This document shows, piece by piece, positions 1 to 64,000 of a stretch of DNA of 64,000 nucleotides. The stretch comes from Nanobdellota archaeon (lineage in GTDB: Archaea > Nanobdellota > Nanobdellia > Woesearchaeales > WJKV01): NCBI GenBank assembly GCA_023133595.1, contig JAGLWF010000003.1, positions 44,369 through 108,368 on the forward strand, given 5' to 3'. The position numbers were made by a program, and so were the translations under genes. The notes under the pieces were generated by a model. That model ran no database searches, was not told where the DNA came from, and worked only from the letters and a program-made list of their open reading frames with translations. Position 1 is the stretch's first letter, and the number at the start of each line of letters is the position of its first letter.

Positions 1-5
1 CTTTC

Positions 6-359
6 TTGTACGGTGCAGGTGCAATCTTCATACTAGCATGGAATGCCTCTGTTGGCGGTGCTTTCATTGGCAATTTCATCAGGACAAAATTATTGGCGTA
101 TTCATCAGTGCACGCTATCGGTCTTGGATTAGTAAGATATCTTCCCCACGGAGTGCTTGAGATGGGGGCATACTTTGTCGGCGCACTAGCAGGAGGAATA
201 ATTTCAGTCGCAGTTATCAGACATGATTTTGGCAGTAAAAAGTTTTTCAAGATTATCTTTGATTCCTCTGAACTGATAATGATAGCCTTGTTGCTCTTAT
301 TCCTCGCGACATTGGTAGAAGTTTTTATCACACCATCATTAGTAGCTTTCTTGATGTAA
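6..359 (+). CDS. C-terminal fragment of a polytopic membrane protein, possibly DUF95/SpoIIM-like; truncated by the window edge
   Basis: Hydrophobic TM-like segments throughout; an HGxLE...AG motif recalls the DUF95 family. No start codon in the window. Family assignment is from memory only. Confidence 0.3.
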   Translation: MYGAGAIFILAWNASVGGAFIGNFIRTKLLAYSSVHAIGLGLVRYLPHGVLEMGAYFVGALAGGIISVAVIRHDFGSKKFFKIIFDSSELIMIALLLLFLATLVEVFITPSLVAFLM

Positions 360-361
360 TT

Positions 362-1075
362 TTATAGAACTTTAACTCGTCCAGGCTTTACCATGAATAA
401 ATCTCCAGAAGCCAAGAGATCATTTACAATCTTTTCGCAATCGTCAAGCATGGACTTCTCTATTATCTCTACAATCTCAACACCATCCCCTTTATCTTCT
501 TCACTAATAATCTTAAGTACAATGTCTGTTTTATTTATGATCTGACCAATAGGTTTGCCTTCGATTGCATCTTCTACAATCTCTTCTTCTTTTTTCTCGA
601 TTGGCTTTTCTTCTACTTTTTCTTGAGCAACAAGAGGCGCGGAAATCCTAATCTCATCTTTGGCGTGCTTTTGGTTATCGATTTTTGCCTTAAGAAGATT
701 GTATTTGAAAGATATAGCATCAATAGCTTTGACAATCTCAGGCATGATGTATCTTTGTGAATTGAACTCACGAATCCTGCCGATCACAAGAATCAGGTCT
801 CCGACTTTCTGGCTTATGAACAATTTTTTCTTTTTGCTTTCATCCACAAACTCCCGGACATCTATTGTTCCTGTTCCATCATCTATTGTGATTGTATTGG
901 ATTCTTCTATACGGGTATCAACAACTGTGCCTGCAACAACAGTCCGGGAAACTTTCTTATAATCAAAATCAAGATAGTTCGGGTCCCAATCACCTTCTCC
1001 TTTCTTGAACTCGTACTTATAAATATCCGAGATCAAAGCAGGATATGCAATTAGACGGTTGAATTTCTGATTCAT
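362..1075 (-). CDS. OB-fold nucleic-acid-binding protein with a C-terminal winged-helix-like tail (RPA32-like / RPA-associated); last gene of the TBP-MCM operon
   Basis: Central segment TVVAGTVVDTRIEESNTITIDDGTGTIDV is typical of RPA-type OB folds. C-terminal ...LLASGDLFMVKPGRVKVL resembles the wH tail of MCM (SGDLFEPKHGFIQKL). Sits directly downstream of MCM on the same strand. Confidence 0.4.
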   Translation of the reverse strand: MNQKFNRLIAYPALISDIYKYEFKKGEGDWDPNYLDFDYKKVSRTVVAGTVVDTRIEESNTITIDDGTGTIDVREFVDESKKKKLFISQKVGDLILVIGRIREFNSQRYIMPEIVKAIDAISFKYNLLKAKIDNQKHAKDEIRISAPLVAQEKVEEKPIEKKEEEIVEDAIEGKPIGQIINKTDIVLKIISEEDKGDGVEIVEIIEKSMLDDCEKIVNDLLASGDLFMVKPGRVKVL

Positions 1076-1124
1076 TTTTCAGGCTAGAAGAAAGTATATG
1101 AATATATAAGAATTTTGATTGACA

Positions 1125-1155
1125 GTGCATAGCACGCTTTGCTTGATCTATGCAC
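1125..1155 (-). promoter_or_regulatory. 8-bp perfect inverted repeat (GTGCATAG ... CTATGCAC) between the MCM stop and the OB-fold gene start; hairpin-forming, possible attenuator or processing site
   Basis: Read directly from the sequence: gtgcatag(1125-1132) ... ctatgcac(1148-1155) with a 15-nt loop. Lies between two co-oriented genes. Confidence 0.25.
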
Positions 1156-1170
1156 GTACGATTGGTAGAA

Positions 1171-3180
1171 TCAGAGCTTTTGGATGAAACCATGTTTTGG
1201 CTCGAAAAGGTCGCCAGACCTTTTTAATCTCTCAATAGCTTCTTCAACTTCAGAAGCAGGTATCCCTTTTTCTCCTGCAATTTTAACAATATCATCAATA
1301 GGAATGGTTTTTCCGATCTTATTTTCTAATTCATTGATTATTTCTCTGACTCCGGCGATTTTTCCTCTCTGGCTTGCGCTAATTCCAGAGGTAATCCTGT
1401 CTATGTCAATCTTTCCTGTTTCTTTGTCAGTCGCAATCTCTGCAAGACAGAACTGAACCAAATCAATGGCTCTCTTTGCATCTTCCCTGTCAACTGTACT
1501 GGATAATCTTATACGAGCAGAAGCTTCTGCCATCCGGATGATACCTTCCAACTGCCGCGCTGAAATAGGGACAGACTTCATGCCCCCTTCTTCTGTGCCC
1601 GAACTTCGCATCTTGACATAATATTCCTGGATCTCTTCAATTGCTTTGTCAGTAAGTTTTGGTTGGCATGTTTGCTTTGCATAAGCAACATATTTTCTAA
1701 TTATCTCTGTTGAGATCGGGCTTTCATGCAGAGAAGAAGCATCTTGGTGCAGTTTAAGAATAAAATATGACATCTTTTTGTCTTTATCTTTATCAGGGAG
1801 ATCCTTTATCGGAAATATTAGATCGAACCTGTTGATCAAGGAAGCTGGCAGATTAATCTGCTCACTGATCGCGATATAGGGATCAAAACGCCCGAACTTA
1901 GGATTTGCAGCTGCAAGGACCGTTGTTTCACATCTTAATGTCGCTTGAATGTTTGCTTTGCTTATGCTGATCTGCTGCTGTTCAAGAGCTTCGTGCATTG
2001 CGTCACGATCCTCTTTATTCATCTTATCTAACTCGTCAATCATACAATATCCTTTATGTGCTAGAACCAGAGCACCACCTTCAAGAACCCAACCATTTGT
2101 AAACTCATCTCTCAAGACAGAAGCTGTAAGTCCTGCACCAGAAACACCTTTTCCACTCACAAATCGGGATTTAGGGGCTACAAAAGAGACCCTTTTAATT
2201 AATTGAGATTTTCCAGATCCAGGATCCCCAATCAATAAAATATGTGTATCTCCTCTTGTTATGACACCGTCAGGCCGTACTTTTCGAACTCCGCCGAACA
2301 TCTGCAGAACTAATGCAGCCTTAACTTTTTCATGACCATAGATAGAAGGCGCGATTGCCAGCTGGAGTTTTTCGTAGACATGAGGATCTAAAGCCAAATC
2401 TTTGATTGCTTTTAATTCTTCGTCTTCTATTGACAGCTCAAGAAAATCATCTTCCATTGGTTCGATCAAATTTCCAGAAAGAACCAATTCAAAACGTACA
2501 GATTGTGATCCGCTTTTCTGCATGATCGGAATCTCTTTGACAATACCAAAGACGCAAACGCGCGTTCCAGGATTTGTCCGTTTCTCTGTGAATGGGGAAG
2601 TCATATCATCTGTCAGATAAACATCGATACGCTTTGGCTGAGCACCACCGAGCGCTTCTGGGCTTTCCTCTAGTACGATTCTCTGCGCATCCATGAGATT
2701 TTTTTCTATTAGTTTGAACTTTCCTTTTCTTCCGCAGCCGCACTTGCTAGGCTGACGAAAGGAAAGATCATCCTGAATAATGTTGATGATGTTTCCGCAG
2801 CTTGGACATTCGAATTTTGCATTGACAACCTGCGGACGCACCCCTGATTTTATCTTAACAATGCCTACAACCTTGATAAATTTGCCAATATGCTCGCTCC
2901 TGATCTCCCCTATTGGAATTCCTGCACTCTCTGGCAAGCTGAAGAACCGTGATTTGATCTTCCTAGGAACATCAAACTTAGAAATGGCGAGTTCGCAGGC
3001 CTTGATAGTGTCTTCTGGCGTTGTGAGCAGGGTTTCTGCTAAGTCTACATTGAACTTAGATAGTTCAGAAAAATCAATTTTCAAGCTATTGTTCTTCGAT
3101 CGTGCGACTTCTAAAACTTCTGCTTTCAAGTTGCTGTCGATAAAACGATGGAACAATTCTATCTGTTCACTTACGTCCAT
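1171..3180 (-). CDS. mcm: Minichromosome maintenance (MCM) replicative helicase
   Basis: Walker A (LLIGDPGSGKSQL), Walker B (CMIDELDKM), N-terminal C4 zinc motif (CPSCGN...CGCG), arginine-finger region and C-terminal wH. 669 aa, no intein. Confidence 0.92.
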   Translation of the reverse strand: MDVSEQIELFHRFIDSNLKAEVLEVARSKNNSLKIDFSELSKFNVDLAETLLTTPEDTIKACELAISKFDVPRKIKSRFFSLPESAGIPIGEIRSEHIGKFIKVVGIVKIKSGVRPQVVNAKFECPSCGNIINIIQDDLSFRQPSKCGCGRKGKFKLIEKNLMDAQRIVLEESPEALGGAQPKRIDVYLTDDMTSPFTEKRTNPGTRVCVFGIVKEIPIMQKSGSQSVRFELVLSGNLIEPMEDDFLELSIEDEELKAIKDLALDPHVYEKLQLAIAPSIYGHEKVKAALVLQMFGGVRKVRPDGVITRGDTHILLIGDPGSGKSQLIKRVSFVAPKSRFVSGKGVSGAGLTASVLRDEFTNGWVLEGGALVLAHKGYCMIDELDKMNKEDRDAMHEALEQQQISISKANIQATLRCETTVLAAANPKFGRFDPYIAISEQINLPASLINRFDLIFPIKDLPDKDKDKKMSYFILKLHQDASSLHESPISTEIIRKYVAYAKQTCQPKLTDKAIEEIQEYYVKMRSSGTEEGGMKSVPISARQLEGIIRMAEASARIRLSSTVDREDAKRAIDLVQFCLAEIATDKETGKIDIDRITSGISASQRGKIAGVREIINELENKIGKTIPIDDIVKIAGEKGIPASEVEEAIERLKRSGDLFEPKHGFIQKL

Positions 3181-3181
3181 C

Positions 3182-3775
3182 TTACTTTATTTCTTTTAGT
3201 TTTTTCACTAGCTTTTTAACAGCTTCGTCAACAGCTTCTTTGCTTTTTGTACCAGTACATACGATCTGTCCGTTTGTGAACAGCAAGAATGTTGCTCTAG
3301 TTCCTTTTAGTTTGTAGACTAGACCTGGAAATTGTTCTGGTTCATACTCTGTATTCTCTAGCTTGACTGCTAAAGTGTTCAGGTTGATGTCCATTCCAAT
3401 GCTTCCAGAAGCAACTATATTCTGTACAGTATATTGTGGTTTTGACTTTACATTGACACCAATCTTTTTCAGAGCTTCTACTATTTTTACCATTGCCTGA
3501 TCCACTTTCTCTAGGTCTCGAGCACCAGTACAAACAATCTTTCCACTGTTAAAGATTAATGCTGAAGTTTTTGGTTCTCTAATTCTAAGAACTAAACCTG
3601 GAAACTGCTCAGGATTATACTCTGTATTAGGGAGGGTAGCTGCCATCTTTTCTAATGGTATCTTGTCTTGGTCGACCTGACCAGAAACAACTATGTTTAC
3701 TATTCTGATACTAACCTTTCCCTTCTCACCTTTTTTTGTTTTGGATTTTGTTTTTTTGGCTGCGATTTTTGCCAC
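3182..3775 (-). CDS. tbp: TATA-box-binding protein (TBP) with a lysine-rich N-terminal extension; GTG start
   Basis: Two tandem TBP repeats (NIVVSGQV...EQFPGLVLRIREPKTSALIFNSGKIVCTGA and NIVASGSI...EQFPGLVYKLKGTRATFLLFTNGQIVCTG). The stop lies 2 nt from the MCM start, implying an operon. Confidence 0.9.
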   Translation of the reverse strand: MAKIAAKKTKSKTKKGEKGKVSIRIVNIVVSGQVDQDKIPLEKMAATLPNTEYNPEQFPGLVLRIREPKTSALIFNSGKIVCTGARDLEKVDQAMVKIVEALKKIGVNVKSKPQYTVQNIVASGSIGMDINLNTLAVKLENTEYEPEQFPGLVYKLKGTRATFLLFTNGQIVCTGTKSKEAVDEAVKKLVKKLKEIK

Positions 3776-4076
3776 CTCCGGAATTATATTTTAAGATCAT
3801 ACCCCCTCTGTTTATAAAAGAATATCTTCTAATTTATAAAGGTTTTTATTTCCTGTAGTCTGGGGTATACAGGTTAGAGTGGTATAATGCCTTTGCTTCG
3901 CATGGAGCCGCTCTTTTATAGCACGTTTTATAGCTATATTTAAGCCCTACACAACGTTGCCACATCTTGTTTCCAAAGGAAATTAAGGGGTGCTTGAGAG
4001 GCGTGCGTGGGTATCATTGTCTATATAGCGAATTATTTTCAATATGGAAAAAATTAAAAGCCATAAGATTTATATA

Positions 4077-4103
4077 TAACTATTGTTAACTTAACTATTG
4101 TTA
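4077..4103 (+). promoter_or_regulatory. Tandem 12-bp direct repeat (TAACTATTGTTA x2, 15-bp register) just downstream of a TATA-like box (TTTATATATA, 4068-4077), ending on the ATG of the HTH gene; candidate operator
   Basis: Read directly: taactattgtta at 4077-4088 and 4092-4103. Confidence 0.35.
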
Positions 4104-4465
4104 TGGTTATGAAACTAACGTCTCAGGAAATCGAAGTATGGCATGTGTTGCCAGCTGTAAGGGCAGAGCTTGCCAAAGAGATGAAAGAGCTGGGCATGCT
4201 GCAGAAGGATATTGCCTCTGTGCTGGGCCTGACACAAGCTGCGATTTCACAATATTTCTCGAACAAGAGGGGATGTAGTATTACATTCAATGATTGTATA
4301 CAGAAGCAAATAAAGACTAGTGCTGGGAAGCTAAAGGACAATTCAGAGGTATTGTTCAAGGAATTGTATGATATATTGCAAATGGTACGTGATACAGGCC
4401 TATTATGTAAGATTCATCAAGAATTTACAGATATATCAAAGTGCGAATGCTGCAAAAAACACTGA
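4103..4465 (+). CDS. XRE-like HTH transcriptional regulator with a C-terminal Cys/His cluster; first gene of the isc / tRNA-thiolation operon
   Basis: HTH segment LQKDIASVLGLTQAAISQYFSNKRG; C-terminal CKIHQEF...CECCKKH could bind a metal. Confidence 0.5.
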   Translation: MVMKLTSQEIEVWHVLPAVRAELAKEMKELGMLQKDIASVLGLTQAAISQYFSNKRGCSITFNDCIQKQIKTSAGKLKDNSEVLFKELYDILQMVRDTGLLCKIHQEFTDISKCECCKKH

Positions 4466-4467
4466 AA

Positions 4468-5613
4468 ATGGCAAAAAAAGTATATTTGGATCATGGGGCG
4501 ACAACACCAGTAGATGCAGAAGTAGTTGAAGCTATGCAACCTTACTTTACAGAGAAGTTCGGCAATGCGTCTTCTATACATTGTTTTGGAAAAGTGGCCC
4601 GTGATGCTCTGGAAAAATCACGAGAAATTATTGCTTGGAAGATAAATGCTGAAAAAGATGAGATAATTTTTACTTCAGGCGGTTCAGAATCAAACAATCT
4701 TGCAATCAAGGGTGTTTTGTTCGCGAATAAAGAGAAGAATCATATTATCACTTCAAAAATCGAGCATCCTGCTGTTTTACAGACATGCCAGGCACTTGAG
4801 AATGGATTTTCTGTAACTTACTTGGATGTTGATGCAGGCGGCTTAGTTGATTTGAAAAAGTTGGAGGAAGCGATTACTGACAAAACAGCTTTGGTTTCTA
4901 TTATGCACGCAAATAATGAGATTGGAGTTATCCAGGATATCAGAACGATTGGCGAGATCTGCAAGAGACATAATGTTTTGTTCCATACTGATGCTGTGCA
5001 GAGTTTCACAAAAGTTCCGATTGATGTCAAAGATATTAATGTTGATCTGATTTCCTTATCTTCACATAAAATGCACGGACCAAAAGGAATAGGGGCTTTA
5101 TTTATCAAGAAAGGAACTGAATTACAGAAGCAAAACCAGGGCGGACATCAAGAGCTTGATCTCCGTGCAGGAACTGAGAACATTTCAGGAATTGTTGGTT
5201 TTGCAAAAGCAGTAGAATTAGCCAGTGATGATCATGTTGCGCAAATGCAGGAACTGCGAGATAAATTTATCGACAAGATATTGAAAGAAATATCAGATAC
5301 AACCCTTAATGGCGGTCGTGAGGAACGATTGTGCAATAATGTGAACATTACATTCAAATTTATCGAAGGAGAAGGCTTATTATTACATCTAGATGCGCAT
5401 GGCATTGCTGTCAGCACTGGAAGCGCCTGCACCTCACAATCGTTAGAACCTTCACATGTATTGCTTGCGATTGGATTAAAACATGAGGATGCGCACGGTG
5501 CTATCCGTTTTACACTTGGAAAAGAAAATACACAAGAAGAATTAGATTATACTTTTGAAAAATTAAAAGAGGCTGTGAAGAACTTAAGAAAAATAAGCCC
5601 ATTGGCAAAATAA
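4468..5613 (+). CDS. iscS: Cysteine desulfurase (IscS/NifS family, PLP-dependent)
   Basis: LDHGATTP N-terminus, PLP-lysine motif SSHKMHGPKG and active-site Cys region STGSACTS. Start chosen at MAKKVYLDH rather than the upstream GTG. Confidence 0.88.
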   Translation: MAKKVYLDHGATTPVDAEVVEAMQPYFTEKFGNASSIHCFGKVARDALEKSREIIAWKINAEKDEIIFTSGGSESNNLAIKGVLFANKEKNHIITSKIEHPAVLQTCQALENGFSVTYLDVDAGGLVDLKKLEEAITDKTALVSIMHANNEIGVIQDIRTIGEICKRHNVLFHTDAVQSFTKVPIDVKDINVDLISLSSHKMHGPKGIGALFIKKGTELQKQNQGGHQELDLRAGTENISGIVGFAKAVELASDDHVAQMQELRDKFIDKILKEISDTTLNGGREERLCNNVNITFKFIEGEGLLLHLDAHGIAVSTGSACTSQSLEPSHVLLAIGLKHEDAHGAIRFTLGKENTQEELDYTFEKLKEAVKNLRKISPLAK

Positions 5614-5614
5614 A

Positions 5615-6031
5615 ATGTCGTACGTAGACCAATACTCGGAAAAAGTAAAAGAACATTTCATGCATCCAAAGAATATGGGGCATATCAAGGAAGAAGATCT
5701 TCAGCCAGGAGAAGAACTGGCTCGTGGAGAAGTTGGGAATCCAGCATGCGGAGATTTGATGACTATATTTTTGAAGATCAAAGACAGAAAGATAATTGAT
5801 GCAAAGATCAAGACATTTGGCTGTGCAGCCGCAATAGCATGTTCTTCAATAACAACTGAGATGGTTGTTGGATTGACAATTGACAAAGCACGGAAATTGA
5901 CAAAGAATCAAGTCGCGGACGAGCTTGAAGGATTGCCCCCATTAAAACTGCATTGTTCAAATCTAGCTGTTGATGCTTTGAACAAAGCATTAGACAATTA
6001 TGAACAAGGCATTGGAGTAGTAAGAAAATGA
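5615..6031 (+). CDS. iscU: Fe-S cluster assembly scaffold IscU/NifU
   Basis: The three conserved cysteines sit in GNPACGD, FGCAAAIAC and LHCSNLA contexts. Confidence 0.88.
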   Translation: MSYVDQYSEKVKEHFMHPKNMGHIKEEDLQPGEELARGEVGNPACGDLMTIFLKIKDRKIIDAKIKTFGCAAAIACSSITTEMVVGLTIDKARKLTKNQVADELEGLPPLKLHCSNLAVDALNKALDNYEQGIGVVRK

Positions 6032-6906
6032 ATGTTTTTATTCTAAGATTCGGAGAGATTGCACTTAAAGGGGCAAATCGAAGTAGATTCGAGAAATCAT
6101 TAATCAGAAATATACAAAGAAGAGTTGAAGGCAGTGTTATCAAGCGAGTGCAGGGCAGATTTTATTTGTATAATGATAAGCTTGATGAGGACAGGATAAT
6201 TGTATTATTGCATAGTGTGTTTGGATTAGTATCTTTTTCTCCTGCAATTGAATGCGAACTTGATATCGAAAAGATAAAAGAAACCATACTTTCTGTGATT
6301 GAAAAAGAAAAAGCAAAGAGAAAGATTGAAACATTCAGGATCACAACAAACAGGATTGAAAAACATCTTCTTTCGTCCAATGAGATGAGCCGTGACATGG
6401 GCGCGTTTGTCATTGGAAAAACAGGATGGAAAGCAAAGATGAAAGGTATGGATCTGAATATTGGCATTGAGATTGCGAACAAAGCTTTCATTTATACTGA
6501 GAAGATAGGAAGCCTTGCTGGAATTCCAGTTGGTATTGAAGGAAATATCTTCTTACTGATGGATGATCCAGACGCCTTAGTCAGCGGGTTTATCATGATG
6601 AAACGCGGTTGCGACATATTTCCATTGATCTTTGATGAGAAAGATAGAGAGATGGCTGAAGGCGTTATTGAGAAGTTGCAGGTATTTTCGCCGGGCAAAC
6701 TATCTTTGCATGTATACAAACCAGAAGAGATCAAAGAAGTTGCTGAAAAATACAAGTTAAGAGCGATCGCTGTCTCAGATAAGGTTGATAAGATGAGACC
6801 TGATCTTGAAATCACAACACTACGACCGATAGTCGCGTTTCCAGACAAAACACTAAAATTTTATAGAGATAAGATAGAAAAAATTATCTTAGGCATTGAA
6901 AAATGA
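6028..6906 (+). CDS. ThiI-like protein: N-terminal ferredoxin-like plus THUMP domain, then a truncated PP-loop-like segment whose SGGxDS motif is degenerate
   Basis: N-terminus ILRFGEIALKGANRSRFE matches the ThiI start. VSGFIMMKRGCDIFPLIF aligns to ThiI ...SGGIDSPVAAYLMMKRGxEV..., but the PP-loop residues read DDPDAL. Overlaps iscU and the downstream carrier gene by 4 nt. Confidence 0.6.
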   Translation: MNVFILRFGEIALKGANRSRFEKSLIRNIQRRVEGSVIKRVQGRFYLYNDKLDEDRIIVLLHSVFGLVSFSPAIECELDIEKIKETILSVIEKEKAKRKIETFRITTNRIEKHLLSSNEMSRDMGAFVIGKTGWKAKMKGMDLNIGIEIANKAFIYTEKIGSLAGIPVGIEGNIFLLMDDPDALVSGFIMMKRGCDIFPLIFDEKDREMAEGVIEKLQVFSPGKLSLHVYKPEEIKEVAEKYKLRAIAVSDKVDKMRPDLEITTLRPIVAFPDKTLKFYRDKIEKIILGIEK

Positions 6907-7100
6907 AAATTATTATCAAAAAAGCAGGGAAAAAGGAGATTACAAAGAAATTTTCCGGAACCGGAAAAAAACTATTGGAAGAACTAAAGATAAATCCAGA
7001 AGAGGTATTGATTCTGAAGAATAACGAGCTGGTGGATGTCGATGCGCGTTTGACTGATAACGATAATATTGAGATCTTATCTGTTGTTTCAGGTGGATAA
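6903..7100 (+). CDS. Ubiquitin-like sulfur-carrier protein (ThiS/MoaD/TtuB family) with a C-terminal Gly-Gly
   Basis: 65 aa, ending ...SVVSGG-stop. Overlaps the start of the downstream TtuA gene by 1 nt. Confidence 0.55.
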   Translation: MKIIIKKAGKKEITKKFSGTGKKLLEELKINPEEVLILKNNELVDVDARLTDNDNIEILSVVSGG

Positions 7101-8005
7101 TGAAATGCAAAAAATGCAAACAAAAAGCTGTTGTCTCTGGTCTATGTAAAGATCATTTTGTGAAATCTTTTGAGAGAAGATTCTATGATTGCATTGCCAA
7201 ATACAAATTGATCAAGAAAAAAGATAAGATTCTTGTTGCAGCAAGCGGGGGAAAAGATTCCATTGTCCTTCTTTATCTGCTATCTAAAAAATATAAGGTC
7301 AAGGCTCTTGCAATTGATGAAGGAATTCACGGTTATCGAGAACAGACGTTGAAAGTTTTGAAAGAATTTTGTGAAAAGAATGAAATAGAACTAACAATAA
7401 AAACATTGAAAAAAGAGTTTGGATATTCACTTGACCAGATCATCAAGAAAACCAAACTGCGGGCGTGCACTGTCTGCGGAATATTACGAAGGTATCTGTT
7501 GAACAAAGACAGATCGTGCGACGTGATTGCAACAGGACATAATCTTGATGATGAGGCACAGTCAATCCTGATGAATGTTCTCAAGAACCAGATTGAATTA
7601 CTGGCAAGATTAGGGCCAAAGACAGGAGTGATCCCTAAAAAAATCGCAAAGAAACATTTCATACAAAGGATAAAGCCAATGTATTTCATTCCAGAACGAG
7701 AAATAATGGCGTATGCTGTGATAAAAAAGTTTGGAGTCTCTTTTACAGAATGTCCATATGCCTATGATTCATTTAGGAGCTCTGTACTGGAAGGATTAAA
7801 TTTGATTGAAAATAAAAATCCTGGAACAAAGATGAATATTGTCAAGAATTTCTTATCAGAACTGCCGAATCTTAAACAAAAATATAAGCAGGGCAGAGTT
7901 GGCCAATGTTCACGGTGCAGAGAACCTGCAAACAAGCAATTATGCAGTGCGTGCCAGATGGCTGATCGAATGAAGAAGTTATTGAAAGCTCGAAAACCTT
8001 TATAA
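7100..8005 (+). CDS. ttuA: TtuA/NcsA/TtcA-family tRNA 2-thiolation PP-loop ATPase with Zn/Fe-S cysteine clusters
   Basis: PP-loop VAASGGKDS, N-terminal CxxC...C, central CTVCG, HNLDDEAQS motif and C-terminal CSRCREPANKQLCSAC. Confidence 0.75.
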   Translation: MKCKKCKQKAVVSGLCKDHFVKSFERRFYDCIAKYKLIKKKDKILVAASGGKDSIVLLYLLSKKYKVKALAIDEGIHGYREQTLKVLKEFCEKNEIELTIKTLKKEFGYSLDQIIKKTKLRACTVCGILRRYLLNKDRSCDVIATGHNLDDEAQSILMNVLKNQIELLARLGPKTGVIPKKIAKKHFIQRIKPMYFIPEREIMAYAVIKKFGVSFTECPYAYDSFRSSVLEGLNLIENKNPGTKMNIVKNFLSELPNLKQKYKQGRVGQCSRCREPANKQLCSACQMADRMKKLLKARKPL

Positions 8006-8029
8006 AGCACGATACCCACGTATTCTTTT

Positions 8030-8650
8030 ATGATAGATATAGTATTTCCAGACAGCAACGAGAAAGAATTTGTTGGGATGGCAAAGAGATTAGGCTATTC
8101 TGGAATCTGTTTTGTCTATCATGAGAAAGATCGAAAAAATCTAGTGAAAGCAGAAGCTTTGAAAGAAACAGGTTTCAATATCTTTACTGGGCTTGTCTGC
8201 AAAAAATTGCCAAAAGCAAAAGCAGATATATATTTTGCTGAAAAGAACGATCGTTTCTTTTTGAAAGGAAAACATGATGTGATATTTGATATTGAAGGAC
8301 TGTATGATTTTATCCATCAAAGAGATTCTGGCCTAAATCACATATTGTGCAGGATGATGCACGAGAAAGAAGTTAGCTATGGCATCTCATTTTCTGCTAT
8401 ATTGAATTCAGAGAAACGATCTGTATTGCTTGGCCAGATAATGCAGAATGTAAGACTGTGCCAGAAGTATAAAACAAAGATAATTTTTGCATCTTTTGCA
8501 GAACATCCCTTTAAGATGCGATCTCCAAATGATCTGGAAGCTTTTGGCAGGATTCTAGGACTGCGCAATGCAAAAAAAGTACTGAATGCAGCGGCATCTG
8601 TAGTGAAGACTAAGCAAAGACAGATAGGCAAAGACATAGAGCGCATATAG
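8030..8650 (+). CDS. Possible RNase P protein subunit Rpp30 (Rnp3), TIM-barrel/PHP-like
   Basis: Weak match from memory to archaeal Rpp30: N-terminal MIDIVFPDS...MAKRLGYSGICF and C-terminal ...MRSPNDLEAFGRILGLRNAK. Unverified. Confidence 0.3.
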   Translation: MIDIVFPDSNEKEFVGMAKRLGYSGICFVYHEKDRKNLVKAEALKETGFNIFTGLVCKKLPKAKADIYFAEKNDRFFLKGKHDVIFDIEGLYDFIHQRDSGLNHILCRMMHEKEVSYGISFSAILNSEKRSVLLGQIMQNVRLCQKYKTKIIFASFAEHPFKMRSPNDLEAFGRILGLRNAKKVLNAAASVVKTKQRQIGKDIERI

Positions 8651-8699
8651 AATTTTCTAATAAAGTTTATATAGGTAATCTTATTTAAGAAGTCTGGAG

Positions 8700-11600
8700 A
8701 TGGTGGTAGGTTTGAATAAAGGGATTTATGCAAGAATTCTTCTTGTTTTATGCAGTTTACTAGTACTTTCTGTAGTTGCTTCTGCATTCGATTATATTGC
8801 GATTGATTATGCAGATCCGCGCCTGAATCTAACAAATCTATATTGGAAAGTAATGAGCCCTATAGATCAACCTACAGAAGGAGGGTATCTTTATAGCAAA
8901 AATGATGTGGGAGTAACGAGTAATATTGGTAAATTTCATATAAGAAAATCAGGAACATATAATGTCTGGACATATGTTGTGGCAGACGCATTAGGTCAGT
9001 GTAGAAGCGGAGGACATACCAGAAGAATAAACCTAAGGCAGACACATGCATTAAAACTTGACAGTCAGGTATGGGTCGATGTTGTGCCACAGACAGAGCC
9101 TTATAAATATACTCGGACGTGGGTAAAAGCTTATGATCAGGTACAGCTAAATGCAGGAGAACATACAATACAACTAAAAGATACAGGGGGTGCACAGGAT
9201 CCCTGCGGAGTTGCTTTGATTTATTCAACATACGCAATCACAATGGTGATTACTGATAATCTAGCGCAAACAGCGAGTGGGTTGAGTTATTATTATAATA
9301 AAACTTCTGACGTGATCAAAGGAAAATGCGACGCATTCTATTGGTGCGAAGATGACCAGACATGTTTTTTTGGAGGATATTTTCTGCCAGCACCGGGTGC
9401 GACAGGAATTGCAGCAACAAAGTTTTGTTGTGGAGATCAATCGAATGAAGTCTTTACTAAATTTACCACTGTTGGCCAAACATTCTACAGATGTCTTGTG
9501 AATGAACCAGATAGTGCGCAAAGTGTATGCGGAGCTGTGACTGGACAGTATGAATGGTGGAACCCAGACCAAAATATTGGAACATTAGATGATAATTGTT
9601 GCGGTGATGATGATTATGATAATGGTGCGATATCTAAAGAAAGCGCAGCAGGCGGTGTCTACTTGATGTGCGACCGTACAGATATTGGAACTCCTGTTGT
9701 AAGGCAGGCAACTAATGTTTATGCTGGAAGTGTCTATAAGATTGAACGACCATCTCAAAGAACCTATGACGTTCTTACAACAGCCACTGGAAAATTTATT
9801 CCATGTTCATATATAAAACATAGTGGAAATTATGCATTTTGGAATCCTGCAGGAACATTTGTAGATTACCAGAATCGTATTCGTGTCGGATCGAGTGAAT
9901 TCTTGTGCGATGTGAGGGGGGATCGAGGTTATTATAGAATATACGAATGTAGAAACGCAATGCCTTCAGGCGGAAGATATACTGCATTAACAGCTCAAGA
10001 AGAAAAGTCTAACGACGATAATCGTGGATTTGTGATGGGAAAGGCTATAGTGAATCCATTCCCAGAAGATTGGTCTGGGTTTAGCAGGCAGAGTGAGACT
10101 CCGTGCTCAGCAGATTTTTGTACCACTTTTGCAAACCCAATACAAGACGAATTATCAACAAATACATTCAAATTAGTGTCTTGGTATAATGGGGATTTCG
10201 CCTTTGATATTTATTTTGAGAATCCTGAAAAAGCAAAGGATCTTGACTTTTATCTTGCTGGACGAAACACTACAGGGGTTATGCCTTCAATTCGAGGCCA
10301 GTTATCGCAATATTTCACCAGTTCACGAAAAGAAGGAACCGGAAGATGGTATCATGTCATAATCCCTAAAGAAAGAGTTAATGTCGCGATACCGTCTGGT
10401 TTTGCTATTGGATTTGCTCTGATACCAAAAACAAACATTGGAAAGGTAAAATTGTCAAATCCTCATCTGAAATCGACCTACCCCCAAACGTTTTACTGCG
10501 GCGAGGATCTGGATTCTGGTACAGGAAAATGGATCACTGACCCAGATGATAATGGAAAAGCTTGTGACGCATTATTGACTGCTGACTGGACTGGAACGAG
10601 ATGTTGCGGCGATGACAGAACAACCGAGAATATCGCACGAGGGAATATGAAAGGAGAATTTTTCTTTGATACAGATGGAATGTGTTTCAATTCGTTGAAA
10701 GTTCCAGAGACTGGAACAGTCCAGCGCATCGCGGTTCCAGATGCGCAAGGCAATAAAAAGTTTAAGCTATTGGCAGATTCTGACACTGGAAAGATTTATT
10801 CGTGCGGTGCAGATGAAAGTGGTTTTGGATGGTTAACAGAAATCAGATCTACAGACGGAAGTAATCAAGATATGGTTGAAGAAGCGCAGACATGTGATGC
10901 ATTCGGCACAAGATCAAGAAGTTATTTCTGCAATGGAACCGAATGGGATGATGCGACATACACTATAACAGACCCGGACAATTTTCCAGGAACAATAAAG
11001 CCTTTGGATCGTACTGTCCAGTCAAAAGATCCAACAGGAACGAAATTGGGATGCTGCAGGCAGGACGAATGTTTTGATGGAACAACATGCGTTGATTCTG
11101 AACACGATGACCAGCCAGAAGAACCAGAAGGGGGTGGAACAATGTGCATGCGCGGTCACTGGATAAACGCCTCAATCATATATGACTGGCTGACTGACGA
11201 GTTCGGTTTTTGCGCAGAAAGCAGCGAATGCTTGTTAGATCCAGATGCAGATACATTGATCACATCAGATGAAACATTATCAATCTGTAAACCTTCTGGA
11301 TGGTATGCTGAATCGTCACAGATCGAAGGCCTGGGTAAAAGTCTAGGGTATAACGAAGATAAGATTAATGCGATATATTGTGATGATGGAAAATGGATGT
11401 CGAGGACAAAGTTTATAGCACAGAAAATGTTAGCGATTCCAAGCACAGAGGACTATACTTTAGTTTGCGGATTTCCATCTGAAGTTCTTGTTGATGAAGG
11501 TTTAGGATTCAGGGGGTATAGTCCAATTGCAAGTTCTGCAATGAGATTCACAAACGAATTTGACGAGGATGTCTTTAATCATCTCTGTATCTTGCAGTAT

Positions 11601-12284
11601 AGAGGAAAGTTAATTCTGGGTGCGAGCTTTAACAAATTTGGAGATGATATCGAGATTCCAATTGAAAACCAGATCTCAATTGAAAAAGCATTATATGAAG
11701 CATTTGATATAAAATATATTGACTTTTCTGTATGCGGAGGAAGTTCAGACAGGTTTGATTTCAAAGCGTGCATAATTCAGTCAGATTCAGCGACAAATGC
11801 AAGATTTTACTGGAATGATATGACGCAAACTTTTATCTATACTCCGAATGGAGGAGATGTCTTGTCAACTGGTTTTATCTCCAGTTTGTATAATCTGTTC
11901 ATCACACCGATTCTGAACTTGTTGGATGTTGTGAAACAAAATATTTTCGAGGTCGCGCCAACTCCACTGCAGGACACAACCTTATTTTCTCGTCTCTATG
12001 TAAGAAAACTTGGCAACCGAAGAATCTTTAGTATTATTGAACCAAAGAAAGGAACAGGATCAACAATCTATGATTATATGACAGCAAGATATGAGAATTT
12101 TCCAGAAGATATCTGTGCATCTGTGGATATCTATGATATTGAACGGGCGCAGCAAGCAATAATGTGCAATAAAAATGGAACAGTACAGACAGTGTTTGCA
12201 GTTGTAGGTTCTAATAATCCTGTCGCATTGCTGGCCCCGCGCGATTTTGTTCAATCAATAACCCAACAAAGAAGAATATCATAA
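8700..12284 (+). CDS. Large (1194 aa) cysteine-rich secreted/surface protein; N-terminal hydrophobic signal (NKG-IYARILLVLCSLLVLSVVASA); recurring CCGDD/CCGDQ motifs
   Basis: One long uninterrupted ORF. Signal/TM at the N-terminus. CCGDDDYDNG, RCCGDDRTTEN, FCCGDQSNE and GCCRQDECFDG modules recur. No recognisable catalytic motif. Confidence 0.6.
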   Translation: MVVGLNKGIYARILLVLCSLLVLSVVASAFDYIAIDYADPRLNLTNLYWKVMSPIDQPTEGGYLYSKNDVGVTSNIGKFHIRKSGTYNVWTYVVADALGQCRSGGHTRRINLRQTHALKLDSQVWVDVVPQTEPYKYTRTWVKAYDQVQLNAGEHTIQLKDTGGAQDPCGVALIYSTYAITMVITDNLAQTASGLSYYYNKTSDVIKGKCDAFYWCEDDQTCFFGGYFLPAPGATGIAATKFCCGDQSNEVFTKFTTVGQTFYRCLVNEPDSAQSVCGAVTGQYEWWNPDQNIGTLDDNCCGDDDYDNGAISKESAAGGVYLMCDRTDIGTPVVRQATNVYAGSVYKIERPSQRTYDVLTTATGKFIPCSYIKHSGNYAFWNPAGTFVDYQNRIRVGSSEFLCDVRGDRGYYRIYECRNAMPSGGRYTALTAQEEKSNDDNRGFVMGKAIVNPFPEDWSGFSRQSETPCSADFCTTFANPIQDELSTNTFKLVSWYNGDFAFDIYFENPEKAKDLDFYLAGRNTTGVMPSIRGQLSQYFTSSRKEGTGRWYHVIIPKERVNVAIPSGFAIGFALIPKTNIGKVKLSNPHLKSTYPQTFYCGEDLDSGTGKWITDPDDNGKACDALLTADWTGTRCCGDDRTTENIARGNMKGEFFFDTDGMCFNSLKVPETGTVQRIAVPDAQGNKKFKLLADSDTGKIYSCGADESGFGWLTEIRSTDGSNQDMVEEAQTCDAFGTRSRSYFCNGTEWDDATYTITDPDNFPGTIKPLDRTVQSKDPTGTKLGCCRQDECFDGTTCVDSEHDDQPEEPEGGGTMCMRGHWINASIIYDWLTDEFGFCAESSECLLDPDADTLITSDETLSICKPSGWYAESSQIEGLGKSLGYNEDKINAIYCDDGKWMSRTKFIAQKMLAIPSTEDYTLVCGFPSEVLVDEGLGFRGYSPIASSAMRFTNEFDEDVFNHLCILQYRGKLILGASFNKFGDDIEIPIENQISIEKALYEAFDIKYIDFSVCGGSSDRFDFKACIIQSDSATNARFYWNDMTQTFIYTPNGGDVLSTGFISSLYNLFITPILNLLDVVKQNIFEVAPTPLQDTTLFSRLYVRKLGNRRIFSIIEPKKGTGSTIYDYMTARYENFPEDICASVDIYDIERAQQAIMCNKNGTVQTVFAVVGSNNPVALLAPRDFVQSITQQRRIS

Positions 12285-13651
12285 TGAAAAGAGGTCAAGT
12301 TACATTATTCATAGTACTAGGAATTATTATTCTTCTAGTTTTCTTGTTTGCATTCTACCTTGTTGCTAACCTTTCTGGAGAGCCACTGGAAGCACAAAAA
12401 CTCGTGGTTGCAAAAAGCAAGCTGCAGTCAGAATCTTTGCGTTACTATGTTGAGTCATGTGTAAAAAAAGCTGCAAACGACGGTTTGATGCTGATATCTA
12501 ACCAAGGAGGATTTATTTTTAATGGACAACCAGGAAGCAGTATTTCATGCACAGAAACATCGTGCACACCTGGCGGGATGATAACAATTGAAGGATGGAA
12601 AACACCGTACCTGATAACCCCGAATCCTGTCTTGGTTCCGCAAGCATATCCGTATCTAAAATTTCCGTGTGCTGCCAACATGAGCTGGCCATACTGTCGA
12701 TATAATTATGATCCAAATATAACAATCTCGCCATTTATTGCTGTTTCCAGTTTACCTTATCTTTACAAATTTGAAGGTGAGGATAGCATACAAGAACAGT
12801 TAGAGAAATATATTGAATATAAAACAAATGAATGCATTGATTTTGGTGGGGTCACAAATATCACCGGCATCCCTTATCTGATCCAATCTGAAATGCCGAC
12901 TGCAAACTTAACTATTACTGCATATGATCTTCGCGCGACACTAAAACTTCCATTGAAAATATCAGGGGAAGGTTCGTATCCAGTAATAGAAGTGCAGGAG
13001 TATGAAGTAATCCTTCCTGTACGTTACGGTCATTTTTATTCTTTTGTCAGGGATATTGTCAACAAGGAAAGCGCAGATCCGGGTTTTGATATTAATGATT
13101 ATGATACTCTTGGCACGTATTGGCCAGGGTTTTTTGTTCATGTCCAGCCGGATAAAAACTCAGGAGGAGGAGATGATCTAGTAATTATTCGCGACGATCA
13201 ATCGTTTATAGGTCAGAAGATGTTAGAGTTTAGATTTATTCGCGCAAACCTGCCACCAGTATTGAATTATACGCGCGGCTCAGGTTATTCTAACTCTTCT
13301 GATTTTATTATTTACATAGTTGGTGAAGCGCAAAGACTTGATGTCGTGCCGTTTGCAGTGGATCCAAACGAAGATGTTCTGCAGTATTCCTATGCACAGT
13401 GGGGACAGCAGTTTTTTGAGAAATATATCGGGCCAGGACAGAGCCAAGCTCTGCCGATCCAGGGTCACGAAAAGTGGATGAAGCCAGGCTATGATCCTAT
13501 TTCTGGTGCTGCGTATGTTATTGTGAATAAAACCCGCGATCTTGGAAAACATAAATTTTCCATCAAAGCAGAAGATCCAACTTTCATGTACGATCTGCAG
13601 ACAGCAAATATTTCTGTCTGGGATGCTGCAATGTTTACTGGGAGTCCATGA
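12284..13651 (+). CDS. 455-aa protein with a class III (type IV prepilin-like) signal peptide and a large extracellular domain
   Basis: N-terminus MKRGQVTLFIVLGIIILLVFLFAFYLV fits the [KR]G-cleavage plus hydrophobic-stretch pattern. Overlaps the stop of the upstream gene (ATGA). Confidence 0.5.
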   Translation: MKRGQVTLFIVLGIIILLVFLFAFYLVANLSGEPLEAQKLVVAKSKLQSESLRYYVESCVKKAANDGLMLISNQGGFIFNGQPGSSISCTETSCTPGGMITIEGWKTPYLITPNPVLVPQAYPYLKFPCAANMSWPYCRYNYDPNITISPFIAVSSLPYLYKFEGEDSIQEQLEKYIEYKTNECIDFGGVTNITGIPYLIQSEMPTANLTITAYDLRATLKLPLKISGEGSYPVIEVQEYEVILPVRYGHFYSFVRDIVNKESADPGFDINDYDTLGTYWPGFFVHVQPDKNSGGGDDLVIIRDDQSFIGQKMLEFRFIRANLPPVLNYTRGSGYSNSSDFIIYIVGEAQRLDVVPFAVDPNEDVLQYSYAQWGQQFFEKYIGPGQSQALPIQGHEKWMKPGYDPISGAAYVIVNKTRDLGKHKFSIKAEDPTFMYDLQTANISVWDAAMFTGSP

Positions 13652-13731
13652 GTTATTCATAAAATACCCAAACATTTATAAATGGAAAAGCGATAGATAT
13701 TATCACACGGGATTGAAAGAGAGGTTGGTGG

Positions 13732-16700
13732 ATGAAATACAAAATAGTCCTATTATTAATTCTGATTTTAGCTATTTTTACCTGTCTATCCTCTTATGTT
13801 TATGCTTCGTGCTGTGTGAATGAACAAACTTCGTTCACAAGCGTTGTTAATGACATTACGTGTATTGACAATCTTCCATTGTCCGCATGTCCAGTAGGAT
13901 ACAATGCAACTGTTGCTTCTTGCAGTGCTGTCCCGCAGTGTGGATGTTGCGTCTGTACACCAGCTTCTGGAGGAAAACAAGTCTTTGCTTCTGGTGATAT
14001 GCGTGTCTCGAACAATTTCTGTACTGCATTTTGCAGCCAGGCAACAGGAGATCCAACGCATCAATTGATTCCTGGGCTTACAGCTGCACAGTGTAGCGGA
14101 CAAATCGCTGCGCAGACAGTATCTGGCCGTGTAACAGACCAGTCTGGAAATCCGATTGTCGGAGCGACTGTGACTGCGCCTTCTGGCTCTTCTGTGACAG
14201 ATAATGGGGGTTTCTATACTATCGGAGTGATTGCTCCTGTCACAACATTAAACATATCAAAATCAGGTATTTCAACATCAATCCAAGTGGATACCCGTAT
14301 CAGAACAACTGGTTGGAATGTAAGCCTTACCCTGGCTGCGCGCGTCGCAGACCTATACGGTAAGGTTACTCCAATCATCAACAATGTTCCGAGCACAACA
14401 CCGATACCAAACACAAGGATCAAGATCACAGATGGTGTGAACACGTTCAATACAATGACAGATGCTGTCGGCGAGTATCGTTTCATTGGGATTCCACTCG
14501 CCACATATCAATTGACAGCGAACAAATGCGCATACTTCAAAAAACAAGAATCTGTTACAGTATCAGCACCTACAACAGCACACAACATCCTTCTTCAGCC
14601 AGCGCCTAAAGAAATAATCTCTGGGACAGTGCGTGATACGCAGAACCGGATGATAGAAGATGTTGATTTCATTGTGTCTCCACCAGCAGGAGTTGTTACA
14701 AAAAGCGATGCAAACGGAAGGTTCCTGATAACAGATATTGATTCCAATTGTCAATATTCGATAAAAGCAACAAAGACGCCGCAGTACAGTGAACAGAGCA
14801 AAGTAGTAAATATTTATGCAGATGATTTTGTTACAACAAATCCTCTGAATTTTGTCCTTGCACCAGGCCCGGCATTCAATTTCTGTGCTGATATTGGCGA
14901 CTGTCGTGGAGAGGATATGAGACTGGGCAGTGCAGATGATTGCGGTTGCCCTGCAAATAAGATCTGCAATGCATTGACTGGAGAATGCGATGCGCGACCG
15001 ATAGTAGATTGCTGCGATTTCACGTTCCAGTGCCAGCCGCAGGCAGCAAAGCTTGCACCAACACCGCAGTGCGCTGGGAAAACAACGTGCGCAAACACGT
15101 GCGCAGAAATAATAGATTGCCCAGTAGATGAAAAATTGAGCAATGCAAATGTTGACGGTGTGTGCGAGTGTAGCGGCCAGTTGGTTTCTGTAACTCCAAG
15201 CATTGCAGAATTGTATAATATCCCGTTAGCAAGCGGAAAATATTGCTGCCCGTATTCATCAACACCAATAACAAACATGACATGCCAGGCGCAGAGCAAG
15301 GCAATAGTATTCGGCACAATTGTCAGCAAAATTACGCAATTGCCAATAGATGCCGCGATTCATGTTGACGGATCTCTAATTCCAATAGGATATAGCGACG
15401 CTGAGACTGGAGAATATGAAATTTATCTAACCCCGAATACTGCGCACACAATACAGTTCAGGAGAGAACCATTATATCTGCCAGTGATACGGAGTGTGCA
15501 GGCATTCAACTTGAAGAAAGGAGTGCGTTACAGGTTGGATGCAGAATTGCGCACAACCGAGATATTGTGCAATTATCCAACAAATCCACCTGTTCCAGAG
15601 TTTGCAGCTGAACATGTAAAATGCAAACCAGAAGCGAAATTAGTATGGGACAAAGATTACTGCCGGAATGATATTGGCGTGCAATCTTTTGCAATAGCAA
15701 ATGTCAATGACGATAAAATTTACCTTGTTGATAAGGATCAAGACGAATTTATCATTAAAGATTTAGAATGGGGAGAGACTTATGATTTCACAATACAGGC
15801 TGTATACGCTGACAGCAATCGACCGAGAGCAAGTGATCCAGTGACAATATCATTCTCAGCAGGAGATGCAGATTGTGCAGGCCAGTGTGATGATAAAGAA
15901 TTCTGCCTGTCAAACACCCAGAGAAGAATATGCGATAATAAGAATAAATTATCTTCTGCAGTTTCACCAGGATCTTTTGCTGATTGCGCTGAACATAAAA
16001 CAGCTGAAGGTACTGAAGCTGACTGGTTCTGTGCTGGACCGAACCAGCAAGGAAAAACCGTTTGTTTGATGGAGAATCAGTGCGGTTATGACTTGTCATC
16101 ACCAGTTCCCTTCTTAGGATTATTGTTCAATGATTTGAAATGTTCCAGAAATCTGAACACTGGAAAGATGAACAATGGATGTTATCTTGACAGAAGCACA
16201 ACCACTGTAGATTTTTGTTATTCCTGCCCAAAACCAGACAGTGAAGATTTTAACTGTTACACCTATGATTCCAAGTATGCGTGCGAGAATAACAGATGTA
16301 ATCTTCCAGGGGATTGCAGGTGGGTTCCAACAAGTTATTTTAATCTTGGAGAGGGCATATGTTATGATTATAATATGATTTCTGATACAAAATATGATCA
16401 GATAGAAGCTGGAAAAGAGATTGGGAGCGAATGCAGTGAGTGCAGCAAGCAAGGGGATCTCTTTGGCAATATTGATTGCGAGCAAGATGCCTGCAGTAAA
16501 TTAGGCTTGTGTTATTCTTCTGACGAACAGGGAACTTCTTGTTTTGAATGTAGTGAACAGACAGCATGTTCAGATTTCAAGACACGGGAGAGTTGCATCT
16601 CTGCTACAGGAGAAGATCGCAGATTCAATCTATTCTCTTCACCGTCAGCTCCAGAGAGTGCGCAGTACAGTGATGATGCGTGCGGATTAGGAGTCTGTGC

Positions 16701-19700
16701 ATGGAACGAAGTGAATGGAACGTGTTACAAAGATGGGAATGCTGATGGAAAATCAGATTGTGTGAGTGTCCAGTTTGGCGTGGAGTCTTTCAATTCCGTG
16801 TGTGCGAGAGACACACATCCTCCAACTACCACGCCGAACTTTGACACTTTAATCTTGAACAACATGTCTGATGATCCAGAGAATATAATAAGTTTCAATG
16901 TGACTGAACCAATTGAGAGGTTCAATTATTGCCTGCACAAAGAAGGAGAAACAGAATGCACAGGGATGTACAAAATAAGCGGAACCAATACTGAGTTTGT
17001 GAAAGGATACACAATAAGCTTTAATCCTGTAAATCAGTTCAGAAATATTGTTGACAGCGCTGGCAATTATAAAATAAGATATTTCTCTGAAGATATGAAC
17101 AAGAATGTGGAGTTATTGAAAGAAACAGTCCTTTACATTGATCCGTTCGCACCGCAAATATTGATACAGAATAGTGCAGAATGCTTGAACTGTGAGGAAC
17201 AGCTTGATTGTTACACAGAAGATGCTTATGTCTCGCAGTTCATTGTCAGCATGAGTGCAGATGAGATTTCAGTGTGCCAGGCATACCTCATTCCACCAGG
17301 AGAGACACGAGCAACAACAATATATCATGATATTTTTGCAGTGGATGTCATAACTCCTACAACAATAATATATGCTCCAGAAACAGGCCTGCCAGATGGC
17401 AATTATAGATTTGTGCTTGAATGTGAAGATATTGTTGGGAATAAAATTGAGGAAGAACATACTTTCAAGATAGACTCTTTCAATCTTATCAGTGATCCGA
17501 TACCAACTGGCCCGGTTAAGGAGTTAGGCATAAGCTATGATATTGATACCTCGCAGGTCTCGAACTGCTATATTTCAATCGATGGGCGGGAAGATGTAAT
17601 CATGGACCAGGGAGCAGGCGCGAAAAGACATACTTTAGGAAAAGCGTACAACATAAACACATATCATTCCTACAGAGTAAAATGTATTCCAAAGTTTGCA
17701 ATAAATCCAAATCGCTGCGACACAGAATATTATGATTTTGCAATAGATAATGCTCCACCTAAAATAAAGTCTTATATCAATGGCAATGAGTTTGATGAAT
17801 TAGACTGGACATTATTCATGACAGATCCTACAGATCTAGTGATCATTGCAGAAGATAAAGGAATCCAGAACTCAGAAATAAGCTTTGGAATAGATCATAT
17901 TGCATATTGCACCCGAGATGATTTATTAACTTGCGATCCAGCAACAGCATTGGACGCTGCAAAACGATTTGGAGAATCTAAGATAATAATTCCTGTTGAT
18001 AAGAATATCAAAGTATGTTACTATGCTGTGGACAAGGGCGGGAATAAAGGAAGGATAAAGTGCGGGAAAACATTGTTTACACCAATCCCGGATATTGCGA
18101 TAGATTCACCAACCCAAGATACAATCACTGATGATCCTAGACTGACAGTCACAGCACTGCACGATGTCTCTGACGCAACAGAAGCAGTGATATCTGCGTT
18201 TGACGGAGAGAATAGCATATCTGTGAGCGCAAGCATTATTGACGCGACAGTGAGCGGAACATTGACTTCCTTGTTTCCGGGATTAAACATTGTTTATGCA
18301 AGAATCAAAACTGCAGGCGGTATGTGGGGTGAAGATTCTGTTGATGTTTACTATGATACTGAAGGCCCTGTAATTGAACTTACTTCTGATCGTGTCTTTG
18401 AGTATGGAGATACAATTGAAGTAGAGGCTGAAATTGTGGATACGCACTGGACAGCAGTCGAGACACCAGATGGCAGCGGAGATGTGACCGAGGCAAGCGC
18501 TGTGATCCAGAGCATGTTATTGACAGACAATTTTACATTGCTGAAAGCCGGAAAAATATTCTCCCAGAGCATCACGCCAATCTTGTTGCAGAATAATTTA
18601 TACAATTATCTTCCTGGAGAATATCTTATCACAATCAATGCAAAAGACAGATTCGGAAATATCGCAGTAGATACATACAATATTTCTATTGTCGACACTT
18701 CACCGACAGAGATTGATGTCGGGCTTGATGATTATGGAACACGCGAAGAAAATACTTTCTATACAACATCAACAAAACCAAAGATTCAAGTAACAACCAC
18801 AGAACCTGCAACGTGCGAACTGCACATGATCTCGAGCACGCCAATACTTGTCGAAGACTTCTGGGAAGATGAAACTTCGCGAGCACATGAGTATGAATCT
18901 GAACATTATCTTGAGTTTGATACTGGAAGCGTGCAGATATTCAATGCAATGATATTATGCACTGACTTATTCGGCGGTAATGTTGACGAAGTTCCGATAC
19001 GGATAGTTTACGATGATGTTGCGCCAGACCTAGCATTATTCAGCACACTTGGCACTAAACAGATCGAGAAAGAAGGCTTTGTCTACGAGATAACAGAACC
19101 TGGACAATATGGAGTTTTATCAACATTGATCACTGCGCGCGACCTGCGGGATAATGAAGAGATAATCTGTGAATACACCTGCAATAAAGATGAGAATGAA
19201 TCGTGTGACCCGACAACAGAGACCAGGGCAGGTTTCATGGACTTTGGAATGGAGGAATACAATGCTGGACAAATCATGCAGATAAATGTCGGAAGCGCTA
19301 ATATAATAGATGGAGAATATCGGCTTGATGTGAACTGTACTGATAAAGCATTGAACGCGATAACAAAAGATCTTGTGCTTTTCTTTAATATTCAGAGAGA
19401 TATGTTCAAGATCATAGCTGCAGGTCCTTCTGGAGAGATTACAAGCACTGCACCAGACGTCTATGTCCTGACAAATCTTCCAACGAGTAAATGCGAATGG
19501 GACAAACCATTGGCAGGAAATGTCGCATTAACACCAGCCACAGATAAACGAATGAACAGATTCTTTTCATTCACACCTTCTGGTTTAGCTGTCGGCAATT
19601 ATTCGTACACTATAGAATGTGCTCAGTTTGATACTGGCAATACTGACAGTATTGATGTGGACTTTAGTATCAGCGCAACTGGAGGAGCAACTGGAACATA

Positions 19701-22700
19701 TGTTGTTAAAGGAATGGCGGCATTATATCTAGGTTCTAGTGATACGCAAGCACCGATGATAACAAACATTGACCTGCGAACCAATAATGGAAAACGCGGA
19801 ATCTATGTTGATGATTTCAGGGAAAATTATAAACGTATCAGAGTTCTAGAAGGAGGGGATGCGAACAATAATATTATGATACAATTGACCGCAGATGCGA
19901 TCGAAGCTGTTGTCTGCAGGTACAGTGAACAGTATCAGAACTTTGCGCAGATGGAGAATGAATTCTATTCATCCGAGTATGCGTTCTATCCAAAATCCCC
20001 ATTCATCAAACTTACAACTGGAACAAGCAAACGTTATTATGTAAGCTGCCGCGACAGCGCAGGCAATACAGCTGCACCGTACACTGTGGAACTTTCTGTT
20101 GACTTTAACGCGCCTGTTGAAATAATTGAGGCCTCTCCTGTTGGTTATGTGAACCAATACCCGATCATCAAGACAACAACTGTGCAGGATGTCGATTGTG
20201 TATATGATACTGCAACATCGACTAACAATCAGATGAAAAAGTATGATATTGCAGATTATTATGGCCATACAAGCGCGTTATTCCCGGGTTCTGTCATTGT
20301 CATCCCCGAGGAAGAAGATCAGACAATAACAGTGAGCTGCGGTTCTGGAGTCAGACAGACTTCTGAGACAATAACATTTGCACTTGACAAGACATTGCCA
20401 ACACTCACAATCACAAGCCCAGAGGATGATGAGGTGCTGGATACTCCGGACTTTGAACTTCGCGGATCAACAGAGATCGGTGTTGAGCTGGATATCTATG
20501 TCAACCGAGCATATCAAGGGAAAGTTGAAGTCTTATTGGACGGAACTTTTGATTCCACTGTTTCACTGGACACTTCTGGAGAGAATGTCATTGATGTAAT
20601 CGCAACAGATAAAGCAGGAAATAAGGTGGAAAAGAGCATTACTGTGACCACAACTTCTGATGCTTCCCGTGTTGTTGCAATATTTCCGTCAGCAGGTCTG
20701 ATTGGAGATCTGTCAGAGATTGTCGCTGTTGTGCGCGGAGAAAGATTCAGTCCGACACGGACAATATTTGACGTGTCAAAGGATGGAGAAACATTCAGCG
20801 GCAATGTGATCTATGATTCTGAAGAGGATGTTCTTGCATTTAAATCTACTTTAGGTTACTTCCCATCTGGAAATTATGAAGCTGAAGTAATCCCTGTTGA
20901 TAGTGATGGAATGCCTGGCTTTGTAAAGCGTGTATCATTCACAGTCGATGTGACACAGCCTAGATTGAGATGGATCTCACCATCATCAGAACGCGCAATA
21001 ATAAATAAACAAAATATACGGGCGGTTGTAGAACTGCAGCCGATATCGAACAGAAGAGTAATTACCCAGGCAGATATATCTGCGAGCAGTGACGGACTAG
21101 ACTTTTCAAAGTTCGACTTTGTCAAGAAAGGAGATCTTTATTATGCAGATCTTAGTCTGGCAGAAGGGGTCAATTATATCCGGATTGATGCTGCAGACCT
21201 TCCAGGCACAGTGCACCATACAAGAACAATTGTTGTTGATTTGCGAGGCGCAAGCGCAGTTATCGAGCCATCAGGCACGATCACAACATCGCGGCCGACA
21301 ATCATTGTCCAATTTTCAGAAGATGTCGAGCTTGTTTCCTTCTCTCTGACAGAGTTTGGCAATGGAGACAGATTCACGCATGCATTGGAATTATCAGATG
21401 CGACCAGCAGAGAGTTTACATTTGATGCAGTATCTCAACTATTATCTGGAAGCTATACTTTCTCGATAACTGTGAAAGATATCAATGGTAATGAAGCAAC
21501 AACAACCCAGAACTTTGTTGTCGACATCGGAGATGTTGTGCAGAAATTAGTGAAACCAAAGAATATGGTCGCTCCAGGAACACCGTTCAATCTCATACTT
21601 GAAACAAACCAGGATGCGAACTGCCGTTACTCGCGCATCTATGACCCGGGTGTGCATAGCTCGATAGGACAATTCACAGGCTTATTTGGCGAGACTGGCG
21701 GAATAAGGCATACAATAAATGAATTCACAAGTGTTGATGCGATCTACCCAGCCACTAATAATATCTATATCTGGTGTGAAGGCTTGACAACATTGAGAGA
21801 ATCGCAGCCAGTACTGTATGCATTCTCTATTGACAAGACCGCGCCCAGGATACTTGACGCTTATGTTGAACCAGATGAAGTTGCAGAATATCCATTGGAG
21901 ACAGAACTCTTTGTCGAGACAGACGAACCAGCAATATGCAAGTATGAGTGTAATAGTGCAACTGCCTCCTACGATTTCATGGATTATGCATTATCAGAAT
22001 CGTACGAAGAGATACAGAGCGGAATTATTGAACTTGAAGATAATACAATGTACTTGTGCAATATAGTATGCGCGAATCTTGCAGGATTGAAATCTGCAGT
22101 CTTGGAAGTTTCGTTTAATGTTGATACTTCATTGGGTGTTGGTCTGCGCATAATAAAGCCTAAAGACGGCGCTGCTTATTCAGAATATACAGTCCCATTA
22201 AAACTCAAGAGCGAGAATATTGCAGAATGTGAATATAGTCTTGATGGTGAAGAGGCAATAAACTTCCCAGACATTGGCCAGTCGTTTGAGATAATGCTTG
22301 AGAACCTGAGTGTTGGAAAGCATGAAGTTACTGTTGACTGTATCTATAGCACTGGAGATGGCAGTATATCATCCACCTTCTATATCGATGATACTCCGCC
22401 TTCTGAGACTGTTGTTAATGTCGGCGATGTCGCGTGCAGTTCAGAGAATATTGATGTGACATGGGAAGGTACCGATAGTGATAGTGGAATCATTGAATAT
22501 GAAGTGGCACTGCGTACAGAGGAATCAGAAGAAGGTGTATATGACGTAAAAGAATTTACATCTGTTGGAAATTCAACAAAACTGCCTCAAGGTTTCTTGC
22601 CAGATCTTGATTCGGAAAGATATGTATTCGGAGTAAAAGCAATGAATCGTGCAGGTCTATGGGGCGAACCAGTTGAAAGTTTGGTCTTCCTGATAGATCC

Positions 22701-24444
22701 AACACTGATAATTTGCATTGACGTGACACCACCAGAGATCACTCTCATGAAACAGCAGATCCCTGCAAAGACAACAATATCCTTATCGTGTGATGATGGA
22801 AATGAAAGCGGCTGCAACCCTGCGATGTTGTATGGTATTGCAGATGATGAGGACATGTGCGTTGCGAACCAGACATATCTAGTCCCAATAGAATTCACAG
22901 AACAGAAATTCTTCTGTTACTGGGCTTCTGACCTTGCAGGCAATGTTGTGGAAGAAACAGAAATTATTGTCATCCTGCCGTCTGAGATTGCTGGTTGTCC
23001 AAATGACCTTGATTGCGACAATATAACAAATGAACGGGACGAGGATATTGATGGCGATGGAATACCTAATTGTGTAGATCCTGATGATGACAATGATGGA
23101 ATTGTGGATTATAATACCGAGACAAACTTTAATGAAGACTTTGACGATGATAATGATGGAATAAATGATGACAGTGACTTTGATGTTGATAATGACCTGG
23201 ATAATGACGGCCTGGCCAATGGAATTGACGATGATATTGATTGTGACGGAATCCTGAACTGTGATGATCCTGACATGGATAATGACGGTTTATTGAATGA
23301 TTGGCTTGATGAGAACAATGGATTATTAGATTCTCCTGACAAAGACAATGATAATGACGGAACAATAGATGTTGATGATCCTGACTTTGGAAAAGCGACT
23401 GTTCCTGATACTGATAATGACTTGGATAATGATGGAATCCTGAATTCAATTGACGATGATATTGACGGTGATGGTATTCTGAATGAAGAGGATAGTGACT
23501 GGGATAATGACGGAGTCCCTAACTGTATGGACATTGACATAGATAATGATGGCAGATCTAATAGCGAAGATCCGGATTATACTGATGATTTTGATGAAGA
23601 TGGAATGCCTAATGACTGGGAAGAAATGTTTGGGCTGGATAAACTTGATTCTCTAGACAAGGAACTTGACAATGACAATGATGGTTTGATAAATGCTGAC
23701 GAATTTCAGTTCAGGACAGACCCTAATAATAAAGACAGTGATAATGATGGATATACAGATTATGATGAATTGTTTGGCTATGATGAACGATATGATCCAA
23801 CAGATCCAGAAAGCAAACCTCCATCGAAATTCCTTTTCATCTTAGTGATGGTTATCATCATCCTGTTGTTAGCTGCTTTTGGTTATTATGGCTACAAATA
23901 TTATTTGGGTTATCAGCAGAAGCGTGAGAAAGAAAAATTAGAAGCTAAACTGAGAGCGCGGCCAGCAACGCGGCGCTTGATGCGCGAAGTCAAGAAGAAA
24001 CCGAAGCCAAAACCAAAAGTTGTGATGCCAAAGGTTGACATTACAAAAGAATTAGAGGGGCGCAAGAAGCTGCGCGAAGAAAGAAGAAGAGCAAAGGTAC
24101 ATGTCAGAGAAAGATTGTTCGGCAAGTTTGGAGCAGGCAGAGGCAGGACGACAAAATTGAAGAAGCCAGAAGAGAAAGTGGGAAGAAAGCCAAAAAAACT
24201 TCCAGAGAGCTTCAGAAAACTTGACCGCATGGTTGGAAAAGGAAAATCTCTTGACGCTTTGATTGCAAAGAGAAAAGGGAAGGTCAAGATGAAGGAGATC
24301 GACCGACTAGGAAAGATAATCGAGAAAAGAGGAGAGCTCAAAAAGTCTGATTTTGATAAATTAATCGCATTAAGCAGTAAATTTTCACCAGAAACAAGAA
24401 AAGTCACAGGAAAGAAGAAAAGGAAAAAATTAAGGAGAATATAA
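13732..24444 (+). CDS. Giant (3570 aa) cell-surface protein: Sec signal, CarbopepD-regulatory-like domains, Cys-rich modules, TSP3-type Ca-binding repeat field, single C-terminal TM helix, ~180-aa polybasic cytoplasmic tail
   Basis: Uninterrupted 10.7-kb ORF. Signal MKYKIVLLLILILAIFTCLSSYVYAS. SGRVTDQSGNPIVGATVTAPSGSSVTDNGGFYTI and SGTVRDTQNRMIED... are carboxypeptidase-regulatory-like folds. The DxDxDG repeat field, TM helix FLFILVMVIIILLLAAFGYYGY and K/R-rich tail are read directly. Confidence 0.8.
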   Translation: MKYKIVLLLILILAIFTCLSSYVYASCCVNEQTSFTSVVNDITCIDNLPLSACPVGYNATVASCSAVPQCGCCVCTPASGGKQVFASGDMRVSNNFCTAFCSQATGDPTHQLIPGLTAAQCSGQIAAQTVSGRVTDQSGNPIVGATVTAPSGSSVTDNGGFYTIGVIAPVTTLNISKSGISTSIQVDTRIRTTGWNVSLTLAARVADLYGKVTPIINNVPSTTPIPNTRIKITDGVNTFNTMTDAVGEYRFIGIPLATYQLTANKCAYFKKQESVTVSAPTTAHNILLQPAPKEIISGTVRDTQNRMIEDVDFIVSPPAGVVTKSDANGRFLITDIDSNCQYSIKATKTPQYSEQSKVVNIYADDFVTTNPLNFVLAPGPAFNFCADIGDCRGEDMRLGSADDCGCPANKICNALTGECDARPIVDCCDFTFQCQPQAAKLAPTPQCAGKTTCANTCAEIIDCPVDEKLSNANVDGVCECSGQLVSVTPSIAELYNIPLASGKYCCPYSSTPITNMTCQAQSKAIVFGTIVSKITQLPIDAAIHVDGSLIPIGYSDAETGEYEIYLTPNTAHTIQFRREPLYLPVIRSVQAFNLKKGVRYRLDAELRTTEILCNYPTNPPVPEFAAEHVKCKPEAKLVWDKDYCRNDIGVQSFAIANVNDDKIYLVDKDQDEFIIKDLEWGETYDFTIQAVYADSNRPRASDPVTISFSAGDADCAGQCDDKEFCLSNTQRRICDNKNKLSSAVSPGSFADCAEHKTAEGTEADWFCAGPNQQGKTVCLMENQCGYDLSSPVPFLGLLFNDLKCSRNLNTGKMNNGCYLDRSTTTVDFCYSCPKPDSEDFNCYTYDSKYACENNRCNLPGDCRWVPTSYFNLGEGICYDYNMISDTKYDQIEAGKEIGSECSECSKQGDLFGNIDCEQDACSKLGLCYSSDEQGTSCFECSEQTACSDFKTRESCISATGEDRRFNLFSSPSAPESAQYSDDACGLGVCAWNEVNGTCYKDGNADGKSDCVSVQFGVESFNSVCARDTHPPTTTPNFDTLILNNMSDDPENIISFNVTEPIERFNYCLHKEGETECTGMYKISGTNTEFVKGYTISFNPVNQFRNIVDSAGNYKIRYFSEDMNKNVELLKETVLYIDPFAPQILIQNSAECLNCEEQLDCYTEDAYVSQFIVSMSADEISVCQAYLIPPGETRATTIYHDIFAVDVITPTTIIYAPETGLPDGNYRFVLECEDIVGNKIEEEHTFKIDSFNLISDPIPTGPVKELGISYDIDTSQVSNCYISIDGREDVIMDQGAGAKRHTLGKAYNINTYHSYRVKCIPKFAINPNRCDTEYYDFAIDNAPPKIKSYINGNEFDELDWTLFMTDPTDLVIIAEDKGIQNSEISFGIDHIAYCTRDDLLTCDPATALDAAKRFGESKIIIPVDKNIKVCYYAVDKGGNKGRIKCGKTLFTPIPDIAIDSPTQDTITDDPRLTVTALHDVSDATEAVISAFDGENSISVSASIIDATVSGTLTSLFPGLNIVYARIKTAGGMWGEDSVDVYYDTEGPVIELTSDRVFEYGDTIEVEAEIVDTHWTAVETPDGSGDVTEASAVIQSMLLTDNFTLLKAGKIFSQSITPILLQNNLYNYLPGEYLITINAKDRFGNIAVDTYNISIVDTSPTEIDVGLDDYGTREENTFYTTSTKPKIQVTTTEPATCELHMISSTPILVEDFWEDETSRAHEYESEHYLEFDTGSVQIFNAMILCTDLFGGNVDEVPIRIVYDDVAPDLALFSTLGTKQIEKEGFVYEITEPGQYGVLSTLITARDLRDNEEIICEYTCNKDENESCDPTTETRAGFMDFGMEEYNAGQIMQINVGSANIIDGEYRLDVNCTDKALNAITKDLVLFFNIQRDMFKIIAAGPSGEITSTAPDVYVLTNLPTSKCEWDKPLAGNVALTPATDKRMNRFFSFTPSGLAVGNYSYTIECAQFDTGNTDSIDVDFSISATGGATGTYVVKGMAALYLGSSDTQAPMITNIDLRTNNGKRGIYVDDFRENYKRIRVLEGGDANNNIMIQLTADAIEAVVCRYSEQYQNFAQMENEFYSSEYAFYPKSPFIKLTTGTSKRYYVSCRDSAGNTAAPYTVELSVDFNAPVEIIEASPVGYVNQYPIIKTTTVQDVDCVYDTATSTNNQMKKYDIADYYGHTSALFPGSVIVIPEEEDQTITVSCGSGVRQTSETITFALDKTLPTLTITSPEDDEVLDTPDFELRGSTEIGVELDIYVNRAYQGKVEVLLDGTFDSTVSLDTSGENVIDVIATDKAGNKVEKSITVTTTSDASRVVAIFPSAGLIGDLSEIVAVVRGERFSPTRTIFDVSKDGETFSGNVIYDSEEDVLAFKSTLGYFPSGNYEAEVIPVDSDGMPGFVKRVSFTVDVTQPRLRWISPSSERAIINKQNIRAVVELQPISNRRVITQADISASSDGLDFSKFDFVKKGDLYYADLSLAEGVNYIRIDAADLPGTVHHTRTIVVDLRGASAVIEPSGTITTSRPTIIVQFSEDVELVSFSLTEFGNGDRFTHALELSDATSREFTFDAVSQLLSGSYTFSITVKDINGNEATTTQNFVVDIGDVVQKLVKPKNMVAPGTPFNLILETNQDANCRYSRIYDPGVHSSIGQFTGLFGETGGIRHTINEFTSVDAIYPATNNIYIWCEGLTTLRESQPVLYAFSIDKTAPRILDAYVEPDEVAEYPLETELFVETDEPAICKYECNSATASYDFMDYALSESYEEIQSGIIELEDNTMYLCNIVCANLAGLKSAVLEVSFNVDTSLGVGLRIIKPKDGAAYSEYTVPLKLKSENIAECEYSLDGEEAINFPDIGQSFEIMLENLSVGKHEVTVDCIYSTGDGSISSTFYIDDTPPSETVVNVGDVACSSENIDVTWEGTDSDSGIIEYEVALRTEESEEGVYDVKEFTSVGNSTKLPQGFLPDLDSERYVFGVKAMNRAGLWGEPVESLVFLIDPTLIICIDVTPPEITLMKQQIPAKTTISLSCDDGNESGCNPAMLYGIADDEDMCVANQTYLVPIEFTEQKFFCYWASDLAGNVVEETEIIVILPSEIAGCPNDLDCDNITNERDEDIDGDGIPNCVDPDDDNDGIVDYNTETNFNEDFDDDNDGINDDSDFDVDNDLDNDGLANGIDDDIDCDGILNCDDPDMDNDGLLNDWLDENNGLLDSPDKDNDNDGTIDVDDPDFGKATVPDTDNDLDNDGILNSIDDDIDGDGILNEEDSDWDNDGVPNCMDIDIDNDGRSNSEDPDYTDDFDEDGMPNDWEEMFGLDKLDSLDKELDNDNDGLINADEFQFRTDPNNKDSDNDGYTDYDELFGYDERYDPTDPESKPPSKFLFILVMVIIILLLAAFGYYGYKYYLGYQQKREKEKLEAKLRARPATRRLMREVKKKPKPKPKVVMPKVDITKELEGRKKLREERRRAKVHVRERLFGKFGAGRGRTTKLKKPEEKVGRKPKKLPESFRKLDRMVGKGKSLDALIAKRKGKVKMKEIDRLGKIIEKRGELKKSDFDKLIALSSKFSPETRKVTGKKKRKKLRRI
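23000..23800 (+). repeat. Tandem thrombospondin-type-3-like Ca-binding repeats (DxDxDGxxDxxD) inside the giant gene; visible at DNA level as reiterated gat aat gat gg(n) units
   Basis: About 15 reiterations of D-N/D-D-G-I/L/V-x-N/D-x-x-D, e.g. DIDGDGIPNCVDPDDDNDGIVDY, DVDNDLDNDGLANGIDDDIDCDGILNCDDPDMDNDGLLND. Confidence 0.6.
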
Positions 24445-24445
24445 A

Positions 24446-24937
24446 ATGAAAAGAGGTCAAGTAGAAGCTAGAGTTGTTATTTATTTACTGGCAGTGTTTA
24501 TTGCGGCTTTGATATTATCTTATGGTTATTTGGCGATAAAAGGATTGATCTCGACACAGGAAGATATTCTGCTTGTCACATTCAAGGAAGATATAAAGAA
24601 TAAAGTGGATGAGAAAAGTTATGAGTTCAGGTCAGTTGAAAAATTATCATTTTCTCTTCCTACAACTTACGATGAGATCTGTTTTGGAGATCTTCGTAAT
24701 ATTGGTGCAGCATTGAATGCAATACCCGCTGGAAAAGTTTTGATCTCAGACAGTATTCGCGATGGGGTGAACCGCAATTTTTTCATTCTCCAGCGCGGAA
24801 AGCTCAAAGACGCGTTTTATATCGGAAAAATTGTTGTTGATGATAATTTTCAATGCTTGGAAGTTGCAAATGGAATGTTAAACTTAGAATTTAGGGCGCT
24901 AGGAAAATCTGGGGTCAAGATCTCTGAATGGACATAA
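24446..24937 (+). CDS. Class III signal peptide (pilin-like) protein, 163 aa
   Basis: MKRGQVEARVVIYLLAVFIAALILSYGYLAI; starts 2 nt after the giant gene's stop. Confidence 0.5.
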   Translation: MKRGQVEARVVIYLLAVFIAALILSYGYLAIKGLISTQEDILLVTFKEDIKNKVDEKSYEFRSVEKLSFSLPTTYDEICFGDLRNIGAALNAIPAGKVLISDSIRDGVNRNFFILQRGKLKDAFYIGKIVVDDNFQCLEVANGMLNLEFRALGKSGVKISEWT

Positions 24938-24938
24938 A

Positions 24939-25973
24939 ATGAAGAATCAAAAAGCAGCAATCGAATTACAGATCAATTGGATATTCGTAATGATCATAGG
25001 AGGGATAATCTTATTTTTCTTTATCGGAGTCGTTGCAAAACAAAGAGGGGTCTCTGAACAAAGGCTTGTGAATGAACTGATCCGAGATATTGATCAATAT
25101 ATCAGCGGTGCGAGTGTTGCGCCGCGCGGTGCTGCTAGCCTGCCAGTACCTGGATATGATATTCAATTTACTTGTGATCATCTGCAGATCAAGAACCAGC
25201 GTTCCCTGCTGGAAAGCCGGGTGGTGTTTGCTCCGGATTATGTTGACAAAGAGGATCGACAGTTGATAGTCTGGGCCCTGCCGTGGGAAATCCCCTACGA
25301 TGTGACCAACTTTCTTTATGCGACAGGTCCAGGCGTACGTTATGTTTTTGTCTATGAAGACGATAAATATGATGATTTTTACTATAATTTTGTGACAGAC
25401 AAGATCAATAAGATAAAGGTCCCTATCAAAGATGCTGGTAGAGTCCTGGATTTTGTGGATGAAGGGAGTTATAGGACCCGGATCGTGATGCTCGGCCAGA
25501 TGGAGCCAGTGCAAGTACCAGCATTTGCAAAGAATAAAGATACTTCTTTTGTATGGATCCCTTTTTTTGATCCACGAGAAAAATTGCCGGCTGGCGAAGT
25601 ATATTTTTTACAGTATAATCCTACAACTGAAGAATTCGAACCAGCAGAATCTAAATTTGTTGGAGTTCCATCTGTGATTGGTGCGGTCTTCAGCAGTTCT
25701 TTAGAAAATTATAATTGCGCAATGGCAAAAGCGTTCAAAAACCTTCACACTGTGAATACAGTATTTGCTAAAAAAGTGGAATTGCTAGGCGCGTCACAGG
25801 TTTGTCCGGCTTTCTATGGAGAGTATGACCGGAATCTCTTGGCAGAGATCTCAGCATATACTGAATACCCCGGGAACTGGCAATTAGATCTTGAAGATTT
25901 GTTGTCAAAAGTTGCTTCCCTCAGACAAAGAAATTTTTTGATTGAGTCACAATCATGTCCATTGATATACTAA
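24939..25973 (+). CDS. Class III signal peptide (pilin-like) protein, 344 aa
   Basis: MKNQKAAIELQINWIFVMIIGGIILFFFIGVV; coupled to its neighbours (2-nt gaps). Confidence 0.5.
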   Translation: MKNQKAAIELQINWIFVMIIGGIILFFFIGVVAKQRGVSEQRLVNELIRDIDQYISGASVAPRGAASLPVPGYDIQFTCDHLQIKNQRSLLESRVVFAPDYVDKEDRQLIVWALPWEIPYDVTNFLYATGPGVRYVFVYEDDKYDDFYYNFVTDKINKIKVPIKDAGRVLDFVDEGSYRTRIVMLGQMEPVQVPAFAKNKDTSFVWIPFFDPREKLPAGEVYFLQYNPTTEEFEPAESKFVGVPSVIGAVFSSSLENYNCAMAKAFKNLHTVNTVFAKKVELLGASQVCPAFYGEYDRNLLAEISAYTEYPGNWQLDLEDLLSKVASLRQRNFLIESQSCPLIY

Positions 25974-25974
25974 A

Positions 25975-26478
25975 ATGAGAAGAAAAAGAAAAAGAGCGCA
26001 GATACAGACACTGGAGACAGTCGCAGTCCTTTTTGTCTTCTTCTTATTGATATCCTTAAGCCTGATATTCTATATGAGCTTTTCAAAAGGACGAGAAGCT
26101 GGAAAGATGGCAGAATTAAGCCACGAGCAAGCAGTACAAGTTGCACAAGTGATCTCAAACCTGCCAGAGATTCGCGCAACACAACAGGCAATACGGGGTG
26201 TGAATACTTTTGATCTTAAACAATTAGAAGCTCTTGAACTAGTGCTGGAGTCGGATCTTGAACTGAGCAAAGGGATATACCAGGAACGTTTTGGCACTAG
26301 CACGATCACAGTGCGCCAGATATTTCCTTCGCCAAAGAACTGGACAATCTATGATAATCCAGAACCCGGTGCAAAGTTCGAGACTCCGTTTTTTATCCCA
26401 GTTGCATTATACAATCCTTTGGATATTCCAGGTGGAAATTATTCATTTGGAATATTAGAAATAGTATTTTACAGTTAA
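25975..26478 (+). CDS. Class III signal peptide (pilin-like) protein, 167 aa
   Basis: MRRKRKRAQIQTLETVAVLFVFFLLISLSLIF. Confidence 0.5.
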   Translation: MRRKRKRAQIQTLETVAVLFVFFLLISLSLIFYMSFSKGREAGKMAELSHEQAVQVAQVISNLPEIRATQQAIRGVNTFDLKQLEALELVLESDLELSKGIYQERFGTSTITVRQIFPSPKNWTIYDNPEPGAKFETPFFIPVALYNPLDIPGGNYSFGILEIVFYS

Positions 26479-26479
26479 G

Positions 26480-26992
26480 ATGAAAAAAGCGCAGATGGAA
26501 ATCATGGGAATGGTTGTGATAGTCCTTATCCTTGTAGTTGCAATGATGTTTGTCCTATTTTTCGCGACACAGGAGAAACCAGGCGAAGGAATAAAAGATT
26601 TTGATGATAAGCTTTATTCATTCAACACTTTGAGCGCAGTGCTGCATACAAATGTTCCTTTCAGGAGCTTGCAGATGCAATCTGTGATCGAGATGTGCAT
26701 GTGGAATGATATCTGGGTTGGACAGGCACATACAATGTCGCCGTGCGAATATGCATCAGCAGGCATAGCAACCATGCTATCGCACTCTTTATCTTATATT
26801 GGCCAGGATTATCATTTTTATGTCTCTACAAATACTGATCCGGATTTTTACAAGATTGATGTGAAAAGCTCTACAGACCCCGCATTATGTGCAGGAGACA
26901 TACAGAGCGCGACGCAACCATTGACATATGCAGGAGGCACAATGTATATCGTCCTTGACATCTGCAGCAAACCACGAGGTGAAATCTCATGA
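26480..26992 (+). CDS. Class III signal peptide (pilin-like) protein, 170 aa
   Basis: MKKAQMEIMGMVVIVLILVVAMMFVLFF. Confidence 0.5.
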   Translation: MKKAQMEIMGMVVIVLILVVAMMFVLFFATQEKPGEGIKDFDDKLYSFNTLSAVLHTNVPFRSLQMQSVIEMCMWNDIWVGQAHTMSPCEYASAGIATMLSHSLSYIGQDYHFYVSTNTDPDFYKIDVKSSTDPALCAGDIQSATQPLTYAGGTMYIVLDICSKPRGEIS

Positions 26993-27102
26993 ATAAGAAT
27001 GGAGAAATTACAACACGAACATTGGTAATCATCATAGCTACATTGGTAGGAATATTCATACTAGCAATGTTATTTTTCAGAACATTCAATATCTTAAAAT
27101 GA
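26989..27102 (+). CDS. Tiny (37 aa) pilin-like ORF, below the ORF-track length cut-off; translationally coupled on both sides (ATGA overlaps)
   Basis: Manual translation: MNKNGEITTRTLVIIIATLVGIFILAMLFFRTFNILK. Start overlaps the upstream stop (tcATGa) and the stop overlaps the downstream start (aaATGa). Confidence 0.4.
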   Translation: MNKNGEITTRTLVIIIATLVGIFILAMLFFRTFNILK

Positions 27103-27986
27103 AGAAGAACAAGAAAGGCGGAATCAGCATTGTCCTTAAAGTCCTAGTCTTATTGATAGTTCTGCTTGCTGCAAGTTTCTTTTTGTTATATTTTGAAGTC
27201 TATGCTGGAGAAAAAGCAACACAAGCAATAGAACCTTGCCTGTGCAGATTGAGTGTTGATAGAGTCGCTGCAACAAAATTTCTCGAAACAGAGAGCAGGT
27301 TTGGTCTGGATTGCGGTACGCGGTTTGTCAACATATATAAAGCGGATGAATATAAAGTTAAAGAAAAAGGAGACCGTATTGATTATCATATTTCAAATAC
27401 AAAAGAGCTGAAAGACGCATTTGCGCGCGAAATAACATTGGGATGCTGGGAGATGGGTGCTGGAGAAGATAATCCATATCCCAACCTGATAACATTGACA
27501 AAAGGAAGAAGCAGCAGGTGCGTGATCACGTCCCAGATAACAGTGGATCAAAAAGTTATCAATTCATTCGGTTCTTCACTTACTGATTTTGAATCTCATC
27601 TGATCAGCTATAGTTTCAGCGAGTGCGGTGTCGCTAAGCAAGCAGGCCAGATATTAGGAGATAAAATCTCTTTTGACACAATAGATATGACCCGAGGAAA
27701 TGTTCCGATCACATTATCTGTTGTCTGGTCAGGCACGATCTCGCCAGATCTTCAGGCAGCGAAAACAATGACAGAACTCGGTCCGAAACTTTATCTTATT
27801 GGAAAAGCACTGCAATACATTCCATATATCAGTGTTGTTGGCAGTGGTTTGCAGGTGGTAGGCAAGGCAGGAGTTGTCGGCGGCATTGGCTATAATCTTG
27901 TGAATATTGACGACGATGTCTATCTTTTCGCAATCGCTATTGGTCCAGCTGACGAGGTTGGAAAGACATGCGGACAATTATACTGA
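27099..27986 (+). CDS. Class III signal peptide (pilin-like) protein, 295 aa
   Basis: MKKNKKGGISIVLKVLVLLIVLLAASFFLLYF. Confidence 0.5.
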   Translation: MKKNKKGGISIVLKVLVLLIVLLAASFFLLYFEVYAGEKATQAIEPCLCRLSVDRVAATKFLETESRFGLDCGTRFVNIYKADEYKVKEKGDRIDYHISNTKELKDAFAREITLGCWEMGAGEDNPYPNLITLTKGRSSRCVITSQITVDQKVINSFGSSLTDFESHLISYSFSECGVAKQAGQILGDKISFDTIDMTRGNVPITLSVVWSGTISPDLQAAKTMTELGPKLYLIGKALQYIPYISVVGSGLQVVGKAGVVGGIGYNLVNIDDDVYLFAIAIGPADEVGKTCGQLY

Positions 27987-27988
27987 AA

Positions 27989-28774
27989 ATGAATAAAAAG
28001 GCTACGATTGGAATGGTATGGAATGTGATCATAGCAATACTTGTAGGAATAGTGGCTTTGATAATCCTGACATTTTTCCTGCAATCCACAGGAGAGGCTG
28101 CAGAACGCCTGCAGGAAGATGTCATGTGCAAGGTCAGTGTGGAGGAAGCTGTACGTAGCGGAGACTGGTGGGGAGATGTAATTAGATGTCCGACAAAGTA
28201 TCATGAACTGAAAAAAGTTAGTGAAGAGGAAGTCAAGAAATTGATTGCGCAGCGCAGTATCACGTGCTGGGATAAGTTCGGAAGAGGAGAGAAATTATTA
28301 TTTGCGCAGGACCCTAAATTGTTCGGCACAGACAAAGCTTCATATTGCAATGTGTGCGATGTGTTTGAATTTGAGAAAGTTAAGCCAATCCTTGAATTTG
28401 GCACTTATCTGACAGGACATAATGTCTCTTCATATTATTCAAAAGAACCGATCAGCCAGTTTGAATTCTTGAATCGTGTAAAGCTAGAGTCGGATGAAAA
28501 GACTGAGCTAGAGAACACTGTGCTGAAACAGGTGGGGATAGATACTGCAAATTCTTATGCAATTGTCTTCATCTATACAAAGGATCCGAAATTCTTTGCA
28601 ATGAAATACTTTCTTGGAGAAGCGAGCAAGAATTATCTGCCAGCAAAGATATATTTCAGCAGTCTGAGCTACATGCTTGGTGATGACGGGCTTGCAGATT
28701 GGGATGCGCGGATAGCCCTGGTGCCTTACAAAAAAGAGCAATTACAGAAGGCTTGCGAGTATCTCGAAGAATAA
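27989..28774 (+). CDS. Class III signal peptide (pilin-like) protein, ~261 aa (start moved to the internal ATG at 27989)
   Basis: MNKKATIGMVWNVIIAILVGIVALIILTFFL. Starting at 27989 removes the overlap with the upstream gene and places the KKA motif at the N-terminus. Confidence 0.45.
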   Translation: MNKKATIGMVWNVIIAILVGIVALIILTFFLQSTGEAAERLQEDVMCKVSVEEAVRSGDWWGDVIRCPTKYHELKKVSEEEVKKLIAQRSITCWDKFGRGEKLLFAQDPKLFGTDKASYCNVCDVFEFEKVKPILEFGTYLTGHNVSSYYSKEPISQFEFLNRVKLESDEKTELENTVLKQVGIDTANSYAIVFIYTKDPKFFAMKYFLGEASKNYLPAKIYFSSLSYMLGDDGLADWDARIALVPYKKEQLQKACEYLEE

Positions 28775-28808
28775 ATTTAAATAGAATGTTTCATTTGATG
28801 GTGTCAAG

Positions 28809-28979
28809 ATGTGGTGGATGTTGCTTAAATCAAACATGAGGGACAATAAAGGAGATATTTCTGTCAAGGCAATTGTCATCATCATAATTGCAATCGCAAT
28901 CCTGGTCTTGCTGCTCTACATGGCAGCAACAAAAGGAAAAGGAATGTTTACTGTGTGGGAAAAAGGCCCGTTTAGCTAA
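28809..28979 (+). CDS. Tiny (56 aa) pilin-like ORF, not in the ORF track
   Basis: Manual translation: MWWMLLKSNMRDNKGDISVKAIVIIIIAIAILVLLLYMAATKGKGMFTVWEKGPFS. NKG followed by an ~18-aa hydrophobic stretch. The overlapping track ORF 28888-29100 in another frame looks spurious. Confidence 0.4.
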   Translation: MWWMLLKSNMRDNKGDISVKAIVIIIIAIAILVLLLYMAATKGKGMFTVWEKGPFS

Positions 28980-28981
28980 AA

Positions 28982-29212
28982 ATGAAGACAATAGATATCA
29001 TCATAGTGCTTATCATTGCATTGCTAGTGATTGTGCTTGTAATGCTGATATTTTTTCCAAAGATAAAGCATACAGACGTAATCTCAGAAGAATTTGTTAA
29101 GAAGACATTAGAAGAACAGACAGCAGCAGAAGCGGATCCAGAGATACTGGCTGGAATCACTACAGCAGTATCTGGTTCTGAGACAGGGATTTTGGTGCTG
29201 GATCCTCTCTGA
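28982..29212 (+). CDS. Small (76 aa) N-terminally membrane-anchored protein within the pilin-like cluster (no canonical [KR][GA] motif)
   Basis: MKTIDIIIVLIIALLVIVLVMLIFF... then an acidic C-terminal half. Confidence 0.35.
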   Translation: MKTIDIIIVLIIALLVIVLVMLIFFPKIKHTDVISEEFVKKTLEEQTAAEADPEILAGITTAVSGSETGILVLDPL

Positions 29213-29281
29213 AGCTATAGCAACATTTATATATGAGAGATACGGCCTGTTATATGGTAATAAGCATAAGAGGTGAACAAG

Positions 29282-29575
29282 ATGCGCAATAAAAAGGGAT
29301 TAGAAATGTCAATGAGTATTGTTGTGATCGCAGTACTGGCAATCCTGGTATTAGTTGTTCTCGCAGTTATTTTTACAACACAAACAGGAAAAGTAGGAAA
29401 AGAAATCCAAGGATGTATTGCAACAGGCGGTCTGTGTAAAGATGCAGCAGAAGGCTGTAACCCTGATACAGAAGTACAGGGTAGAGAAGGAGCATATAAC
29501 TGTCCAGAAGATACTGTGTGCTGCTTTGATAAAAATCTTGCATCAGCAAGAGGCCTGAAGACAGAGCTCATTTGA
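29282..29575 (+). CDS. Small class III signal peptide pilin-like protein (~97 aa) with a Cys-containing C-terminal domain; candidate major or minor pilin subunit
   Basis: MRNKKGLEMSMSIVVIAVLAILVLVVLAVIF, then ...GCIATGGLCKDAAEGCNPD...CPEDTVCC. Start moved to the internal ATG at 29282. Confidence 0.5.
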   Translation: MRNKKGLEMSMSIVVIAVLAILVLVVLAVIFTTQTGKVGKEIQGCIATGGLCKDAAEGCNPDTEVQGREGAYNCPEDTVCCFDKNLASARGLKTELI

Positions 29576-29637
29576 TTTTTATTATTATTTTTCTTTATGA
29601 CAACCTTTATATATGAAACAAACCTATTTTCTAGAAA

Positions 29638-29946
29638 ATGACATATAAAAAGAGGTGCAATAGGAAAGCACAAAATCTTTCTATGCAGGTTGTGGTCATA
29701 ATCATAATTGCAGTGCTTGTGCTCATTGTGGTGGCATTGATGTTTTCTGGCCAGGTATTCAAAGGAAAAAAGGAGATAGATTATATCTCTGCACCGATCG
29801 AATACCAGACAGCATGCCTGAAACAGAACGTACTGCCCTACGCAGAATGTGTTGCAAAATGTAAAGCATGGATTGCAGAGCATCCTGGCGAGCATTTGAA
29901 GAATGCTGTTGTTGATGGTGCGGATTGTTATGTTAAGAAAAAATGA
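29638..29946 (+). CDS. Small class III signal peptide pilin-like protein (102 aa)
   Basis: ...CNRKAQNLSMQVVVIIIIAVLVLIVVALMF; C-terminal domain with 4 Cys. Confidence 0.5.
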   Translation: MTYKKRCNRKAQNLSMQVVVIIIIAVLVLIVVALMFSGQVFKGKKEIDYISAPIEYQTACLKQNVLPYAECVAKCKAWIAEHPGEHLKNAVVDGADCYVKKK

Positions 29947-30638
29947 GAAATAGAAAAGGACAGACTACCTGGATCTCCCAAGAATATATTCTTGTTGTAC
30001 TTGCAGTTGTAGGATTGTTCATCCTGATGACTTTTGGCATTCGTGTGTGCAGCACGATCGAACAAAGCGAGACAAAAGGCAGTTTTGAATCATTCATGGA
30101 TGTCTATGAAGGGATTAACATATTGACAAGCCAGAATCTTACAAAATGCGGTGTTGCGGTCGCTTTCCAGGATAATGAGGCGCTTGTTGGCTTCAGTGCT
30201 GCGCAGGCAAGAGTAAGTCCAAAAATAGGAACTTTGCGAAGCTTGACAAGATGGATCTCTGATACTAGAATCAATAGGCCAGAGGCAGAATACTGTCCTC
30301 CAGCAGTATCTTGCTTGGTGCTATGTAATGTTGAAAGTACGCCAAATGCTGATGATTGCAGAGGCACGTTAAGGTTAGACTCGCGCGAATTTTTCAATGT
30401 ATCTGTGATCAAGCGCAGGGATGGCAATGCGCGGGATATGGTATACTTTGGTGACGAGAAAGCAGAAGTTGAATATTTGACACTTGAAAAGATCGGAACA
30501 GTACCGTACACAATTCATATCTATAAAGGAGATGCGCAGATAAAACCGTGTCAGAGCGCTGTCAAGATTGCTGAGCGCAAGTTCGGAGAGAAACCTAAGT
30601 TCGAGACACCAACAATAGAAGAAATAGATTTATCGTGA
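29943..30638 (+). CDS. Class III signal peptide (pilin-like) protein, 231 aa
   Basis: MRNRKGQTTWISQEYILVVLAVVGLFILMTFG; 4-nt overlap with the upstream gene. Confidence 0.5.
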   Translation: MRNRKGQTTWISQEYILVVLAVVGLFILMTFGIRVCSTIEQSETKGSFESFMDVYEGINILTSQNLTKCGVAVAFQDNEALVGFSAAQARVSPKIGTLRSLTRWISDTRINRPEAEYCPPAVSCLVLCNVESTPNADDCRGTLRLDSREFFNVSVIKRRDGNARDMVYFGDEKAEVEYLTLEKIGTVPYTIHIYKGDAQIKPCQSAVKIAERKFGEKPKFETPTIEEIDLS

Positions 30639-30645
30639 GTCTGAG

Positions 30646-31509
30646 ATGAGATCTAATAAGAGAGGGATAATAAGCGAGCAGTTGTATATTCTATTTGGAA
30701 TTCTCGTTGTTGTTGTTTTTTCAATCAATGCGTACAAGTTTGTGAATGGAATAGCTTCTGAATCTGCAATGCAGCAGCAGTTCGCAGTGCGTGACCTTGC
30801 AATGATAGGAACAACAGCATCTGGAGCACCAGGTACTTTGGCATATGTCTTCTTTATGCAGAATTCGAGGCAAAAAGTTCTGCCAGGGCAATTGTCATTG
30901 GCATTTTATGATCCGAAGACAGAAACTTTCCTGAAATATGCTGAATATTTCTTTACGTATTCAAAAAATCAAAAGTTCCAGAAAAGCAGAAACTTGACAA
31001 ATTCAATGCACATTGTCAGAAACGGGGATGAATTTGCATTCTATAACGCTTATTCCAAGAGCATGGGATCGAAAGATCTTGACTGCCGGAATTATATGCA
31101 GACAAAGACTATCGGAGAGTTTGCGAAAAATAAGATTGTGATCAGCCTTCGCAGTAAGGAAAATTATGTCAAATTAATTGCAGAGAAAATTCATTCTGGA
31201 CTTGGCGGAGGCCTGGCAACAGGACAGAACGTGGTTCTTGATCTGGACGGGACAATGGAGGGAGGAGATATTTTTGTTGTATTAAAAGATGAAAACAAGA
31301 CATCTATAGTTCTTGGAACCCCGACACAGGAGACAAAAAAACTTGGCTGTATGATAAAAGATGAAGTAGGAGCAGCAGAGATTGACCAGGACTATCATTT
31401 GGATCTGATAAATAATCCTGCACTGATCAAGATTCTGGTCAAAATCCCGCAGGGAGAGGATTATTCCTCTGAGATAGCAAGCAGTATACTAGGGTATTAT
31501 CATGAATAA
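30646..31509 (+). CDS. Class III signal peptide (pilin-like) protein, 287 aa
   Basis: MRSNKRGIISEQLYILFGILVVVVFS. Confidence 0.5.
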   Translation: MRSNKRGIISEQLYILFGILVVVVFSINAYKFVNGIASESAMQQQFAVRDLAMIGTTASGAPGTLAYVFFMQNSRQKVLPGQLSLAFYDPKTETFLKYAEYFFTYSKNQKFQKSRNLTNSMHIVRNGDEFAFYNAYSKSMGSKDLDCRNYMQTKTIGEFAKNKIVISLRSKENYVKLIAEKIHSGLGGGLATGQNVVLDLDGTMEGGDIFVVLKDENKTSIVLGTPTQETKKLGCMIKDEVGAAEIDQDYHLDLINNPALIKILVKIPQGEDYSSEIASSILGYYHE

Positions 31510-32005
31510 ACGAGGATTGGCGTTCAATCAGATGATAAAGATTGCTGAATTAGTTTTATTAGTGATAGTATTGATGGCATTATATTTCTGTCTGAGGCAT
31601 GCAGTCTCTACTTTGCACGATACAAGCTCTGCAGAAGCTGTCTCGTATGTAACTAATATTCTTTATTCAAAAGACGGGATAATGTTGTATGATCCTGAAA
31701 TTGACCGAGTGTATCCTGGAATCATTAGTAATTTTGATAGTGCAGTGCTGGATTCTTCAATGAAAGTCAATATCAGCGGAGAGTTCCCAGCTGCAAAATT
31801 AACATTGATTGATGCAAAATCTGGCGGGGAGCAGGTGATCTACTGGAATGAGAAGTGGTACAACCGTCTCAAGGAGAAAATTGGATTCAAGGGAAAAGCC
31901 AGTCCGCATATGCGCACTGAGAATCTTGTTGTGAATGTTGCTCAGCCTGATGGAAGCATATCTTTATCCTATCTGACAATAGAGGTTTTGGTGCCTAGAA
32001 GATGA
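31502..32005 (+). CDS. Class III signal peptide (pilin-like) protein, 167 aa
   Basis: MNKRGLAFNQMIKIAELVLLVIVLMALYF; 8-nt overlap with the upstream gene. Confidence 0.5.
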   Translation: MNKRGLAFNQMIKIAELVLLVIVLMALYFCLRHAVSTLHDTSSAEAVSYVTNILYSKDGIMLYDPEIDRVYPGIISNFDSAVLDSSMKVNISGEFPAAKLTLIDAKSGGEQVIYWNEKWYNRLKEKIGFKGKASPHMRTENLVVNVAQPDGSISLSYLTIEVLVPRR

Positions 32006-32586
32006 GAAAGAACAAAAGAGCTGGAATTGCGAACATGTTCGAGATAATCGGTGCCTCACTATTCATACTTGTCCTGTTCATAATCTTCTGCAGCGGATTT
32101 TTTATTGATTTTAATAGAATAAATGTTATGGTGACTGGAGCAACCATTGGTTATAATCATGATATAACAATGCAGAGTTATCTGCGCGCACCTGTTGAGT
32201 ACAACAATGAGACAATCATAATGCTTGACTTGATAAATATTGCAATTTCTGAAGGTGATTCTACGCTTCTCGAGGCTGAGACACAGAAAATTTTGATACA
32301 ATATGTCTATGATAACAAATTCTGGTATGTTGGTGTGTGGGATATGCAGAGGAGTGATTTTAGTAAAGTATTGAATGAATATGTTGATTATGATGATTTT
32401 GAAGATATAATGGATGAAGATCCAGGCTATGAGATCGGTAACAGCAGGTTGTTGGTGAACATGCACAGGCTTGAACCAAAAGATAAAGGAGAGAATAAAG
32501 AATTGAAATTCACACAGGTCCCGTATTTTTCCAGTGGGGAGAAAAAATTTATGATCTTAGTCTTCCAGGTAGGTGAAGCAAAATGA
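32002..32586 (+). CDS. Class III signal peptide (pilin-like) protein, 194 aa
   Basis: MRKNKRAGIANMFEIIGASLFILVLFIIF; 4-nt overlaps on both sides. Confidence 0.5.
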   Translation: MRKNKRAGIANMFEIIGASLFILVLFIIFCSGFFIDFNRINVMVTGATIGYNHDITMQSYLRAPVEYNNETIIMLDLINIAISEGDSTLLEAETQKILIQYVYDNKFWYVGVWDMQRSDFSKVLNEYVDYDDFEDIMDEDPGYEIGNSRLLVNMHRLEPKDKGENKELKFTQVPYFSSGEKKFMILVFQVGEAK

Positions 32587-33911
32587 ACAAGAAAGGAGTC
32601 TTGAGCATATTTCTGGCTGTGATGACTACTTTTATCATAATCTATGCTTTCATTGTCCTTGGAAATACTGGAAAGATCAATGACAGAATTGTTGGAATGG
32701 ATGCTATTAAATTAGGGGAATTGTATCAGATAGGAGAGGATGCAAGATCATATATTGACAATGCTGCGCATTATTCCAAAGGCCCTGCATTGTATTTATT
32801 TGAGAAAAATGGTTTGTTTCCAGAGTGCGGAGAGATGGAAACATACTTTTTGTGGAAGAATAAGACGCACGAGTGTTATCCAGACGAAAATTCAATCTCT
32901 TTCGGAATACGCAGCGCATTTGCATCGATCATAAACCCATATCTTGAGAATTATTTATTGTACGACATAACCTTGGATTATGTGACTCCTGCTGATCTTA
33001 AGTTCAAGGATTCCGCGATCATGGGATATCCATTTGACAGCCTGGTAGTTAATAATGATCCCTTCTATTCAGTGAGCCAGGGCTTTTCTGTTGATTATGA
33101 TTATCCGTTTGATTATGGTGAGATCCAGAACCATGTTATGCAGATAAATGATCAGTGTAAAGATAAAGAAGGGATGGCATTGAAGAATTGTGTTGACAGC
33201 GAGATAAATAAAGTAAATATTTTTGAATCCCGGAGGAGCAGGGAATGGATTTTTGGAGGCTGTGGCAGTACAGACGAGGCAATGCTGAATGCTTTCGCTG
33301 AAAAATATAATGATTGTGCTTCTTCACATGATTACAAATGTGACTGTCCAAGTGCAGCTTACGATCCCAGGATAAACATACAAGGACAAGTCGCAGTGCT
33401 AGGGAATGAATCTTCTTTGCTCGGCTTGCCGTTCAATGCAGGCGCAATGCTTCCTGGAGCGCGCCTGGTAAAGCAGAAGAATTTCATTGACCTTGCAGTC
33501 TCGGGAGCAGTCAATCCGATATGCCGATCAGATCGCCGTATGTTTCGAGTTTGTGTGAAACAACCATTCCGTGTTCGGATTGGAAATGAGAGGAAACAGT
33601 TGATGACACGGTTTGCATTCTATGTAGATGATGGGTTTGCGCCAGAACCAGTGGTTGTTTCTGAAAGAAATGATAAGAAAGCGTTTGAATGGCTGCCATC
33701 TGGTTCAGCAGATGTGGAAGAGTATCGTGTGTTTGTCTACAAAAAAGGTTTAGTTCCTGATTATTCTACTTATGATATTGTTTTACGGGAAACAAATTCT
33801 GATGAAAAATTATCTTTTATGAAGGATACAACAATTTACGATATAGAAGTGGTCGCTGTAGATTTTGACGGCAATTGCATGATCTCTGGAAAGAAACAAA
33901 AATGCAAATGA
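32583..33911 (+). CDS. Class III signal peptide (pilin-like) protein, 442 aa, Cys-containing extracellular domain; last gene of the array
   Basis: MNKKGVLSIFLAVMTTFIIIYAFIVLGN. Confidence 0.5.
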   Translation: MNKKGVLSIFLAVMTTFIIIYAFIVLGNTGKINDRIVGMDAIKLGELYQIGEDARSYIDNAAHYSKGPALYLFEKNGLFPECGEMETYFLWKNKTHECYPDENSISFGIRSAFASIINPYLENYLLYDITLDYVTPADLKFKDSAIMGYPFDSLVVNNDPFYSVSQGFSVDYDYPFDYGEIQNHVMQINDQCKDKEGMALKNCVDSEINKVNIFESRRSREWIFGGCGSTDEAMLNAFAEKYNDCASSHDYKCDCPSAAYDPRINIQGQVAVLGNESSLLGLPFNAGAMLPGARLVKQKNFIDLAVSGAVNPICRSDRRMFRVCVKQPFRVRIGNERKQLMTRFAFYVDDGFAPEPVVVSERNDKKAFEWLPSGSADVEEYRVFVYKKGLVPDYSTYDIVLRETNSDEKLSFMKDTTIYDIEVVAVDFDGNCMISGKKQKCK

Positions 33912-33977
33912 GCTTTTAAATAGCCACCAATAATTATTTAAATTCGAATCTATTCAGCAGGCCTAAGGGGGAATTAT

Positions 33978-34994
33978 ATGATTCAGATGCCTTATGACCA
34001 GATTATAAAAAAATTAGTTGCAAATACTTCGCTTTCTGAAAAAGAACTTAATGATAAGATCGAAGCAAAGATGAAAGAGCTTTCTGGCCTTATAAGCAAG
34101 GAAGGTGCTGCGCATATCATTGCGAACGAGCTTGGTGTGAAACTCTTCCAGGTGTCTGCAGGATTGCTGAAGATCAAGGATATCCACCCTGGAATGCGCG
34201 CAGTAGAGACAGTGGGAAAAGTGACAAATGTCTTTGAACCAAGAGAGTTTGACACTGGGGCCCGGAAAGGAAAGGTTGGAAATTTTATCATATCTGATGA
34301 GAGCGGCAGTATAAGAGTTACATTATGGAATGAGATGGTTGATAAATTGCAGAAACTTGAACCTGGAAAGACAATAGTGAAGATAAAAGGCGGATATGTG
34401 CGGCAGAATAATATTGGAAATAAGGAATTGCACCTTAATGACAAGTCTGCCTTGACTTTGAATCCACCAGGCATTGAGATAACTGAGCGAAGATCAGAGA
34501 GAAAAAAGATAATCGATCTTTCTGAAGGGGAGGATTCAGTTGAACTTTTAGGACATATTGTTGATATATTCAGTCCTGCATTTTTTGAAGTCTGCCCCGT
34601 ATGCAGCCGCAGGCTAAAGCTAGGGGAGAAGGGGTTCGAGTGCCAGCAGCACGAGAAAGTGGAACCTGCACTTTCTTATGTTGTCAATGTCCTGCTGGAC
34701 GATGGCACAGGAACCATGCGCGTTGCCTGCTGGAGGAACCAAGCTGACAAATTGTTTGACAATATGCTTGATCTTAAGGATAATAATGAACTGTTTGAGC
34801 AGAAAAAAGCTGAATTGCTTGGCATAATGGTGACTGTGCGTGGAAAGGTCACTAAAAACAATCTTAATGGAAATCTGGAACTGTCTTCTTTTAATCTAGA
34901 CACCAATCCAAAGATGGAGAAAGAGGTTGAAGAGCTTCAGAAAGAAGTGGAAGAACTAGATAATCTCAAAATTGAAGAAGAAGAAATAAAATAA
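33978..34994 (+). CDS. rpa: Replication protein A (archaeal RPA/SSB) with two OB folds and a C4 zinc ribbon
   Basis: OB-fold regions GKVTNVFEPREFDTGARKGKVGNFIISDESGSIRVTLW and the zinc motif CPVCSRRLK...CQQHEK. RBS AAGGGGG lies 8 nt upstream. Confidence 0.7.
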   Translation: MIQMPYDQIIKKLVANTSLSEKELNDKIEAKMKELSGLISKEGAAHIIANELGVKLFQVSAGLLKIKDIHPGMRAVETVGKVTNVFEPREFDTGARKGKVGNFIISDESGSIRVTLWNEMVDKLQKLEPGKTIVKIKGGYVRQNNIGNKELHLNDKSALTLNPPGIEITERRSERKKIIDLSEGEDSVELLGHIVDIFSPAFFEVCPVCSRRLKLGEKGFECQQHEKVEPALSYVVNVLLDDGTGTMRVACWRNQADKLFDNMLDLKDNNELFEQKKAELLGIMVTVRGKVTKNNLNGNLELSSFNLDTNPKMEKEVEELQKEVEELDNLKIEEEEIK

Positions 34995-35002
34995 AGAATT
35001 CT

Positions 35003-35611
35003 TTATGGGCCTGTTGCAGCAGTTATATTTGAAGTTATTATTCCACTTGCTATTGTTGAAGTTGTGGTTGTAACGTCGCTTGTATAATTGCCTATAAGAG
35101 ATCCAATAGCCAAAGCAGCAGTATCTTCTACTATCTCAAAGGTTGCTACTTTCCACTTGTTTCCACTGCATGCAAAGTTCTGCACTGAAGGATCCCATGC
35201 ACAGCTGTATACAAGGATGTAATTTATCTGTCTGAAATAATTTGTGATCCCAACATCCAGGTCCTTGTCCACACTGCCTGCGCACCAGCTGCTTTCATCT
35301 ATAGGTGTGCAATCGAAAGTATGCCCTGTCCATTGCTGATCATTTGTCAGTATGTAGAATGTGCTCCAGACATAGTCATCATCAGCATTTACTGTGATAG
35401 TTTTTTCTGTGGTGCCTGCGACTGTCACTGATGCTGGATCGACTGTGACAAAAGCTCCTGCATCCACTGCCCATGTCGGAAGTGCTGCTCCTGCCTGGCC
35501 AACAGGCACTTGTATTGCTCCTGGCGGTGACGGCAGTCTTTGCTGTGGCTGGCATCCTGCAATAAATATTGCTATCACGAGAAATGTTAGTACAAAATAA
35601 ATTTTTTTCAT
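35003..35611 (-). CDS. Secreted lipoprotein-like protein (signal + AGC lipobox) carrying a ~90-aa Cys-containing domain shared with the upstream neighbour
   Basis: MKKIYFVLTFLVIAIFIAGCQ. Start set at the internal ATG (35611), which has a GGTGAT RBS. Shared domain: DDYVWSTFYILTNDQQW...CSGNKWKVATFEIVEDTAA. Confidence 0.5.
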   Translation of the reverse strand: MKKIYFVLTFLVIAIFIAGCQPQQRLPSPPGAIQVPVGQAGAALPTWAVDAGAFVTVDPASVTVAGTTEKTITVNADDDYVWSTFYILTNDQQWTGHTFDCTPIDESSWCAGSVDKDLDVGITNYFRQINYILVYSCAWDPSVQNFACSGNKWKVATFEIVEDTAALAIGSLIGNYTSDVTTTTSTIASGIITSNITAATGP

Positions 35612-35636
35612 GTTATCACCTTTTGAATTTTTAAGC

Positions 35637-37178
35637 TTAATTTCCAGGAGTGCTGCCCATGACCGCCAACTGGGTCTTGGCATTGTTAGTCTCGTCAGAT
35701 TCTATGATCGTGTTATTGAAGTCAGCTGTAGCAGTAACTTGCTGATTTGTTGAGATGAATAAGCCGCTTGTATCTATATGCATACCCAGGTCAAATCCTA
35801 ATTGATAATTGTATGCCGCACCAGGAGTTGGTGACGTTCCGATACTCATCCCAGTGATCTCTTGGTTATTGCTAGCATCAACTATTAATGCGCTCACAGG
35901 CGTATCTAAAGGTACGGGACCTGCACCAATATTTTTGACAACAGCTACTAATCTGCCATTAGATTTTGCAAGGATCTGATCGACTATCAGATCTGGTGGC
36001 GATGCTTCGCTTGGAAGTAGGCAGATGCCATTTGCACAACCATGCCAGCATATGATTTCCTTCATCTTTAACTTGTTTAGTTTCTCATTATCATCACAAT
36101 ATCCTTCTTGTAGGATCATCTTGCCATGGCAACCATCTTGGAGAACCATATCTAGGAATGAAACTATTGTTTGAGTCCTGTTATCAAGACCGCCATCTGG
36201 GTCCACGCAAGTATCATTTATGCAGGCACCATTACTGCATCCAATTGAACAACTAAATAAAGAGGAAGACATAGCATCATTGACACAACTGTATTCCATT
36301 AATTTGCAATCTGGACCTGTTGTACACTGGTAGACTGTTTGGTTTGTTGTAGGATCGTAGCATGTATCAGTACCTTGTTGTTCTCCAACTGTTACAGTTC
36401 CTTTTATGTCTGTGCTTCCACCATCAGAATCACTACAAGCACCAGTCGGAGGAGCTGCATCCTCTGTCAGATTGAACCATATTAGTTTCCATCTGTTTCC
36501 ACTGCAGTCAAACTGGTTGTTTGGAAGTATGGAGCATGTATAACCTACTGCGTAATTCTGGCCGTCGAAATATGTTGCCCAATCTATATCAATATCCGAA
36601 GTTGCAAGATTAGCGCACCAATCTGAATTAGGGAATAAACTGCACGTTGTTGTATGTTCTACCCATTGATTTGTATTATCTAATGTATAGAATTTGTTCC
36701 AGATGAAATCGTCGCTTGCTTTTAGTTCAGCCATTGTGGTCCCAGCAAGAAAAATATCATCAATAGAGATAGTTGTATTGTCAGTCAAGGTATAGCTTTC
36801 TCCGATTCCCATTGAATTTGTCGTCTCGCCATTAACATTGACAGTAACTTCTGTGCCATTTGCTGCGAATGCCACAATGTTAACTTCGTAATCTAGATTA
36901 TTTAGGGTATATGTCTTACTTTCACCAACTGAGAGAATATCTGATATAGAACCTCCAAGCGTAAACTCAACACTGGCTTTTTGAAGAACAATATTTGGCT
37001 GGTCAATTATGAATTTATTTGCGCCAGGAGAAGCCCATGCAGGATAAACACCTGCTTTGCCAATTGGCCCAAGGAATGTGCCTGGTTCTGGCGGGAATTT
37101 TACAGTGCTTGGCTGGCAGCTTGCAATAGCAAGCACAATAACAAATAGTGCAATGAATATTGTAATAGTATGCTTCAT
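35637..37178 (-). CDS. Secreted lipoprotein-like protein (513 aa), paralogous in one domain to the adjacent downstream gene
   Basis: MKHTITIFIALFVIVLAIASCQ. Domain DDFIWNKFYTLDNTNQW...CSGNRWKLIWFNLTEDAA aligns with the neighbour. Cys-rich C-terminus. GGTGAT RBS and TTTATAAAAATA box upstream. Confidence 0.5.
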   Translation of the reverse strand: MKHTITIFIALFVIVLAIASCQPSTVKFPPEPGTFLGPIGKAGVYPAWASPGANKFIIDQPNIVLQKASVEFTLGGSISDILSVGESKTYTLNNLDYEVNIVAFAANGTEVTVNVNGETTNSMGIGESYTLTDNTTISIDDIFLAGTTMAELKASDDFIWNKFYTLDNTNQWVEHTTTCSLFPNSDWCANLATSDIDIDWATYFDGQNYAVGYTCSILPNNQFDCSGNRWKLIWFNLTEDAAPPTGACSDSDGGSTDIKGTVTVGEQQGTDTCYDPTTNQTVYQCTTGPDCKLMEYSCVNDAMSSSLFSCSIGCSNGACINDTCVDPDGGLDNRTQTIVSFLDMVLQDGCHGKMILQEGYCDDNEKLNKLKMKEIICWHGCANGICLLPSEASPPDLIVDQILAKSNGRLVAVVKNIGAGPVPLDTPVSALIVDASNNQEITGMSIGTSPTPGAAYNYQLGFDLGMHIDTSGLFISTNQQVTATADFNNTIIESDETNNAKTQLAVMGSTPGN

Positions 37179-37239
37179 ATAGTATCACCTATTTTTATAA
37201 AGCAATTGAACAAATCCTCATATATAAATCTTGCTATGC

Positions 37240-38223
37240 TTAGCCAGAATGCTTCCTTCTGAAGAATTCAAGGATTATAAGGCCTATGATGATTGCTATG
37301 CCGATCAAGATGACCCAGAAACCCCGAAGGGTGCAGATAGCTGTCATGAACAGATTCTTTGAGACATGTGTCTCGATCAATGCCGCCTTGAACAAGATTA
37401 TTGTGGCAATAGCAATCAGGATTGAACAACTGATTAATATCCTTTTGAAATGACGTGATGATAATCTTTCCACTAAGATTGCTTTTGACAATAAACCCCC
37501 TGCAATTGCAGCCATTAAATATGCACTGACCTCTGGGATCATGTGGAAGAACATTATCCCCAAATTGCACGAGATTAACGCGTATGCCTGTGAAAAACCT
37601 AATCCTGCAGGAACCTGATATCTTACTACTTTTGCTAATGCTGATGCAAATATCGAGGCATTTAATATTATGAGGAACAATGCTCCTGAGCCATAGAATA
37701 ATGACAGGAAGAAACAGATTATCATTACCAGGAAATTGTTCTTGAAGATCATCAAAGTCTCATTTCCTGCTGTTGGCGGCGGCGGCAGCATCCTGCCACT
37801 CTCTACAAAGACTTCAATGCTCGATGAATGTCCGTATAATTGTTCCTGAGAGAATACTGTTGTTGGATAGATTAATGCAATGATGAAGAAAACTACGAAA
37901 ACCCCGATGAAATAGTATAAGAAGAAATCTATGACAAACTTATGTTTTCTGAAGAAACCTCTTTTTGTCCTTGTGATATATCTTTCTTCGTACGAGAATA
38001 ATGAGCTTACTATCGGCAGTGTGATGACAACTGTCAGCAAAATAGTTGCGATTCCAATGAAATTTCTTACAGCTGGATCATGGAAAAGTATGAAAGATAC
38101 AATATAGGAGATAATAGTAAATATTACACCGAGGTATAAACAATACGCTCTGTTAACTATTAATGTTTTTATGTCAAAAAGACTCTCAAAGACCATGTTG
38201 TATTTCGTCGTACGCTTTTTCAA
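37240..38223 (-). CDS. Polytopic integral membrane protein (about 7 TM), possibly DUF95/SpoIIM-like
   Basis: Multiple hydrophobic helices; HMIPEVSAYLMAAIAGG segment resembles the motif in the window-start fragment. Confidence 0.4.
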   Translation of the reverse strand: MKKRTTKYNMVFESLFDIKTLIVNRAYCLYLGVIFTIISYIVSFILFHDPAVRNFIGIATILLTVVITLPIVSSLFSYEERYITRTKRGFFRKHKFVIDFFLYYFIGVFVVFFIIALIYPTTVFSQEQLYGHSSSIEVFVESGRMLPPPPTAGNETLMIFKNNFLVMIICFFLSLFYGSGALFLIILNASIFASALAKVVRYQVPAGLGFSQAYALISCNLGIMFFHMIPEVSAYLMAAIAGGLLSKAILVERLSSRHFKRILISCSILIAIATIILFKAALIETHVSKNLFMTAICTLRGFWVILIGIAIIIGLIILEFFRRKHSG

Positions 38224-38815
38224 TCAGATCTTCTGGCCAGCCTGCTTTTTTTAATAAATTGTGCACTTCGTCAAAAGTCAGGCCCTGTTTTGCAGCATTT
38301 AACAGATATTCTTTCAGCTCTTTCACTTCTTTTTCTGGTTTTTTAGGTTTTTTCTCTGGTTTTTCTGGTTTCATTGGTTTTAGAAGTGGTTCTGGCTTGT
38401 GGAAACCAGGTTCATGCTTTGTATGCTTTAAGATATACATTGCTATCAAGACAATGTTCACTGCAATTGACAAGAAGAATATTATGTAGAAGAATACTGT
38501 TGTTCTTGGCTTTCTCTCTGATTGTAATCTTAATTCCTGTTTTAACCTTTGATTCTCCCTGTTTAGGGTGTCTATTGTTGATTTTAAGCTGGAAGTCTGG
38601 GCTTGAAGCTGTTGTAATTGCTGCAAAGTCTGCAGTTCTAATTCCTCCTTTGTTGGCTGCGGAGTCTGAAGCTCTGGTGTGGCTGCTTGTGTATCCGGCA
38701 TCTGGAAACCAGGTGCTTGTGGCGGCGCTGGCAGGTCTAATTGTGCAGATGCAACGAAAATTGATACTAGGAAAAGAATAATCAGGATAAACAATGCTTT
38801 ATTCATGCTATTCAC
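38186..38815 (-). CDS. Signal peptide / Q-rich coiled-coil / TM helix / KPEKP-repeat / small C-terminal domain membrane protein
   Basis: MNSMNKALFILIILFLVSIFVASAQ; TLQQLQQLQAQTSSLKSTIDTLNRENQRLKQELRLQ; TM FFYIIFFLSIAVNIVLIAMYIL; KPEPLLKPMKPEKPEKKPKKPEK. Confidence 0.45.
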   Translation of the reverse strand: MNSMNKALFILIILFLVSIFVASAQLDLPAPPQAPGFQMPDTQAATPELQTPQPTKEELELQTLQQLQQLQAQTSSLKSTIDTLNRENQRLKQELRLQSERKPRTTVFFYIIFFLSIAVNIVLIAMYILKHTKHEPGFHKPEPLLKPMKPEKPEKKPKKPEKEVKELKEYLLNAAKQGLTFDEVHNLLKKAGWPEDLIEKAYDEIQHGL

Positions 38816-38896
38816 CTCTCTGTCTTAATCATAGCATTATTCTTTTTAAATATATCGTTGGAAAGCTTAAAATTATATATGAGGGCTTCTCCTTAG

Positions 38897-39364
38897 TTGA
38901 AAGGTGATTTGAAGATGATGGGCCGCACACATATGCTATTTGGTTTTCTAGTAGGTCTGTTTGCTATCCAAGCATTGCATCCATCTAATCAAATCCTTTT
39001 CATATTCCTAGTTGTCTTGGGAGCTTTGCTACCAGACATAGATCATCCGGATTCTAAAATTGGAAGCAAAGTCAGGATTGTTGGAGCATTGTTTGAACAT
39101 CGCGGATTTTTCCATTCATTGTTCGCAGTTGCATTGTTTGTTATTCCATTCTGGATTTTTACATCAAGGATTTATGCATATGCTATTTTGATCGGTGTTT
39201 TATCTCATCTCTTGGCAGATATGATTTCGCACATGGGAATCATGCCCTTTGCCCCGATATCTAGGTTTAAATTGCGCGGCTTTATCAAAACAAACTCTAT
39301 TGGCGAGAATATCATCCTTGTTGTTGTGTTTTTACTATCAATCTGGAAACTGGTGAGCCTATGA
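38897..39364 (+). CDS. Membrane-bound metal-dependent hydrolase (DUF457/YdjM-like)
   Basis: His/Asp-rich motifs within TM helices (LPDIDHPDS, FFHS, SHLLADMISH). Confidence 0.45.
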   Translation: MKGDLKMMGRTHMLFGFLVGLFAIQALHPSNQILFIFLVVLGALLPDIDHPDSKIGSKVRIVGALFEHRGFFHSLFAVALFVIPFWIFTSRIYAYAILIGVLSHLLADMISHMGIMPFAPISRFKLRGFIKTNSIGENIILVVVFLLSIWKLVSL

Positions 39365-40248
39365 AAATTGTTTACTCTCCAAAATTCTTAGAACATGAAA
39401 CAGGCATGCATCCAGAACGAAAGGAAAGGCTTATTTTTATTAAAAGAAAATTGGATCAAGAAGGTTTCAGAGATTATGTACAAGCAGAAAAAATCAAAGA
39501 TAAAGACCTTTTGATCGTACATTCACAGCAGTTGCTGGATTCATTGAAATTAAACAGTGAAATGGAAAAAAATCAACCAGACAATATCTTCAACAAGAAT
39601 ACATTCGAGATCGCAAAACTGTCTGCTGGTGCGGCTCTTACTGCTGCTAGGATTGCTGGGAAGGAATTTGCTTTTTCTCTAGCACGTCCACCAGGACATC
39701 ACACTGGGACTCATACTTTTGCTGGGTTTTGTTATCTGAATAATATTGCTTTTGCTGTTCGAATGATACAAAAAGAGAAGAATGTTGGAAAAGTGATGAT
39801 TGTAGATTTTGACATGCATCACGGTAACGGAACACAAGAGATTTTTTATGACGATCCAAGTGTATTCTATCTTTCTTTACATCAGGATCCTCATTTTACA
39901 TATCCCGGAGTTGGTTTTTCGCACGAGAATAACGAGCATATAACAAATATTCCCCTGCCAGCTGGAACAACAGATGAAGACTTCTTGAAGATATTTAAAG
40001 AAAAAGTAAAAGAATGCTTTGAAAAGTTCAAACCAAACATGCTAGCTGTCTCTGCAGGCTTTGACATGTTCATTGCAAACGGCCCAATAGTCGGCTGCAT
40101 GCTTAACATTGAAAAAAGCGAGACGTTTTTCGAGATAGGAAAGATATTGAAAGAACTAAATGTCCCAACATTCGCAGTCCTGGAAGGAGGATATGATCTT
40201 CCTACCCTGGGCGAGAATATATGGCAGTTTCTGAAGACTTTTAAATGA
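39361..40248 (+). CDS. Histone deacetylase / acetoin-utilisation AcuC / acetylpolyamine amidohydrolase family protein
   Basis: Motifs ARPPGHHTG, FDMHHGNGTQEIF and SAGFD are consistent with the metal-binding residues. Confidence 0.8.
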   Translation: MKIVYSPKFLEHETGMHPERKERLIFIKRKLDQEGFRDYVQAEKIKDKDLLIVHSQQLLDSLKLNSEMEKNQPDNIFNKNTFEIAKLSAGAALTAARIAGKEFAFSLARPPGHHTGTHTFAGFCYLNNIAFAVRMIQKEKNVGKVMIVDFDMHHGNGTQEIFYDDPSVFYLSLHQDPHFTYPGVGFSHENNEHITNIPLPAGTTDEDFLKIFKEKVKECFEKFKPNMLAVSAGFDMFIANGPIVGCMLNIEKSETFFEIGKILKELNVPTFAVLEGGYDLPTLGENIWQFLKTFK

Positions 40249-40297
40249 CTGAGCTAAGCTTTATATATTCACCCATTTAGAAGCTTCTGGGTGTTTA

Positions 40298-41974
40298 TTG
40301 GGAATGGTTGTATCAGAAAGGACTCAAGAGCAGACACATTTAGACATATATAACCAGAATCGCGGTTATTTCTTATCATTTCTGAAGCATACTGATCAAA
40401 AACCAAATACGGTTGCACGCATGGAAGCTAGATTGAAAGCGTATTTTCCTAGGATTGTTGAAGCTTTTGCAGCATACAGTCCAGAAGGACAAGTTTTAAC
40501 TATTGGAAGTGGTGCGGGTGATGATTATTTTCCACTTTTGCATAGATTTCCGAATGATAATATTGTTACAACATTCCATGAACCAAATCTAGGTATGGCA
40601 ATCCAATTTTTTATTAAATACCTTGCTTCTGGTTTTAGATTTGATAATCTTGAGATCCACAAGCAACCATTGACAAATGCTTTTGTTTCTACTGAAAAAA
40701 ATAAATATGCTTTATGTGTCGGAACACACTGTTTTTATTATATTGATGATTGGGAATCTTCTATACGTGGATTGGTTGACTCAACAAGACCGGGGGGAGT
40801 TGCAGCTGTTACATTAACATCTCGAGAAGGAGATTTGTATAAATTTCGTGAACGATTTTTCCCTGCAGTTGGAAACGGAAAACCAAAATGTGCTGAAGAT
40901 CTTGAAGAATTGTTGGGTCGAATGGGGATAGATTTTATTTCTGAAGATTTTGAGTCTTCTTTAATAGTTGATGATGAAGAGGAAGAGAAAAATGTGTTAT
41001 CTTTCATGTTAAGAAAACATTATGATCAATTAGACGATGCGACCAAAGCTGAAATTGATTCTTATCTTCTTACTGAAGAAAAAGGCAATGGAAAATTAAA
41101 ATTGAAATTAAGGGATAAAGTAATCTGGATCCCAAAAGCTGGCGAATTTAAATTCCAACCCGGAGAAAGAAAACCAATCTGGGAACAAAAATATCTAACA
41201 GTTGGAGAATTTCATGAATTTTTTAAGTTTCATATGGATAAACTCATCAAAAAAGATTGGGATGAAGTAATGAAATCCTCCAAGTATCAGCAGTGGGTGC
41301 GTGACGAATTCCGTCGGGGATATGAACTTCTCCTGATCGGAGATTGTTTTTGCAGCGACCCATACTTTAAACAGATCTCCTTTATTGATGACAATCGTCT
41401 TGGTGCGCCTGTGAAGTTTAGGGGGCCTGACGGAAGAGAGTATTGGGGCTCTCCTACAGCATCCCAAATGAAATTGCTTGAAGAGGAAATGATGGGCGGA
41501 GAAGGAGCATATGAAATTTGCGAAGAACATAGTTCTCCAGAGGAGAGGATGAATCAACATACGTTTTTCTGGGTTGATGATTATTTAGATATGGTAATGC
41601 TAGATATTAATAGGAATGGAGCTTTAGAAATGGGCAATCCCATGTCTATAAAAACTCTTTATTTTGATTGTTATCGGGAGTTTGGACATCACGAAGTTTT
41701 TTCGATGGATGGATTTTCAATATTTAACGAGATTGTAAAACAGAATCCTCAAATCAGTGTGAAACATAAAAGAGTGACTCCTAGAGATCTTGAGACTATC
41801 TTGTTTCATATTGCTCAACAAGAAGGGCCAGAAAAATTGAAGCAAGCAATTTCTGAACTTCAGAAAATGATTCCACAGATGTCTGTTGAACCTGGAGAAG
41901 AAGAGGATTTTACTAGGTTACTTTCCGAGCTCGCTGCCAGAGCAGATCGAAGTAGCCCTCATAATCCTGCATGA
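40298..41974 (+). CDS. Hypothetical 558-aa protein; N-terminal region has a SAM-MTase motif-I-like VLTIGSGAGDD
   Basis: Long ORF with only a weak Rossmann motif. Confidence 0.35.
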   Translation: MGMVVSERTQEQTHLDIYNQNRGYFLSFLKHTDQKPNTVARMEARLKAYFPRIVEAFAAYSPEGQVLTIGSGAGDDYFPLLHRFPNDNIVTTFHEPNLGMAIQFFIKYLASGFRFDNLEIHKQPLTNAFVSTEKNKYALCVGTHCFYYIDDWESSIRGLVDSTRPGGVAAVTLTSREGDLYKFRERFFPAVGNGKPKCAEDLEELLGRMGIDFISEDFESSLIVDDEEEEKNVLSFMLRKHYDQLDDATKAEIDSYLLTEEKGNGKLKLKLRDKVIWIPKAGEFKFQPGERKPIWEQKYLTVGEFHEFFKFHMDKLIKKDWDEVMKSSKYQQWVRDEFRRGYELLLIGDCFCSDPYFKQISFIDDNRLGAPVKFRGPDGREYWGSPTASQMKLLEEEMMGGEGAYEICEEHSSPEERMNQHTFFWVDDYLDMVMLDINRNGALEMGNPMSIKTLYFDCYREFGHHEVFSMDGFSIFNEIVKQNPQISVKHKRVTPRDLETILFHIAQQEGPEKLKQAISELQKMIPQMSVEPGEEEDFTRLLSELAARADRSSPHNPA

Positions 41975-42662
41975 CTTTCTTGTTCTTGATAATGATACCT
42001 ATTGGTTCTGTCCTTAATCCTATGATGATTCCAACTCTGTCAGCATAGATGTTTAATGCGATCGGTGAATCAACTTCGTTGGGCAGGATTCTTATATCGG
42101 TATATTTCATTTTTGCTAATTCTTTTGCTCTCTTTGAACTTGAACTTTTGAACAAGATCATATCTTTTACTTTCTTTTTTACTCTTCTTGCGTGCCATCT
42201 TGCTAAATAATGTTTCAGTATCCAAGGATAACTCCAACCGCCTATGACTTTGTTTACTTTCGCATGCTGCAGGATGTCTTCAAAGAGGTTTTTTATTCCT
42301 TCTGGTCCCTCGAAGATTTGTATTGCCTGATCTTTTTGTGTTTGCTGTTTAATCTTTGTCAATTCTGGAAGAATCTTATTGAGAAGTTGTTCTTTTTGCT
42401 CTATTTCTGCTCTTTCTTCCTCTAATATTGTCATTAATTTGTTTGGGTCAACTGCTTCGTAGTGCCTTCTCTTATTTTTCATGACAAAATTGATTAATCC
42501 TTTCTCTTTTAATCTCTCTAAAGCATCATATACATTGCTTCTGTGTATGCCTGATTTTTTAGTTATAGTTCCGGCACTAGAAACCCCACTCCTTAACAAT
42601 GTGAGATAGATTTTTGCTTCGTTTCCAGCGATCCCCAGCTTTTGCAGCACTAATTTTTTCAT
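41913..42662 (-). CDS. TrmB-family HTH transcriptional regulator
   Basis: N-terminal LGIAGNEAKIYLTLLRSGVSSAGTITKKSGIHRSNVYDALERLKEKGLI is a typical TrmB wHTH; 249 aa with a C-terminal domain. Confidence 0.6.
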   Translation of the reverse strand: MKKLVLQKLGIAGNEAKIYLTLLRSGVSSAGTITKKSGIHRSNVYDALERLKEKGLINFVMKNKRRHYEAVDPNKLMTILEEERAEIEQKEQLLNKILPELTKIKQQTQKDQAIQIFEGPEGIKNLFEDILQHAKVNKVIGGWSYPWILKHYLARWHARRVKKKVKDMILFKSSSSKRAKELAKMKYTDIRILPNEVDSPIALNIYADRVGIIIGLRTEPIGIIIKNKKVMQDYEGYFDLLWQRARKVT

Positions 42663-42801
42663 ACCGCTATAAAAAGATTATAAATATATAAAAGTTTCGT
42701 AGTTATAGACTACAACAAATGTTTATGTACCTAATGGCGATTTTCTGGATAGGATACAACATCCTAAAACACTAAAATAAAATTGGGACGGAGGGATTAA
42801 T

Positions 42802-43536
42802 ATGGGAGAAATACCTAGTTATAAGGCTGAATTCATAGAATTTCTAAAGAGTATTAATGCGTTAAAGTTCGGAGAATTTACTCTGAAAAGCGGACGGAAA
42901 TCACCGTGGTTTGCAAATGTTGGAGCTGCTGATAATGGTGCACGAATACAAAGACTTTGTAAAGCATATAAAGACCGGTTGACAGCTGCACTTTTTGGAG
43001 ACCCAAGAGAAATTGAAGATTTTGATGGCCTATTCGGCCCACCCTATAAAGGAATTGGTTTAGCAATAGGGACGGCAATGCAATTCGAAGGAGAGAAGAA
43101 AGATGTTTATTGGACATTCAATCGTAAAGAAGCAAAAGGACACGGAGACGCAGGAGTCTTAGTTGGACGAAAGATTAAGTCTGGCGATAGGTTGGTAATT
43201 CTGGATGATGTTTTCACAACAGGAGGGACAAAAGAAGAAGCAGTTGATTTAATCCATAGTTTAGATGCTAAAGTTGTTGCTGTCTGCATTGCTGTTGACA
43301 GAGGCGAAGTTGCAGCTGGAGGAGAAGCAAGGTATACTGCGATCCAGGCATTCCAAGACAAATATAAGATTCCAGTTCTTTCGATTGTAAATGCTCATGA
43401 AGTTGTAGCTTATATGGCTGGCAAGACTGTTGATTTTGAGACAAAAACAGAAGTTGCCAGAAAAGAGGTTTCTTTTGATGAAGAGATCAAGCCATTGATG
43501 GAAGCTTATCTAGAAAAATACGGGGTGAAACAATGA
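42802..43536 (+). CDS. pyrE: Orotate phosphoribosyltransferase
   Basis: FGEFTLKSGRKSPWF and the PRPP-binding motif LVILDDVFTTGGT. RBS GGAGGG upstream. Confidence 0.82.
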   Translation: MGEIPSYKAEFIEFLKSINALKFGEFTLKSGRKSPWFANVGAADNGARIQRLCKAYKDRLTAALFGDPREIEDFDGLFGPPYKGIGLAIGTAMQFEGEKKDVYWTFNRKEAKGHGDAGVLVGRKIKSGDRLVILDDVFTTGGTKEEAVDLIHSLDAKVVAVCIAVDRGEVAAGGEARYTAIQAFQDKYKIPVLSIVNAHEVVAYMAGKTVDFETKTEVARKEVSFDEEIKPLMEAYLEKYGVKQ

Positions 43537-44360
43537 GAGATTATGCAATAGTTTTATCAAACGATGTTCAAGATCCAGAGAAGATGCTTGAAGTCTGTAG
43601 AATGACTGCACCTTATGTAGATGCAGTAAAGATTGGAATTACTTCTTCAATGAAACCAGGGGTTGGTATTTTTGAAGATGCAAAAAAAGTAATGGCTGTG
43701 AAACAAGCTGTTGAAAAAGAAGGAACTTTAGTTCTTGCTGACTATAAAGTTGCTGATATTGGGTTTTATAATGCAAAACAAGAAGCATGGCAAGGAACAA
43801 ATGAGAAAATCGTTCGAGTATTATCTGAGAATGGGGCTGATTTTATCACGTGCCATACAATTGTTGGAACTTCAAGTATTCAGGAATCTGTTGATACTGC
43901 ACATAAGCATGGATCTGGAGTTTTTACTTTGCCTTTTATGACACATGTTGGAGCAGAGTTATTTTTTTATCATCCAATTGATCAAGATTACACAAAACAA
44001 GTTCTTGAGAAGCTAGGTTTTGAAGAAATGCTTGGAGAAGTTGATAGGTGTGAAACAATGTGTGATTTGATCATTGCGATCGGAGAACATGTTGGTGTTG
44101 ATGGTTATATCGGGCCTGCAAATAATCCTGATGTTTTAAATCGTTATCGTCAGTTTACACAAAAGCCTCTTTGGACTCCAGGTCTCGGTAGGCAGGATAA
44201 AATGAAGAGGACACTTGATAAACAAGTTGAAGATTGGGCAGGGATTGTTGGTCCAAATTCAGGTGCAATTATAGGATCTGCAATCTATAAAGCGGATGAT
44301 CCTGCAGCAGCTGCAAAAGAGATCATGGAAATCAGAGATGCTGTTGTAAATAAATTATAG
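43533..44360 (+). CDS. pyrF: Orotidine-5'-phosphate decarboxylase-family protein (likely pyrF; a KGPDC/HPS-type relative not excluded)
   Basis: LADYKVADIG matches the DxKxxDI catalytic motif. 4-nt overlap with pyrE. Confidence 0.55.
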   Translation: MRDYAIVLSNDVQDPEKMLEVCRMTAPYVDAVKIGITSSMKPGVGIFEDAKKVMAVKQAVEKEGTLVLADYKVADIGFYNAKQEAWQGTNEKIVRVLSENGADFITCHTIVGTSSIQESVDTAHKHGSGVFTLPFMTHVGAELFFYHPIDQDYTKQVLEKLGFEEMLGEVDRCETMCDLIIAIGEHVGVDGYIGPANNPDVLNRYRQFTQKPLWTPGLGRQDKMKRTLDKQVEDWAGIVGPNSGAIIGSAIYKADDPAAAAKEIMEIRDAVVNKL

Positions 44361-44407
44361 ATTTTTTTATTTTTCTTTTTGAAAATTTAATTAAACTAGA
44401 GATAAGA

Positions 44408-45226
44408 ATGAAACATAACATCGATTTCAGAAAACATCTAGAGGATTGTTTAGGTAATCCTCCACCTGAAGATCCAGACAAACTGGTAGAAAGAGAGGGA
44501 TTTTTAGCACTATATAAGATGGCTTGTCTTCTGATTGAAGAAGGTCCGAAGATTGAAGGTGGAATTGAAATAGATGAACTAGCATTCTATGATCTTGAAG
44601 AGTATATTGTTCCATTTATGTTCAACAGAGGGAATTATGTTGGTTCTATTAAATTTAGTGCTGATGAACCATGGCAGGGTGTTGTTATGTCTTGGCTTAT
44701 GTGGTTGAAAGGGAATATCAGACCCAAACATGAAGATGGAGAAAGGATAATTGAGAATAATATTGATATTCTAACAAAAGCAATAGAAAATCCAGAAATA
44801 TTGAATGAAACTCCATATCCTTTTCTAGGAGAACATCAAAAATTTGGTCAAATACTTCTTAGATATGAAAATGATAATTTTTTCATGGATTATTATTATC
44901 ATTTTTCTTCTATTACAGACAGAAGTAATTTTAATCTTGTAGCAGTCCGTGCAATGGCTTCTTTCCCTGGCGGAGGGATTATTGGTATTGATAAGTTAAA
45001 ACATGAATTTCGTTTCGTAAATGAACGGGCAGAACAGATAACTTTTGATAGAATATTAACAATTGGAGATTATAATCCGTTGACAAAAGAACAAATGATC
45101 GAAATAGCAAAGAAAAAAGGAATTGATTATAGAGATAAAAGTGGTCTTTCGCTAGGCCAACTCTGGATGCCCCACAAACGTGTGCCCTTGCATACAGAAG
45201 AATATTTTGAGCAAACTAGGGATTAG
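44408..45226 (+). CDS. Hypothetical protein (272 aa)
   Basis: ORF only. Confidence 0.35.
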   Translation: MKHNIDFRKHLEDCLGNPPPEDPDKLVEREGFLALYKMACLLIEEGPKIEGGIEIDELAFYDLEEYIVPFMFNRGNYVGSIKFSADEPWQGVVMSWLMWLKGNIRPKHEDGERIIENNIDILTKAIENPEILNETPYPFLGEHQKFGQILLRYENDNFFMDYYYHFSSITDRSNFNLVAVRAMASFPGGGIIGIDKLKHEFRFVNERAEQITFDRILTIGDYNPLTKEQMIEIAKKKGIDYRDKSGLSLGQLWMPHKRVPLHTEEYFEQTRD

Positions 45227-45283
45227 CAACCCTTAAATATTCGTGATATTCTAGGTTCTAAAACCATTTGGAGGGGGGATAAA

Positions 45284-45751
45284 ATGGAAGAAGAATTTAA
45301 ATACCATATTCATACAGAAAATGCACCGCCGCCAGGAGCGTACAGCCAAGCTGTTGCAGTAAGACATGGCAATTTTTGGGAAGTGACCACGAGCGGTATC
45401 TGCGGAGAATTTCCAGTTTCTGCAGGAGAAAATGCAGGTGAAGCTGTCGAAGGCGGAACTGCAGCAGAAACAACAAAGGCATTAGAAAATATTGTAGCAA
45501 TATTCGAATCAATTGGAGGAAGCATACGCGATCTAACTAAGATGACAGTTTATCTGGCTGATGGCAGTGATGATTCTTTTAATGCGTATGCTGAAGCTTA
45601 TGCAGCAGTCTTCAAAGGAGTAGATAAATTACCTGTTCGAGTAACTGTAACAGCAAAACCTCCTGTTGCAAGACTAGTTGAGATCCGAGCTGTTGGACAT
45701 ATTGCTTTGGATGATTTCAAAGTGTCTCCAAATTATGAAGATATGGCTTGA
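45284..45751 (+). CDS. RidA/YjgF/L-PSP family protein
   Basis: APPPGAYSQAV near the N-terminus and ...TVYLAD...VRVTVTA near the C-terminus, typical of the family. Confidence 0.6.
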   Translation: MEEEFKYHIHTENAPPPGAYSQAVAVRHGNFWEVTTSGICGEFPVSAGENAGEAVEGGTAAETTKALENIVAIFESIGGSIRDLTKMTVYLADGSDDSFNAYAEAYAAVFKGVDKLPVRVTVTAKPPVARLVEIRAVGHIALDDFKVSPNYEDMA

Positions 45752-45828
45752 AGAAGGTATAGCTAGCTATCCAATCTATCATGTCCAGATAAAGAATCTT
45801 GTGTAGATGACGAAGAAGCTTAATTTTT

Positions 45829-46704
45829 CTATTTTTTCTTCTCTTTTATATATTGTTTTAACTTCTGGAAATCTTCGAAAGAGATTCCTGTTTCTCCGAG
45901 ACTGACTTTTCTTATGCTTCCGTGGAAATCAGTGCCGCCAGTCTCTAGAAGTCCTTTATTGTTGGCAATTTTCTTCAGGAATTGATTTTTTCTATCTGAT
46001 TCTTCTTTTGGTACTCCGACCCTGTTTTTATCATATGGATAAGCAGTTTCAATACCTTCTCCTCCAAGATTAACAAAGAAATCTATTAATTCTGCAGTAT
46101 CTTCATCGTTATACGTTGCAGGATGCGCCAGAAATGCCACACCGTTTGCTTTTTTTATGACATCTATTGCTGTTTTAATACTGATCTTATTTTTTGGTTT
46201 CACATAAGCAGGCTTTCCTTTCTCTAGATACTTATCAAAAACATCCCAGACTGAATCAAATTCTTCAGGATATTTCTTTAATAGCACAGCAGCAATATGG
46301 GGTCTAGCAAAAGAATCTTCCACTGTCCTGGCCACTTCTTCAAAAGTGATATCAAAGCCAAGTTGCTGAAGTCTTCCAATTATTCTTTTCTTCTGCCTTA
46401 TTCTGCTCTCTTTTCTACTTTTGCAGAATTCAACCAAAGTAGGATTGTTAAAATCAACAAACAATCCAAGAACATGAACCTCATCAAAGCTTTTTTCTTC
46501 TTCAATACAACTGATCTCTATTCCAGGAATAATCTCGATATCCTTGTCTTTTGCATATTCAACTGCTTTTTCACAACTATTTACACTGTCATGATCAGTT
46601 ATGGCAATTGCCTTTAATCCAGATCTAACAGCAATATCAACTAATTCTTCAGCAGAAAATTCTCCATCCGATGCATTTGTATGGCTATGTAAATCAATTT
46701 TCAT
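45829..46704 (-). CDS. PHP-domain phosphoesterase (TrpH/YciV-like)
   Basis: MKIDLHSHTNASDG...AITDHD. Confidence 0.75.
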   Translation of the reverse strand: MKIDLHSHTNASDGEFSAEELVDIAVRSGLKAIAITDHDSVNSCEKAVEYAKDKDIEIIPGIEISCIEEEKSFDEVHVLGLFVDFNNPTLVEFCKSRKESRIRQKKRIIGRLQQLGFDITFEEVARTVEDSFARPHIAAVLLKKYPEEFDSVWDVFDKYLEKGKPAYVKPKNKISIKTAIDVIKKANGVAFLAHPATYNDEDTAELIDFFVNLGGEGIETAYPYDKNRVGVPKEESDRKNQFLKKIANNKGLLETGGTDFHGSIRKVSLGETGISFEDFQKLKQYIKEKKK

Positions 46705-46731
46705 TATGAAACTAAAAATAAAATAATATAT

Positions 46732-47508
46732 CTAACTGTATCCCAGGTCTCGCAACCTTTTCATGATTGTTTCTCTTACAGCCCCCCTTCCAGCTCTTTC
46801 GTGAGCATCAGGATCGGTATTCTTGGAAGTGCAGTGAGTGCATCCCAGTGATGTGTATCCTTCAGCATAAAGTGGGTTGCATTTGATCCCTTTCTTTTTT
46901 ACATAATCCAATACATCTTGCTGTGTCCAGAATAGTATTGGATGGACTCTCACGTGTTTTGGAAATTTAGGAGGGTCTCTTGGTGAGAAAACGATTTCTT
47001 GTGCCCGTTCCTCGTGCTCAAGACCTCTGATTCCAGTTATCAATGCATCCATCCCTGTATCTTCTACTGCTTTTAGCATAGGCTTGATCTTATGGTATTC
47101 GCAGCAAAGAGCTGTGAATTCAGGAGTCATGAAACCGTGTTGTGCTTTAAACTCTTCGAACTTATCAGTTTCAGACATGAATTCTTTGTAATTTTTCACA
47201 CCGAATTCTTCTATGATCTCTTTGATATACTTATATGTCTCTTGAAACTGAAATCTTGTGTTTGCAAAGACAACAGGAGTATCATCTTTTATGATCTCTT
47301 TTGCAAGATGAAGTATTACAACACTATCAGTTCCTCCGCTGAACCCAATACCGACATTCTTGAAAGTTCTGAATGCATCTCTAATAATACTTTTAGAAAT
47401 AGTTTCTTTTACATCTAAAGGCAGGTCAAGCAAGAACCTGACTTCTGGTTTCATAAGGTTTTCACACTTTTTTGTCCTAAATTCTTTTTGAAATCTTTCC
47501 TCTACCAT
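46732..47508 (-). CDS. PAPS-reductase-family PP-loop protein (CysH/DndC-like ATP pyrophosphatase fold)
   Basis: PP-loop GFSGGTDSVVILHLA; C-terminal Cys pair LGCTHCT. Confidence 0.7.
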   Translation of the reverse strand: MVEERFQKEFRTKKCENLMKPEVRFLLDLPLDVKETISKSIIRDAFRTFKNVGIGFSGGTDSVVILHLAKEIIKDDTPVVFANTRFQFQETYKYIKEIIEEFGVKNYKEFMSETDKFEEFKAQHGFMTPEFTALCCEYHKIKPMLKAVEDTGMDALITGIRGLEHEERAQEIVFSPRDPPKFPKHVRVHPILFWTQQDVLDYVKKKGIKCNPLYAEGYTSLGCTHCTSKNTDPDAHERAGRGAVRETIMKRLRDLGYS

Positions 47509-47524
47509 TTTGGTTATTCCTCCA

Positions 47525-48733
47525 TTATTTTATTGTATCCATAAGTGGTTGTAATTCACTTTCACCTTGGTAAACATTAGTTGTTTCATCTGGATCTTTT
47601 TCAAGATCGTATTCTTCAATCTGAGCATGGTGCCCCCCCTTGCAAAGATGGCAGAAATTATCATTTGCAAAGATTAATTTTTTATTTTTTGTCCTGACAG
47701 CCCTGATATCTTTGCACAAACCGTCAAAGAAAAACATCTCTTCTCTTATCGGAGTTCCATTTTCAAACAATGGTCTCATGGATTTGCCATCAAACTTTAA
47801 TCCTGTATCAAGTCCAAGATAATCCAGGATAGTAGGAAGTATGTCAGTATGCTGGGTATATTGACTTATGTCTTTGGAATTAATTCCTGGAATCTTCATG
47901 ATAAAAGGAACTCTTAGGGAGATATCAAAAAGTCCAGAGTGGCTGAAATAAATTCCATGTTCTCCTATACTGGTCGCGTGATCTCCTAGGAACAGAAAAA
48001 TAGTATCATCCCATTTGCCGGATTCCATTAAAAATTCTTGTAATCTTTTAATGTGATTGTTTACTGTTTCGATTGCAAGATCATATTTCTCGATCATCTG
48101 AGAAAATGTGTATAATCCTTTATTTTCTATCCTTCTTCTCATATACTCTCTCTGCTTTTCATCCTTGATCGAGTCAAGAGTCGCTTGGACATCCTTACTC
48201 TCTCCAGTATATTCAATATGAGGATAAGGAAAATGTGTGTCCCACAAATGCATGAATAGAAAAAATGGTTTTGTGCTATTTTTGATTCTGTGGATTGCCA
48301 GATCAGTCATTTCTTTTGTGGAAGTAAAAGGTGCATTAGGATTTTTTGGTGTTTCTCCAGGCATTATCTCATCGTAATGAGTAAATCCTTTCTGAAACCA
48401 CATTCCCAGCCAGTCAACACCAATTGTTTCATATCCTTTATCTCTTAAGAAACTTGGAAGCCAGAATTCAGCCTGTGCTTTTTCAAAATTTGTGAATTCT
48501 TCATCCTGATTGTACGGCAGTTGATGAAGGACTCCGTGATGATTAGGATATTTGCCAGTAAAAAGAGATGCCAAAGATGGCGCTGTTGCATTTGAGGTTG
48601 AAAAATGATTTCTGAACAGGATGTTATCTTTTGCTAATACTTTCAAGTGCTTGTCTGTTTCTTTTTGATACCCGAACATGCTCAGATGATCTGGTCTAAA
48701 TGCATCTACTAGAATTACAATTACGTTTTTCAT
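47525..48733 (-). CDS. Alkaline-phosphatase-superfamily 'sulfatase-like' hydrolase/transferase; active-site motif atypical (T-A-P-S-L instead of C/S-x-P-S-R)
   Basis: N-terminal VIVILVDAFRPDHLSMFGY metal site; the nucleophile position reads NATAPSLAS. Confidence 0.65.
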   Translation of the reverse strand: MKNVIVILVDAFRPDHLSMFGYQKETDKHLKVLAKDNILFRNHFSTSNATAPSLASLFTGKYPNHHGVLHQLPYNQDEEFTNFEKAQAEFWLPSFLRDKGYETIGVDWLGMWFQKGFTHYDEIMPGETPKNPNAPFTSTKEMTDLAIHRIKNSTKPFFLFMHLWDTHFPYPHIEYTGESKDVQATLDSIKDEKQREYMRRRIENKGLYTFSQMIEKYDLAIETVNNHIKRLQEFLMESGKWDDTIFLFLGDHATSIGEHGIYFSHSGLFDISLRVPFIMKIPGINSKDISQYTQHTDILPTILDYLGLDTGLKFDGKSMRPLFENGTPIREEMFFFDGLCKDIRAVRTKNKKLIFANDNFCHLCKGGHHAQIEEYDLEKDPDETTNVYQGESELQPLMDTIK

Positions 48734-48734
48734 T

Positions 48735-48959
48735 TTAATCTAGATAACCCAACCCCCTTAGTCTATCCTTTACTTTGCGTTCATCCTCTTCTGAGAAAGC
48801 CTCTTTCCTCTTATCCATCTCAGACCCAGAAATAACTTGTCTTAAGATATAAGTCACATAGCTTGATACTGAATTAAAGCCAGTTCCAGCTATCCGTTTT
48901 TTCAGCTTGTCTGCCAATGGCCTTGGAATTGATATTGTTGTGATATTGCTTTCTGACAT
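48735..48959 (-). CDS. Ribbon-helix-helix (CopG/Arc-like) DNA-binding protein, coupled to the downstream sulfatase-like gene
   Basis: ITTISIPRPLADKLKKRIAGTGFNSVSSYVTYIL has the RHH beta-strand plus two helices. Stop 2 nt from the next start. Start taken at MSESN. Confidence 0.5.
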   Translation of the reverse strand: MSESNITTISIPRPLADKLKKRIAGTGFNSVSSYVTYILRQVISGSEMDKRKEAFSEEDERKVKDRLRGLGYLD

Positions 48960-49060
48960 ATACATCACCCCGGGATACAATATATTTCAATTATATTTAA
49001 TTGGTATTTATAGGGTATTTATTTCTTCTATATAAATCTTATGAAATTCAGATATAGAAA

Positions 49061-50476
49061 TTATAACCCAGAAATAGCCTGATTCACTCTTCTCTGCTCA
49101 TTCGCATGTTTTATGTCCTGGATCTTCTGATGCAATATTGAACTCATCTTCATTACAATCTCTTTGTTTATGAGGGCAATATTATTCACTTCCCCAGGAT
49201 CTTTTTTCAGATCATATAATTCAAGAACTCCTCCATGTATCATCTTACATCTTTTACATACAGCTTTTTCTTTAGATAGAGCTTCGGCATATTTGTAATC
49301 GTGATTCCTGATAGCTGATTTTCTGGACTGGTAGGATTCTTCCATGAAAACAAAATCCCGGACCTTGTCTTTTTTTCCGTTCATCACATCTAATAAACTT
49401 TTCCCATCAAAAATAGATGGATCGTATTTGATCCTAACCAAATCCAGGATAGTAGGAGCAAGATCTTCAAGCTGCACAAGCGCTTTTATTCTTTTATCTT
49501 TAGGCAATGATTTGCCGCTGATTATCAAAGGGATATTTACTGTGACATCGTGCAATCCATGATGATCAAAATAGATCTCATGCTCTTCAAGACTCTCTCC
49601 ATGATCTGATATCAGCAGGATTATAGTTTTATCCAATAATTTTTTTTCTTTCAGTGCATCTATCACTTTTCCAATCAAGTGGTCATCGTAGGAAATTGCA
49701 CAATCGTACCGGGCAGAGATATCTGCCATAGTGTCTCTTCTGTCGGTTCCTGTTTTGTAGAACTCTATCAGTTCTTTAGGATAATTTTTTTTTGATATTT
49801 CTTTGATGAAACTCTCGCTCTTTTTCTCTGGCTTGAACCTATGTGCAAATTTTCCCGGAGCATTATACGGCATGTGCGTGTCGTTATAGTCAATACAGAG
49901 AAAAAATCTGTCATTCCCATCTTTCTCTTTTATTATCTTGATTGCTTCCTCTGTTGTTTTTGGCCCTCCATGCCTTATGCTTATCTTGTCAGTAATCCTT
50001 CTTGGAAGGATATAAAACACAGATTGGGATATTTTAGAAACAACAGGCAGTTTTTTTATGAACTGTATTGTATCCTCAATTTTATTAGCTTTTTTCTCGC
50101 TGCCTTTTAGATAAAAATCAAAACCTCTCTTACGCCAGTTCTGCAGATCTGCCATACGATAGGTTTTGTATCCATTTTTCTGCAATATTTCTTGCAAAAA
50201 ACCCCCTCCTGAATTGAAGAATGCGTCAAGCTCTTCTTTTTGCAAGAGAAAATCAGAATCCCCACTGGAAAGCATGTATCTTCCGCCCAAAATAGACACA
50301 AATGATCGGTCTGTTGTGTTATTGAAAGCAAAAGCATTCTCAAACAAGATCCCGTTCTTAGCAAGCTTGTCGATATTTGGAGATGTATTCCTGTGATAAC
50401 CATAGCAGCTGAGATGTTTTGCCCTGAGAGCATCTAAAACAATCAGAATTATATTTGGTTTTGATTCTTCTGCCAT
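49061..50476 (-). CDS. Second alkaline-phosphatase-superfamily 'sulfatase-like' protein (paralogue), also without a canonical CxPxR motif
   Basis: NIILIVLDALRAKHLSCYGY; the nucleophile region reads NNTTDRSF. Start taken at MAEESKPN. Confidence 0.65.
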   Translation of the reverse strand: MAEESKPNIILIVLDALRAKHLSCYGYHRNTSPNIDKLAKNGILFENAFAFNNTTDRSFVSILGGRYMLSSGDSDFLLQKEELDAFFNSGGGFLQEILQKNGYKTYRMADLQNWRKRGFDFYLKGSEKKANKIEDTIQFIKKLPVVSKISQSVFYILPRRITDKISIRHGGPKTTEEAIKIIKEKDGNDRFFLCIDYNDTHMPYNAPGKFAHRFKPEKKSESFIKEISKKNYPKELIEFYKTGTDRRDTMADISARYDCAISYDDHLIGKVIDALKEKKLLDKTIILLISDHGESLEEHEIYFDHHGLHDVTVNIPLIISGKSLPKDKRIKALVQLEDLAPTILDLVRIKYDPSIFDGKSLLDVMNGKKDKVRDFVFMEESYQSRKSAIRNHDYKYAEALSKEKAVCKRCKMIHGGVLELYDLKKDPGEVNNIALINKEIVMKMSSILHQKIQDIKHANEQRRVNQAISGL

Positions 50477-50610
50477 TAAAATTCTGAAAATTACAAGGAA
50501 TTTATAAATATTCGGAATCATAGTTCTAGTAAACTTCTTTTATCCCAATTTTACAATAATCCTTCTAAAAAACTCTTCAAAAAGCATATAAATCTGAAGT
50601 ACGCATTATC

Positions 50611-50626
50611 CACTGGCCACTGGACA
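50611..50626 (+). promoter_or_regulatory. 16-bp motif CACTGGCCACTGGACA, 13 bp upstream of the BRE/TATA (GGGTTTATAAAG) of radA; identical copy upstream of the 57856 nuclease gene
   Basis: Exact 16/16 identity with 57797-57812. Both copies sit 13-15 bp upstream of a TATA-like element of a + strand gene. Confidence 0.4.
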
Positions 50627-50693
50627 TGCGCGAACAGGGTTTATAAAGCAACACGCCTCTATATACTATAAAATTATAAAGAGGTGTTGCGTT

Positions 50694-51701
50694 ATGGCAA
50701 AAGAACAAAAGATTGAACTGAAACTTGAGGGGGATGTTAAAATGGAGGAAGACAATACCATCATAATCGAGAAAAAGGAAGTCAAAGTAACAGATCTTCC
50801 TGGTGTAGGCCCGGCCACACTAGAAAAACTCGAAAAAGCAGGTTATGATAATCTATTGGCAATTGCAGTAGCATCTATTGGAAATATTGTTGATGCAACT
50901 GGTATGACAGATGTAGCTGCCAGAAAATTGATACAAGGAGCTAGAGATTCCATGGAAATGGGTTTTGAGTCTGGAGATGCTCTTCTAAAAAGAAGGGAGA
51001 GAGTCCAGAAGATCAGGATTCCAGCAGTATCCGTCAATGAACTTCTTGGAGGGGGTTTTGAGACTGGGGCGATAGTTGAAGTCTTTGGACAATACGGATC
51101 TTCTAAGACACAGATTGGTCATCAATTAGCTGTATCTTGCCAGAAAGATGGAGGAACTGCAGTATATATTGATACTGAAAATACGTTTCGGCCGGAACGT
51201 ATTACTCAAATGTCAAAAGCACTGGATATGGACCCGATGGAGGTTCTGAAAAATATCAAAGTTGCGCGCGCATATAACTCTGATCATCAGATGTTTCTGG
51301 CTGAGAAAGTCGAAGAATTATGCAAAAGAGATAAAAATATCAAAGTTGTGATTGTTGATTCTCTGACAGCTTTGTTCAGGGCTGAGTATGTTGGTAGAGG
51401 AACATTAGCAACAAGACAACAGAAACTTAATCGACATATGAGAACACTTGCAAAAATCGCTGATATGTACAATGTTTGTATCTTAGTCACAAACCAAGTC
51501 ATGTCTAAGCCTGACCAGTTCTTTGGAGATCCGACTGAAGCTATAGGAGGACACATTGTCGGGCACAATTCTACTTTCAGAATCTATCTTCGCAGAGGCA
51601 AGAAAGGGACTCGTGTTGCCAAACTAATAGACGCACCTCATATGCCAGACGCTGAAGCTTCCTTCTTGATAACAGAAGACGGCATCCTGGATGTGAAATA
51701 G
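50694..51701 (+). CDS. radA: RadA recombinase (archaeal Rad51/RecA homologue)
   Basis: N-terminal HhH domain (LPGVGPATLEKLEKAGYDNLLAIAVAS), Walker A (GQYGSSKTQ), Walker B (VIVDSLTALFR). Confidence 0.92.
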   Translation: MAKEQKIELKLEGDVKMEEDNTIIIEKKEVKVTDLPGVGPATLEKLEKAGYDNLLAIAVASIGNIVDATGMTDVAARKLIQGARDSMEMGFESGDALLKRRERVQKIRIPAVSVNELLGGGFETGAIVEVFGQYGSSKTQIGHQLAVSCQKDGGTAVYIDTENTFRPERITQMSKALDMDPMEVLKNIKVARAYNSDHQMFLAEKVEELCKRDKNIKVVIVDSLTALFRAEYVGRGTLATRQQKLNRHMRTLAKIADMYNVCILVTNQVMSKPDQFFGDPTEAIGGHIVGHNSTFRIYLRRGKKGTRVAKLIDAPHMPDAEASFLITEDGILDVK

Positions 51702-51761
51702 ATTTCTTTTTCTTCTTTTTCTATGGAAAGACTTATAAAACTATTTGGAGTATAATTTTCT

Positions 51762-52712
51762 ATGGTCATTTTGACAAAGTTAGATAAAGAAGATTTTAAG
51801 AAAATTCTTGAGAAGTATAATATTGGCAAACTTAAATCCTACAAACATGTAACATGGGCACTAGAAAATACAGTCTATTTTGTGAATACAACAAAAGGAA
51901 AATATGTTCTGAAAATATTCGAGACAAGAGATCCAAGGTATGTCCATTTCCAAGTTAAGATTGTGGATTTTGTACAGAAGAAAAATCTTCCTGTTCCTAA
52001 GATCATAAAAACAAAAGCAGGAAAGAATCTTGGCATTTACAATAATAAGAACATTATAATCCATAAATTTGTTGATGGAAAACCTGTAAAGAAGCTAACT
52101 GAGAAGTTAGTCAAAGAAATTGCCAAAAAACAAGGAAGCATGAACAAAAAACTCTTAAGATTAAATCTCAAAGCACCTTATACTTGGGGAAAAAATCGCC
52201 AATTCAAACCAATATCTTTTGTGAAACCTAAATTCGGTGATTTTGATCTTCAGAAAAATGCAGATAAACTGCTAAAAGATATTCAAAAAATAAAAAGGAC
52301 CAAACTAAGAAGGAGCATAATCCATGGCGATTTTCATACTATCAATCTACTGGTTAAAAATCACAAACTAGTGGCTATACTAGACTGGGATGATGCACAT
52401 GAGGATTTTCTTGTAACAGAGATTGCGGTCTTTATTGCTCATTCAATTCTCTCTTCTGGAGGACTGAATAGAAAATATCTTAAATTATATCTCAAAGGAT
52501 ATCAAAAAGAATTAAAATTACACAAGGAAGAGCAAAAAGCTATTTATTATTTTATCAAGTCTAGATATCTTGGAGCAATAGGCTGGAGCTTAAAACAGTG
52601 GAAAAAACATCCCGATCAAAGAAAACATATTGAAAATTGGATATCTAATGCTATTGGAAGCTATAAGATCTTAGATAGTATCTCTTTAGAAGAATTCTTG
52701 AGTTTCTTTTAG
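51762..52712 (+). CDS. Aminoglycoside-phosphotransferase / choline-kinase-fold kinase
   Basis: Brenner-type catalytic motif IIHGDFHTINLLV and the metal-binding LDWDDA. Confidence 0.6.
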   Translation: MVILTKLDKEDFKKILEKYNIGKLKSYKHVTWALENTVYFVNTTKGKYVLKIFETRDPRYVHFQVKIVDFVQKKNLPVPKIIKTKAGKNLGIYNNKNIIIHKFVDGKPVKKLTEKLVKEIAKKQGSMNKKLLRLNLKAPYTWGKNRQFKPISFVKPKFGDFDLQKNADKLLKDIQKIKRTKLRRSIIHGDFHTINLLVKNHKLVAILDWDDAHEDFLVTEIAVFIAHSILSSGGLNRKYLKLYLKGYQKELKLHKEEQKAIYYFIKSRYLGAIGWSLKQWKKHPDQRKHIENWISNAIGSYKILDSISLEEFLSFF

Positions 52713-52737
52713 CACAAAGTTTATAAACAACTCTTTC

Positions 52738-53643
52738 TTGATTTTATGTATGGAAGTAATATTTTTGGGCACTTCGAGCATGGTGCCAACAAAAGATAGG
52801 AATCAGACATCTGTACTAGTCAAATGTAGAAATTATGATATTCTCATAGATTGTGGTGAAGGAACACAGAGACAGATGAAGATCAAGAAGATAAGTCCGC
52901 ACAGGATCAAGAGAATTCTGTTATCACACTGGCATGGAGATCATACTCTGGGACTGGCAGGTCTGATGCAGACACTGGGGATGACAGAGTATCAAGGTGT
53001 TTTAGAGATTTATGGGCCTAAAGGCACAAAGAAACATATCAAAGCACTGCACGATGCATTTTATTTTGAACAAAAATTGCAATTGAAGATCAAAGAATGC
53101 AAAACAGGAAAAATATTTTCAGATGATGATTACGAGATTTATTCAGCAGAACTGGATCACGGCACAGTTCCTTGTATCGGATTTTCAATCCAGGCTAAAG
53201 ACAAGAGAAGGATCAAAGTTGCAACAGTCAAGAAACTAGGGATTCCAGAGGGTCCTTTGCTTGGAAAATTACAGCAAGGAAATTCTATTGTGCACAAAGG
53301 AAAGAAAATATTTCCGAACGATGTCACGTATATTGTGAAAGGAAAGAAATTGGCTTATGTCACAGACACTGGTGTCTGCGACGGCGCCTATAAACTAGCA
53401 AACGATGCAGACGTCCTAATATCAGAAGCTACTTTCAAGACAGAGCTTGAAGAGAAAAGCCGTAAAGCAAAGCATCTGACTGCAAAACAGGCAGCACAGC
53501 TGGCTAGCAAATCTAATGTTAAACAATTGATCATCACACATTTTTCGCAGAGATATAAATCAACAACAGAAATGGAAGAAGATGCAAAAGATTATTTTAA
53601 GAATGTCAGGGCTGCTTTTGATTTTCTGAAAATTAAAGTTTGA
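52738..53643 (+). CDS. rnz: Ribonuclease Z (tRNA 3'-processing metallo-beta-lactamase)
   Basis: LGTSSMVP, LSHWHGDH motif II; ~300 aa short form. Confidence 0.7.
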   Translation: MILCMEVIFLGTSSMVPTKDRNQTSVLVKCRNYDILIDCGEGTQRQMKIKKISPHRIKRILLSHWHGDHTLGLAGLMQTLGMTEYQGVLEIYGPKGTKKHIKALHDAFYFEQKLQLKIKECKTGKIFSDDDYEIYSAELDHGTVPCIGFSIQAKDKRRIKVATVKKLGIPEGPLLGKLQQGNSIVHKGKKIFPNDVTYIVKGKKLAYVTDTGVCDGAYKLANDADVLISEATFKTELEEKSRKAKHLTAKQAAQLASKSNVKQLIITHFSQRYKSTTEMEEDAKDYFKNVRAAFDFLKIKV

Positions 53644-54961
53644 TCTTCTGTCCGTTCTTCAGAAGATGGACATTTTTCTTTAGCTTGTATCCAATGCTTA
53701 CTGCAAGATCTGCCAGGGCTTTTCTTAACTTGATATCTCCGTGCGTTGGGATGATGTGGCCTGGTTTTGTGAATGCCATCAGATCTCTCAGATCCTCTCT
53801 TGCACCGTGGCCAGAGACGTGTATGTCCTTGAACATTCTTACTTGTTTCTTGTCCAGTTTCTTTTCCAAAGCTTTCCTGTTCGCCATGTTGATCGGCGCA
53901 GGAATGACTCGGCATGAAAAGATTATGTGATCACCTTTCTGAAGCTTGAAATCAAACTCGTCATCAGCAATTCTGGTCAGGGCTGCTTTTGGCTCTCCCT
54001 GGTGGCCTGTTGAGACAATAACATATTTATCTCTCTCTTTTTCCACTTTTTTCAGTTTTCTTTTTATCTCTGAACCGTATTTTGCAACTTCAACATCTTT
54101 TGTGAAATTTATGATATTGATCTTCTCTCCAGCCTCTACATATTTTGCTAATGACCTTCCGACAAACATGATCTTTCTGTTCAGTTGCTTTGAATATTTG
54201 ATGATTGAAGATAATCTAGCTAGATGAGAGCTGAAAGTGCTTATGATAATAGCTCTTCCTTCACTTGATGTTCCAAGAATGACATCCTTCAGCATAGCTT
54301 TTGCAACAGATTCTGAAGGCATCTTCATTGCTTCGTTTGCATATAAAGATTCCACGATTAAAACTCTAACATTTTCCAGTTCTTTTAATCTGTTGAAGTT
54401 AGTCTTTTTTTCTAGTACTGGGAACATGTCGAACTTGTAGTCGTTTGCATATAGTATGGCCCCTTCTTTTGTGTGCAATGCTAATAGTACTGTCTGTGGT
54501 GTTGAATGTGTTACACTGATGAATTCAACTGTGATATTTTCTGAGATCTTATGTTTAGAATTCTTGTTCAATGGCTTTAACGGATTCTTTAGTTTCTGCT
54601 TATTTTCCCTGCAGATAGTCTTGAGAACCTCTATTGTATAGGGAGTTCCCATGATTGGACAATCGTATTTTTCTGCGAGATATGGCAACGCTCCAATGTG
54701 ATCTAAGTGAGCATGAGTACAGATGATCAACTTTACTTTGTCCTTCCATTTCTCAAGCACTTTATCGTTCGGGATAGCATTATTCCTGATCAATGCTTTT
54801 GCATCCATCAGATCAGCACCCTCCCTCTCATCCTGGACTTTGATATAATTATCCAACTGCACACCCATATCAAGAATAACAACATCATCACCAACCTTGA
54901 CAGCAGTCATATTCTTTCCAACTTCGTTGTATCCACCCACTGCACATATCTCTATTGCCAT
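53633..54961 (-). CDS. beta-CASP metallo-beta-lactamase ribonuclease (aRNase J / aCPSF-like)
   Basis: ICTHAHLDHIGALP and downstream beta-CASP motifs; 442 aa. Confidence 0.72.
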   Translation of the reverse strand: MAIEICAVGGYNEVGKNMTAVKVGDDVVILDMGVQLDNYIKVQDEREGADLMDAKALIRNNAIPNDKVLEKWKDKVKLIICTHAHLDHIGALPYLAEKYDCPIMGTPYTIEVLKTICRENKQKLKNPLKPLNKNSKHKISENITVEFISVTHSTPQTVLLALHTKEGAILYANDYKFDMFPVLEKKTNFNRLKELENVRVLIVESLYANEAMKMPSESVAKAMLKDVILGTSSEGRAIIISTFSSHLARLSSIIKYSKQLNRKIMFVGRSLAKYVEAGEKINIINFTKDVEVAKYGSEIKRKLKKVEKERDKYVIVSTGHQGEPKAALTRIADDEFDFKLQKGDHIIFSCRVIPAPINMANRKALEKKLDKKQVRMFKDIHVSGHGAREDLRDLMAFTKPGHIIPTHGDIKLRKALADLAVSIGYKLKKNVHLLKNGQKIKL

Positions 54962-55045
54962 ATGATTTCTTTTATAAGGATAAGTTTATAAAGGTTATTG
55001 AAGAAAGCCAAATTTTAAATATTGAGGTCTTTGAACAATTCTAAA

Positions 55046-55747
55046 ATGCAACGAAACAGAGGATTAGAAATTATTTGTTTTGACATGGAAGGCACTATCT
55101 TAAGAAAAGTTACAGAGAATTTGATTAGTAAAGATATTCCACCAAGTGTGTGGGTGCGACTTGCTGAACGAGTTGGTCCTGAGGCATTGGAAGAAGAATT
55201 GGCTACTCAGGAAAAATGGTTGAGAGGGGAATTCAAATATTCGGCTTGGATGGATCAACTTGCACGCACTTATAGAAGATTTAGATTGAAAAAGCGGCTT
55301 TTTGATGAGGTTATGGATAGTGTTGGTTATCATCCAGGTGTTCAGGAAACTTTTGAAGAATTGAAAAGAAAAGGTTACACAATCGCTTTATTAACCGGCG
55401 GATTTAAAGCGCAAGCAGACAAAGTTGCCGAAGAACTGGATATAGATCATGTTGTTGCAGCGTGTGAATTTTTTTGGAACCAAGATAATGAACTTTCGCA
55501 TTGGACCCTGTTGCCATGTGATGCTGAAGGAAAATTACTCTTTATGAAAGCGATTGTTGAAGGATTAGGTTTTGCACTAGAGCAAAGCAGTTATGTTGGA
55601 GATTCAAGAAGTGATATTCCTTGTGCAAAAGAAGCAAGAGTATCAATAGCTTTTAATGGACATCCAGATTTACAAAAAGCCTGCACTTATTCTATAAACC
55701 AGCCAGAAGGAGAAGAAGATTTTAGAGAAATTCTGCAGTATTTTTGA
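55046..55747 (+). CDS. HAD-superfamily hydrolase (phosphoserine-phosphatase-like)
   Basis: Motif I ICFDMEGTI (second Asp is Glu), motif IV GDSRSDIPCA. Start taken at MQRNRG. Confidence 0.55.
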   Translation: MQRNRGLEIICFDMEGTILRKVTENLISKDIPPSVWVRLAERVGPEALEEELATQEKWLRGEFKYSAWMDQLARTYRRFRLKKRLFDEVMDSVGYHPGVQETFEELKRKGYTIALLTGGFKAQADKVAEELDIDHVVAACEFFWNQDNELSHWTLLPCDAEGKLLFMKAIVEGLGFALEQSSYVGDSRSDIPCAKEARVSIAFNGHPDLQKACTYSINQPEGEEDFREILQYF

Positions 55748-56385
55748 GAATACTTTTATATATCAAGAATATTCAATCCAATAAAATGAAGAAAGTAATC
55801 ATCTTTGATTGGGGCGGAATTTTGGCTGTGCCTAGTCGCAAAAAACATACTTTTGATATTCTTGCTGAGAAATTAGGTGTTTCTCATGATAAAGTGATGC
55901 AAGCTTTTAACAACGGATTTCAGGATTTAAGATGCGGGAGATTGAATGTCTCTCAGTTTTGGGACAATTTTCTTTTTGATTTAAGAAAAGAGTATGACAA
56001 AAAGAAGCTTACAAAGATCCTATTTGACGAAAGAAAATTAAGCAAACCTGCCTATAACTTGTTGTTGAAATTAAAAAAGAAAAACAAGATCTATATTTTT
56101 TCTAATAATATTGAAGAATGGCACAGATATTTGGTGCGAAAATTCAAAATCAATCTCAAAGGCATCCCGTTTATTGCTTCTTATCATCTCAACTGCGCGA
56201 AACCAGAATTAAAAGCGTTTAGATTATTCTTGAAAAGGATAAAGAAAAAGGCAAAAGAATGCATATTTATCGATGATAAGAAAGGCAATGTAAAAATCGC
56301 ACAAAAATTAGGCTTTGATGCCATATATTTTGAGAACGTAAGGCAGTTGAAATCTGAACTTAGAAAAAGAGATATCGAATTCTAG
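55744..56385 (+). CDS. HAD-superfamily hydrolase with a DxxGxL-type motif I
   Basis: VIIFDWGGILA, FIDDKKGN. Confidence 0.5.
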   Translation: MRILLYIKNIQSNKMKKVIIFDWGGILAVPSRKKHTFDILAEKLGVSHDKVMQAFNNGFQDLRCGRLNVSQFWDNFLFDLRKEYDKKKLTKILFDERKLSKPAYNLLLKLKKKNKIYIFSNNIEEWHRYLVRKFKINLKGIPFIASYHLNCAKPELKAFRLFLKRIKKKAKECIFIDDKKGNVKIAQKLGFDAIYFENVRQLKSELRKRDIEF

Positions 56386-56388
56386 AAA

Positions 56389-56423
56389 GCCTCTGGAGGG
56401 ATTTGCACCCTCTAATCTAAGAG
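56389..56423 (-). other. tRNA 3'-half-like fragment (T-arm + 3' acceptor strand); imperfect copy of the 3' end of the tRNA at 57508-57610; no matching 5' half found nearby
   Basis: Minus strand reads ...GAGGGTGCAAATCCCTCCAGAGGC versus the intact tRNA's ...GAGGGTGCGATTCCCTCCCAGGGC, same orientation. It overlaps the 3' end of the LAGLIDADG ORF. Confidence 0.4.
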
Positions 56424-57395
56424 TTTCGGACAAGTTTTTCTGATCCTATTTATGTGCCTTGAATTAGAAAAACCTATTGTTTTTAAAAACTTTTTTGTAT
56501 ACTTTTCCCCATTAATTTGAATAATATATCCATTTTTAGTTATTGTTGGATTTAAATCAAAAAATTGCAATGTATTATAAATTTGTCTAATCAAAGGTCT
56601 ATTTATAAGTTCAATATGGATTCTAGGGTAAGGATTGCGATAAGACGGCCTTTTATCAAAAAAGACGCAACCATCGGTATCATATATTCCTCTCAAAAGA
56701 GCAGTAATATGTTCTCGACAAGAGTTTAATATTTCTTGGGGAATTTTAACGGTATATGATTTCTTGCCTGCAGGAAATTTAAATCTTTGGGTTAATAATA
56801 TATGGAGAGTTTTAGAGTTGAGATTTATTCTTAAGGTATTATCTATCCTTTTGATGCGCGGTTTAATATTAAAATAGGTTTTTGCAATAGGAATCATGCA
56901 TTTTTCATAATATTCATAATCATATCTGGAATCTCCTGTAAATTGTATTACATAAGAAGACCCATATTTGTTAGTAAAACCGTCACCAATGAAAGCGCCA
57001 AGAAATTCACAGAGATTTTCATTTAGCTCTAGATTAACATCAAAATGATATTTACTTATTCTGTTTTTCCACGACAATTTTCTACCTATCATAAAAATCT
57101 CTTTGTGATTTTTATAAGTTGTAATGCCTCCTTTTTTACGACCCCAATTTTCATCGATAAGTTGTATTGTTTTATTGAAATAATTCTGTTTTTCTGTCGA
57201 TAGGATGTTATTTAATTTTTGGTACCTATAATAAGGAAGTGTGTACATTCCATTTTTATAAAATTCAAATCTAGATTTAGGAATGTTTGTGAAGTTTCTT
57301 AGTTCTTTCCAAAATCTAAAACCGCTTGCCTTAAGAGCTTCTTTAAAGAATGAAATTCTATCAGATTTGTTTTGAAAAATTACTCGTTTTTTCAT
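56412..57395 (-). mobile_element. Free-standing LAGLIDADG-family homing endonuclease ORF (two LAGLIDADG motifs)
   Basis: Motif 1 LCEFLGAFIGDGF, motif 2 ITALLRGIYDTDGCVFF; 327 aa. Confidence 0.65.
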
Positions 57396-57507
57396 ACAGA
57401 AAAATAAAACCTACCTATTAATAAGTTTTTGGTTTTCTGAGCTACAAGGGCATTTTTTGGAATTATTCTAATAAATTATAGAATAAATATATTTTTGAAA
57501 AAATAAA

Positions 57508-57610
57508 AGCCCTGGGAGGGAATCGCACCCTCGACCTGCAGTTTTCTGTGCAAAGCGCATACGAGATTCAGCTCAATGATCTGCTGCTCTGGCTACTAAG
57601 CTACCAGGGC
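57508..57610 (-). tRNA. tRNA gene (~103 nt incl. discriminator) with a ~30-nt insertion in the anticodon region, consistent with an archaeal BHB intron; isotype not resolved by hand
   Basis: Minus-strand RNA: GCCCUGG-UA-GCUU-AGUAGCCA-GAGC-A-GCAGA...CUGC-AGGUC-GAGGG-UGCGAUU-CCCUC-CCAGGGC-U, with a perfect 7-bp acceptor stem, D-arm and T-arm. No CCA encoded. T-rich tract downstream. Confidence 0.6.
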
Positions 57611-57799
57611 TTAAAGTTTATTCAGGATTTCTTCTTTTGACAGCTTGCTCTGGCATTCTGGGCAGATCAGGTGTTTTTTCTTGCCTTTCTTGATATAAGT
57701 ACCTAGGATCTTCTTCAGGAATGTCGTGGCAATTGTCTTTTTGCAGATTTCGCATTTCATAGCATGCATTATCTTGAAGTAGATTATAAACTTTTGCAC
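57611..57799 (-). CDS. Small CxxC...CxxC zinc-ribbon protein (62 aa) whose stop directly abuts the tRNA 5' end
   Basis: MKCEICKK...22 aa...CPECQSK; coding status uncertain. Confidence 0.3.
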   Translation of the reverse strand: MQKFIIYFKIMHAMKCEICKKTIATTFLKKILGTYIKKGKKKHLICPECQSKLSKEEILNKL

Positions 57800-57812
57800 T
57801 GGCCACTGGACA
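57797..57812 (+). promoter_or_regulatory. Second copy of the 16-bp motif CACTGGCCACTGGACA, followed by the palindrome TGGACAGTTGTCCA and a TATA-like box (TTATATAG), ~45 bp upstream of the nuclease gene start
   Basis: Exact match to 50611-50626; spacing to the TATA-like element is 15 bp. Confidence 0.4.
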
Positions 57813-57855
57813 GTTGTCCATAGTGCTTATATAGGAAACAGAGACTCCAAAAGAT

Positions 57856-58602
57856 ATGATTAGAAATAGCTTTATTTTCCTGAAGAACATACGAGAGCAG
57901 ATGGAGAAGAACCTCTGGGAAGTTGGAATACATACCTGGTCTGATTTTCTGGATGCTAAGGATGTGCCAGGTATTTCGAAACAAAAGAAATATTTCTACG
58001 ATGCTCAACTGGAAAAAGCGCAGAAAAATCTGGAAGTAGAGAATATGGCATATTTTGCAGCACAACTCCCTTCTGTCTATCACTGGCGATTGTATGATCA
58101 TTTCAAGGAGGAAATTGTTTACTTAGATATTGAAACTGGAAGCAGGAATGATAATATCACTGTGATTGGTTTATCTGATGGTGTTGATACAAAAATTATG
58201 CTGAAAGGGCAGAATATGCACAGAGAAATTCTCTTGGATGAGCTAAGCAAACATAAGATTCTTGTAACTTTCAATGGCGGAACATTTGATGTTCCGATTC
58301 TGCAGAAATATTTTGGTTTCAAACTAGAGATGCCGCACATAGATCTCAGGCATGTATGTGCAAAGATTGGTTTGAACGGTGGTCTGAAAGAAATAGAGAA
58401 AAAATTGGGCATTAACAGGCCAGAAGAACTGGAATGTCTTAGAGGGCATAATGCTGTTGAACTGTGGAAGATGTGGTGTGTCACGCACGAAGAACGTTTC
58501 TTGGATCTATTGATAAAATACAATGAAGAAGATATCTTAAACTTAAAACCAATCGCAGATCACGCAATAAACGAATTATGGAAGAGAACTAAAGGTTTTT
58601 AA
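57856..58602 (+). CDS. RNase-H-fold predicted 3'-5' exonuclease (YprB / PolB-exonuclease-like)
   Basis: Exo motif I-like YLDIETGS, later FNGGTFDVP and YNEEDI (DEDD-type acidic residues). Confidence 0.5.
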   Translation: MIRNSFIFLKNIREQMEKNLWEVGIHTWSDFLDAKDVPGISKQKKYFYDAQLEKAQKNLEVENMAYFAAQLPSVYHWRLYDHFKEEIVYLDIETGSRNDNITVIGLSDGVDTKIMLKGQNMHREILLDELSKHKILVTFNGGTFDVPILQKYFGFKLEMPHIDLRHVCAKIGLNGGLKEIEKKLGINRPEELECLRGHNAVELWKMWCVTHEERFLDLLIKYNEEDILNLKPIADHAINELWKRTKGF

Positions 58603-59191
58603 CTTTAATAGTTTTCACAGTATCTTCTATGATCTTGACAACATCGATTTTTGCCTCCTGCTCTTCTATTCTCTCTGGAGTGCATTTTGTAACTGGATGT
58701 TTTGGAACAAAATCACAACAAGAAGACGGTTCCTTTGAAATATCAAAAGTTCCAATATCTTTTGCAATATCTACTATTTCTGTCTTATCCAAGCCAAGCA
58801 GGGGACGAACTACTTTTATCTTAACAGCAGTGTCTATTGTTTTTATATTATCCAAAGTCTGGCTTGCGACCTGTCCAAGATTTTCTCCAGTTATCAAGAA
58901 TTCACATCCTTCTTTTTCAGCGATCTTCTCTGCAATACAATGCATCAGACGCTTGCAATAGATACACACATACCTCTTATCTGCTTTTTCCATGAACTCT
59001 GTAAGCGAAGGAGCATGAGGGACGATATATATTTTCTTTATCCTGACTTTCTTTGCCAATCTCTCAGCAAGCTCTAATTGTTTCTCATTAGTATAGAAGT
59101 GCAGCCCAATTACTTCTACTTTTTTCTCCTGTATCAAATGTCCAGCCACAATCGAGTCATGGCCGCCTGATAACAATAATAGACCTTTCAT
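58589..59191 (-). CDS. Stand-alone ThiI-type PP-loop ATPase domain (tRNA 4-thiouridine synthase catalytic half) without THUMP/ferredoxin-like N-terminal domains
   Basis: PP-loop LLLSGGHDS, ITGENLGQVASQTLDN, VVRPLLGLDKTEI and the ThiI persulfide-Cys context SSCCDFVPKHPVTKCTP; only 200 aa. Confidence 0.75.
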   Translation of the reverse strand: MKGLLLLSGGHDSIVAGHLIQEKKVEVIGLHFYTNEKQLELAERLAKKVRIKKIYIVPHAPSLTEFMEKADKRYVCIYCKRLMHCIAEKIAEKEGCEFLITGENLGQVASQTLDNIKTIDTAVKIKVVRPLLGLDKTEIVDIAKDIGTFDISKEPSSCCDFVPKHPVTKCTPERIEEQEAKIDVVKIIEDTVKTIKVKNL

Positions 59192-59838
59192 TTTTTCTTG
59201 AAATACATATAATTTATTCTAGCAATCATGAAGCTGACAAATGAATTGAAATAACCTTTTTTCTTGAACTTTCGCTCAGAAGGTCTTATCCAAGCTCTTG
59301 TTATGAACTTGAACATCCCTTTCCCTTTCAATCTTTGTGCAAGATCTGTATCTTCATATCTTTTCAGATCTGGATGGTAACCGCCAGATCTTCTGAACAT
59401 GTCTTTTGTCATGAAACAATTGCCGTGGAAGATGCGATCCTTTCTGCTGGCCTTGTTTGCTAGCTTCACAATCAAACCATACCAGAAGTTCTTTGTCTCT
59501 GGTATCTGTTTGGCACAGCCGTATGCATAACCTTCTTCGACAGCTTTCAAGACTTCTGCCAGGTAATTTTCTGACACAACAGTATCAGCATCATTGAAAA
59601 CTAAGATATTGCTCTTAGTTTTTTTCGCACCTGTGTTTCTCGCACGAGAAACATTAGCGACTTTCAGTGAATATACATCTGCACCAGCCCATTTAGCAAC
59701 TTTTTCAGTGCTGTCAGTACAACCGTTCAGGATAATGATTATTTCTTTGTTTGATGGGGGACATCTCTTTATCGCTTTTATAGTCTTCCCAATAATAGCT
59801 TCTTCATTATGTACTGGGATTATAACAGATAATTTCAT
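59188..59838 (-). CDS. Family 2 glycosyltransferase
   Basis: LSVIIPVHNEE, DxD region FNDADT; 4-nt overlap with the downstream gene. Confidence 0.72.
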   Translation of the reverse strand: MKLSVIIPVHNEEAIIGKTIKAIKRCPPSNKEIIIILNGCTDSTEKVAKWAGADVYSLKVANVSRARNTGAKKTKSNILVFNDADTVVSENYLAEVLKAVEEGYAYGCAKQIPETKNFWYGLIVKLANKASRKDRIFHGNCFMTKDMFRRSGGYHPDLKRYEDTDLAQRLKGKGMFKFITRAWIRPSERKFKKKGYFNSFVSFMIARINYMYFKKK

Positions 59839-60099
59839 CTTAGCAAGCAGGACAATCTGGATCTTTATTAACTTTTATCTTTTTGAAATCATTATCCCAA
59901 AGATCTATGTATATCAAATCTTTACAATATTCCTTATCCAGCAAGATTTTGAGTGCTTCTGTTGTCTGGATCGAAGCAATCGTATATGTCATACTATTAA
60001 TAATGCCAATCTGATTGCATGTTTCTGTTTCTCGTATCTCAGGCTCCTACTTGTAGAGAAGTTATTTAAAAAGCTTTTTCAAAAGAATAGAAAAAAATA

Positions 60100-60750
60100 T
60101 CATTTCAAGGTTTTTTCGATAAATTCAAACTGGTCTTCAAATATATGGGCGGAACAGCTGAATGTGGTGATCTCTCCAATCTGAAGGTTTAATTTCTGTG
60201 CGACGTATTTCTGGATTACGTACAAATGATAAATATTAGCTGGCCAACCAAAGAACATATCATTGCTTCTGATAATGGCGGTGGTGTTCAATTTTTTCTT
60301 ATCTATAATCTTGAATAAGATATTGGTTATGCCTGGACTGGCTTTCTTTGCAAATGTGCTGTCTAGCAGATTGTCCCAGAAGTTTACTATTGCTTTTCTG
60401 CTCCACCATTCTTTCTTCAGAAGAGGAATCACAAAATCGTCCAGCTGATTTAATTTACCATTAAAATTAAACAAGCGAGGGCCATAACTGTAAGAGAATT
60501 TACTGTTGATATGATCTGGGGATAATATACTATTGGCAATCTTATCCAGAGGAGGATATCTCCATTTCTCGAAACTGTTCAGTATTTCAATTGGTTTTGT
60601 AATATCTTTCTCAGGGTTCTTGATTGATACTATAAAGTTCAGGATTTCCCTACACTTTCTATTATCTTCATCAACATAATTGTTACCTTTTTCATAAATC
60701 TCTTTCAGCAATTTTTTCCAGGTATCCAAAGTTGATTCGCTTTCGATCAT
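60100..60750 (-). CDS. Thymidylate-synthase (ThyA)-fold protein lacking the canonical nucleophile Cys (PCH becomes PGI)
   Basis: Alignable from memory to ThyA across SRKAIVNFWD (~SRRIIVSAWN), IIRSNDMFFGWPANIYHLYV (~[20 protein letters not shown]) and SAHIF (~DTHLY), but the PCH site reads ASPGITN. Confidence 0.6.
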   Translation of the reverse strand: MIESESTLDTWKKLLKEIYEKGNNYVDEDNRKCREILNFIVSIKNPEKDITKPIEILNSFEKWRYPPLDKIANSILSPDHINSKFSYSYGPRLFNFNGKLNQLDDFVIPLLKKEWWSRKAIVNFWDNLLDSTFAKKASPGITNILFKIIDKKKLNTTAIIRSNDMFFGWPANIYHLYVIQKYVAQKLNLQIGEITTFSCSAHIFEDQFEFIEKTLK

Positions 60751-60752
60751 TT

Positions 60753-62357
60753 TTACATAAACTTGTCTAGTGTTATATTCTTATCTTTTGTCTCACCAAA
60801 ATTATATTTGAAAAAAGGCAGTTTGAAATGATTAAAAATATACTGGATCTCGTTCTTTAGCGCGGCAGTGTCAATTATCCCAATCTTATAGAATGACATA
60901 ATATCTCCTCCATCCATCAATTCAAACAATTTTTCTTTAACAGCCAATGTGGCTTTGTTATTTTGTAGATCAGTGATATTCCTTACTTTGAACTTTAGAA
61001 AATTGGATTTTGTCATGAAAGACTGCACAGCGTCTTTATGCGCACTAGAAAGCGAAATCTTTATTCTTGTAGGCATTCCGCAGCATTTGTATACTATTTC
61101 TTGATATCTACTGAAATCTTTCACCATTTTATAGCCTGATTCCATATACTCTGATAAAAAATCTTGGTCAAAATTTGGACTTTTCCAGCCATAATTCCAC
61201 AATCTTATCAGATTCCTGCTAAAGATGAGAAAGTCTCCCTTTTCTTTATCTAGCTTGAACAGTTCTGGAAATAAGTGTCTAGATTGCATTCTTTGGACAT
61301 CATTGCTTTCGTTGAATGTAAACATCAACTTTTTGACGATATTTTCAAACGATTCTAGATTCCTCTTTTTTTTCTCGAACAATTTGGTTATATCCAAGAA
61401 AAGAGTGGCTTGTGCTAGCACAAACCCATACAATTTATCTTTGAACTCATTCTTGTAATGCTTCCAGTCTTTTTCATCAATTGTGTACGGACCGACTTTT
61501 CCAATGAAATAAGGAACAGTAGAAACTTCGTTGTTTTTTATATATAATTCTTTGGTACTTGCTGATATCATTTCTATAATATTCTCAAACAAGCTGGTTT
61601 TGATATCCTCTTTTGACATATTAAAAACCAGGAGAGTCCTGATATCATCTAGTTTCAAATATTGTTTTAATACCTCAAGAAACTTATCATTGTTTATGAT
61701 ATTCTTTACTGTCACACTACAACAGGCTACCTTGTCAAAATCTATACATTTGCTATTTATTTTTTTCAGGAAACGTACAACATCTTCAATATCATGCTTA
61801 GAAACAAGTGTCTCGAAATTATTTAAGCAAATACAATCGTTTATGTTTGGAAAACAAATATCCACCATCTCTGTGATTTCTCTGTTATTGTCAAACATAT
61901 TTGCTTCAAGGAATATGCTGTCTACCTTACTAAGCCAGTCTTTGCCATACTTGGCGACAATGTCTTGCTTTTCATAATCTCCTATGGGGAATAAGGGCAA
62001 TTTCGGCTTTGAAATGGAAATCTCTTGATCTGTTCGTACATTCCCATCTATGATTATTTTTTTCCCATTTTCTATACCCAGAATGAAGTATTTCTGCCCT
62101 TTTGGGCTGATCTTGCTGACTTTTAGCAGGCCAGATTCCACTAATTTGTTCAGGTGATATAAGAGCTGTCTGTGCAGTTTCTTTTTTTGTGATTTTGCCT
62201 GTTTTATTGAATCACGGCTACTATATTTATCTTTCAGAATCTCTTGAATGCACTCAAATTGCTCTTTCTGGACAATACTGCTTAATTCAGTTGTACTTAG
62301 CTCTCTGTATGGCTCTCTCTGGAAAATCTTAAGTATATCGTATTCTGGATTTCCCAA
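60753..62357 (-). CDS. Hypothetical 534-aa protein with an N-terminal winged-helix-like region
   Basis: ORF; N-terminal ...LSTTELSSIV...LLYHLNKLVESGLLKV resembles a wHTH. Confidence 0.4.
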   Translation of the reverse strand: MGNPEYDILKIFQREPYRELSTTELSSIVQKEQFECIQEILKDKYSSRDSIKQAKSQKKKLHRQLLYHLNKLVESGLLKVSKISPKGQKYFILGIENGKKIIIDGNVRTDQEISISKPKLPLFPIGDYEKQDIVAKYGKDWLSKVDSIFLEANMFDNNREITEMVDICFPNINDCICLNNFETLVSKHDIEDVVRFLKKINSKCIDFDKVACCSVTVKNIINNDKFLEVLKQYLKLDDIRTLLVFNMSKEDIKTSLFENIIEMISASTKELYIKNNEVSTVPYFIGKVGPYTIDEKDWKHYKNEFKDKLYGFVLAQATLFLDITKLFEKKKRNLESFENIVKKLMFTFNESNDVQRMQSRHLFPELFKLDKEKGDFLIFSRNLIRLWNYGWKSPNFDQDFLSEYMESGYKMVKDFSRYQEIVYKCCGMPTRIKISLSSAHKDAVQSFMTKSNFLKFKVRNITDLQNNKATLAVKEKLFELMDGGDIMSFYKIGIIDTAALKNEIQYIFNHFKLPFFKYNFGETKDKNITLDKFM

Positions 62358-62377
62358 TTTACCCTCCTTACTACTTA

Positions 62378-63016
62378 GTGATAAAACAAATATTTAAATC
62401 TTCCGAATTGGTTCAGAAATCCCTGAACCAAACAAAAGATTACCTTTCTCCATTTTTAAATATAAAATCAGCTACTATTAACTCTATGAGTGGGGTAGTT
62501 TGGGCTGATAAACAAAAAAAGAAGAAAGATCCTGTCAGTGTTTCTGATCTTCTGATCTTGATGAATCTTAGGACTGATGCAAGACAGGAACTTTCTGAAC
62601 TGTACAAGAATACAGGAATACCTATCTCGACATTATTTGACAAATTAGGAATCTTCAAGAATAATAACATCATTGATAGATTCACAGTCCTTCTGGATTT
62701 TGAAAAACTGGGTTTTGCTGTAAGAGCCAATCTGATAATCCATGCTGACCCAAAAGAATCTGAACAACTAGGACGATTTCTAAATGCGTATGGAAATGTA
62801 AACAATCTCTGGAAAATCAACCACGGTCATGACTATATGGCTGAAATCATCCTCAAAAATATGAGCGATATCAATTCATTCACAGAACAACTGATAAAAA
62901 AATTCAAAACTGTGAAAATTCAATCATACTATATTGTCCAAGATGTAAAACGTGAAGGATTTTTGAATGATAATTTCTCAAAAGAACAACTTTTCCGGAA
63001 ATTTTCCGGATTTTGA
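62378..63016 (+). CDS. Possible Lrp/AsnC-like regulator
   Basis: HTH-like segment RQELSELYKNTGIPISTLFDKLGIFKNNNII followed by a RAM-like region; weak. Confidence 0.35.
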   Translation: MIKQIFKSSELVQKSLNQTKDYLSPFLNIKSATINSMSGVVWADKQKKKKDPVSVSDLLILMNLRTDARQELSELYKNTGIPISTLFDKLGIFKNNNIIDRFTVLLDFEKLGFAVRANLIIHADPKESEQLGRFLNAYGNVNNLWKINHGHDYMAEIILKNMSDINSFTEQLIKKFKTVKIQSYYIVQDVKREGFLNDNFSKEQLFRKFSGF

Positions 63017-63198
63017 GGAGTCAAAGATAAAAATGAATGAAAAGAAGTAGATTAGAGGAGAAATATGGTTTTCAAAAAATTAGCTACTAAAGTATTGGAA
63101 AAGCTGGGGTTTATATATTAAGAAATTTATTATACTGTGACTAAAAATCTCTTGATTGAGAACGCATCTTTTAATCCTATTATGATTGAGTGACTGAT

Positions 63199-63891
63199 TT
63201 ACTCTGTTTTAAGCAATCCAATAATGTGTGGATAAATTATCTTGCTCCAGTTCTCGAATTTGTCTTGAATTTCTCTGCCTTCTGGATTCTGGAGATGCGA
63301 AACTGGCATAAGTTCTCCTTTTAGTTCGTCTGCTTCTTTTATTGAAATGTCTGGGCTATTGCCTTGGGTCCAGAATACAACACCGAAATGTACTTGACCA
63401 ACACTATTACTCTCATCATTGATATATCCTATAATCCTGACATTGCGAGGATGTTCGTAATGAACTTCTTCTGTGAACTCACGGCGCATACCACTCCATA
63501 ATGGAGTTGATTGATCAGCTTGATCTTCAGCTAAGATTTTCCATAAATCTAGGGATTGATCATTATTCTTATCTGTTGGGTTTATATGACCGCCAATCCC
63601 AATAGAAAAATTGCCGTGCAGTCTTTTCTCTCCTGCTTTAAGCAAACGCTTCATTATAAAAAGCTGTGGATCTCCTGGTGCAGCATACGAAAATACGCAA
63701 TAAGGAATTATTTGTTTTTTTGACGGATCCTTTTCTGCACCAGACCTCTCTACGAATATGGCGTGCTCACGCATTGCTTGTTTAAACATATTTCCAGCTT
63801 CTTCAGCAGTTTGAAAACCTTCAAAGAAAGCTCTATTTTCAATTCCAAATAATTTTTCTCTATCCACAATCAGTATTTGTTCTTCAGGCAT
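63199..63891 (-). CDS. Nudix-family hydrolase
   Basis: Nudix-box-like GMRREFTEEV. Confidence 0.5.
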   Translation of the reverse strand: MPEEQILIVDREKLFGIENRAFFEGFQTAEEAGNMFKQAMREHAIFVERSGAEKDPSKKQIIPYCVFSYAAPGDPQLFIMKRLLKAGEKRLHGNFSIGIGGHINPTDKNNDQSLDLWKILAEDQADQSTPLWSGMRREFTEEVHYEHPRNVRIIGYINDESNSVGQVHFGVVFWTQGNSPDISIKEADELKGELMPVSHLQNPEGREIQDKFENWSKIIYPHIIGLLKTE

Positions 63892-64000
63892 GTATGCTTC
63901 CCCCCAATCAAAGGAGAATTTTAATGATTATATAAACTTAATCTTGTAAATTCCGAAGAATATCCGACTATTGGTTTCGAATATTTAAAGCTTAAAAACC

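What the first reader, a model, noticed from the sequence alone, without database searches (positions are those of the whole stretch)
50611..50626. Identical 16-bp motif at conserved spacing upstream of the TATA boxes of radA and of a PolB-exo-like nuclease gene
CACTGGCCACTGGACA occurs at 50611-50626, 13 bp upstream of GGGTTTATAAAG, the BRE/TATA of radA (ATG at 50694). The same 16 bp occur at 57797-57812, 15 bp upstream of GCTTATATAGG, the TATA-like box of the RNase-H-fold exonuclease gene (ATG at 57856). The second copy runs into a perfect palindrome, TGGACAGTTGTCCA. A 16-mer recurring by chance at matching promoter geometry in 64 kb of AT-rich DNA is improbable. Both downstream genes act in DNA repair or recombination. 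This is a candidate cis-element of a DNA-damage or replication-stress regulon.
Basis: seen in the sequence. Interest (0 to 1): 0.62.

Follow-up and report, generated by a model that had tools for sequence, protein, structure and literature searches.

The report
Conserved DNA-repair promoter element in DPANN archaea
The repeated 16-base motif is a real control element that sits at a fixed distance in front of the promoters of radA and many other DNA-repair and mobile-element genes in a large group of uncultured tiny archaea, which points to an undescribed SOS-like gene network.

Summary
CACTGGCCACTGGACA occurs exactly twice in the window (50611-50626 and 57797-57812). Each copy ends exactly 15 bp before a TATA hexamer, upstream of radA and of a PF13482 exonuclease gene.

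The window comes from a DPANN (Woesearchaeota/Nanoarchaeota) MAG. In all 8 RadA orthologous loci fetched without regard to the motif (64-90% identity), the motif or a close variant sits at the same distance from the TATA box of radA or of a small-protein/radA operon. Motif-only scans of genome and viral collections gave 9 DPANN-type hits, all with promoter geometry, against 0 of 161 hits elsewhere.

A metagenome scan returned at least 120 further promoters. The consensus is c-CACTGG-T-CACTGG-ACA, then a BRE-like spacer, then TATA. Downstream genes include radA operons, Hef, Nre, Cas4/Dna2-like and PolB-exo-like nucleases, a radical-SAM/HhH protein and DUF763. They also include LAGLIDADG endonucleases, integrases, Bro-N/ORF6N proteins, restriction-modification genes and toxins.

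The best reading is a binding site just upstream of BRE for an unidentified regulator of an SOS-like regulon, probably an activator. The regulator, the sign of regulation and induction by DNA damage are all inferred. I found no publication of the motif.

The parts
50610..50626 (+). Motif copy 1: c-CACTGG-C-CACTGG-ACA, two heptad units. The proximal unit CACTGGACA is the conserved anchor.
   Evidence: 52.2 bits. Conserved in RadA orthologous loci.
50627..50639 (+). GC-rich spacer with a BRE-like segment (TGCGCGAACAGGG). It is semi-conserved across about 113 promoters (consensus tGtgCGCGTAAgG).
   Evidence: Position frequency table. Alignment with L004, L005 and L008.
50640..50647 (+). TATA box TTTATAAA of radA. 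The aligned hexamer TATAAA is at 50642-50647, 15 bp after the motif end.
   Evidence: T at +31 in 100% of sites.
50648..50693 (+). radA 5' leader, with a hairpin that pairs the Shine-Dalgarno sequence GAGGUG.
   Evidence: -15 kcal/mol, z = -3.57.
50694..51701 (+). radA (335 aa).
   Evidence: Rad51 1e-79.
57797..57812 (+). Motif copy 2: g-CACTGG-C-CACTGG-ACA.
   Evidence: 41.8 bits.
57807..57820 (.). Local inverted repeat TGGACA-GT-TGTCCA overlapping the proximal unit. Not conserved elsewhere.
   Evidence: Absent in the S031, S091 and S120 promoters.
57826..57835 (+). TATA box CTTATATAGG of the exonuclease gene. The hexamer TATATA is at 57828-57833, 15 bp after the motif end. The ATG is 22 nt after the hexamer, which is leaderless geometry.
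57856..58602 (+). PF13482 (RNase_H_2, PolB-exonuclease-like) gene, 248 aa.
   Evidence: Orthologues with the motif are in L211/L234 and L270/L299.
57783..57790 (-). Divergent TATA box (TTTATAAT on the minus strand), 6 bp from the motif's 5' end and 20 nt upstream of the Zn-ribbon ORF.
   Evidence: The same arrangement is in L270/L299.
57611..57762 (-). Uncalled 49-aa Zn-ribbon ORF (MKCEICKK...CPEC...), divergent from the exonuclease gene.
   Evidence: tblastn finds it in L004 (90% identity) and L270/L299 (59% identity).
57508..57610 (-). Intron-containing tRNA gene.
   Evidence: Rfam RF00005, 46.3 bits, E 1e-8. ARAGORN misses it.
56412..57395 (-). LAGLIDADG_3 protein (327 aa), downstream of the Zn-ribbon ORF and tRNA on the divergent side. 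Its L008 orthologue lies downstream of a motif variant. It is a regulon member and a speculative regulator candidate.

Best explanation
The 16-mer is the core of a composite archaeal promoter. It consists of two tandem CACTGG units: a distal heptad and a proximal CACTGGACA. A short GC-rich spacer with a BRE-like segment follows, then the TATA box exactly 15 bp after the motif. The element is the binding site of a sequence-specific regulator that has not been identified. Because the site lies immediately upstream of BRE at a rigid distance, the regulator most likely touches TFB/TBP and activates transcription. That mode is known for upstream activating sequences in other archaea. The element marks a regulon shared by many Woesearchaeota-like DPANN archaea. 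Its constant member is the radA operon, and in most lineages that operon also encodes a small beta-rich protein with an acidic tail. Variable members are Hef, Nre, Cas4/Dna2-like and PolB-exo-like nucleases, a radical-SAM/HhH protein, DUF763, LAGLIDADG endonucleases, integrases, Bro-N/ORF6N proteins, restriction-modification genes and toxins. This composition mirrors a bacterial SOS regulon, so the likely signal is DNA damage or replication stress.

Shown here: the motif, its fixed geometry, its conservation and the identity of the downstream genes. Inferred: that a protein binds it, the sign of regulation, and the inducing signal.
For: 1. The window has two exact copies with identical spacing to TATA; 0 of 100 shuffles match this.
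2. Phylogenetic footprint: 8 of 8 RadA orthologous loci fetched through the protein alone (64-90% identity) carry the motif or a variant at the same distance from the TATA of radA or of the small-protein/radA operon.
3. In scans with no TATA constraint, 8 of 8 archaeal genome hits and the one AT-rich viral-collection hit have the TATA geometry. So do the 2 window sites. None of 146 non-archaeal genome hits and none of the 15 other ACA-type viral-collection hits do.
4. The metagenome scan returned at least 120 promoters. Features that the search pattern did not require are also conserved: C at -1, CGCG/BRE-like positions +20 to +28, T at +31 in 100% of sites even though a 12-16 bp gap was allowed, and a start codon 21-27 nt after TATA in 54 of 118 sites.
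5. The downstream genes are coherent: 22 small-protein/radA operons, 4-5 Hef, Nre, Cas4/Dna2-like, PF13482, radical SAM+HhH, DUF763, 13 or more LAGLIDADG_3, 6-7 integrases, 6-9 Bro-N and 3-4 ORF6N.
6. In the L008 lineage a variant with 9-bp unit spacing (CACTrGACACACTAGACA) occurs at both the radA and the LAGLIDADG promoter.
7. Precedent: the GvpE upstream activating sequence has two repeated portions next to BRE, loses function on any change of spacing, and is shared by divergent promoters (PMC2241852).
Against: No regulator was identified, and no transcription-factor gene is enriched as a divergent neighbour. The TrmB-family gene that is syntenic with the radA region has no motif upstream. 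These promoters have good BRE and TATA boxes, which is also what one expects of repressed (LexA-type) promoters. There are no expression data, so induction by damage rests on gene content alone. The metagenome set was collected with a TATA constraint and with exact core bases, so motif degeneracy and regulon size are underestimated. About half of the targets are mobile-element or defence genes, so the signal could be something other than DNA damage.
Confidence: 0.8

Rival explanations
1. The element is the operator of a LexA-like repressor. The repressor sits against BRE and blocks TFB/TBP recruitment until DNA damage inactivates it.
For: The core promoters look strong, with a BRE-like CGyAA and a near-consensus TATA, as in SOS promoters. 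The regulon content is SOS-like. The semi-conserved spacer between motif and BRE could be part of a footprint that overlaps BRE.
Against: From general knowledge of archaeal regulators, repressors usually bind over or downstream of TATA/BRE, and sites upstream of BRE usually activate. One documented activator case is the GvpE UAS (PMC2241852). Simple occlusion would not need invariant spacing to TATA (T at +31 in 100% of sites).
Confidence: 0.3
2. The motif is bound by a non-initiator Orc1/Cdc6 paralogue, as in the Sulfolobales DNA-damage response. The CCACTGG unit would be a mini-ORB-like core.
For: The reverse complement CCAGTGG resembles the canonical ORB core TCCAGTGGA; this is recalled from the literature and was not tested here. 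Orc1-2 binds a damage-response element in repair-gene promoters of Saccharolobus (PMC6061795). An Orc1/Cdc6 gene lies just left of the window.
Against: The ORB-like repeats next to that cdc6 gene read TTTCCAGrCGAAA and share only TCCAG with the motif. No Orc1/Cdc6 gene appears among the motif-controlled genes. The Sulfolobales element ANTTTC is unrelated in sequence.
Confidence: 0.12
3. The element defines a separate promoter class that is read directly by a specialised basal factor (a TFB or TBP paralogue), not by a classical regulator.
For: The spacing to TATA is rigid and conservation runs continuously from the motif into BRE. Many archaea use TFB/TBP paralogues for stress regulons; this is general knowledge and was not tested here.
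Against: The motif lies 16-31 bp upstream of TATA. From general knowledge, TFB contacts reach only about 6-7 bp upstream of TATA, so the motif lies beyond them. Only one TBP gene is visible in the window region. The distal unit can shift by 2 bp, which fits modular binding better.
Confidence: 0.1
4. The motif belongs to a mobile promoter cassette or is the homing site of the LAGLIDADG endonucleases. It would then be spread by mobile elements rather than being a regulon signal.
For: LAGLIDADG_3 genes are the largest single Pfam class downstream of the motif (13 of 109). Many targets are mobile-element genes. In L008 the two promoters are similar over about 50 bp. An almost invariant 16-mer is the kind of long target that homing endonucleases recognise.
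Against: Nothing is conserved upstream of position -1 and there are no terminal repeats. The motif is conserved at the vertically inherited radA locus in lineages whose RadA proteins are only 58-70% identical to the window's. It always has the same orientation and distance to a TATA box that drives the downstream gene.
Confidence: 0.05
5. The two copies in the window are a chance coincidence.
For: None beyond the small sample of two.
Against: 0 of 100 shuffles reach the observed count. More than 120 further instances have the same geometry.
Confidence: 0.001

Closest known systems
Sulfolobales DNA-damage-responsive element (ANTTTC) bound by Orc1-2 (PMC6061795)
   Same: Both are short conserved elements in the promoters of DNA-damage-response genes of an archaeon, and both define a regulon. 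In Sulfolobales the bound factor activates transcription.
   Different: The sequences are unrelated: a hexanucleotide there, a 16-bp double heptad here. The Sulfolobales element has a variable position (-23 to -55 from the ATG), whereas this one is 15 bp from TATA in every case. The targets also differ: ups pili, the Ced system and tfb3 there; radA, Hef, nucleases and mobile elements here. The lineage is different (DPANN), and the binding factor here is unknown.
GvpE upstream activating sequence of haloarchaeal gas-vesicle promoters (PMC2241852)
   Same: Both are bipartite repeated elements directly upstream of BRE. In GvpE any change of distance to BRE abolishes activation, which matches the invariant spacing seen here. 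The GvpE element is shared by two divergent promoters, as at the window's exonuclease/Zn-ribbon site.
   Different: The sequence, regulator, biological function and organism group are all different. Activation is demonstrated for GvpE and only inferred here.
Bacterial SOS box / LexA regulon
   Same: The regulon composition is parallel. It has a recombinase (recA / radA), an ssDNA-binding-like partner, helicase and nuclease genes, a PolB-related exonuclease and Bro-N proteins (I recall E. coli DinD as a Bro-N protein; not tested). It also has integrases and toxins. YdjM, which I recall as an SOS gene in E. coli, is a conserved neighbour of the radA promoter here.
   Different: This is an archaeal TATA/BRE promoter. 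The motif is a direct repeat upstream of the core promoter, not a palindrome overlapping it. No LexA homologue was looked for or seen.
Origin recognition boxes (ORB / mini-ORB)
   Same: They share the short core CCAGTGG/CCACTGG; this resemblance is recalled and covers a few bases only.
   Different: The sites here are single and lie at promoters, not clustered around an AT-rich unwinding region. The ORB-like repeats next to the local cdc6 gene have a different sequence.

Membership tests
Archaeal upstream activating sequence (UAS, GvpE/Ptr2 type) | Located directly upstream of BRE/TATA | tested here: met
   The motif ends 15 bp before the TATA hexamer at both window sites and in about 113 non-redundant promoters.
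Archaeal upstream activating sequence (UAS, GvpE/Ptr2 type) | Function depends on a fixed distance to BRE | tested here: inconclusive
   The distance is invariant in nature: T at +31 in 100% of sites although a 12-16 bp gap was allowed. Functional dependence was not tested.
Archaeal upstream activating sequence (UAS, GvpE/Ptr2 type) | Bound by an activator that stimulates TBP/TFB recruitment | not testable with these tools
   No regulator was identified.
Sulfolobales Orc1-2 damage-response element | ANTTTC hexanucleotide motif | tested here: not met
   The consensus is cCACTGGTCACTGGACA. The Sulfolobales motif is quoted from PMC6061795.
Sulfolobales Orc1-2 damage-response element | Present in promoters of DNA-damage-response genes | tested here: met
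   It precedes radA, Hef, Nre and nuclease genes. These are different genes from those in Sulfolobales.
Sulfolobales Orc1-2 damage-response element | Bound by an Orc1/Cdc6 paralogue | not testable with these tools
   One Orc1/Cdc6 gene lies next to the window. Binding cannot be assessed.
Bacterial SOS box | Palindromic operator overlapping the core promoter, bound by LexA | tested here: not met
   The motif is a direct repeat upstream of an archaeal TATA/BRE. No LexA was examined.
Origin recognition box (ORB) | Several copies flanking an AT-rich unwinding element next to orc1/cdc6 | tested here: not met
   There are only two isolated sites in 64 kb, both at gene promoters. The candidate origin beside cdc6 carries TTTCCAGrCGAAA repeats instead.
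Dispersed repeat / mobile element | Conserved flanks or terminal repeats, and copies irrespective of gene position | tested here: not met
   There is no conservation upstream of -1. In about 950 kb of DPANN DNA, 128 of 131 matches with at most one mismatch have TATA geometry.

The most novel reading that the evidence does not exclude
Woesearchaeota-like DPANN archaea have a lineage-wide SOS-like DNA-damage regulon wired through an almost invariant 16-bp element fused to the core promoter. Its regulator would be a domesticated, autoregulated HTH-LAGLIDADG protein (WhiA-like). This would explain three things: the unusually long and invariant site, the many LAGLIDADG genes under the motif, and the syntenic LAGLIDADG gene beside the window's second copy. 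The co-transcribed small beta-rich acidic-tail protein would be a new ssDNA-binding partner of RadA.
Probability: 0.12. Interest if true: 0.92.

Novelty: new variant of a known kind. Interest (0 to 1): 0.8.

Why it matters
How archaea outside the Sulfolobales regulate their response to DNA damage is an open question. Almost nothing is known about transcriptional regulation in DPANN archaea, which are uncultured and have reduced genomes. This element gives a precise and testable handle:
- a 37-bp promoter architecture;
- a defined target set: the radA operon, Hef, Nre, several nucleases and mobile elements;
- a natural spacing variant.

It allows regulon prediction directly from metagenomes and provides a bait for isolating the regulator. 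It also points to a new RadA-associated small protein family with about 1,300 members and no annotation. Finally, it suggests that mobile elements and defence genes in these genomes are wired into the same signal, as prophages and integrons are in the bacterial SOS response.

Tried and rejected
The window's own MAG was not among the hits, so I could not list the regulon of this genome.
4. A literature search for the motif strings found only unrelated primer sequences. Keyword searches found no DPANN promoter or regulon study.
5. Regulator candidates examined without support:
   - The TrmB-family gene syntenic with the radA region has no motif upstream.
   - No family is enriched among divergent neighbours.
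   - The small radA-operon protein is more likely an ssDNA binder than a regulator. It has no Pfam or PDB sequence match. Its AlphaFold model (pLDDT 83, four strands plus a helix) has no significant Foldseek match, only weak SSB hits.
7. tRNA genes are not general targets. The L008 tRNA-Thr downstream of the motif appears to be a special case.
8. The inverted repeat at the second copy was rejected as part of the element because it is not conserved.
9. The viral-collection hits L012 and L019 are GC-rich phage contigs with (CCACTGR)n heptamer arrays and are unrelated to this element.

Full report
**1. Observation**

The 16-mer CACTGGCCACTGGACA is present at 50611-50626 and 57797-57812 on the + strand. 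Allowing 3 mismatches gives 3 matches against 0.31 expected, and 0 of 100 dinucleotide-preserving shuffles reach 3. The third match is the minus-strand reading of the first site, which shows that the motif is a pseudo-palindrome made of two CCAnTGG units.

The downstream genes are as described. radA runs from 50694 to 51701 (Pfam Rad51, 1e-79). A PF13482 RNase_H_2 (PolB-exonuclease-like) gene runs from 57856 to 58602. When both promoters are aligned on the TATA hexamer (TATAAA at 50642-50647, TATATA at 57828-57833), each motif ends exactly 15 bp upstream. Beyond the 16-mer the flanks do not align, so this is not a duplicated segment. A matrix built later from about 113 related promoters finds only these two sites in the window: 52.2 and 41.8 bits, and nothing else in the window above 8 bits.

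**2. Organism and context**

The exact RadA protein is encoded on contig DAOVMF010000002.1 (300 kb) of MAG GCA_030630885.1, which is labelled Nanoarchaeota. Its closest relatives are labelled Woesearchaeota. Gene calls for the same contig show the following:
- MCM and TBP at the left end of the window;
- an Orc1/Cdc6 gene just outside the left edge;
- RPA (33978-34994), YdjM (about 38897-39364) and a TrmB-family gene (41913-42662) upstream of radA.

**3. Conservation at radA, sampled without reference to the motif**

I fetched RadA orthologues by protein identity only. All eight carry the motif or a close variant at the same distance from a TATA box.

| Locus | RadA identity | Motif |
|---|---|---|
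| L004 | 90% | CACTGGTCACTGGCCA |
| L005-7 | 79% | CATTGGCCACTGGCCA |
| L008/9 | 77% | CACTAGACACACTAGACA |
| L311 | 70% | CACTGGTCACTGGACA |
| L312 | 70% | CACTGGACACTGGACA |
| L315 | 68% | CACTAGCCACTGGACA |
| L314 | 67% | proximal CACTGGACA only |
| L313 | 64% | CACTGGTCACTGGACA |

The proximal unit CACTGG(A/C)CA is the constant anchor, and the distal unit varies.

In the L008 lineage the two units are 9 bp apart instead of 7. The same variant also occurs upstream of a tRNA-Thr/LAGLIDADG_3 gene pair in that genome. This is what a change in a shared trans-acting factor would produce. However, the two L008 promoters are similar over about 50 bp, so gene conversion of a promoter cassette cannot be excluded.

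**4. Position bias**

- It returned 8 archaeal hits. Five come from Woesearchaeota/Nanoarchaeota MAGs. Three come from MAGs labelled Methanosarcinales, and two of those (L087, L165) share 63-69% identical genes with the DPANN loci. L149 has no match to the DPANN loci, so its origin is open.
- All 8 have CACTGG[T/C]CACTGGACA followed at the same distance by a TATA box.
- None of the 146 non-archaeal hits has this geometry. Those are mostly the GC-rich variant CACTGGCCACTGGCCA.

In the viral collection, 1 of 16 ACA-type hits has the geometry. That hit (L035) lies on a 116-kb contig with 33% GC, and the other 15 lack it.

**5. Architecture**

A metagenome scan with CACTGGYCACTGGMCAN{12,16}TWTAWA returned 120 stretches and also stopped at its limit. 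After removing GC-rich heptamer-repeat contigs and near-duplicates, 113 promoters remained. Their consensus is c-CACTGG-T-CACTGG-ACA, then tGtgCGCGTAAgG, then TATATAAA.

Several features that the search pattern did not impose are nevertheless conserved:
- C at position -1 (62%).
- A GC-rich block and a BRE-like CGyAA at positions +20 to +28.
- A single fixed register of the TATA box: T at +31 in 100% of sites, although the pattern allowed a 12-16 bp gap.

Nothing is conserved upstream of -1.

In 54 of 118 sites the first start codon lies 21-27 nt after the TATA hexamer, with a peak at 22 nt. This is the geometry of leaderless archaeal mRNAs, and the window's exonuclease gene fits it at 22 nt. 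radA has a 46-nt leader with a Shine-Dalgarno sequence.

In about 950 kb of DPANN DNA around these sites, 128 of 131 matches with at most one mismatch have the TATA geometry.

**6. Regulon content**

The commonest target, at 22 sites, is a roughly 100-aa protein with no Pfam match. It is followed directly by radA, usually in the order RPA, YdjM, [motif], small protein, RadA. The RadA proteins in these loci are 58-64% identical to the window's. The radA operon is therefore the constant member. The window's lineage has lost the small gene, so the motif drives radA directly.

Other repair-type targets:
- Hef (DEAD + Helicase_C + ERCC4 + HhH; 4-5 sites, one with an intein).
- An Lhr-like helicase.
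- Nre (Nre_N/Nre_C; 2 sites).
- A Cas4/Dna2-like PD-(D/E)XK nuclease (3 sites).
- PF13482 exonucleases (5 sites in 3 lineages, including the window).
- A radical-SAM + HhH protein (2 sites).
- DUF763 (2-3 sites).

Mobile-element and defence targets:
- Free-standing LAGLIDADG_3 proteins, some with HTH domains (13 or more sites).
- Tyrosine integrases (6-7 sites).
- Bro-N proteins (6-9 sites), ORF6N (3-4 sites) and KilA-N-like proteins.
- TnpB.
- Methyltransferases and a type I specificity subunit.
- PIN and TumE toxins.
- A Schlafen/wHTH protein.

A conserved 41-aa peptide upstream of a YrdC/TsaC-like gene is also a target (7 sites).

Exonuclease orthologues do not always carry the motif; those in L008 and L215 lack it. 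The exonuclease gene is therefore a variable member of the regulon.

**7. The second window site is a divergent promoter**

On the minus strand a TATA box (57783-57790) lies 6 bp from the motif. It sits 20 nt upstream of an uncalled 49-aa Zn-ribbon ORF (57611-57762). Downstream of that ORF are an intron-containing tRNA (57508-57610; Rfam 46 bits, missed by ARAGORN) and a LAGLIDADG_3 gene (56412-57395). The Zn-ribbon ORF is conserved in L004 and in L270/L299. In L270/L299 it is again divergent from a motif-bearing exonuclease gene.

**8. Mechanism**

Shown: a rigidly positioned and deeply conserved element immediately upstream of BRE/TATA, shared by a functionally coherent gene set.

Inferred: a sequence-specific protein binds it and controls initiation.

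The position upstream of BRE and the invariant spacing favour an activator that contacts TFB/TBP. The documented precedent is the GvpE upstream activating sequence. It has two 8-nt portions next to BRE, any change in its distance to BRE abolishes activation, and two divergent promoters share it (PMC2241852). A repressor acting against BRE remains a serious alternative, because the core promoters look strong.

The signal is inferred from content. The set parallels the bacterial SOS regulon: a recombinase, an ssDNA-binding-like partner, helicases and nucleases, a PolB-related exonuclease, Bro-N proteins, integrases and toxins.

The only characterised archaeal counterpart is the Orc1-2/ANTTTC system of Sulfolobales (PMC6061795). 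It differs in sequence, position and targets.

**9. Search for the regulator**

None was found.
- The TrmB-family gene that is syntenic with the radA region lacks the motif upstream.
- No DNA-binding family is enriched as a divergent neighbour of the sites.
- The ORB-like repeats beside the neighbouring cdc6 gene read TTTCCAGrCGAAA and share only TCCAG with the motif.
- The LAGLIDADG proteins keep the acidic residues of both LAGLIDADG motifs (GDG and DTDG; read from the sequences). They therefore look like active endonucleases rather than WhiA-type regulators. Three do match the WhiA LAGLIDADG model and several carry HTH domains, so a domesticated regulator among them is not excluded.
- The small radA-operon protein has about 1,287 homologues, all unannotated. 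Its model is confident (pLDDT 83) and shows four strands, one long helix and an acidic C-terminal tail. Foldseek finds no significant PDB match, only weak hits to bacterial SSBs. I read it as a probable ssDNA-binding partner of RadA, not the regulator.

**10. Novelty**

Full-text searches for the motif strings and for DPANN/Woesearchaeota promoter or regulon work found nothing relevant. I classify the element as a new variant of a known kind. It is a cis-element of a damage-response-like regulon, but its sequence, architecture and lineage have not been described, and its regulator is unknown.

**11. Limits**

- Both large scans were truncated.
- The metagenome set required exact core bases and a TATA box, so degenerate sites are missed.
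- The window's own genome could not be scanned completely.
- No expression or binding data exist.

Noticed in passing
L078:1978-2280, L213:5579-5872, L230:1532-1855 and about 20 other loci; absent from the window: An unannotated family of roughly 100-aa proteins sits directly upstream of radA in most related lineages. It has about 1,287 homologues and no Pfam match. The AlphaFold model shows four strands, a helix and an acidic C-terminal tail. Its 100-130 nt leader ends in the conserved TGAAAYAAAAYGCGAAAAGCAAGAGGTG. It is probably an ssDNA-binding partner of RadA.
   Followed up: partly
window 50648-50693: The radA leader folds into a hairpin that pairs the Shine-Dalgarno sequence GAGGUG (-15 kcal/mol, z = -3.57). 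The pairing arms are kept in L004. This may be translational control.
   Followed up: partly
window 57508-57610 (-): An intron-containing tRNA gene (Rfam tRNA, 46 bits). ARAGORN finds no tRNA anywhere in the 64-kb window.
   Followed up: partly
window 57611-57762 (-): A 49-aa CxxC...CxxC Zn-ribbon ORF that is not called in the MAG annotation. It is conserved in L004 (90%) and L270/L299 (59%), and lies beside the exonuclease gene in the window and in L270/L299.
   Followed up: partly
L309:494-990 (just left of window position 1); window 1171-3775: A candidate replication origin: an AT-rich stretch of about 250 bp flanked by ORB-like TTTCCAGrCGAAA repeats, upstream of an Orc1/Cdc6 gene. MCM and TBP genes lie nearby inside the window.
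   Followed up: partly
window 13732-24444 (+) and about 24900-33900: A 3,570-aa ORF with only faint Ig-like or carbohydrate-binding Pfam hits. It is followed by about 17 co-oriented genes with no Pfam hit at all.
   Followed up: no
L265:6467-6589, L165:2441-2566, L268:4248-4373 and others: A conserved 41-aa peptide (MVDLTTRTIKRLFEEQ...EDTFDYQLSGGWL) lies under the motif. It is followed by a YrdC/TsaC-like gene in at least 4 loci (L165, L265, L268, L280).
   Followed up: no
L243, L249, L258, L272, L313 (directly upstream of the motif): A subset of promoters has an extra conserved block, CCACTrGCCACTATAAACACTCTs, abutting the motif. This is a third degenerate unit fused to a TATA-like sequence.
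   Followed up: no
L012, L019 (viral contigs, 61-63% GC); L119, L253, L291 (bacterial or metagenome contigs): Tandem arrays of the heptamer CCACTGR (CCACTGG/CCACTGA), lying in intergenic spacers in the phage contigs L012 and L019. They have no TATA geometry and appear unrelated to the archaeal element.
   Followed up: partly
L087, L165 (contigs of MAGs labelled Methanosarcinales): These contigs carry the motif and genes 63-69% identical to DPANN loci. They are probably mis-binned or mislabelled DPANN DNA.
   Followed up: partly
L212:2-3730 (-): A Hef gene interrupted by an intein with a LAGLIDADG domain, preceded by two motif-bearing promoters 149 bp apart.
   Followed up: no

Follow-up and report, generated by a model that had tools for sequence, protein, structure and literature searches.

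The closest precedent for the locus described here is an insertion at a tRNA-Thr(GGU) gene of Candidatus Caldiarchaeum subterraneum (Sugahara et al., 2012, PLoS One, PMC3293823). There, an insert of about 1.9 kb is preceded by a 5' fragment of tRNA-Thr, its 813-bp ORF directly adjoins a reconstituted tRNA-Thr of the same orientation that has an additional non-canonical intron, a second copy is found beside tRNA-Thr(CGU), and the authors took tRNA-Thr to be an apparently specific target (PMC3293823). The ORF was designated a putative recombinase by SVM prediction and a site-specific integration of the pNOB8 type was modelled, with no LAGLIDADG assignment (PMC3293823).

We describe here a comparable arrangement in a Nanobdellota genome, within a stretch of 64,000 nt that was analysed as a whole (the window). 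Compared by description, the window shares with the Caldiarchaeum case a 5' tRNA-Thr fragment, a one-ORF insert and an adjoining intact tRNA-Thr with a non-canonical intron. The Caldiarchaeum case differs in that it belongs to another phylum and its insert also contains a 545-bp repeat. With a Nitrososphaerota member of the protein family of the window ORF as query, no named Caldiarchaeum protein was returned.

Several homing systems offer further points of comparison. The ORF of the window has a fold and a double-motif active-site layout in common with I-DmoI, I-Tsp061I and I-PorI from rRNA BHB introns, as well as an archaeal host and, as we infer here, a highly conserved RNA gene as target. 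The ORFs of these three enzymes lie within spliced BHB introns and the host gene is kept functional by splicing, whereas the window ORF is free-standing with a putative promoter, adds an N-terminal domain of about 115 aa, and stands beside or inside a tRNA gene whose function would be preserved through its duplication in part or in full. Like the window ORF, the HEGs of T4-like phages and cyanophages (SegB, mobE, F-CphI) are free-standing beside their target gene. The beneficiary of SegB is the tRNA region of T4, and in the 'collaborative homing' of mobE and F-CphI an ORF-less intron in a neighbour gene can confer immunity and travel with the HEG. Passages of PMC2790892 contain both the term and the mobE case. 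These phage systems involve GIY-YIG or HNH enzymes, phage genomes and group I introns, whereas the window combines a LAGLIDADG enzyme, an archaeal chromosome and BHB introns; a gutted gene copy with a stub at either end is moreover seen in the window and not left by the phage systems. In fungal and algal mitochondria, free-standing HEGs inserted at the end of a gene bring a replacement end, and the displaced part decays. The window resembles them in that the element would be tolerated by replacing the part of the gene that it displaces. Mitochondrial hosts are protein-coding genes joined by in-frame fusions, whereas in the window the host is a tRNA gene of which a stub remains at each end and, in many loci of the family, a whole replacement tRNA lies within the insert. 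Finally, SSV-type and pNOB8-type elements share with the window a direct repeat of a tRNA end bordering the insert; the window differs by the lack of an integrase, an insert of only about 1 kb, and a missing tRNA middle instead of a simple att duplication.

The tRNA-Thr(CGU) gene, the LAGLIDADG ORF and the tRNA stubs

All features described below lie on the minus strand, and coordinates are those of the window. An intact tRNA-Thr(CGU) gene with two introns occupies 57508..57610, in agreement with the preliminary description, which had placed a tRNA of about 103 nt on this strand. Nucleotides 57610..57509 correspond to tRNA positions 1-72 and the discriminator is 57508; the stop codon of a zinc-ribbon ORF immediately precedes the first nucleotide of the tRNA. 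The 103-nt tRNA matches the Rfam model RF00005 with 46.3 bits (gathering score 29), and in the alignment with this model the anticodon-loop region holds 39 nt where 9 nt are expected. The roughly 30 extra nucleotides noted earlier in the anticodon region are therefore real, and they are best divided into two introns (14 and 16 nt) instead of one. A single 30-nt intron was considered and no placement of it yields both a U33 loop and a 5-bp stem; accordingly, two introns were preferred. ARAGORN, run on the window with the intron option on or off (local run: introns of up to 1200 nt), called no tRNA. Once ATCATTGAGCTGAA and TGCGCTTTGCACAGAA were excised, the resulting 73-nt sequence was called as tRNA-Thr(cgt) with a perfect cloverleaf. 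The isotype, for which ARAGORN had been suggested, was thus obtained from the spliced form and not from the unspliced gene in the window.

Intron 1 (ATCATTGAGCTGAA, 14 nt, 57567..57580) interrupts the tRNA at positions 30/31. The BHB pairing check reveals the textbook form with 3-nt bulges around a 4-bp helix: the outer helix G22A23G24/C32U33C34 is followed by the bulge AA|U, the central helix C25A26G27C28/GCUG and the bulge AG|A. A 30/31 intron is also present in seven other loci; in the comparison of all eight, 98% of cells are paired and the central helix is 100% paired with two covarying pairs. Intron 2 (TGCGCTTTGCACAGAA, 16 nt, 57544..57559) is placed at the canonical position 37/38 by the splicing model and a local fold, and a cut at 36/37 instead would give an identical spliced product. 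Its BHB is relaxed in the local fold, with a 2-bp central helix and unequal bulges. The minimum-free-energy fold of the whole tRNA was uninformative (z = -1.3).

The LAGLIDADG ORF (327 aa, 56412..57395) starts with an ATG 112 nt past the tRNA end and stops with a TAG at 56414..56412. The free-standing 327-aa ORF with double motifs that had been reported from the first inspection is confirmed by a match to Pfam LAGLIDADG_3 (PF14528, E = 2.5e-8). A helical N-terminal domain of about 115 aa precedes the double-motif endonuclease core, in which the motifs are GAFIGDGF (133-140) and RGIYDTDGC (235-243). The catalytic acidic residues are retained in relatives (D138 in 71/71, D/E241 in 71/72) and the N-terminal domain contains residues that are invariant in the family (R4, F17, W84/G85, G90 and R105). 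A single-sequence search of solved structures found no match for the ORF product, and a profile search gave matches to archaeal monomeric homing endonucleases. The AlphaFold2 model (pLDDT 93.7) has I-Tsp061I, I-DmoI and PI-PfuI as best structures in Foldseek (E of about 1e-9 to 1e-7, target TM of about 0.7), and the non-nuclease LAGLIDADG proteins bI3 maturase and WhiA are listed as well. As judged by motifs, acidic residues and predicted fold, the product is a predicted monomeric double-motif LAGLIDADG homing endonuclease. A putative archaeal promoter read from the sequence at 57417..57430 consists of AAAAAC (BRE-like) and TTATTAAT (TATA-like), the latter at -29..-22 from the ATG, a spacing that would imply a leaderless mRNA. 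The spacing from stub to TATA to ATG is the same in six relatives (L002, L032, L056, L061, L067 and L069). Given its ATG and TAG, the TATA-like box, and flanking stubs unable to form a tRNA, the ORF reads as a free-standing HEG with its own start, stop and putative promoter, not as one encoded in an intron or an intein.

Two tRNA stubs flank the ORF. The 5' stub (a', GCCCTTGTAGCTCAG, 57437..57451), which was added by our follow-up analysis and had no place in the preliminary description, copies tRNA positions 1-15 with 13/15 identity and comprises the acceptor 5' strand, U8 and A9, and the start of the D arm; for a copy with 2 mismatches in 15 the chance expectation is 0.065 per window, both strands included. 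It sits between the intact tRNA and the ORF, 5' of the TATA-like box, and another TATA-like run is found about 30 nt upstream of it. The 3' stub (c', 56389..56429) repeats the 3' part of the tRNA. Its core (56412..56389, GAGGGTGCAAATCCCTCCAGAGGC), whose first G is also the final base of the TAG stop codon of the ORF, is made of a T arm (GAGGG-TGCAAAT-CCCTC) and the 3' acceptor strand CAGAGGC, then TTT. With 5 mismatches in 24 relative to tRNA positions 49-72, the core bears out the imperfect, same-orientation copy of the T arm and 3' acceptor strand that had been seen at the 3' end of the ORF. None of 200 block shuffles of the window contained a 24-mer as close, and in the whole 64 kb a convincing T arm joined to an acceptor strand is found just twice, in c' and in the intact tRNA itself. 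By eye, a weaker homology extends about 17 nt further 5' (56429..56413) into the last codons of the ORF; this degenerate extension matches the last part of intron 2 together with the anticodon stem (3' strand) and the variable loop. A sequence scan between a' and c' found neither a D-stem 3' strand nor an anticodon arm. In the window, a' pairs at 6/7 positions with c' and at 6/7 with the 3' strand of the intact tRNA, while c' pairs at 5/7 with the intact 5' strand. Since a' pairs equally well with both 3' strands, the case for a' and c' being the two ends of one gene comes mainly from the relatives.

Occurrence and arrangement in related loci

The comparison set comprises 81 related loci (L numbers; the window is WIN), mostly from DPANN archaea. 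All sequence data are metagenome-assembled genomes, and the relatives are deeply diverged (35-61% identity). In at least 67 of the 81 loci, a tRNA-Thr (CGU, GGU or UGU) overlaps the ORF or is no more than 200 nt away from it. Such a tRNA was called by ARAGORN in 50 of them; in a further 17 or more, an intron-bearing tRNA with a GCC start and a Thr anticodon-loop heptamer stands there. Many intron-bearing relatives were mistyped by ARAGORN (for example, L002 as Ser(gga) and L004 as Phe(aaa)) and were reassigned by hand. Among the farther tRNAs of the same loci, only 3 of 41 are Thr. This LAGLIDADG family beside tRNA-Thr in DPANN archaea is apparently large and undescribed: no account of it came up in the literature searched on LAGLIDADG together with tRNA-Thr, DPANN or free-standing HEGs of archaea. 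The ORFs of the family are annotated as hypothetical or generic LAGLIDADG proteins only.

Both stubs recur across the family. About 15 loci of the CGU clade have a 3' stub at the stop codon (L001, L002, L004, L008, L010-L015, L028, L029, L058 and L093) and about 18 related loci have a 5' stub followed by a TATA box. Perfect direct repeats of 15-22 nt with the tRNA 5' end are found in L070 and L079, and equivalent stubs surround an inverted ORF in L064, L027 and L021 according to blastn-short, which was noisy for additional tRNA pieces and of which matches were kept only at E < 1e-3. Pairing of a' with c' is better than that of the intact 5' strand with c' in 7/8 loci and reaches 7/7 in L004 (with one G-U), L011 and L029; the c' stub of L010 even retains the CGU anticodon loop. 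These observations support the earlier link between the downstream fragment and the tRNA 3' end, here as a displaced 3' end.

The position of the ORF relative to the tRNA falls into geometry classes that are clades in the protein tree, and each protein lineage keeps to a single tRNA-Thr isoacceptor and a single geometry. More specifically, the tRNA is upstream of the ORF on the same strand in the CGU class, as in the window; it is downstream on the same strand, with the ORF stop codon within the tRNA, in the GGU class; ORF and tRNA are convergent and overlapping in a GGU/UGU class, and divergent in a UGU class. The order in the window is tRNA, a', promoter, ORF and c', which is otherwise found only in L002; the common order of the CGU clade is a', promoter, tRNA, ORF and c'. 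Up to three copies of the cassette occur per genome, at different isoacceptors (L013, L080 and L083).

The closest syntenic relative found (L091) has the ThiI-like, RNase-H-like, zinc-ribbon, tRNA-Thr(CGU) and HAD genes in common with the window, with protein identities of 55-61%. Its tRNA-Thr(CGU) site is without ORF, without stubs and without introns. The ORF is also missing at nine further sites that combine the zinc ribbon with tRNA-Thr(CGU) (L086-L090, L096-L098 and P0132), one of which (L087) contains an orphan c', and it is present in the same context in the window, L001, L002, L004 and others. The intact tRNA of the window occupies the position of the tRNA in the cassette-free genomes. 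Judged from these shared contexts, the ORF is polymorphic for presence and absence at a homologous site, as for a mobile HEG. The comparison that the preliminary description had proposed finds a fragment that recurs in relatives and an ORF that is missing from L091 and the nine other sites, so the outcome that it had named as refuting did not arise. A near-identical genome pair differing only by the cassette was not found among the relatives, and the deep divergence together with a geometry that follows phylogeny is likewise compatible with a cassette long inherited vertically and lost on occasion.

Readings of the locus

We consider it probable that the locus is a free-standing LAGLIDADG HEG cassette inside a disrupted tRNA-Thr gene, and that it targets tRNA-Thr genes. 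The cassette would consist of the TATA-type putative promoter and the 327-aa ORF, and the disrupted gene would be represented by its first 15 nt (a') and its last 40 nt or so (c', from about position 38). Because both stubs are present, the ORF lies within a disrupted tRNA gene and not behind a simple att-type repeat. Of the small mobile-element remnant proposed earlier, the footprint of an endonuclease-only element thus stands, and the integrase-type att duplication does not. In the mechanism that we propose, which is modelled on other free-standing HEGs, the endonuclease would break both strands of the tRNA-Thr gene in a cassette-free genome and repair would copy from a genome with the cassette. 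The homology would be supplied by the tRNA-derived stubs and the adjoining DNA, and an intact tRNA-Thr would be kept or brought alongside, preserving host function. The anatomy, the link to tRNA-Thr throughout the family, the recurring stubs, presence and absence at syntenic sites, the retained catalytic residues and the predicted fold are observations, and the cutting of tRNA-Thr DNA, the cut position, continued homing and the origin of the window order are inferred.

The coincidence of geometry classes with protein-tree clades, a length and N-terminal residues kept despite deep divergence, an a'-to-TATA distance fixed in many loci and the presence of bI3 maturase and WhiA among the fold matches would suit a domesticated LAGLIDADG protein. 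The ORF would then belong to the host itself, be passed on vertically and be lost on occasion, and its product might, for example, regulate by binding DNA or act on the genes or transcripts of tRNA-Thr. The stubs would be ancient scars or serve in regulation, for instance as an operator (a') before the promoter. We regard this as improbable, given that both catalytic acidic residues are retained almost universally, that the ORF is missing in 10/10 independently sampled zinc-ribbon plus tRNA sites, that it takes four orientations relative to the tRNA, which counts against co-transcription, and that the stubs are well formed yet unlike the adjoining tRNA. WhiA-type derivatives differ in this respect, their catalytic acidic residues not being so retained.

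Genes for tRNAs are classic att sites, and the insert is bordered by the 3' end of the tRNA repeated in the same orientation, as would be left by an integrative element with an integrase, of the SSV or pNOB8 style, after recombination with the tRNA gene and duplication of its end. The similar tRNA-Thr insertion of Caldiarchaeum was so interpreted (PMC3293823). Such a remnant is nevertheless very unlikely here: no integrase or recombinase domain is found in the adjoining ORFs scanned (two HAD hydrolases, the zinc ribbon and the RNase-H-like ORF) or in the gene lists of the related loci, the insert of about 1.06 kb carries an endonuclease gene only, and the same architecture appears in dozens of genomes, with a LAGLIDADG ORF every time. 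Moreover, both stubs are present with the middle of the gene gone, a product that conservative site-specific recombination does not give. BHB introns with LAGLIDADG ORFs do exist in archaeal rRNA genes, and c' begins near the canonical position 37/38, has a perfect T arm and pairs with a' at 6/7 positions; these features could suggest a tRNA in which a' and c' are exons around an intron of about 1 kb containing the ORF, or in which c' is an alternative 3' half for the upstream 5' half. We find this scarcely credible, as the D-stem 3' strand and the anticodon arm are missing between a' and c', a complete tRNA lies between the two stubs in most CGU-clade loci, and the variable-loop and anticodon-stem portion of c' is degenerate. 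The stand-alone 3' half, or split tRNA, of the preliminary description is abandoned for the same missing parts, for the pairing of only 5/7 between c' and the 5' strand of the intact tRNA, and for the intact tRNA-Thr(CGU) that adjoins it.

Introns of the cassette-linked tRNAs

Under the preferred reading of a HEG cassette in a disrupted tRNA-Thr gene, the introns of the adjoining tRNA may be part of the system. The 30/31 intron alone shows a weak association with the cassette, being present in 8/20 cassette-linked tRNA-Thr(CGU) and 0/9 cassette-free ones (one-sided Fisher p = 0.03, kinship ignored). Introns in general were rejected as a mark of the cassette: 37/38 introns are found in both groups, and at least six cassette-linked tRNAs are intronless. 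Comparison of cassette-linked with cassette-free intronless tRNAs found no diagnostic substitution in the anticodon arm, where L011 and L091 are identical. As a result, self-immunity is unexplained if the target lies there.

A tentative extension, which we consider possible though rather unlikely, is that the cassette carries or accompanies an intron-bearing replacement tRNA-Thr, spreads BHB introns and makes tRNA fragments, with the 30/31 intron interrupting the target and protecting the linked tRNA. Such protection would be the archaeal BHB-intron counterpart of 'collaborative homing'. If true, this would provide an enzyme-driven route for intron gain in archaeal tRNAs, for the disruption of tRNA genes and for the origin of split-tRNA pieces, and the Caldiarchaeum tRNA-Thr case would gain a new explanation.

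That archaeal tRNA genes are so often broken up, by one interruption or several or into separate pieces, has long called for an explanation, and conflict with mobile elements aimed at such genes has been proposed as one. A LAGLIDADG family found in or beside genes of all three tRNA-Thr isoacceptors, leaving 5' and 3' tRNA fragments and often linked to tRNA-Thr with non-canonical introns, is a concrete and widespread candidate agent for such conflict. On the practical side, standard tools miss or mistype the intron-bearing tRNA-Thr of these loci.

Organisation of the window locus and its two-intron tRNA

Read along the minus strand, a zinc-ribbon ORF (MKCEICKK..., 57611..57769, stop end at 57611) is directly followed by the first base of the tRNA (57610..57508). 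An A+T-rich spacer of 56 nt separates the tRNA from a 15-nt copy of its own 5' end (the 5' stub a', GCCCTTGTAGCTCAG, 57451..57437), which precedes a BRE/TATA-like box (AAAAAC-TTATTAAT, 57430..57417). The LAGLIDADG ORF of 327 aa (57395..56412) begins 21 nt past this box, and the last base of its TAG stop codon is the first base of the 3' stub c', a copy of the T arm and 3' acceptor strand (core GAGGG-TGCAAAT-CCCTC-CAGAGGC, 56412..56389) followed by TTT. On the plus strand, a second HAD-family hydrolase gene (55744..56385) runs convergent to the ORF, its stop codon 3 nt from the c' end. The preliminary description had named the tRNA, the ORF and the 3' copy, all of which are real and correctly positioned, and had overlooked a'. 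Both stubs are above chance, since the 15-mer is expected to match 0.065 times per window (both strands, at most 2 mismatches) and the 24-mer had no match at up to 5 mismatches in 200 shuffles. A scan of the whole window for a T arm plus acceptor strand returned only the tRNA, c' and one unconvincing minus-strand site at 34437, where the hairpin TAAGG-TGCAATT-CCTTA resembles a T arm but lacks an acceptor-like 3' strand and is probably due to chance.

The tRNA scores 46.3 bits against the Rfam tRNA model, with 39 nt in place of the expected 9, and was not found in the window by ARAGORN, whether introns were allowed or not. The excess of about 30 nt described earlier corresponds to two introns. 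A single 30-nt intron was rejected, as no placement yields a loop with U33. Our splicing model removes ATCATTGAGCTGAA (57580..57567, between positions 30 and 31) and TGCGCTTTGCACAGAA (57559..57544, position 37/38), leaving 73 nt that ARAGORN calls as tRNA-Thr(cgt) with a perfect cloverleaf and the anticodon arm GCAGU-CUCGUAA-ACUGC. The first intron forms a textbook bulge-helix-bulge motif, with an outer helix of 3 bp (G22-A23-G24 with C32-U33-C34), 3-nt bulges (AA|U and AG|A) and a central helix of 4 bp (C25-A26-G27-C28 with GCUG). Counterparts of 12-17 nt are present in seven related loci; pairing reaches 98% of cells over the alignment of the eight loci and 100% in the central helix, where two positions covary, and drops to 29-43% in all slid controls. 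The second intron has a relaxed motif whose central helix is only 2 bp.

The zinc-ribbon protein is conserved (51-53 aa, two CxxC pairs, 62-75% identity across Woesearchaeota and Nanoarchaeota). In many genomes the tRNA-Thr(CGU) 5' end follows its stop codon directly or after a few nt, which suggests that gene and tRNA may be co-transcribed and the mRNA 3' end set by tRNA processing.

A LAGLIDADG family at tRNA-Thr genes

The ORF product matches Pfam LAGLIDADG_3 through the motifs GAFIGDGF and RGIYDTDGC, and the acidic residue closing each motif is kept among relatives (D138 in 71/71, D/E241 in 71/72). Built from 30 relatives, the AlphaFold2 model reaches a mean pLDDT of 93.7. In structure comparison, accompanied by a profile search, its top matches were the archaeal monomeric homing endonucleases I-Tsp061I, I-DmoI and PI-PfuI; I-AniI, bI3 maturase and WhiA scored lower. 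An additional helical domain, with its own set of invariant residues, is made up of residues 1 to ~115.

The protein has 129 database relatives (35-61% identity), nearly all from Nanoarchaeota, Woesearchaeota, Pacearchaeota, Diapherotrites/Iainarchaeia and Micrarchaeota, and a scan of species-representative genomes gave 419 encoded relatives, from which 80 loci were kept. The first three loci fetched (L001, L002 and L004) have the window's module of zinc-ribbon ORF, intron-bearing tRNA, LAGLIDADG ORF and T-arm-plus-acceptor stub, the stub lying at the ORF stop codon and followed by TTTT; by eye, their tRNAs are all Thr(CGU). Of the 81 loci in which the ORF end is defined, 50 have a tRNA-Thr called by ARAGORN that overlaps the ORF or lies no more than 200 nt from it, and at least 17 more have in that position an intron-bearing tRNA that ARAGORN mistyped, with a GCC start and a Thr anticodon-loop heptamer. 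More distant tRNAs in related loci are Thr in only 3 of 41 cases.

The linked tRNA-Thr genes include all three isoacceptors and take four geometries, which are clades in a neighbour-joining tree of the endonuclease core. In the window's class, tRNA-Thr(CGU) lies upstream on the same strand and the 3' stub follows the ORF. In the second class the ORF is followed on the same strand by an intact tRNA-Thr (mostly GGU) and has its stop codon within the first 10-20 nt of that tRNA (often U8-A9-G10 = TAG), and a 5' stub plus TATA box lies ~55 nt ahead of the ATG. In the third (L027, L064, L075), the tRNA-Thr (GGU/UGU) is convergent with the ORF and overlaps the ORF's 3' end in antisense, and a 3' stub precedes the ORF. 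In the fourth, a divergent tRNA-Thr(UGU) lies ~110 nt upstream, and L021 has a 5' stub at the far end of the ORF. Up to 3 copies occur per genome, at different isoacceptors (L013, L080 and L083 in one MAG).

Several further features of these loci were observed. In L032, L040, L054, L056, L059, L063, L066, L067, L069, L070 and L081 the ORF runs into the intact tRNA-Thr and stops inside it, often at U8-A9-G10, which is universally conserved in tRNA; RNase P processing of a co-transcript would therefore strip the stop codon from the mRNA. The N-terminal domain is missing from a clade of shorter proteins (L070-L085, ~210 aa, e.g. L081 2465..3112), whose genes lie immediately 5' of tRNAs in which the introns are large or multiple; in L070 and L079 the tRNA 5' end is perfectly repeated in direct orientation over 15-22 nt, 170 and 150 nt ahead of the ORF. 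One member of 224 aa (L082 2483..3258), with ~45 close relatives (~206-230 aa) from similar sources, comes from a Nitrososphaerota MAG, outside DPANN, and lies 11 nt from a convergent intron-bearing tRNA containing a CUCGUAA loop. The database gene call in L002 (351 aa) begins 85 nt early, through a degenerate 5' stub and TATA box (3001..3085); the family-matching start is the ATG at 3086.

Stubs and cassette-free sites

The usual order in the CGU clade is zinc-ribbon gene, a', TATA box, intact tRNA, ORF and c' (L004, L007, L008, L010, L011, L012, L023, L029). The acceptor strands of a' and c' pair at 7/7 positions in L004 (one of the seven being G-U), L011 and L029 and at 6/7 in the window, L012 and L007, and in 7 of 8 loci a' pairs with c' better than the intact tRNA's 5' strand does. 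The c' of L010 still contains the anticodon loop UUUCGUA, and many a' copies have a TATA box ~30 nt upstream, where a tRNA promoter would be. From this mutual pairing, loop and promoter position we read a' and c' as what probably remains at either end of a single tRNA-Thr gene that has lost its middle (about positions 16-37) to the insert. The window and L002 (52% protein identity) differ in that their intact tRNA is found outside the stubs, adjoining the zinc-ribbon gene as it does where there is no cassette, and only the putative promoter and ORF (the cassette) lie between the stubs. By eye, a likeness to the end of intron 2, to the anticodon stem's 3' strand and to the variable loop can still be made out in the ~17 nt ahead of the window's c' core, a degenerate segment that now codes for the ORF's last residues.

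Nine zinc-ribbon homologues were looked up, and all nine sites are without the LAGLIDADG ORF. In the eight read as DNA (L086-L090, L096-L098), tRNA-Thr(CGU) comes right after the zinc-ribbon gene; the ninth (P0132) is based on its gene list. Several of these sites have the synteny Endo_dU - ABCE1 - zinc-ribbon - tRNA ... radical SAM - MatE in common with cassette-bearing L001 and L004. A metagenome-contig scan with the window's RNase-H-like neighbour yielded L091, the closest syntenic relative found, which has the ThiI-like, RNase-H-like, zinc-ribbon and first HAD genes in common with the window (55-61% identity). A gap of 22 nt separates its intronless tRNA-Thr(CGU) from the HAD gene that comes next; the cassette with its ORF, both stubs and the second HAD gene are all absent from this locus. 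In L087, an orphan c'-like segment (2825..2852, GGGAG-CGCACAT-CTCCC-CAAGGGC-TTTG; T-arm-like hairpin plus 3' acceptor strand) lies 55 nt past an intact intronless tRNA-Thr(CGU), without an endonuclease ORF, and is possibly the scar of a lost cassette.

Proposed origin of the arrangement and possible role of the introns

The simplest account is a family of free-standing homing-endonuclease genes with tRNA-Thr genes as their special target. Presumably the enzyme cuts a tRNA-Thr gene that has no cassette, and repair from a cassette-bearing chromosome would copy the cassette in; with an intact tRNA-Thr retained or brought in next to it, the host would tolerate the event, and the stubs would be the displaced ends of the resident gene left behind. 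Conserved catalytic residues, site-specific clades, sporadic occupancy and the L087 segment fit the cycle of invasion, decay and loss usual for such genes. A domesticated protein and the remnant of an integrase element are both less likely, as is a split or giant-intron tRNA: a scan between the window's a' and c' found neither a D-stem 3' strand nor an anticodon arm, which excludes reading the pair as a giant-intron tRNA. The split-tRNA alternative of the preliminary description is accordingly not supported, and its small-mobile-element reading was right in spirit, the underlying observation being confirmed and extended.

As analogues of such a homing-endonuclease family we take the rRNA-intron LAGLIDADG enzymes of archaea, SegB in the T4 tRNA region, F-CphI and mobE in collaborative homing, and mitochondrial free-standing endonuclease genes that bring a replacement gene end.

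Our literature search turned up nothing on an association of LAGLIDADG genes with tRNA-Thr genes in DPANN archaea. The closest precedent is a Caldiarchaeum population, in which an intact tRNA-Thr(GGU), with an intron acquired at 24/25, has a tRNA-Thr(GGU) 5' fragment 1.8 kb upstream, the 813-bp ORF of the insert immediately adjoins the tRNA, and a sister copy adjoins tRNA-Thr(CGU) (Sugahara et al., 2012; PMC3293823). There the ORF was read as a recombinase and the event as a pNOB8-type integration, and tRNA-Thr was remarked to be apparently a specific target. In its published anatomy that locus strikingly resembles ours, and the family described here also reaches Nitrososphaerota (L082). The family is large, specific to tRNA-Thr and apparently undescribed, with an unusual architecture of gene gutting plus replacement, and may bear on the origin of archaeal tRNA introns and tRNA fragments.

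The 30/31 intron is present in 8 of 20 cassette-linked tRNA-Thr(CGU) genes versus 0 of 9 cassette-free ones (one-sided Fisher p = 0.029, not corrected for relatedness); canonical 37/38 introns are found in both groups. Collaborative homing would predict a replacement tRNA with an intron in the region missing from the gutted copy, as here. Six or more cassette-linked tRNAs are intronless, and the anticodon arm of one of them (L011) equals that of cassette-free L091, so introns cannot be the sole immunity device. Introns also occur elsewhere in these tRNAs: the cassette-free tRNA-Thr(CGU) of L090 (2683..2785), called by no tRNA finder run, has one of ~31 nt inside the T loop (GTGGG-TGCAA[...]T-CCCAC), and the tRNA-Thr(CGU) of L008 (142..255), which ARAGORN does not find, has a ~24-nt D-arm intron in addition to a 37/38 intron.

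Follow-up and report, generated by a model that had tools for sequence, protein, structure and literature searches.

Canonical ThiI is a homodimer that assembles through its PP-loop (PPase) domains and works across its two chains: one monomer holds the RNA with its NFLD and THUMP domains, and the PPase site of its partner carries out the modification (PMC4041423). In ThiI of T. maritima, the NFLD loop S12–R21 of monomer B, which includes Lys17, enters the PPase site of monomer A and contacts its loop I289–L297 (PMC4041423). The [4Fe-4S]-type subclass of TtuI is defined by a CXXC motif together with a third cysteine; Cys265 and Cys268 are the cluster ligands of the CXXC motif in TtuI of M. maripaludis (PMC9825150). 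All TtuI proteins carry three domains according to reviews (PMC9825150, PMC9957541). PH1313 of P. horikoshii (1VBK), a "ThiI-like protein", has NFLD and THUMP domains and a reduced PPase domain in which the PP-loop has degenerated, and a review lists its activity as unconfirmed (PMC9957541). Bacterial fusions of ThiI with NFACT-R (DUF814) contain a THUMP-less PPase domain that has kept CxxC and an internal cysteine, and they are predicted to make s4U by using another RNA-binding module (Burroughs & Aravind 2014, PMC4075521).

The eukaryotic tRNA 2-thiolase Ncs6/Ncs2 (Ctu1/Ctu2) has two subunits, the first being an active Fe-S enzyme of the PP-loop type. Ncs2 is a paralog of Ncs6 that has become catalytically degenerate, and Tan1 (THUMPD1) is a non-catalytic THUMP protein that hands tRNA to a separate enzyme, Kre33 (NAT10), for the formation of ac4C12. 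The role of Ncs2 in the 2-thiolase is unclear (PMC5372739).

The window analyzed here, a 64-kb stretch of DNA from a Nanobdellota archaeon, encodes a 200-residue stand-alone PPase domain and a 292-residue NFLD-THUMP protein in genes separated by 51.7 kb (Table 1), in agreement with the first-pass annotation, which placed two halves of a split ThiI about 52 kb apart. No other ThiI-like ORF, full-length ones included, is present within the window. The 200-residue protein has the same PPase motifs as the archaeal [4Fe-4S]-dependent ThiI/TtuI proteins MMP1354 of M. maripaludis and PF1288 of P. furiosus; however, its chain does not include the NFLD and THUMP domains. Neither ORF is a canonical ThiI, that is, a single chain of NFLD, THUMP, and PPase that scores above the TIGR00342 cutoff of 264.5 bits. 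Each spans a part of the model: the 200-residue protein aligns to positions 174–369 with 169.8 bits, and the 292-residue protein scores 127.5 bits. A literature search on split ThiI, the function of PH1313, and ThiI in DPANN archaea returned nothing beyond PMC9825150 and PMC9957541.

Table 1 Features of the two loci in the 64-kb window
Feature	Position	Strand	Basis
IscS-type cysteine desulfurase, first gene of the THUMP operon	4441..5613	+	PF00266, E 2e-88
IscU Fe-S scaffold; stop overlaps the THUMP gene start	5615..6031	+	PF01592, E 1e-41; junction sequence checked
NFLD-THUMP protein with shrunken, apparently dead PPase domain, 292 aa (MCK4669911.1, KAT43_01815)	6028..6906	+	PF22025 and PF02926; 1VBK match
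NFLD loop GEIALKGANR, counterpart of the T. maritima "bottom active-site loop" S12–R21	6052..6081	+	motif check
Degenerate PP-loop position, IFLLMDDPDALVS in place of xVLLSGGxDSPVA	6547..6585	+	alignment
ThiS/SAMP2-like sulfur carrier, overlaps the THUMP gene stop	6903..7100	+	PF02597, PF21965
TtuA/NcsA-like PP-loop tRNA 2-thiolase	7100..8005	+	PF01171; NF049949 206 bits and NF047749 184 bits, both below cutoff
RNase P subunit p30, which closes the syntenic block	8030..8650	+	PF01876
Stand-alone ThiI/TtuI PPase (PP-loop) domain, 200 aa, CXXC+C type	58589..59191	-	PF02568, motifs, AF2
Cys158-Cys159; Cys159 is the third conserved cysteine	58715..58720	-	motif check
ATP-phosphate-binding loop at the dimer interface (DI-loop), TGENLGQVASQTL	58853..58891	-	motif check
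CIYC, the CXXC motif, predicted cluster ligands	58955..58966	-	motif check
PP-loop SGGHDS, predicted ATP binding	59153..59170	-	motif check
GT2 glycosyltransferase; 4-nt overlap of its stop with the PPase start	59188..59838	-	PF00535
Relic, C-terminal third of a ThiF/MoeB/UbaA-type E1 gene	59843..60046	-	PF00899, positions 172–238 of 238

The stand-alone PPase domain

The ThiI profile PF02568 matches the 200-residue protein at positions 5–196 of 197 (E 3e-53, 180.8 bits, cutoff 20.5), and Pfam contains no THUMP or NFLD match to it, which bears out the initial description of an ORF with the catalytic hallmarks of ThiI and without THUMP. The chain ends approximately 15 residues past the PF02568 match, and Pfam detects no extra domain. 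Unlike the ThiI+NFACT-R proteins, in which a non-THUMP RNA-binding module is fused in cis, it has neither a C-terminal NFACT-R (DUF814) nor any other added domain. The motif set used to recognize ThiI PPases consisted of SGGxDS, TGExxGQVASQT, RPLxxxDK, and a cysteine at the position of E. coli Cys344. The PP-loop and DI-loop are present, the latter as the counterpart of the T. maritima DI-loop G286–Q295 and loop I289–L297, and so is RPLLGLDK. Cys159 corresponds to Cys344 of E. coli and Cys348 of M. maripaludis, and CIYC is equivalent to the Cys265/Cys268 pair of M. maripaludis TtuI (PMC9825150). Cys76, Cys79, and Cys159 are the three conserved cysteines that place the protein in the [4Fe-4S]-type TtuI subclass. 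The AF2 model has a pLDDT of 94.3 and superimposes on the PPase domain of T. maritima ThiI (4KR6_A) with a Foldseek TMq of 0.93, an rmsd of 1.7 Å, and 37% identity. Profile score, motifs, and fold all identify the ORF as a ThiI PPase, apparently a complete ThiI/TtuI PPase domain that, judged by its motifs, is active.

The protein is deposited as QueC (MCK4669960.1), a label that is widespread for this protein. The identity is ruled out by profile scores and fold, and the earlier preference for ThiI over QueC holds: the QueC profile PF06508 matches residues 4–55 only, TIGR00364 (QueC) gives 38 bits (cutoff 150.3), and the Foldseek TMq to QueC is 0.57, compared to 0.93 for ThiI. The nearest named family is NF006222 (PRK08349), a 198-residue stand-alone ThiI-like "hypothetical protein"; the 200-residue PPase matches its full profile with 189.3 bits and falls outside the cutoff of 251, and ten related stand-alone PPases score 162–236 bits.

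The PP-loop begins at residue 8, as it does in 120 homologs of about 200 residues, and the GT2 gene upstream ends in an ATGA overlap. The family-typical N-terminus and the overlap leave no place for a frameshifted THUMP remnant upstream, and therefore the N-terminus of the ORF is genuine. A frameshifted or mis-called full-length ThiI is ruled out by the same N-terminus, the intact GT2 gene, and the distance of about 52 kb to the THUMP gene. In the 120 homologs, the PP-loop, CXXC, third cysteine, DI-loop, and RPL..DK are invariant or nearly so: residues S8, G10, D12, and S13 of the PP-loop are kept in 119, the CXXC in 114, and the cysteine at the position of Cys159 in 118. The stand-alone PPases form one clade in a neighbor-joining tree, adjoining full-length ThiIs of the CXXC ([4Fe-4S]) type.

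The coupling of the PPase to GT2, proposed in the first-pass annotation, stands as a 4-nt overlap within the window and fails as a general feature. The arrangement is kept only in a close relative with 63% identity, and there is no GT2 gene beside the stand-alone PPase at five other loci (L001, L014, L020, L175, and L176). A functional link as a general feature is ruled out; the synteny is limited to the lineage, and GT2 is probably a co-transcribed neighbor that is functionally unrelated to the PPase. The ThiF relic on the far side of GT2 matches PF00899 with E 6e-8 and 32.6 bits (cutoff 28.1), and phmmer aligns it to the ThiF encoded at locus L109. An 84-residue ORF upstream of GT2 at locus L167, considered as the counterpart of the relic, is unrelated.

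The PH1313-type THUMP protein and its operon

The 292-residue protein matches ThiI_fer (PF22025, E 2e-17) and THUMP (PF02926, E 6e-10), whereas PF02568 aligns to residues 174–220 only, below threshold. The recommended check with the Pfam ThiI and THUMP models gave PF02568 only for the PPase, and ThiI_fer and THUMP for this protein. The reported loss of the PP-loop was also confirmed: LLMDDPDA stands in place of LLSGGxDS, and S[SG]GxDS, CXXC, and the DI-loop are all absent from the protein. With the PP-loop, ATP loop, and catalytic cysteines gone, it is predicted to be catalytically dead. The protein is of the already crystallized PH1313 type: it contains NFLD, THUMP, and a reduced PPase domain devoid of a PP-loop, phmmer relates it to PH1313 with E 3e-32 and approximately 28% identity, and its AF2 model matches 1VBK over the full length (TMq 0.86, TMt 0.82, E 1e-26). 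The two proteins have 292 and 307 residues, respectively. Cys195 in the sequence MMKRGC was considered as a persulfide site and dropped, because a cysteine is common there in ordinary ThiI and PH1313 has a valine.

The S[SG]GxDS motif is absent from all 43 short homologs, and the PP-loop from 139 of 141 further representatives; longer relatives hold a canonical or near-canonical PP-loop. The short dead form comprises at least about 148 clusters at 50% identity. E10 and K14 of the NFLD loop are invariant in the 43 homologs, and L13 and R18 are nearly so. The homologs also keep the RNA-binding residues of NFLD and THUMP, the linker GGLPxG, the MMKRG helix, and the RPL strand; they are full-length and have invariant residues in each domain. 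The missing catalytic motifs and the shrunken PPase domain could indicate a functionless, decaying ThiI remnant in a cell that has lost s4U8 or makes it by an undetected full-length ThiI. However, a relic is unlikely to persist as a large family conserved throughout its domains, with a confidently predicted fold (pLDDT 95) and in a tightly overlapping operon, and we regard this explanation as very improbable. When genome contigs were scanned with a 12-sequence THUMP alignment, about 18 of 80 matched loci were dead-type, a fraction explained by the search pattern being common to bacterial ThiI; among the matches listed in a scan of metagenome contigs, most were bacterial full-length ThiI.

Orthologs of the THUMP-ThiI in Thermococcus and Pyrococcus occur, as judged from their motifs, in active 380-residue or dead 300-residue forms. 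The N-terminal part of the dead Pyrococcus form is 66–69% identical to the active Thermococcus ortholog, and the PH1313 form of Pyrococcus appears to be the recent decay product of a gene whose ortholog in Thermococcus is active. The PH1313 ortholog of P. furiosus is PF1487. P. furiosus encodes both a dead PH1313-type protein (AAL81611) and a separate ThiI with the CXXC+C motif, PF1288. PF1288 carries a [4Fe-4S] cluster and was included in a tRNA sulfuration assay, for which the main text of the source is explicit about the result for MmTtuI only. Therefore, a dead THUMP protein is not always the sign of a stand-alone partner. Within 10 kb of the dead THUMP gene of P. furiosus, there is no stand-alone PPase gene, no TtuA gene, and no IscS neighbor; in the last respect, the Pyrococcus gene differs from that of the window.

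The genes at the THUMP locus are arranged in the order IscS-IscU-THUMP-SAMP-TtuA-RNase P p30. The short THUMP gene also follows IscS, with or without IscU, at seven other loci (L003, L005, L006, L014, L020, L063, and L175). An IscS gene immediately before them is the classic mark of s4U genes: contig scans found numerous IscS-ThiI pairs in Firmicutes, and the NifZ-ThiI pairing is a comparable desulfurase neighborhood (PMC5372739). As in the window, the desulfurase gene of the Firmicutes pairs lies immediately upstream of the gene with NFLD and THUMP; however, the downstream gene in those pairs encodes a complete, active ThiI.

The window and eight loci (L006, L014, L016, L020, L032, L063, L172, and L175) share a syntenic block of the short THUMP gene, an optional SAMP/ThiS gene, TtuA, and p30, and other dead THUMP genes have tRNA-modification genes beside them (Sua5, an MtaB-like gene, and TtuA). 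The synteny, together with the precedent of Tan1 and Kre33 for a THUMP adaptor serving a separate enzyme, raises the alternative that the dead protein presents tRNA to the TtuA/NcsA-like 2-thiolase, whose gene lies two positions downstream, rather than to the stand-alone PPase. Nevertheless, there is no adjacent TtuA gene at L003, L169, L171, and L174 or in Pyrococcus, and THUMP measures the distance from the CCA end to positions 6–10, not to position 34 or 54. Outside THUMP, the protein consists of a PPase core of the ThiI type, together with a linker and an NFLD loop that are specific to ThiI; these features fit pairing with a ThiI PPase. TtuA of P. horikoshii is active in vitro without a THUMP-type partner. 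A TtuA adaptor therefore appears improbable.

Proposed pairing of the two proteins

The two genes occur together in seven genomes: the window, one 142-kb contig, the KY335 MAG, and the genomes of L014, L020, L175, and L109. In the last four, they are no more than 3 kb apart. The PPase gene is divergent from IscS-IscU-THUMP at L014, L020, and L175, and the order at L109 is PPase, ThiF, and a dead full-size THUMP-ThiI. The expectation of finding a given gene within 10 kb by chance is about 2% per locus, according to our own rough estimate for an assumed genome of about 1 Mb.

We propose, with a probability of about 50%, that the 200- and 292-residue proteins are subunits of a heteromeric tRNA 4-thiouridine (s4U8) synthetase; the domains, motifs, folds, family conservation, co-occurrence, and gene neighborhoods are observed, and the pairing, product, cluster, and sulfur route are inferred from them. 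The NFLD and THUMP domains of the 292-residue pseudoenzyme would hold the tRNA by its acceptor stem and 3'-CCA end, and its residual PPase core would serve only as a dimerization platform, on which the catalytic 200-residue subunit would dock through the usual PPase-PPase interface. The catalytic subunit would bind ATP at its PP-loop, adenylate U8, and exchange the activated oxygen for sulfur by means of a [4Fe-4S] cluster ligated by Cys76, Cys79, and Cys159. Sulfur and the Fe-S cluster would probably be supplied by IscS and IscU, which are co-transcribed with the THUMP gene. Because canonical ThiI already works in trans, a heterodimer of a dead and an active chain needs no new geometry. The IscS gene upstream and the tRNA-modification neighbors of dead THUMP genes also speak for an s4U synthetase. 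In the THUMP and PPase families, conservation is highest at the equivalents of GEIALKGANR and LGQVASQTL, respectively; however, the loops bind RNA or ATP in ordinary ThiI too, and such conservation therefore does not single out a heterodimer.

Such an enzyme would resemble Ncs6/Ncs2 in having one active PP-loop Fe-S chain and a further subunit; however, the pairing in the window is inferred from genes, and Ncs6/Ncs2 belongs to the TtuA/Ncs6 PP-loop family, acts on U34, and contains no THUMP. Kre33/NAT10 is an acetyltransferase unrelated to its adaptor, whereas the 292-residue adaptor would carry a dead copy of the domain of its partner.

Several observations count against the pairing. At most loci, as in the window, the stand-alone PPase and THUMP genes are not neighbors, and a search of nine other long stand-alone PPase loci found no THUMP partner within 10 kb. 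The contexts of the stand-alone PPase genes vary (GT2, hydrogenase maturation genes, and Nop56-fibrillarin), and some of these genes lie on high-GC contigs with no THUMP partner visible within the fetched flanks. Pyrococcus has its dead THUMP protein alongside PF1288, and the ThiI+NFACT-R proteins demonstrate that a THUMP-less ThiI can be combined with a different RNA-binding domain (PMC4075521). The two proteins could thus be independent, the PPase acting as a homodimer on tRNA without THUMP or on another RNA or nucleotide, and the dead THUMP protein having a non-catalytic role, for example as an acceptor-stem binder or chaperone. We consider this unlikely: the bare 200-residue PPase has no recognizable RNA-targeting module, and ThiI cannot reach U8 without THUMP, which measures from the CCA end; the four adjacencies and seven co-occurrences exceed the chance expectation; and the dead protein retains the loop that serves the active site of the partner in ThiI.

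Origin and significance of the proposed two-subunit arrangement

Only a part of the domain fission suggested by the first-pass annotation stands. The domains do reside in separate genes and genomic contexts; however, both genes belong, by their sequence relationships, to large, older families and would not be the product of fission in this genome, nor is the split clean, since the THUMP protein retains a degenerate PPase domain. This leftover domain, the full-size dead THUMP-ThiI of L109 as an intermediate, and the active and dead forms in Thermococcus and Pyrococcus indicate duplication with complementary decay. The likely origin is not the splitting of a gene; instead, a CXXC-type ThiI would have been duplicated, and its copies would have undergone complementary losses. 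One copy would have lost NFLD and THUMP, and the other would have lost its catalytic residues and then shrunk.

The arrangement may extend beyond the window, a generalization that we put forward somewhat more tentatively than the pairing itself. DPANN, and probably other archaea, would make s4U8 by an obligate two-subunit ThiI, in which a pseudoenzyme of the PH1313 family positions the tRNA and a free-standing Fe-S PPase acts in trans. The conversion to a pseudoenzyme would have been repeated in DPANN, the Pyrococcus lineage, Methanofastidiosa, and the full-size form of L109.

If this is correct, a whole archaeal branch assembles ThiI from two chains, one a pseudoenzyme and the other catalytic, as opposed to the single-chain view of the enzyme. 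The PH1313 family, together with an orphan crystal structure from 2005, would acquire a function, and a systematic error of annotation, the QueC label of the catalytic subunit, would be set right. The two-subunit ThiI would be a prokaryotic parallel to Ctu1/Ctu2, and it would offer a natural half-of-sites ThiI for dissecting the in-trans mechanism.

A stand-alone PPase domain of the ThiI type

The 200-residue-long protein aligns with positions 5–196 of 197 of the ThiI PPase (PP-loop) domain profile PF02568 (E 3e-53) and with positions 174–369 of TIGR00342, and the Pfam search found no NFLD (ThiI_fer) or THUMP match in it. Its sequence contains SGGHDS, CIYC, TGENLGQVASQTL, RPLLGLDK, and Cys158-Cys159. 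The first-pass annotation had described an ORF with the catalytic motifs of ThiI and no THUMP domain, and every motif that it quoted has been verified. In superposition, the AlphaFold model (pLDDT 94.3) reaches TMq 0.93 and rmsd 1.7 Å at 37% identity with the T. maritima ThiI PPase domain, and TMq 0.57 with B. subtilis QueC. Models of QueC cover just the first ~50 residues, a generic PP-loop region, and TIGR00364 (QueC), whose cutoff is 150 bits, gives a score of 38. A QueC identity is ruled out by these values, and the question of ThiI versus QueC raised in the annotation is settled for ThiI by both profiles and model. The NCBI label “7-cyano-7-deazaguanine synthase” is attached to this gene and to the homologous proteins P0005, P0014, P0050, P0057, P0079, and P0115; its use for stand-alone ThiI domains in many DPANN MAGs looks like a systematic mis-annotation. 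Of the named NCBIfam families, the nearest is NF006222/PRK08349 (“hypothetical protein”, 198 positions), whose model matches over its full length at 189 bits, under the cutoff of 251; ten relatives score 162–236 bits.

The protein belongs to the PF02568/CXXC-type family of TtuI (archaeal ThiI) domains but falls outside the definition of canonical ThiI, which has three domains in one chain. Its 120 homologs from Woese-, Nano- and Micrarchaeota MAGs are 177–231 residues long in 118 cases and at most 251 in the other two. Little or no variation occurs in the PP-loop S-[SG]-G-I-D-S, the DI-loop, RPL, DK, and a P-x-x-P-x-T segment, which indicates that the catalytic half is under strong constraint. 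The CXXC is present in 114 of the 120 and the third cysteine in 118; this CXXC+C pattern marks the TtuI subclass that depends on a [4Fe-4S] cluster (PMC9825150). Beyond DPANN, at least about 20 more stand-alone genes lie on metagenome contigs, some with a GC content of 0.6–0.74. In a rough neighbor-joining tree, the stand-alone proteins form one clade adjoining full-length CXXC-type ThiIs, apart from CXXC-less bacterial ThiIs; the exceptions, from loci L099 and L131, group among full-length proteins. The stand-alone PPase is therefore an old family and no local accident. At locus L087 (133-kb contig, GC 0.43), a 294-residue PP-loop ATPase of another type (9120–10001, plus strand), with weak matches to Asn_synthase, NAD_synthase, and QueC, overlaps the start of the stand-alone gene.

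A THUMP protein of the PH1313 type

The 292-residue-long protein matches PF02568 in residues 174–220 alone, below threshold. It has LLMDDPDA at the position of the LLSGGxDS of ThiI and lacks the CXXC, the TGExxGQ loop, and an equivalent of Cys344, which bears out the earlier description of a THUMP paralogue that has lost its PP-loop. Among solved structures, P. horikoshii PH1313 (PDB 1VBK, E 3e-32) is the best match; its PP-loop position reads ILHDELSA. The AlphaFold model (pLDDT 95.1) superimposes on 1VBK over its full length (TMq 0.86, TMt 0.82), and the protein belongs to the PH1313 type. A 2023 review describes PH1313 as a “ThiI-like protein” with missing conserved residues, a smaller PPase domain, and unconfirmed activity (PMC9957541).

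Among the homologs, length predicts PP-loop status: the loop is absent from every one of up to 346 residues (43 clusters) and is canonical or near-canonical in every one of 365–445 residues. In an exhaustive profile search of 1.84 billion representatives, 148 of the best 150 matches (E ≤ 3e-73) are 244–343 residues long, and 139 of the 141 new members among them lack the PP-loop. Residues E10, K14, L25, N28, R44, G66, S69, S71, F103, S117, and G125 of the NFLD and THUMP domains are invariant in this dead family, and the linker G165-x-P167, the MMKRG helix, and the RPL strand (P267) are also kept. Pairwise identity averages 44% in the NFLD, 38% in the THUMP domain, 31% in the dead domain, and 53% in the linker; the dead domain is therefore degenerate but not free-drifting. 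The protein is a PH1313-type pseudoenzyme in a large family. It could be a functionless relic, but this reading conflicts with how large and how conserved the family is.

Gene neighborhoods and origin of the pair

Features of the window
Feature	Position	Strand	Length	Match
NFLD-THUMP protein, dead PPase (MCK4669911.1)	6028–6906	+	292 aa	ThiI_fer (NFLD), THUMP
TtuA/NcsA-like thiolase	7100–8005	+		TtuA 206 bits (cutoff 450), NcsA 184 bits (cutoff 500)
LAGLIDADG_3 ORF	56412–57395	−	327 aa	PF14528, E 2.5e-8
tRNA, probably with intron	57508–57610	−	103 nt	Rfam tRNA (71 positions), 46 bits
Stand-alone ThiI PPase (MCK4669960.1)	58589–59191	−	200 aa	PF02568
GT2 glycosyltransferase	59188–59838	−		
Probable E1 gene relic	59843–60046	−	68 codons	PF00899 positions 172–238 of 238, 32.6 bits, over cutoff
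Short ThyA-like form	60100–60750	−	216 aa	PF00303 positions 88–222 of 266 only

The classic arrangement for s4U has a cysteine desulfurase gene immediately upstream of ThiI. This order occurs in dozens of Firmicutes loci among the matches listed, and NifZ-ThiI of B. subtilis is such a pair (PMC5372739). The THUMP gene of the window is the third of six genes in a tightly overlapping operon, IscS - IscU - THUMP - ThiS/SAMP2 - TtuA/NcsA-like - RNase P p30, and the IscS-(IscU)-THUMP core was found again at seven other loci. Elsewhere the dead THUMP gene neighbors Sua5, an MtaB-like radical-SAM gene, or ThiS...TtuA. The THUMP protein might serve as an adaptor for the neighboring TtuA/NcsA-like enzyme; however, its dead domain is ThiI-specific, the adaptor role clashes with the THUMP ruler geometry, and the TtuA adjacency is missing in several lineages. 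The TtuA and NcsA scores of that enzyme are similar and both far under their cutoffs, and its target position could therefore be either U54 or U34. At locus L014, the ORF with the IscU match (8484–10001, plus strand) is 506 residues long from stop to stop, and a large additional segment may be fused to the IscU that is encoded there, upstream of the dead THUMP gene.

The stop of the GT2 gene overlaps the PPase start by 4 nucleotides, which confirms the link to GT2 that the first-pass annotation had described for the catalytic half; upstream of the PPase, GT2 is kept solely in one 63%-identical relative. Between GT2 and the thyA-like gene, an open frame encodes the C-terminal third of a ThiF/MoeB/UbaA-type E1, with the catalytic-Cys region and CPxC kept. 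It has no room for the N-terminal ~170 residues and is therefore probably a gene relic; at locus L109 an intact ThiF immediately follows the stand-alone gene. The ThyA-like gene, a short form to judge from its partial match, is also kept in relative L167. The LAGLIDADG_3 ORF lies about 110 nucleotides downstream of the tRNA on the same strand; the tRNA exceeds its model in length and therefore probably contains an intron, and ARAGORN reported no tRNA in the whole window.

In Thermococcales, a search with PH1313 found dead forms of 300–313 residues in Pyrococcus species, T. chitonophagus, and Palaeococcus ferrophilus. Their 380-residue orthologs in most Thermococcus species and P. pacificus are 66–69% identical over the N-terminal 237 residues and have SGGIDS, C265xxC268, and GDSLGQVASQTLEN; the decay therefore occurred inside Thermococcales. 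Locus L109, which is archaeal (it carries a CDP-archaeol synthase), has an active-type stand-alone PPase and a full-size NFLD-THUMP-PPase protein 3 kb apart. All catalytic motifs of the latter are destroyed (LLNGDISS, TGDSFPKPAEE, no Cys), and it represents an intermediate stage; loci L030 and L054 have LLSGKKSA at the PP-loop position. The “domain fission” of the first-pass annotation is therefore the wrong word. The comparison indicates duplication and complementary decay, more than once, in which one paralog dropped the RNA-binding half and the other dropped catalysis and then shrank. In the active 381-residue ThiIs P0249, P0301, and P0351 (Thermococcus/Palaeococcus), C265xxC268 is accompanied by EDEIPFIPKHP, with no Cys, at the position of E. 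coli Cys344, and the final residue is Cys381; the third cluster ligand of these proteins may come from the C-terminus.

A proposed two-subunit s4U8 synthetase

The stand-alone PPase and dead THUMP genes occur together in seven genomes, which agrees with the expected co-occurrence of the two halves. They are 51.7 kb apart in the window (Nanoarchaeota MAG, locus tags KAT43_, 300-kb contig) and about 43 kb apart on ENA contig k141_1458505, and both are present in the KY335 Woesearchaeota MAG. At L014, L020, and L175, the stand-alone gene is divergent and directly upstream of an IscS-IscU-THUMP-short operon, and the order at L109 is PPase - ThiF/UbaA E1 - dead THUMP-ThiI. A partner lies within 10 kb at three of 24 dead-THUMP loci scanned, with L175 as a further case. 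Assuming a genome size of ~1 Mb, we roughly estimate chance adjacency at ~2% per locus; since L020 is related to L175, the four adjacencies are not fully independent. The two genes are not adjacent at most loci, and their products could act independently of each other. The 64-kb window has no other ThiI-like ORF, although an intact ThiI may lie elsewhere in this MAG.

The ThiI of T. maritima is a dimer joined via its PPase domains, in which the NFLD and THUMP domains of one monomer clamp the acceptor stem and 3′-CCA of an RNA whose U8 goes into the PPase site of the partner (PMC4041423). The NFLD loop of monomer B extends into the site of PPase-A and contacts its loop I289-L297, and the linker Gly168 hydrogen-bonds Asp319 of the opposite monomer (PMC4041423). 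All four interface elements survive, each in the appropriate protein of the window.

Interface elements of T. maritima ThiI and their counterparts
T. maritima element	Counterpart	Protein	Conservation
NFLD loop S12-R21 (Lys17)	GEIALKGANR	THUMP protein	K14 invariant, 43/43
Linker Gly168	Gly165	THUMP protein	invariant
Loop I289-L297	LGQVASQTL	200-aa protein	invariant or nearly so
Asp319	Asp135	200-aa protein	117/120

A heterodimer of the two proteins would rebuild, in full, one of the active sites that the canonical homodimer has, and we therefore propose a two-subunit s4U8 synthetase, every step of which we infer beyond the facts of sequence, fold, and gene context. The 292-residue subunit would position the tRNA, and the 200-residue subunit would adenylate U8 and transfer sulfur via a [4Fe-4S] cluster on Cys76, Cys79, and Cys159, with IscS and IscU as the putative source of sulfur and cluster. 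P. furiosus has a dead gene, AAL81611 (about PF1487, by arithmetic on accession numbers), and a distinct ThiI, PF1288, that carries the catalytic CXXC+C motif. A dead THUMP protein can therefore occur in the same genome as another ThiI that is catalytically equipped, and may pair with that ThiI instead of a stand-alone PPase.

The proposed synthetase resembles three known systems in its logic. Tan1-Kre33 is a THUMP adaptor acting in trans, and Ncs2 is a degenerate protein. In Ncs6/Ncs2, an active thiolase of the PP-loop kind is joined by a second subunit whose role is unclear (PMC5372739), and bacterial ThiI+NFACT-R includes a ThiI without THUMP (PMC4075521). A literature search found no description of a stand-alone ThiI PPase in partnership with a protein of the PH1313 type. 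With the proposed pairing, the function of the PH1313 type, an orphan structural family, becomes a directly testable hypothesis.
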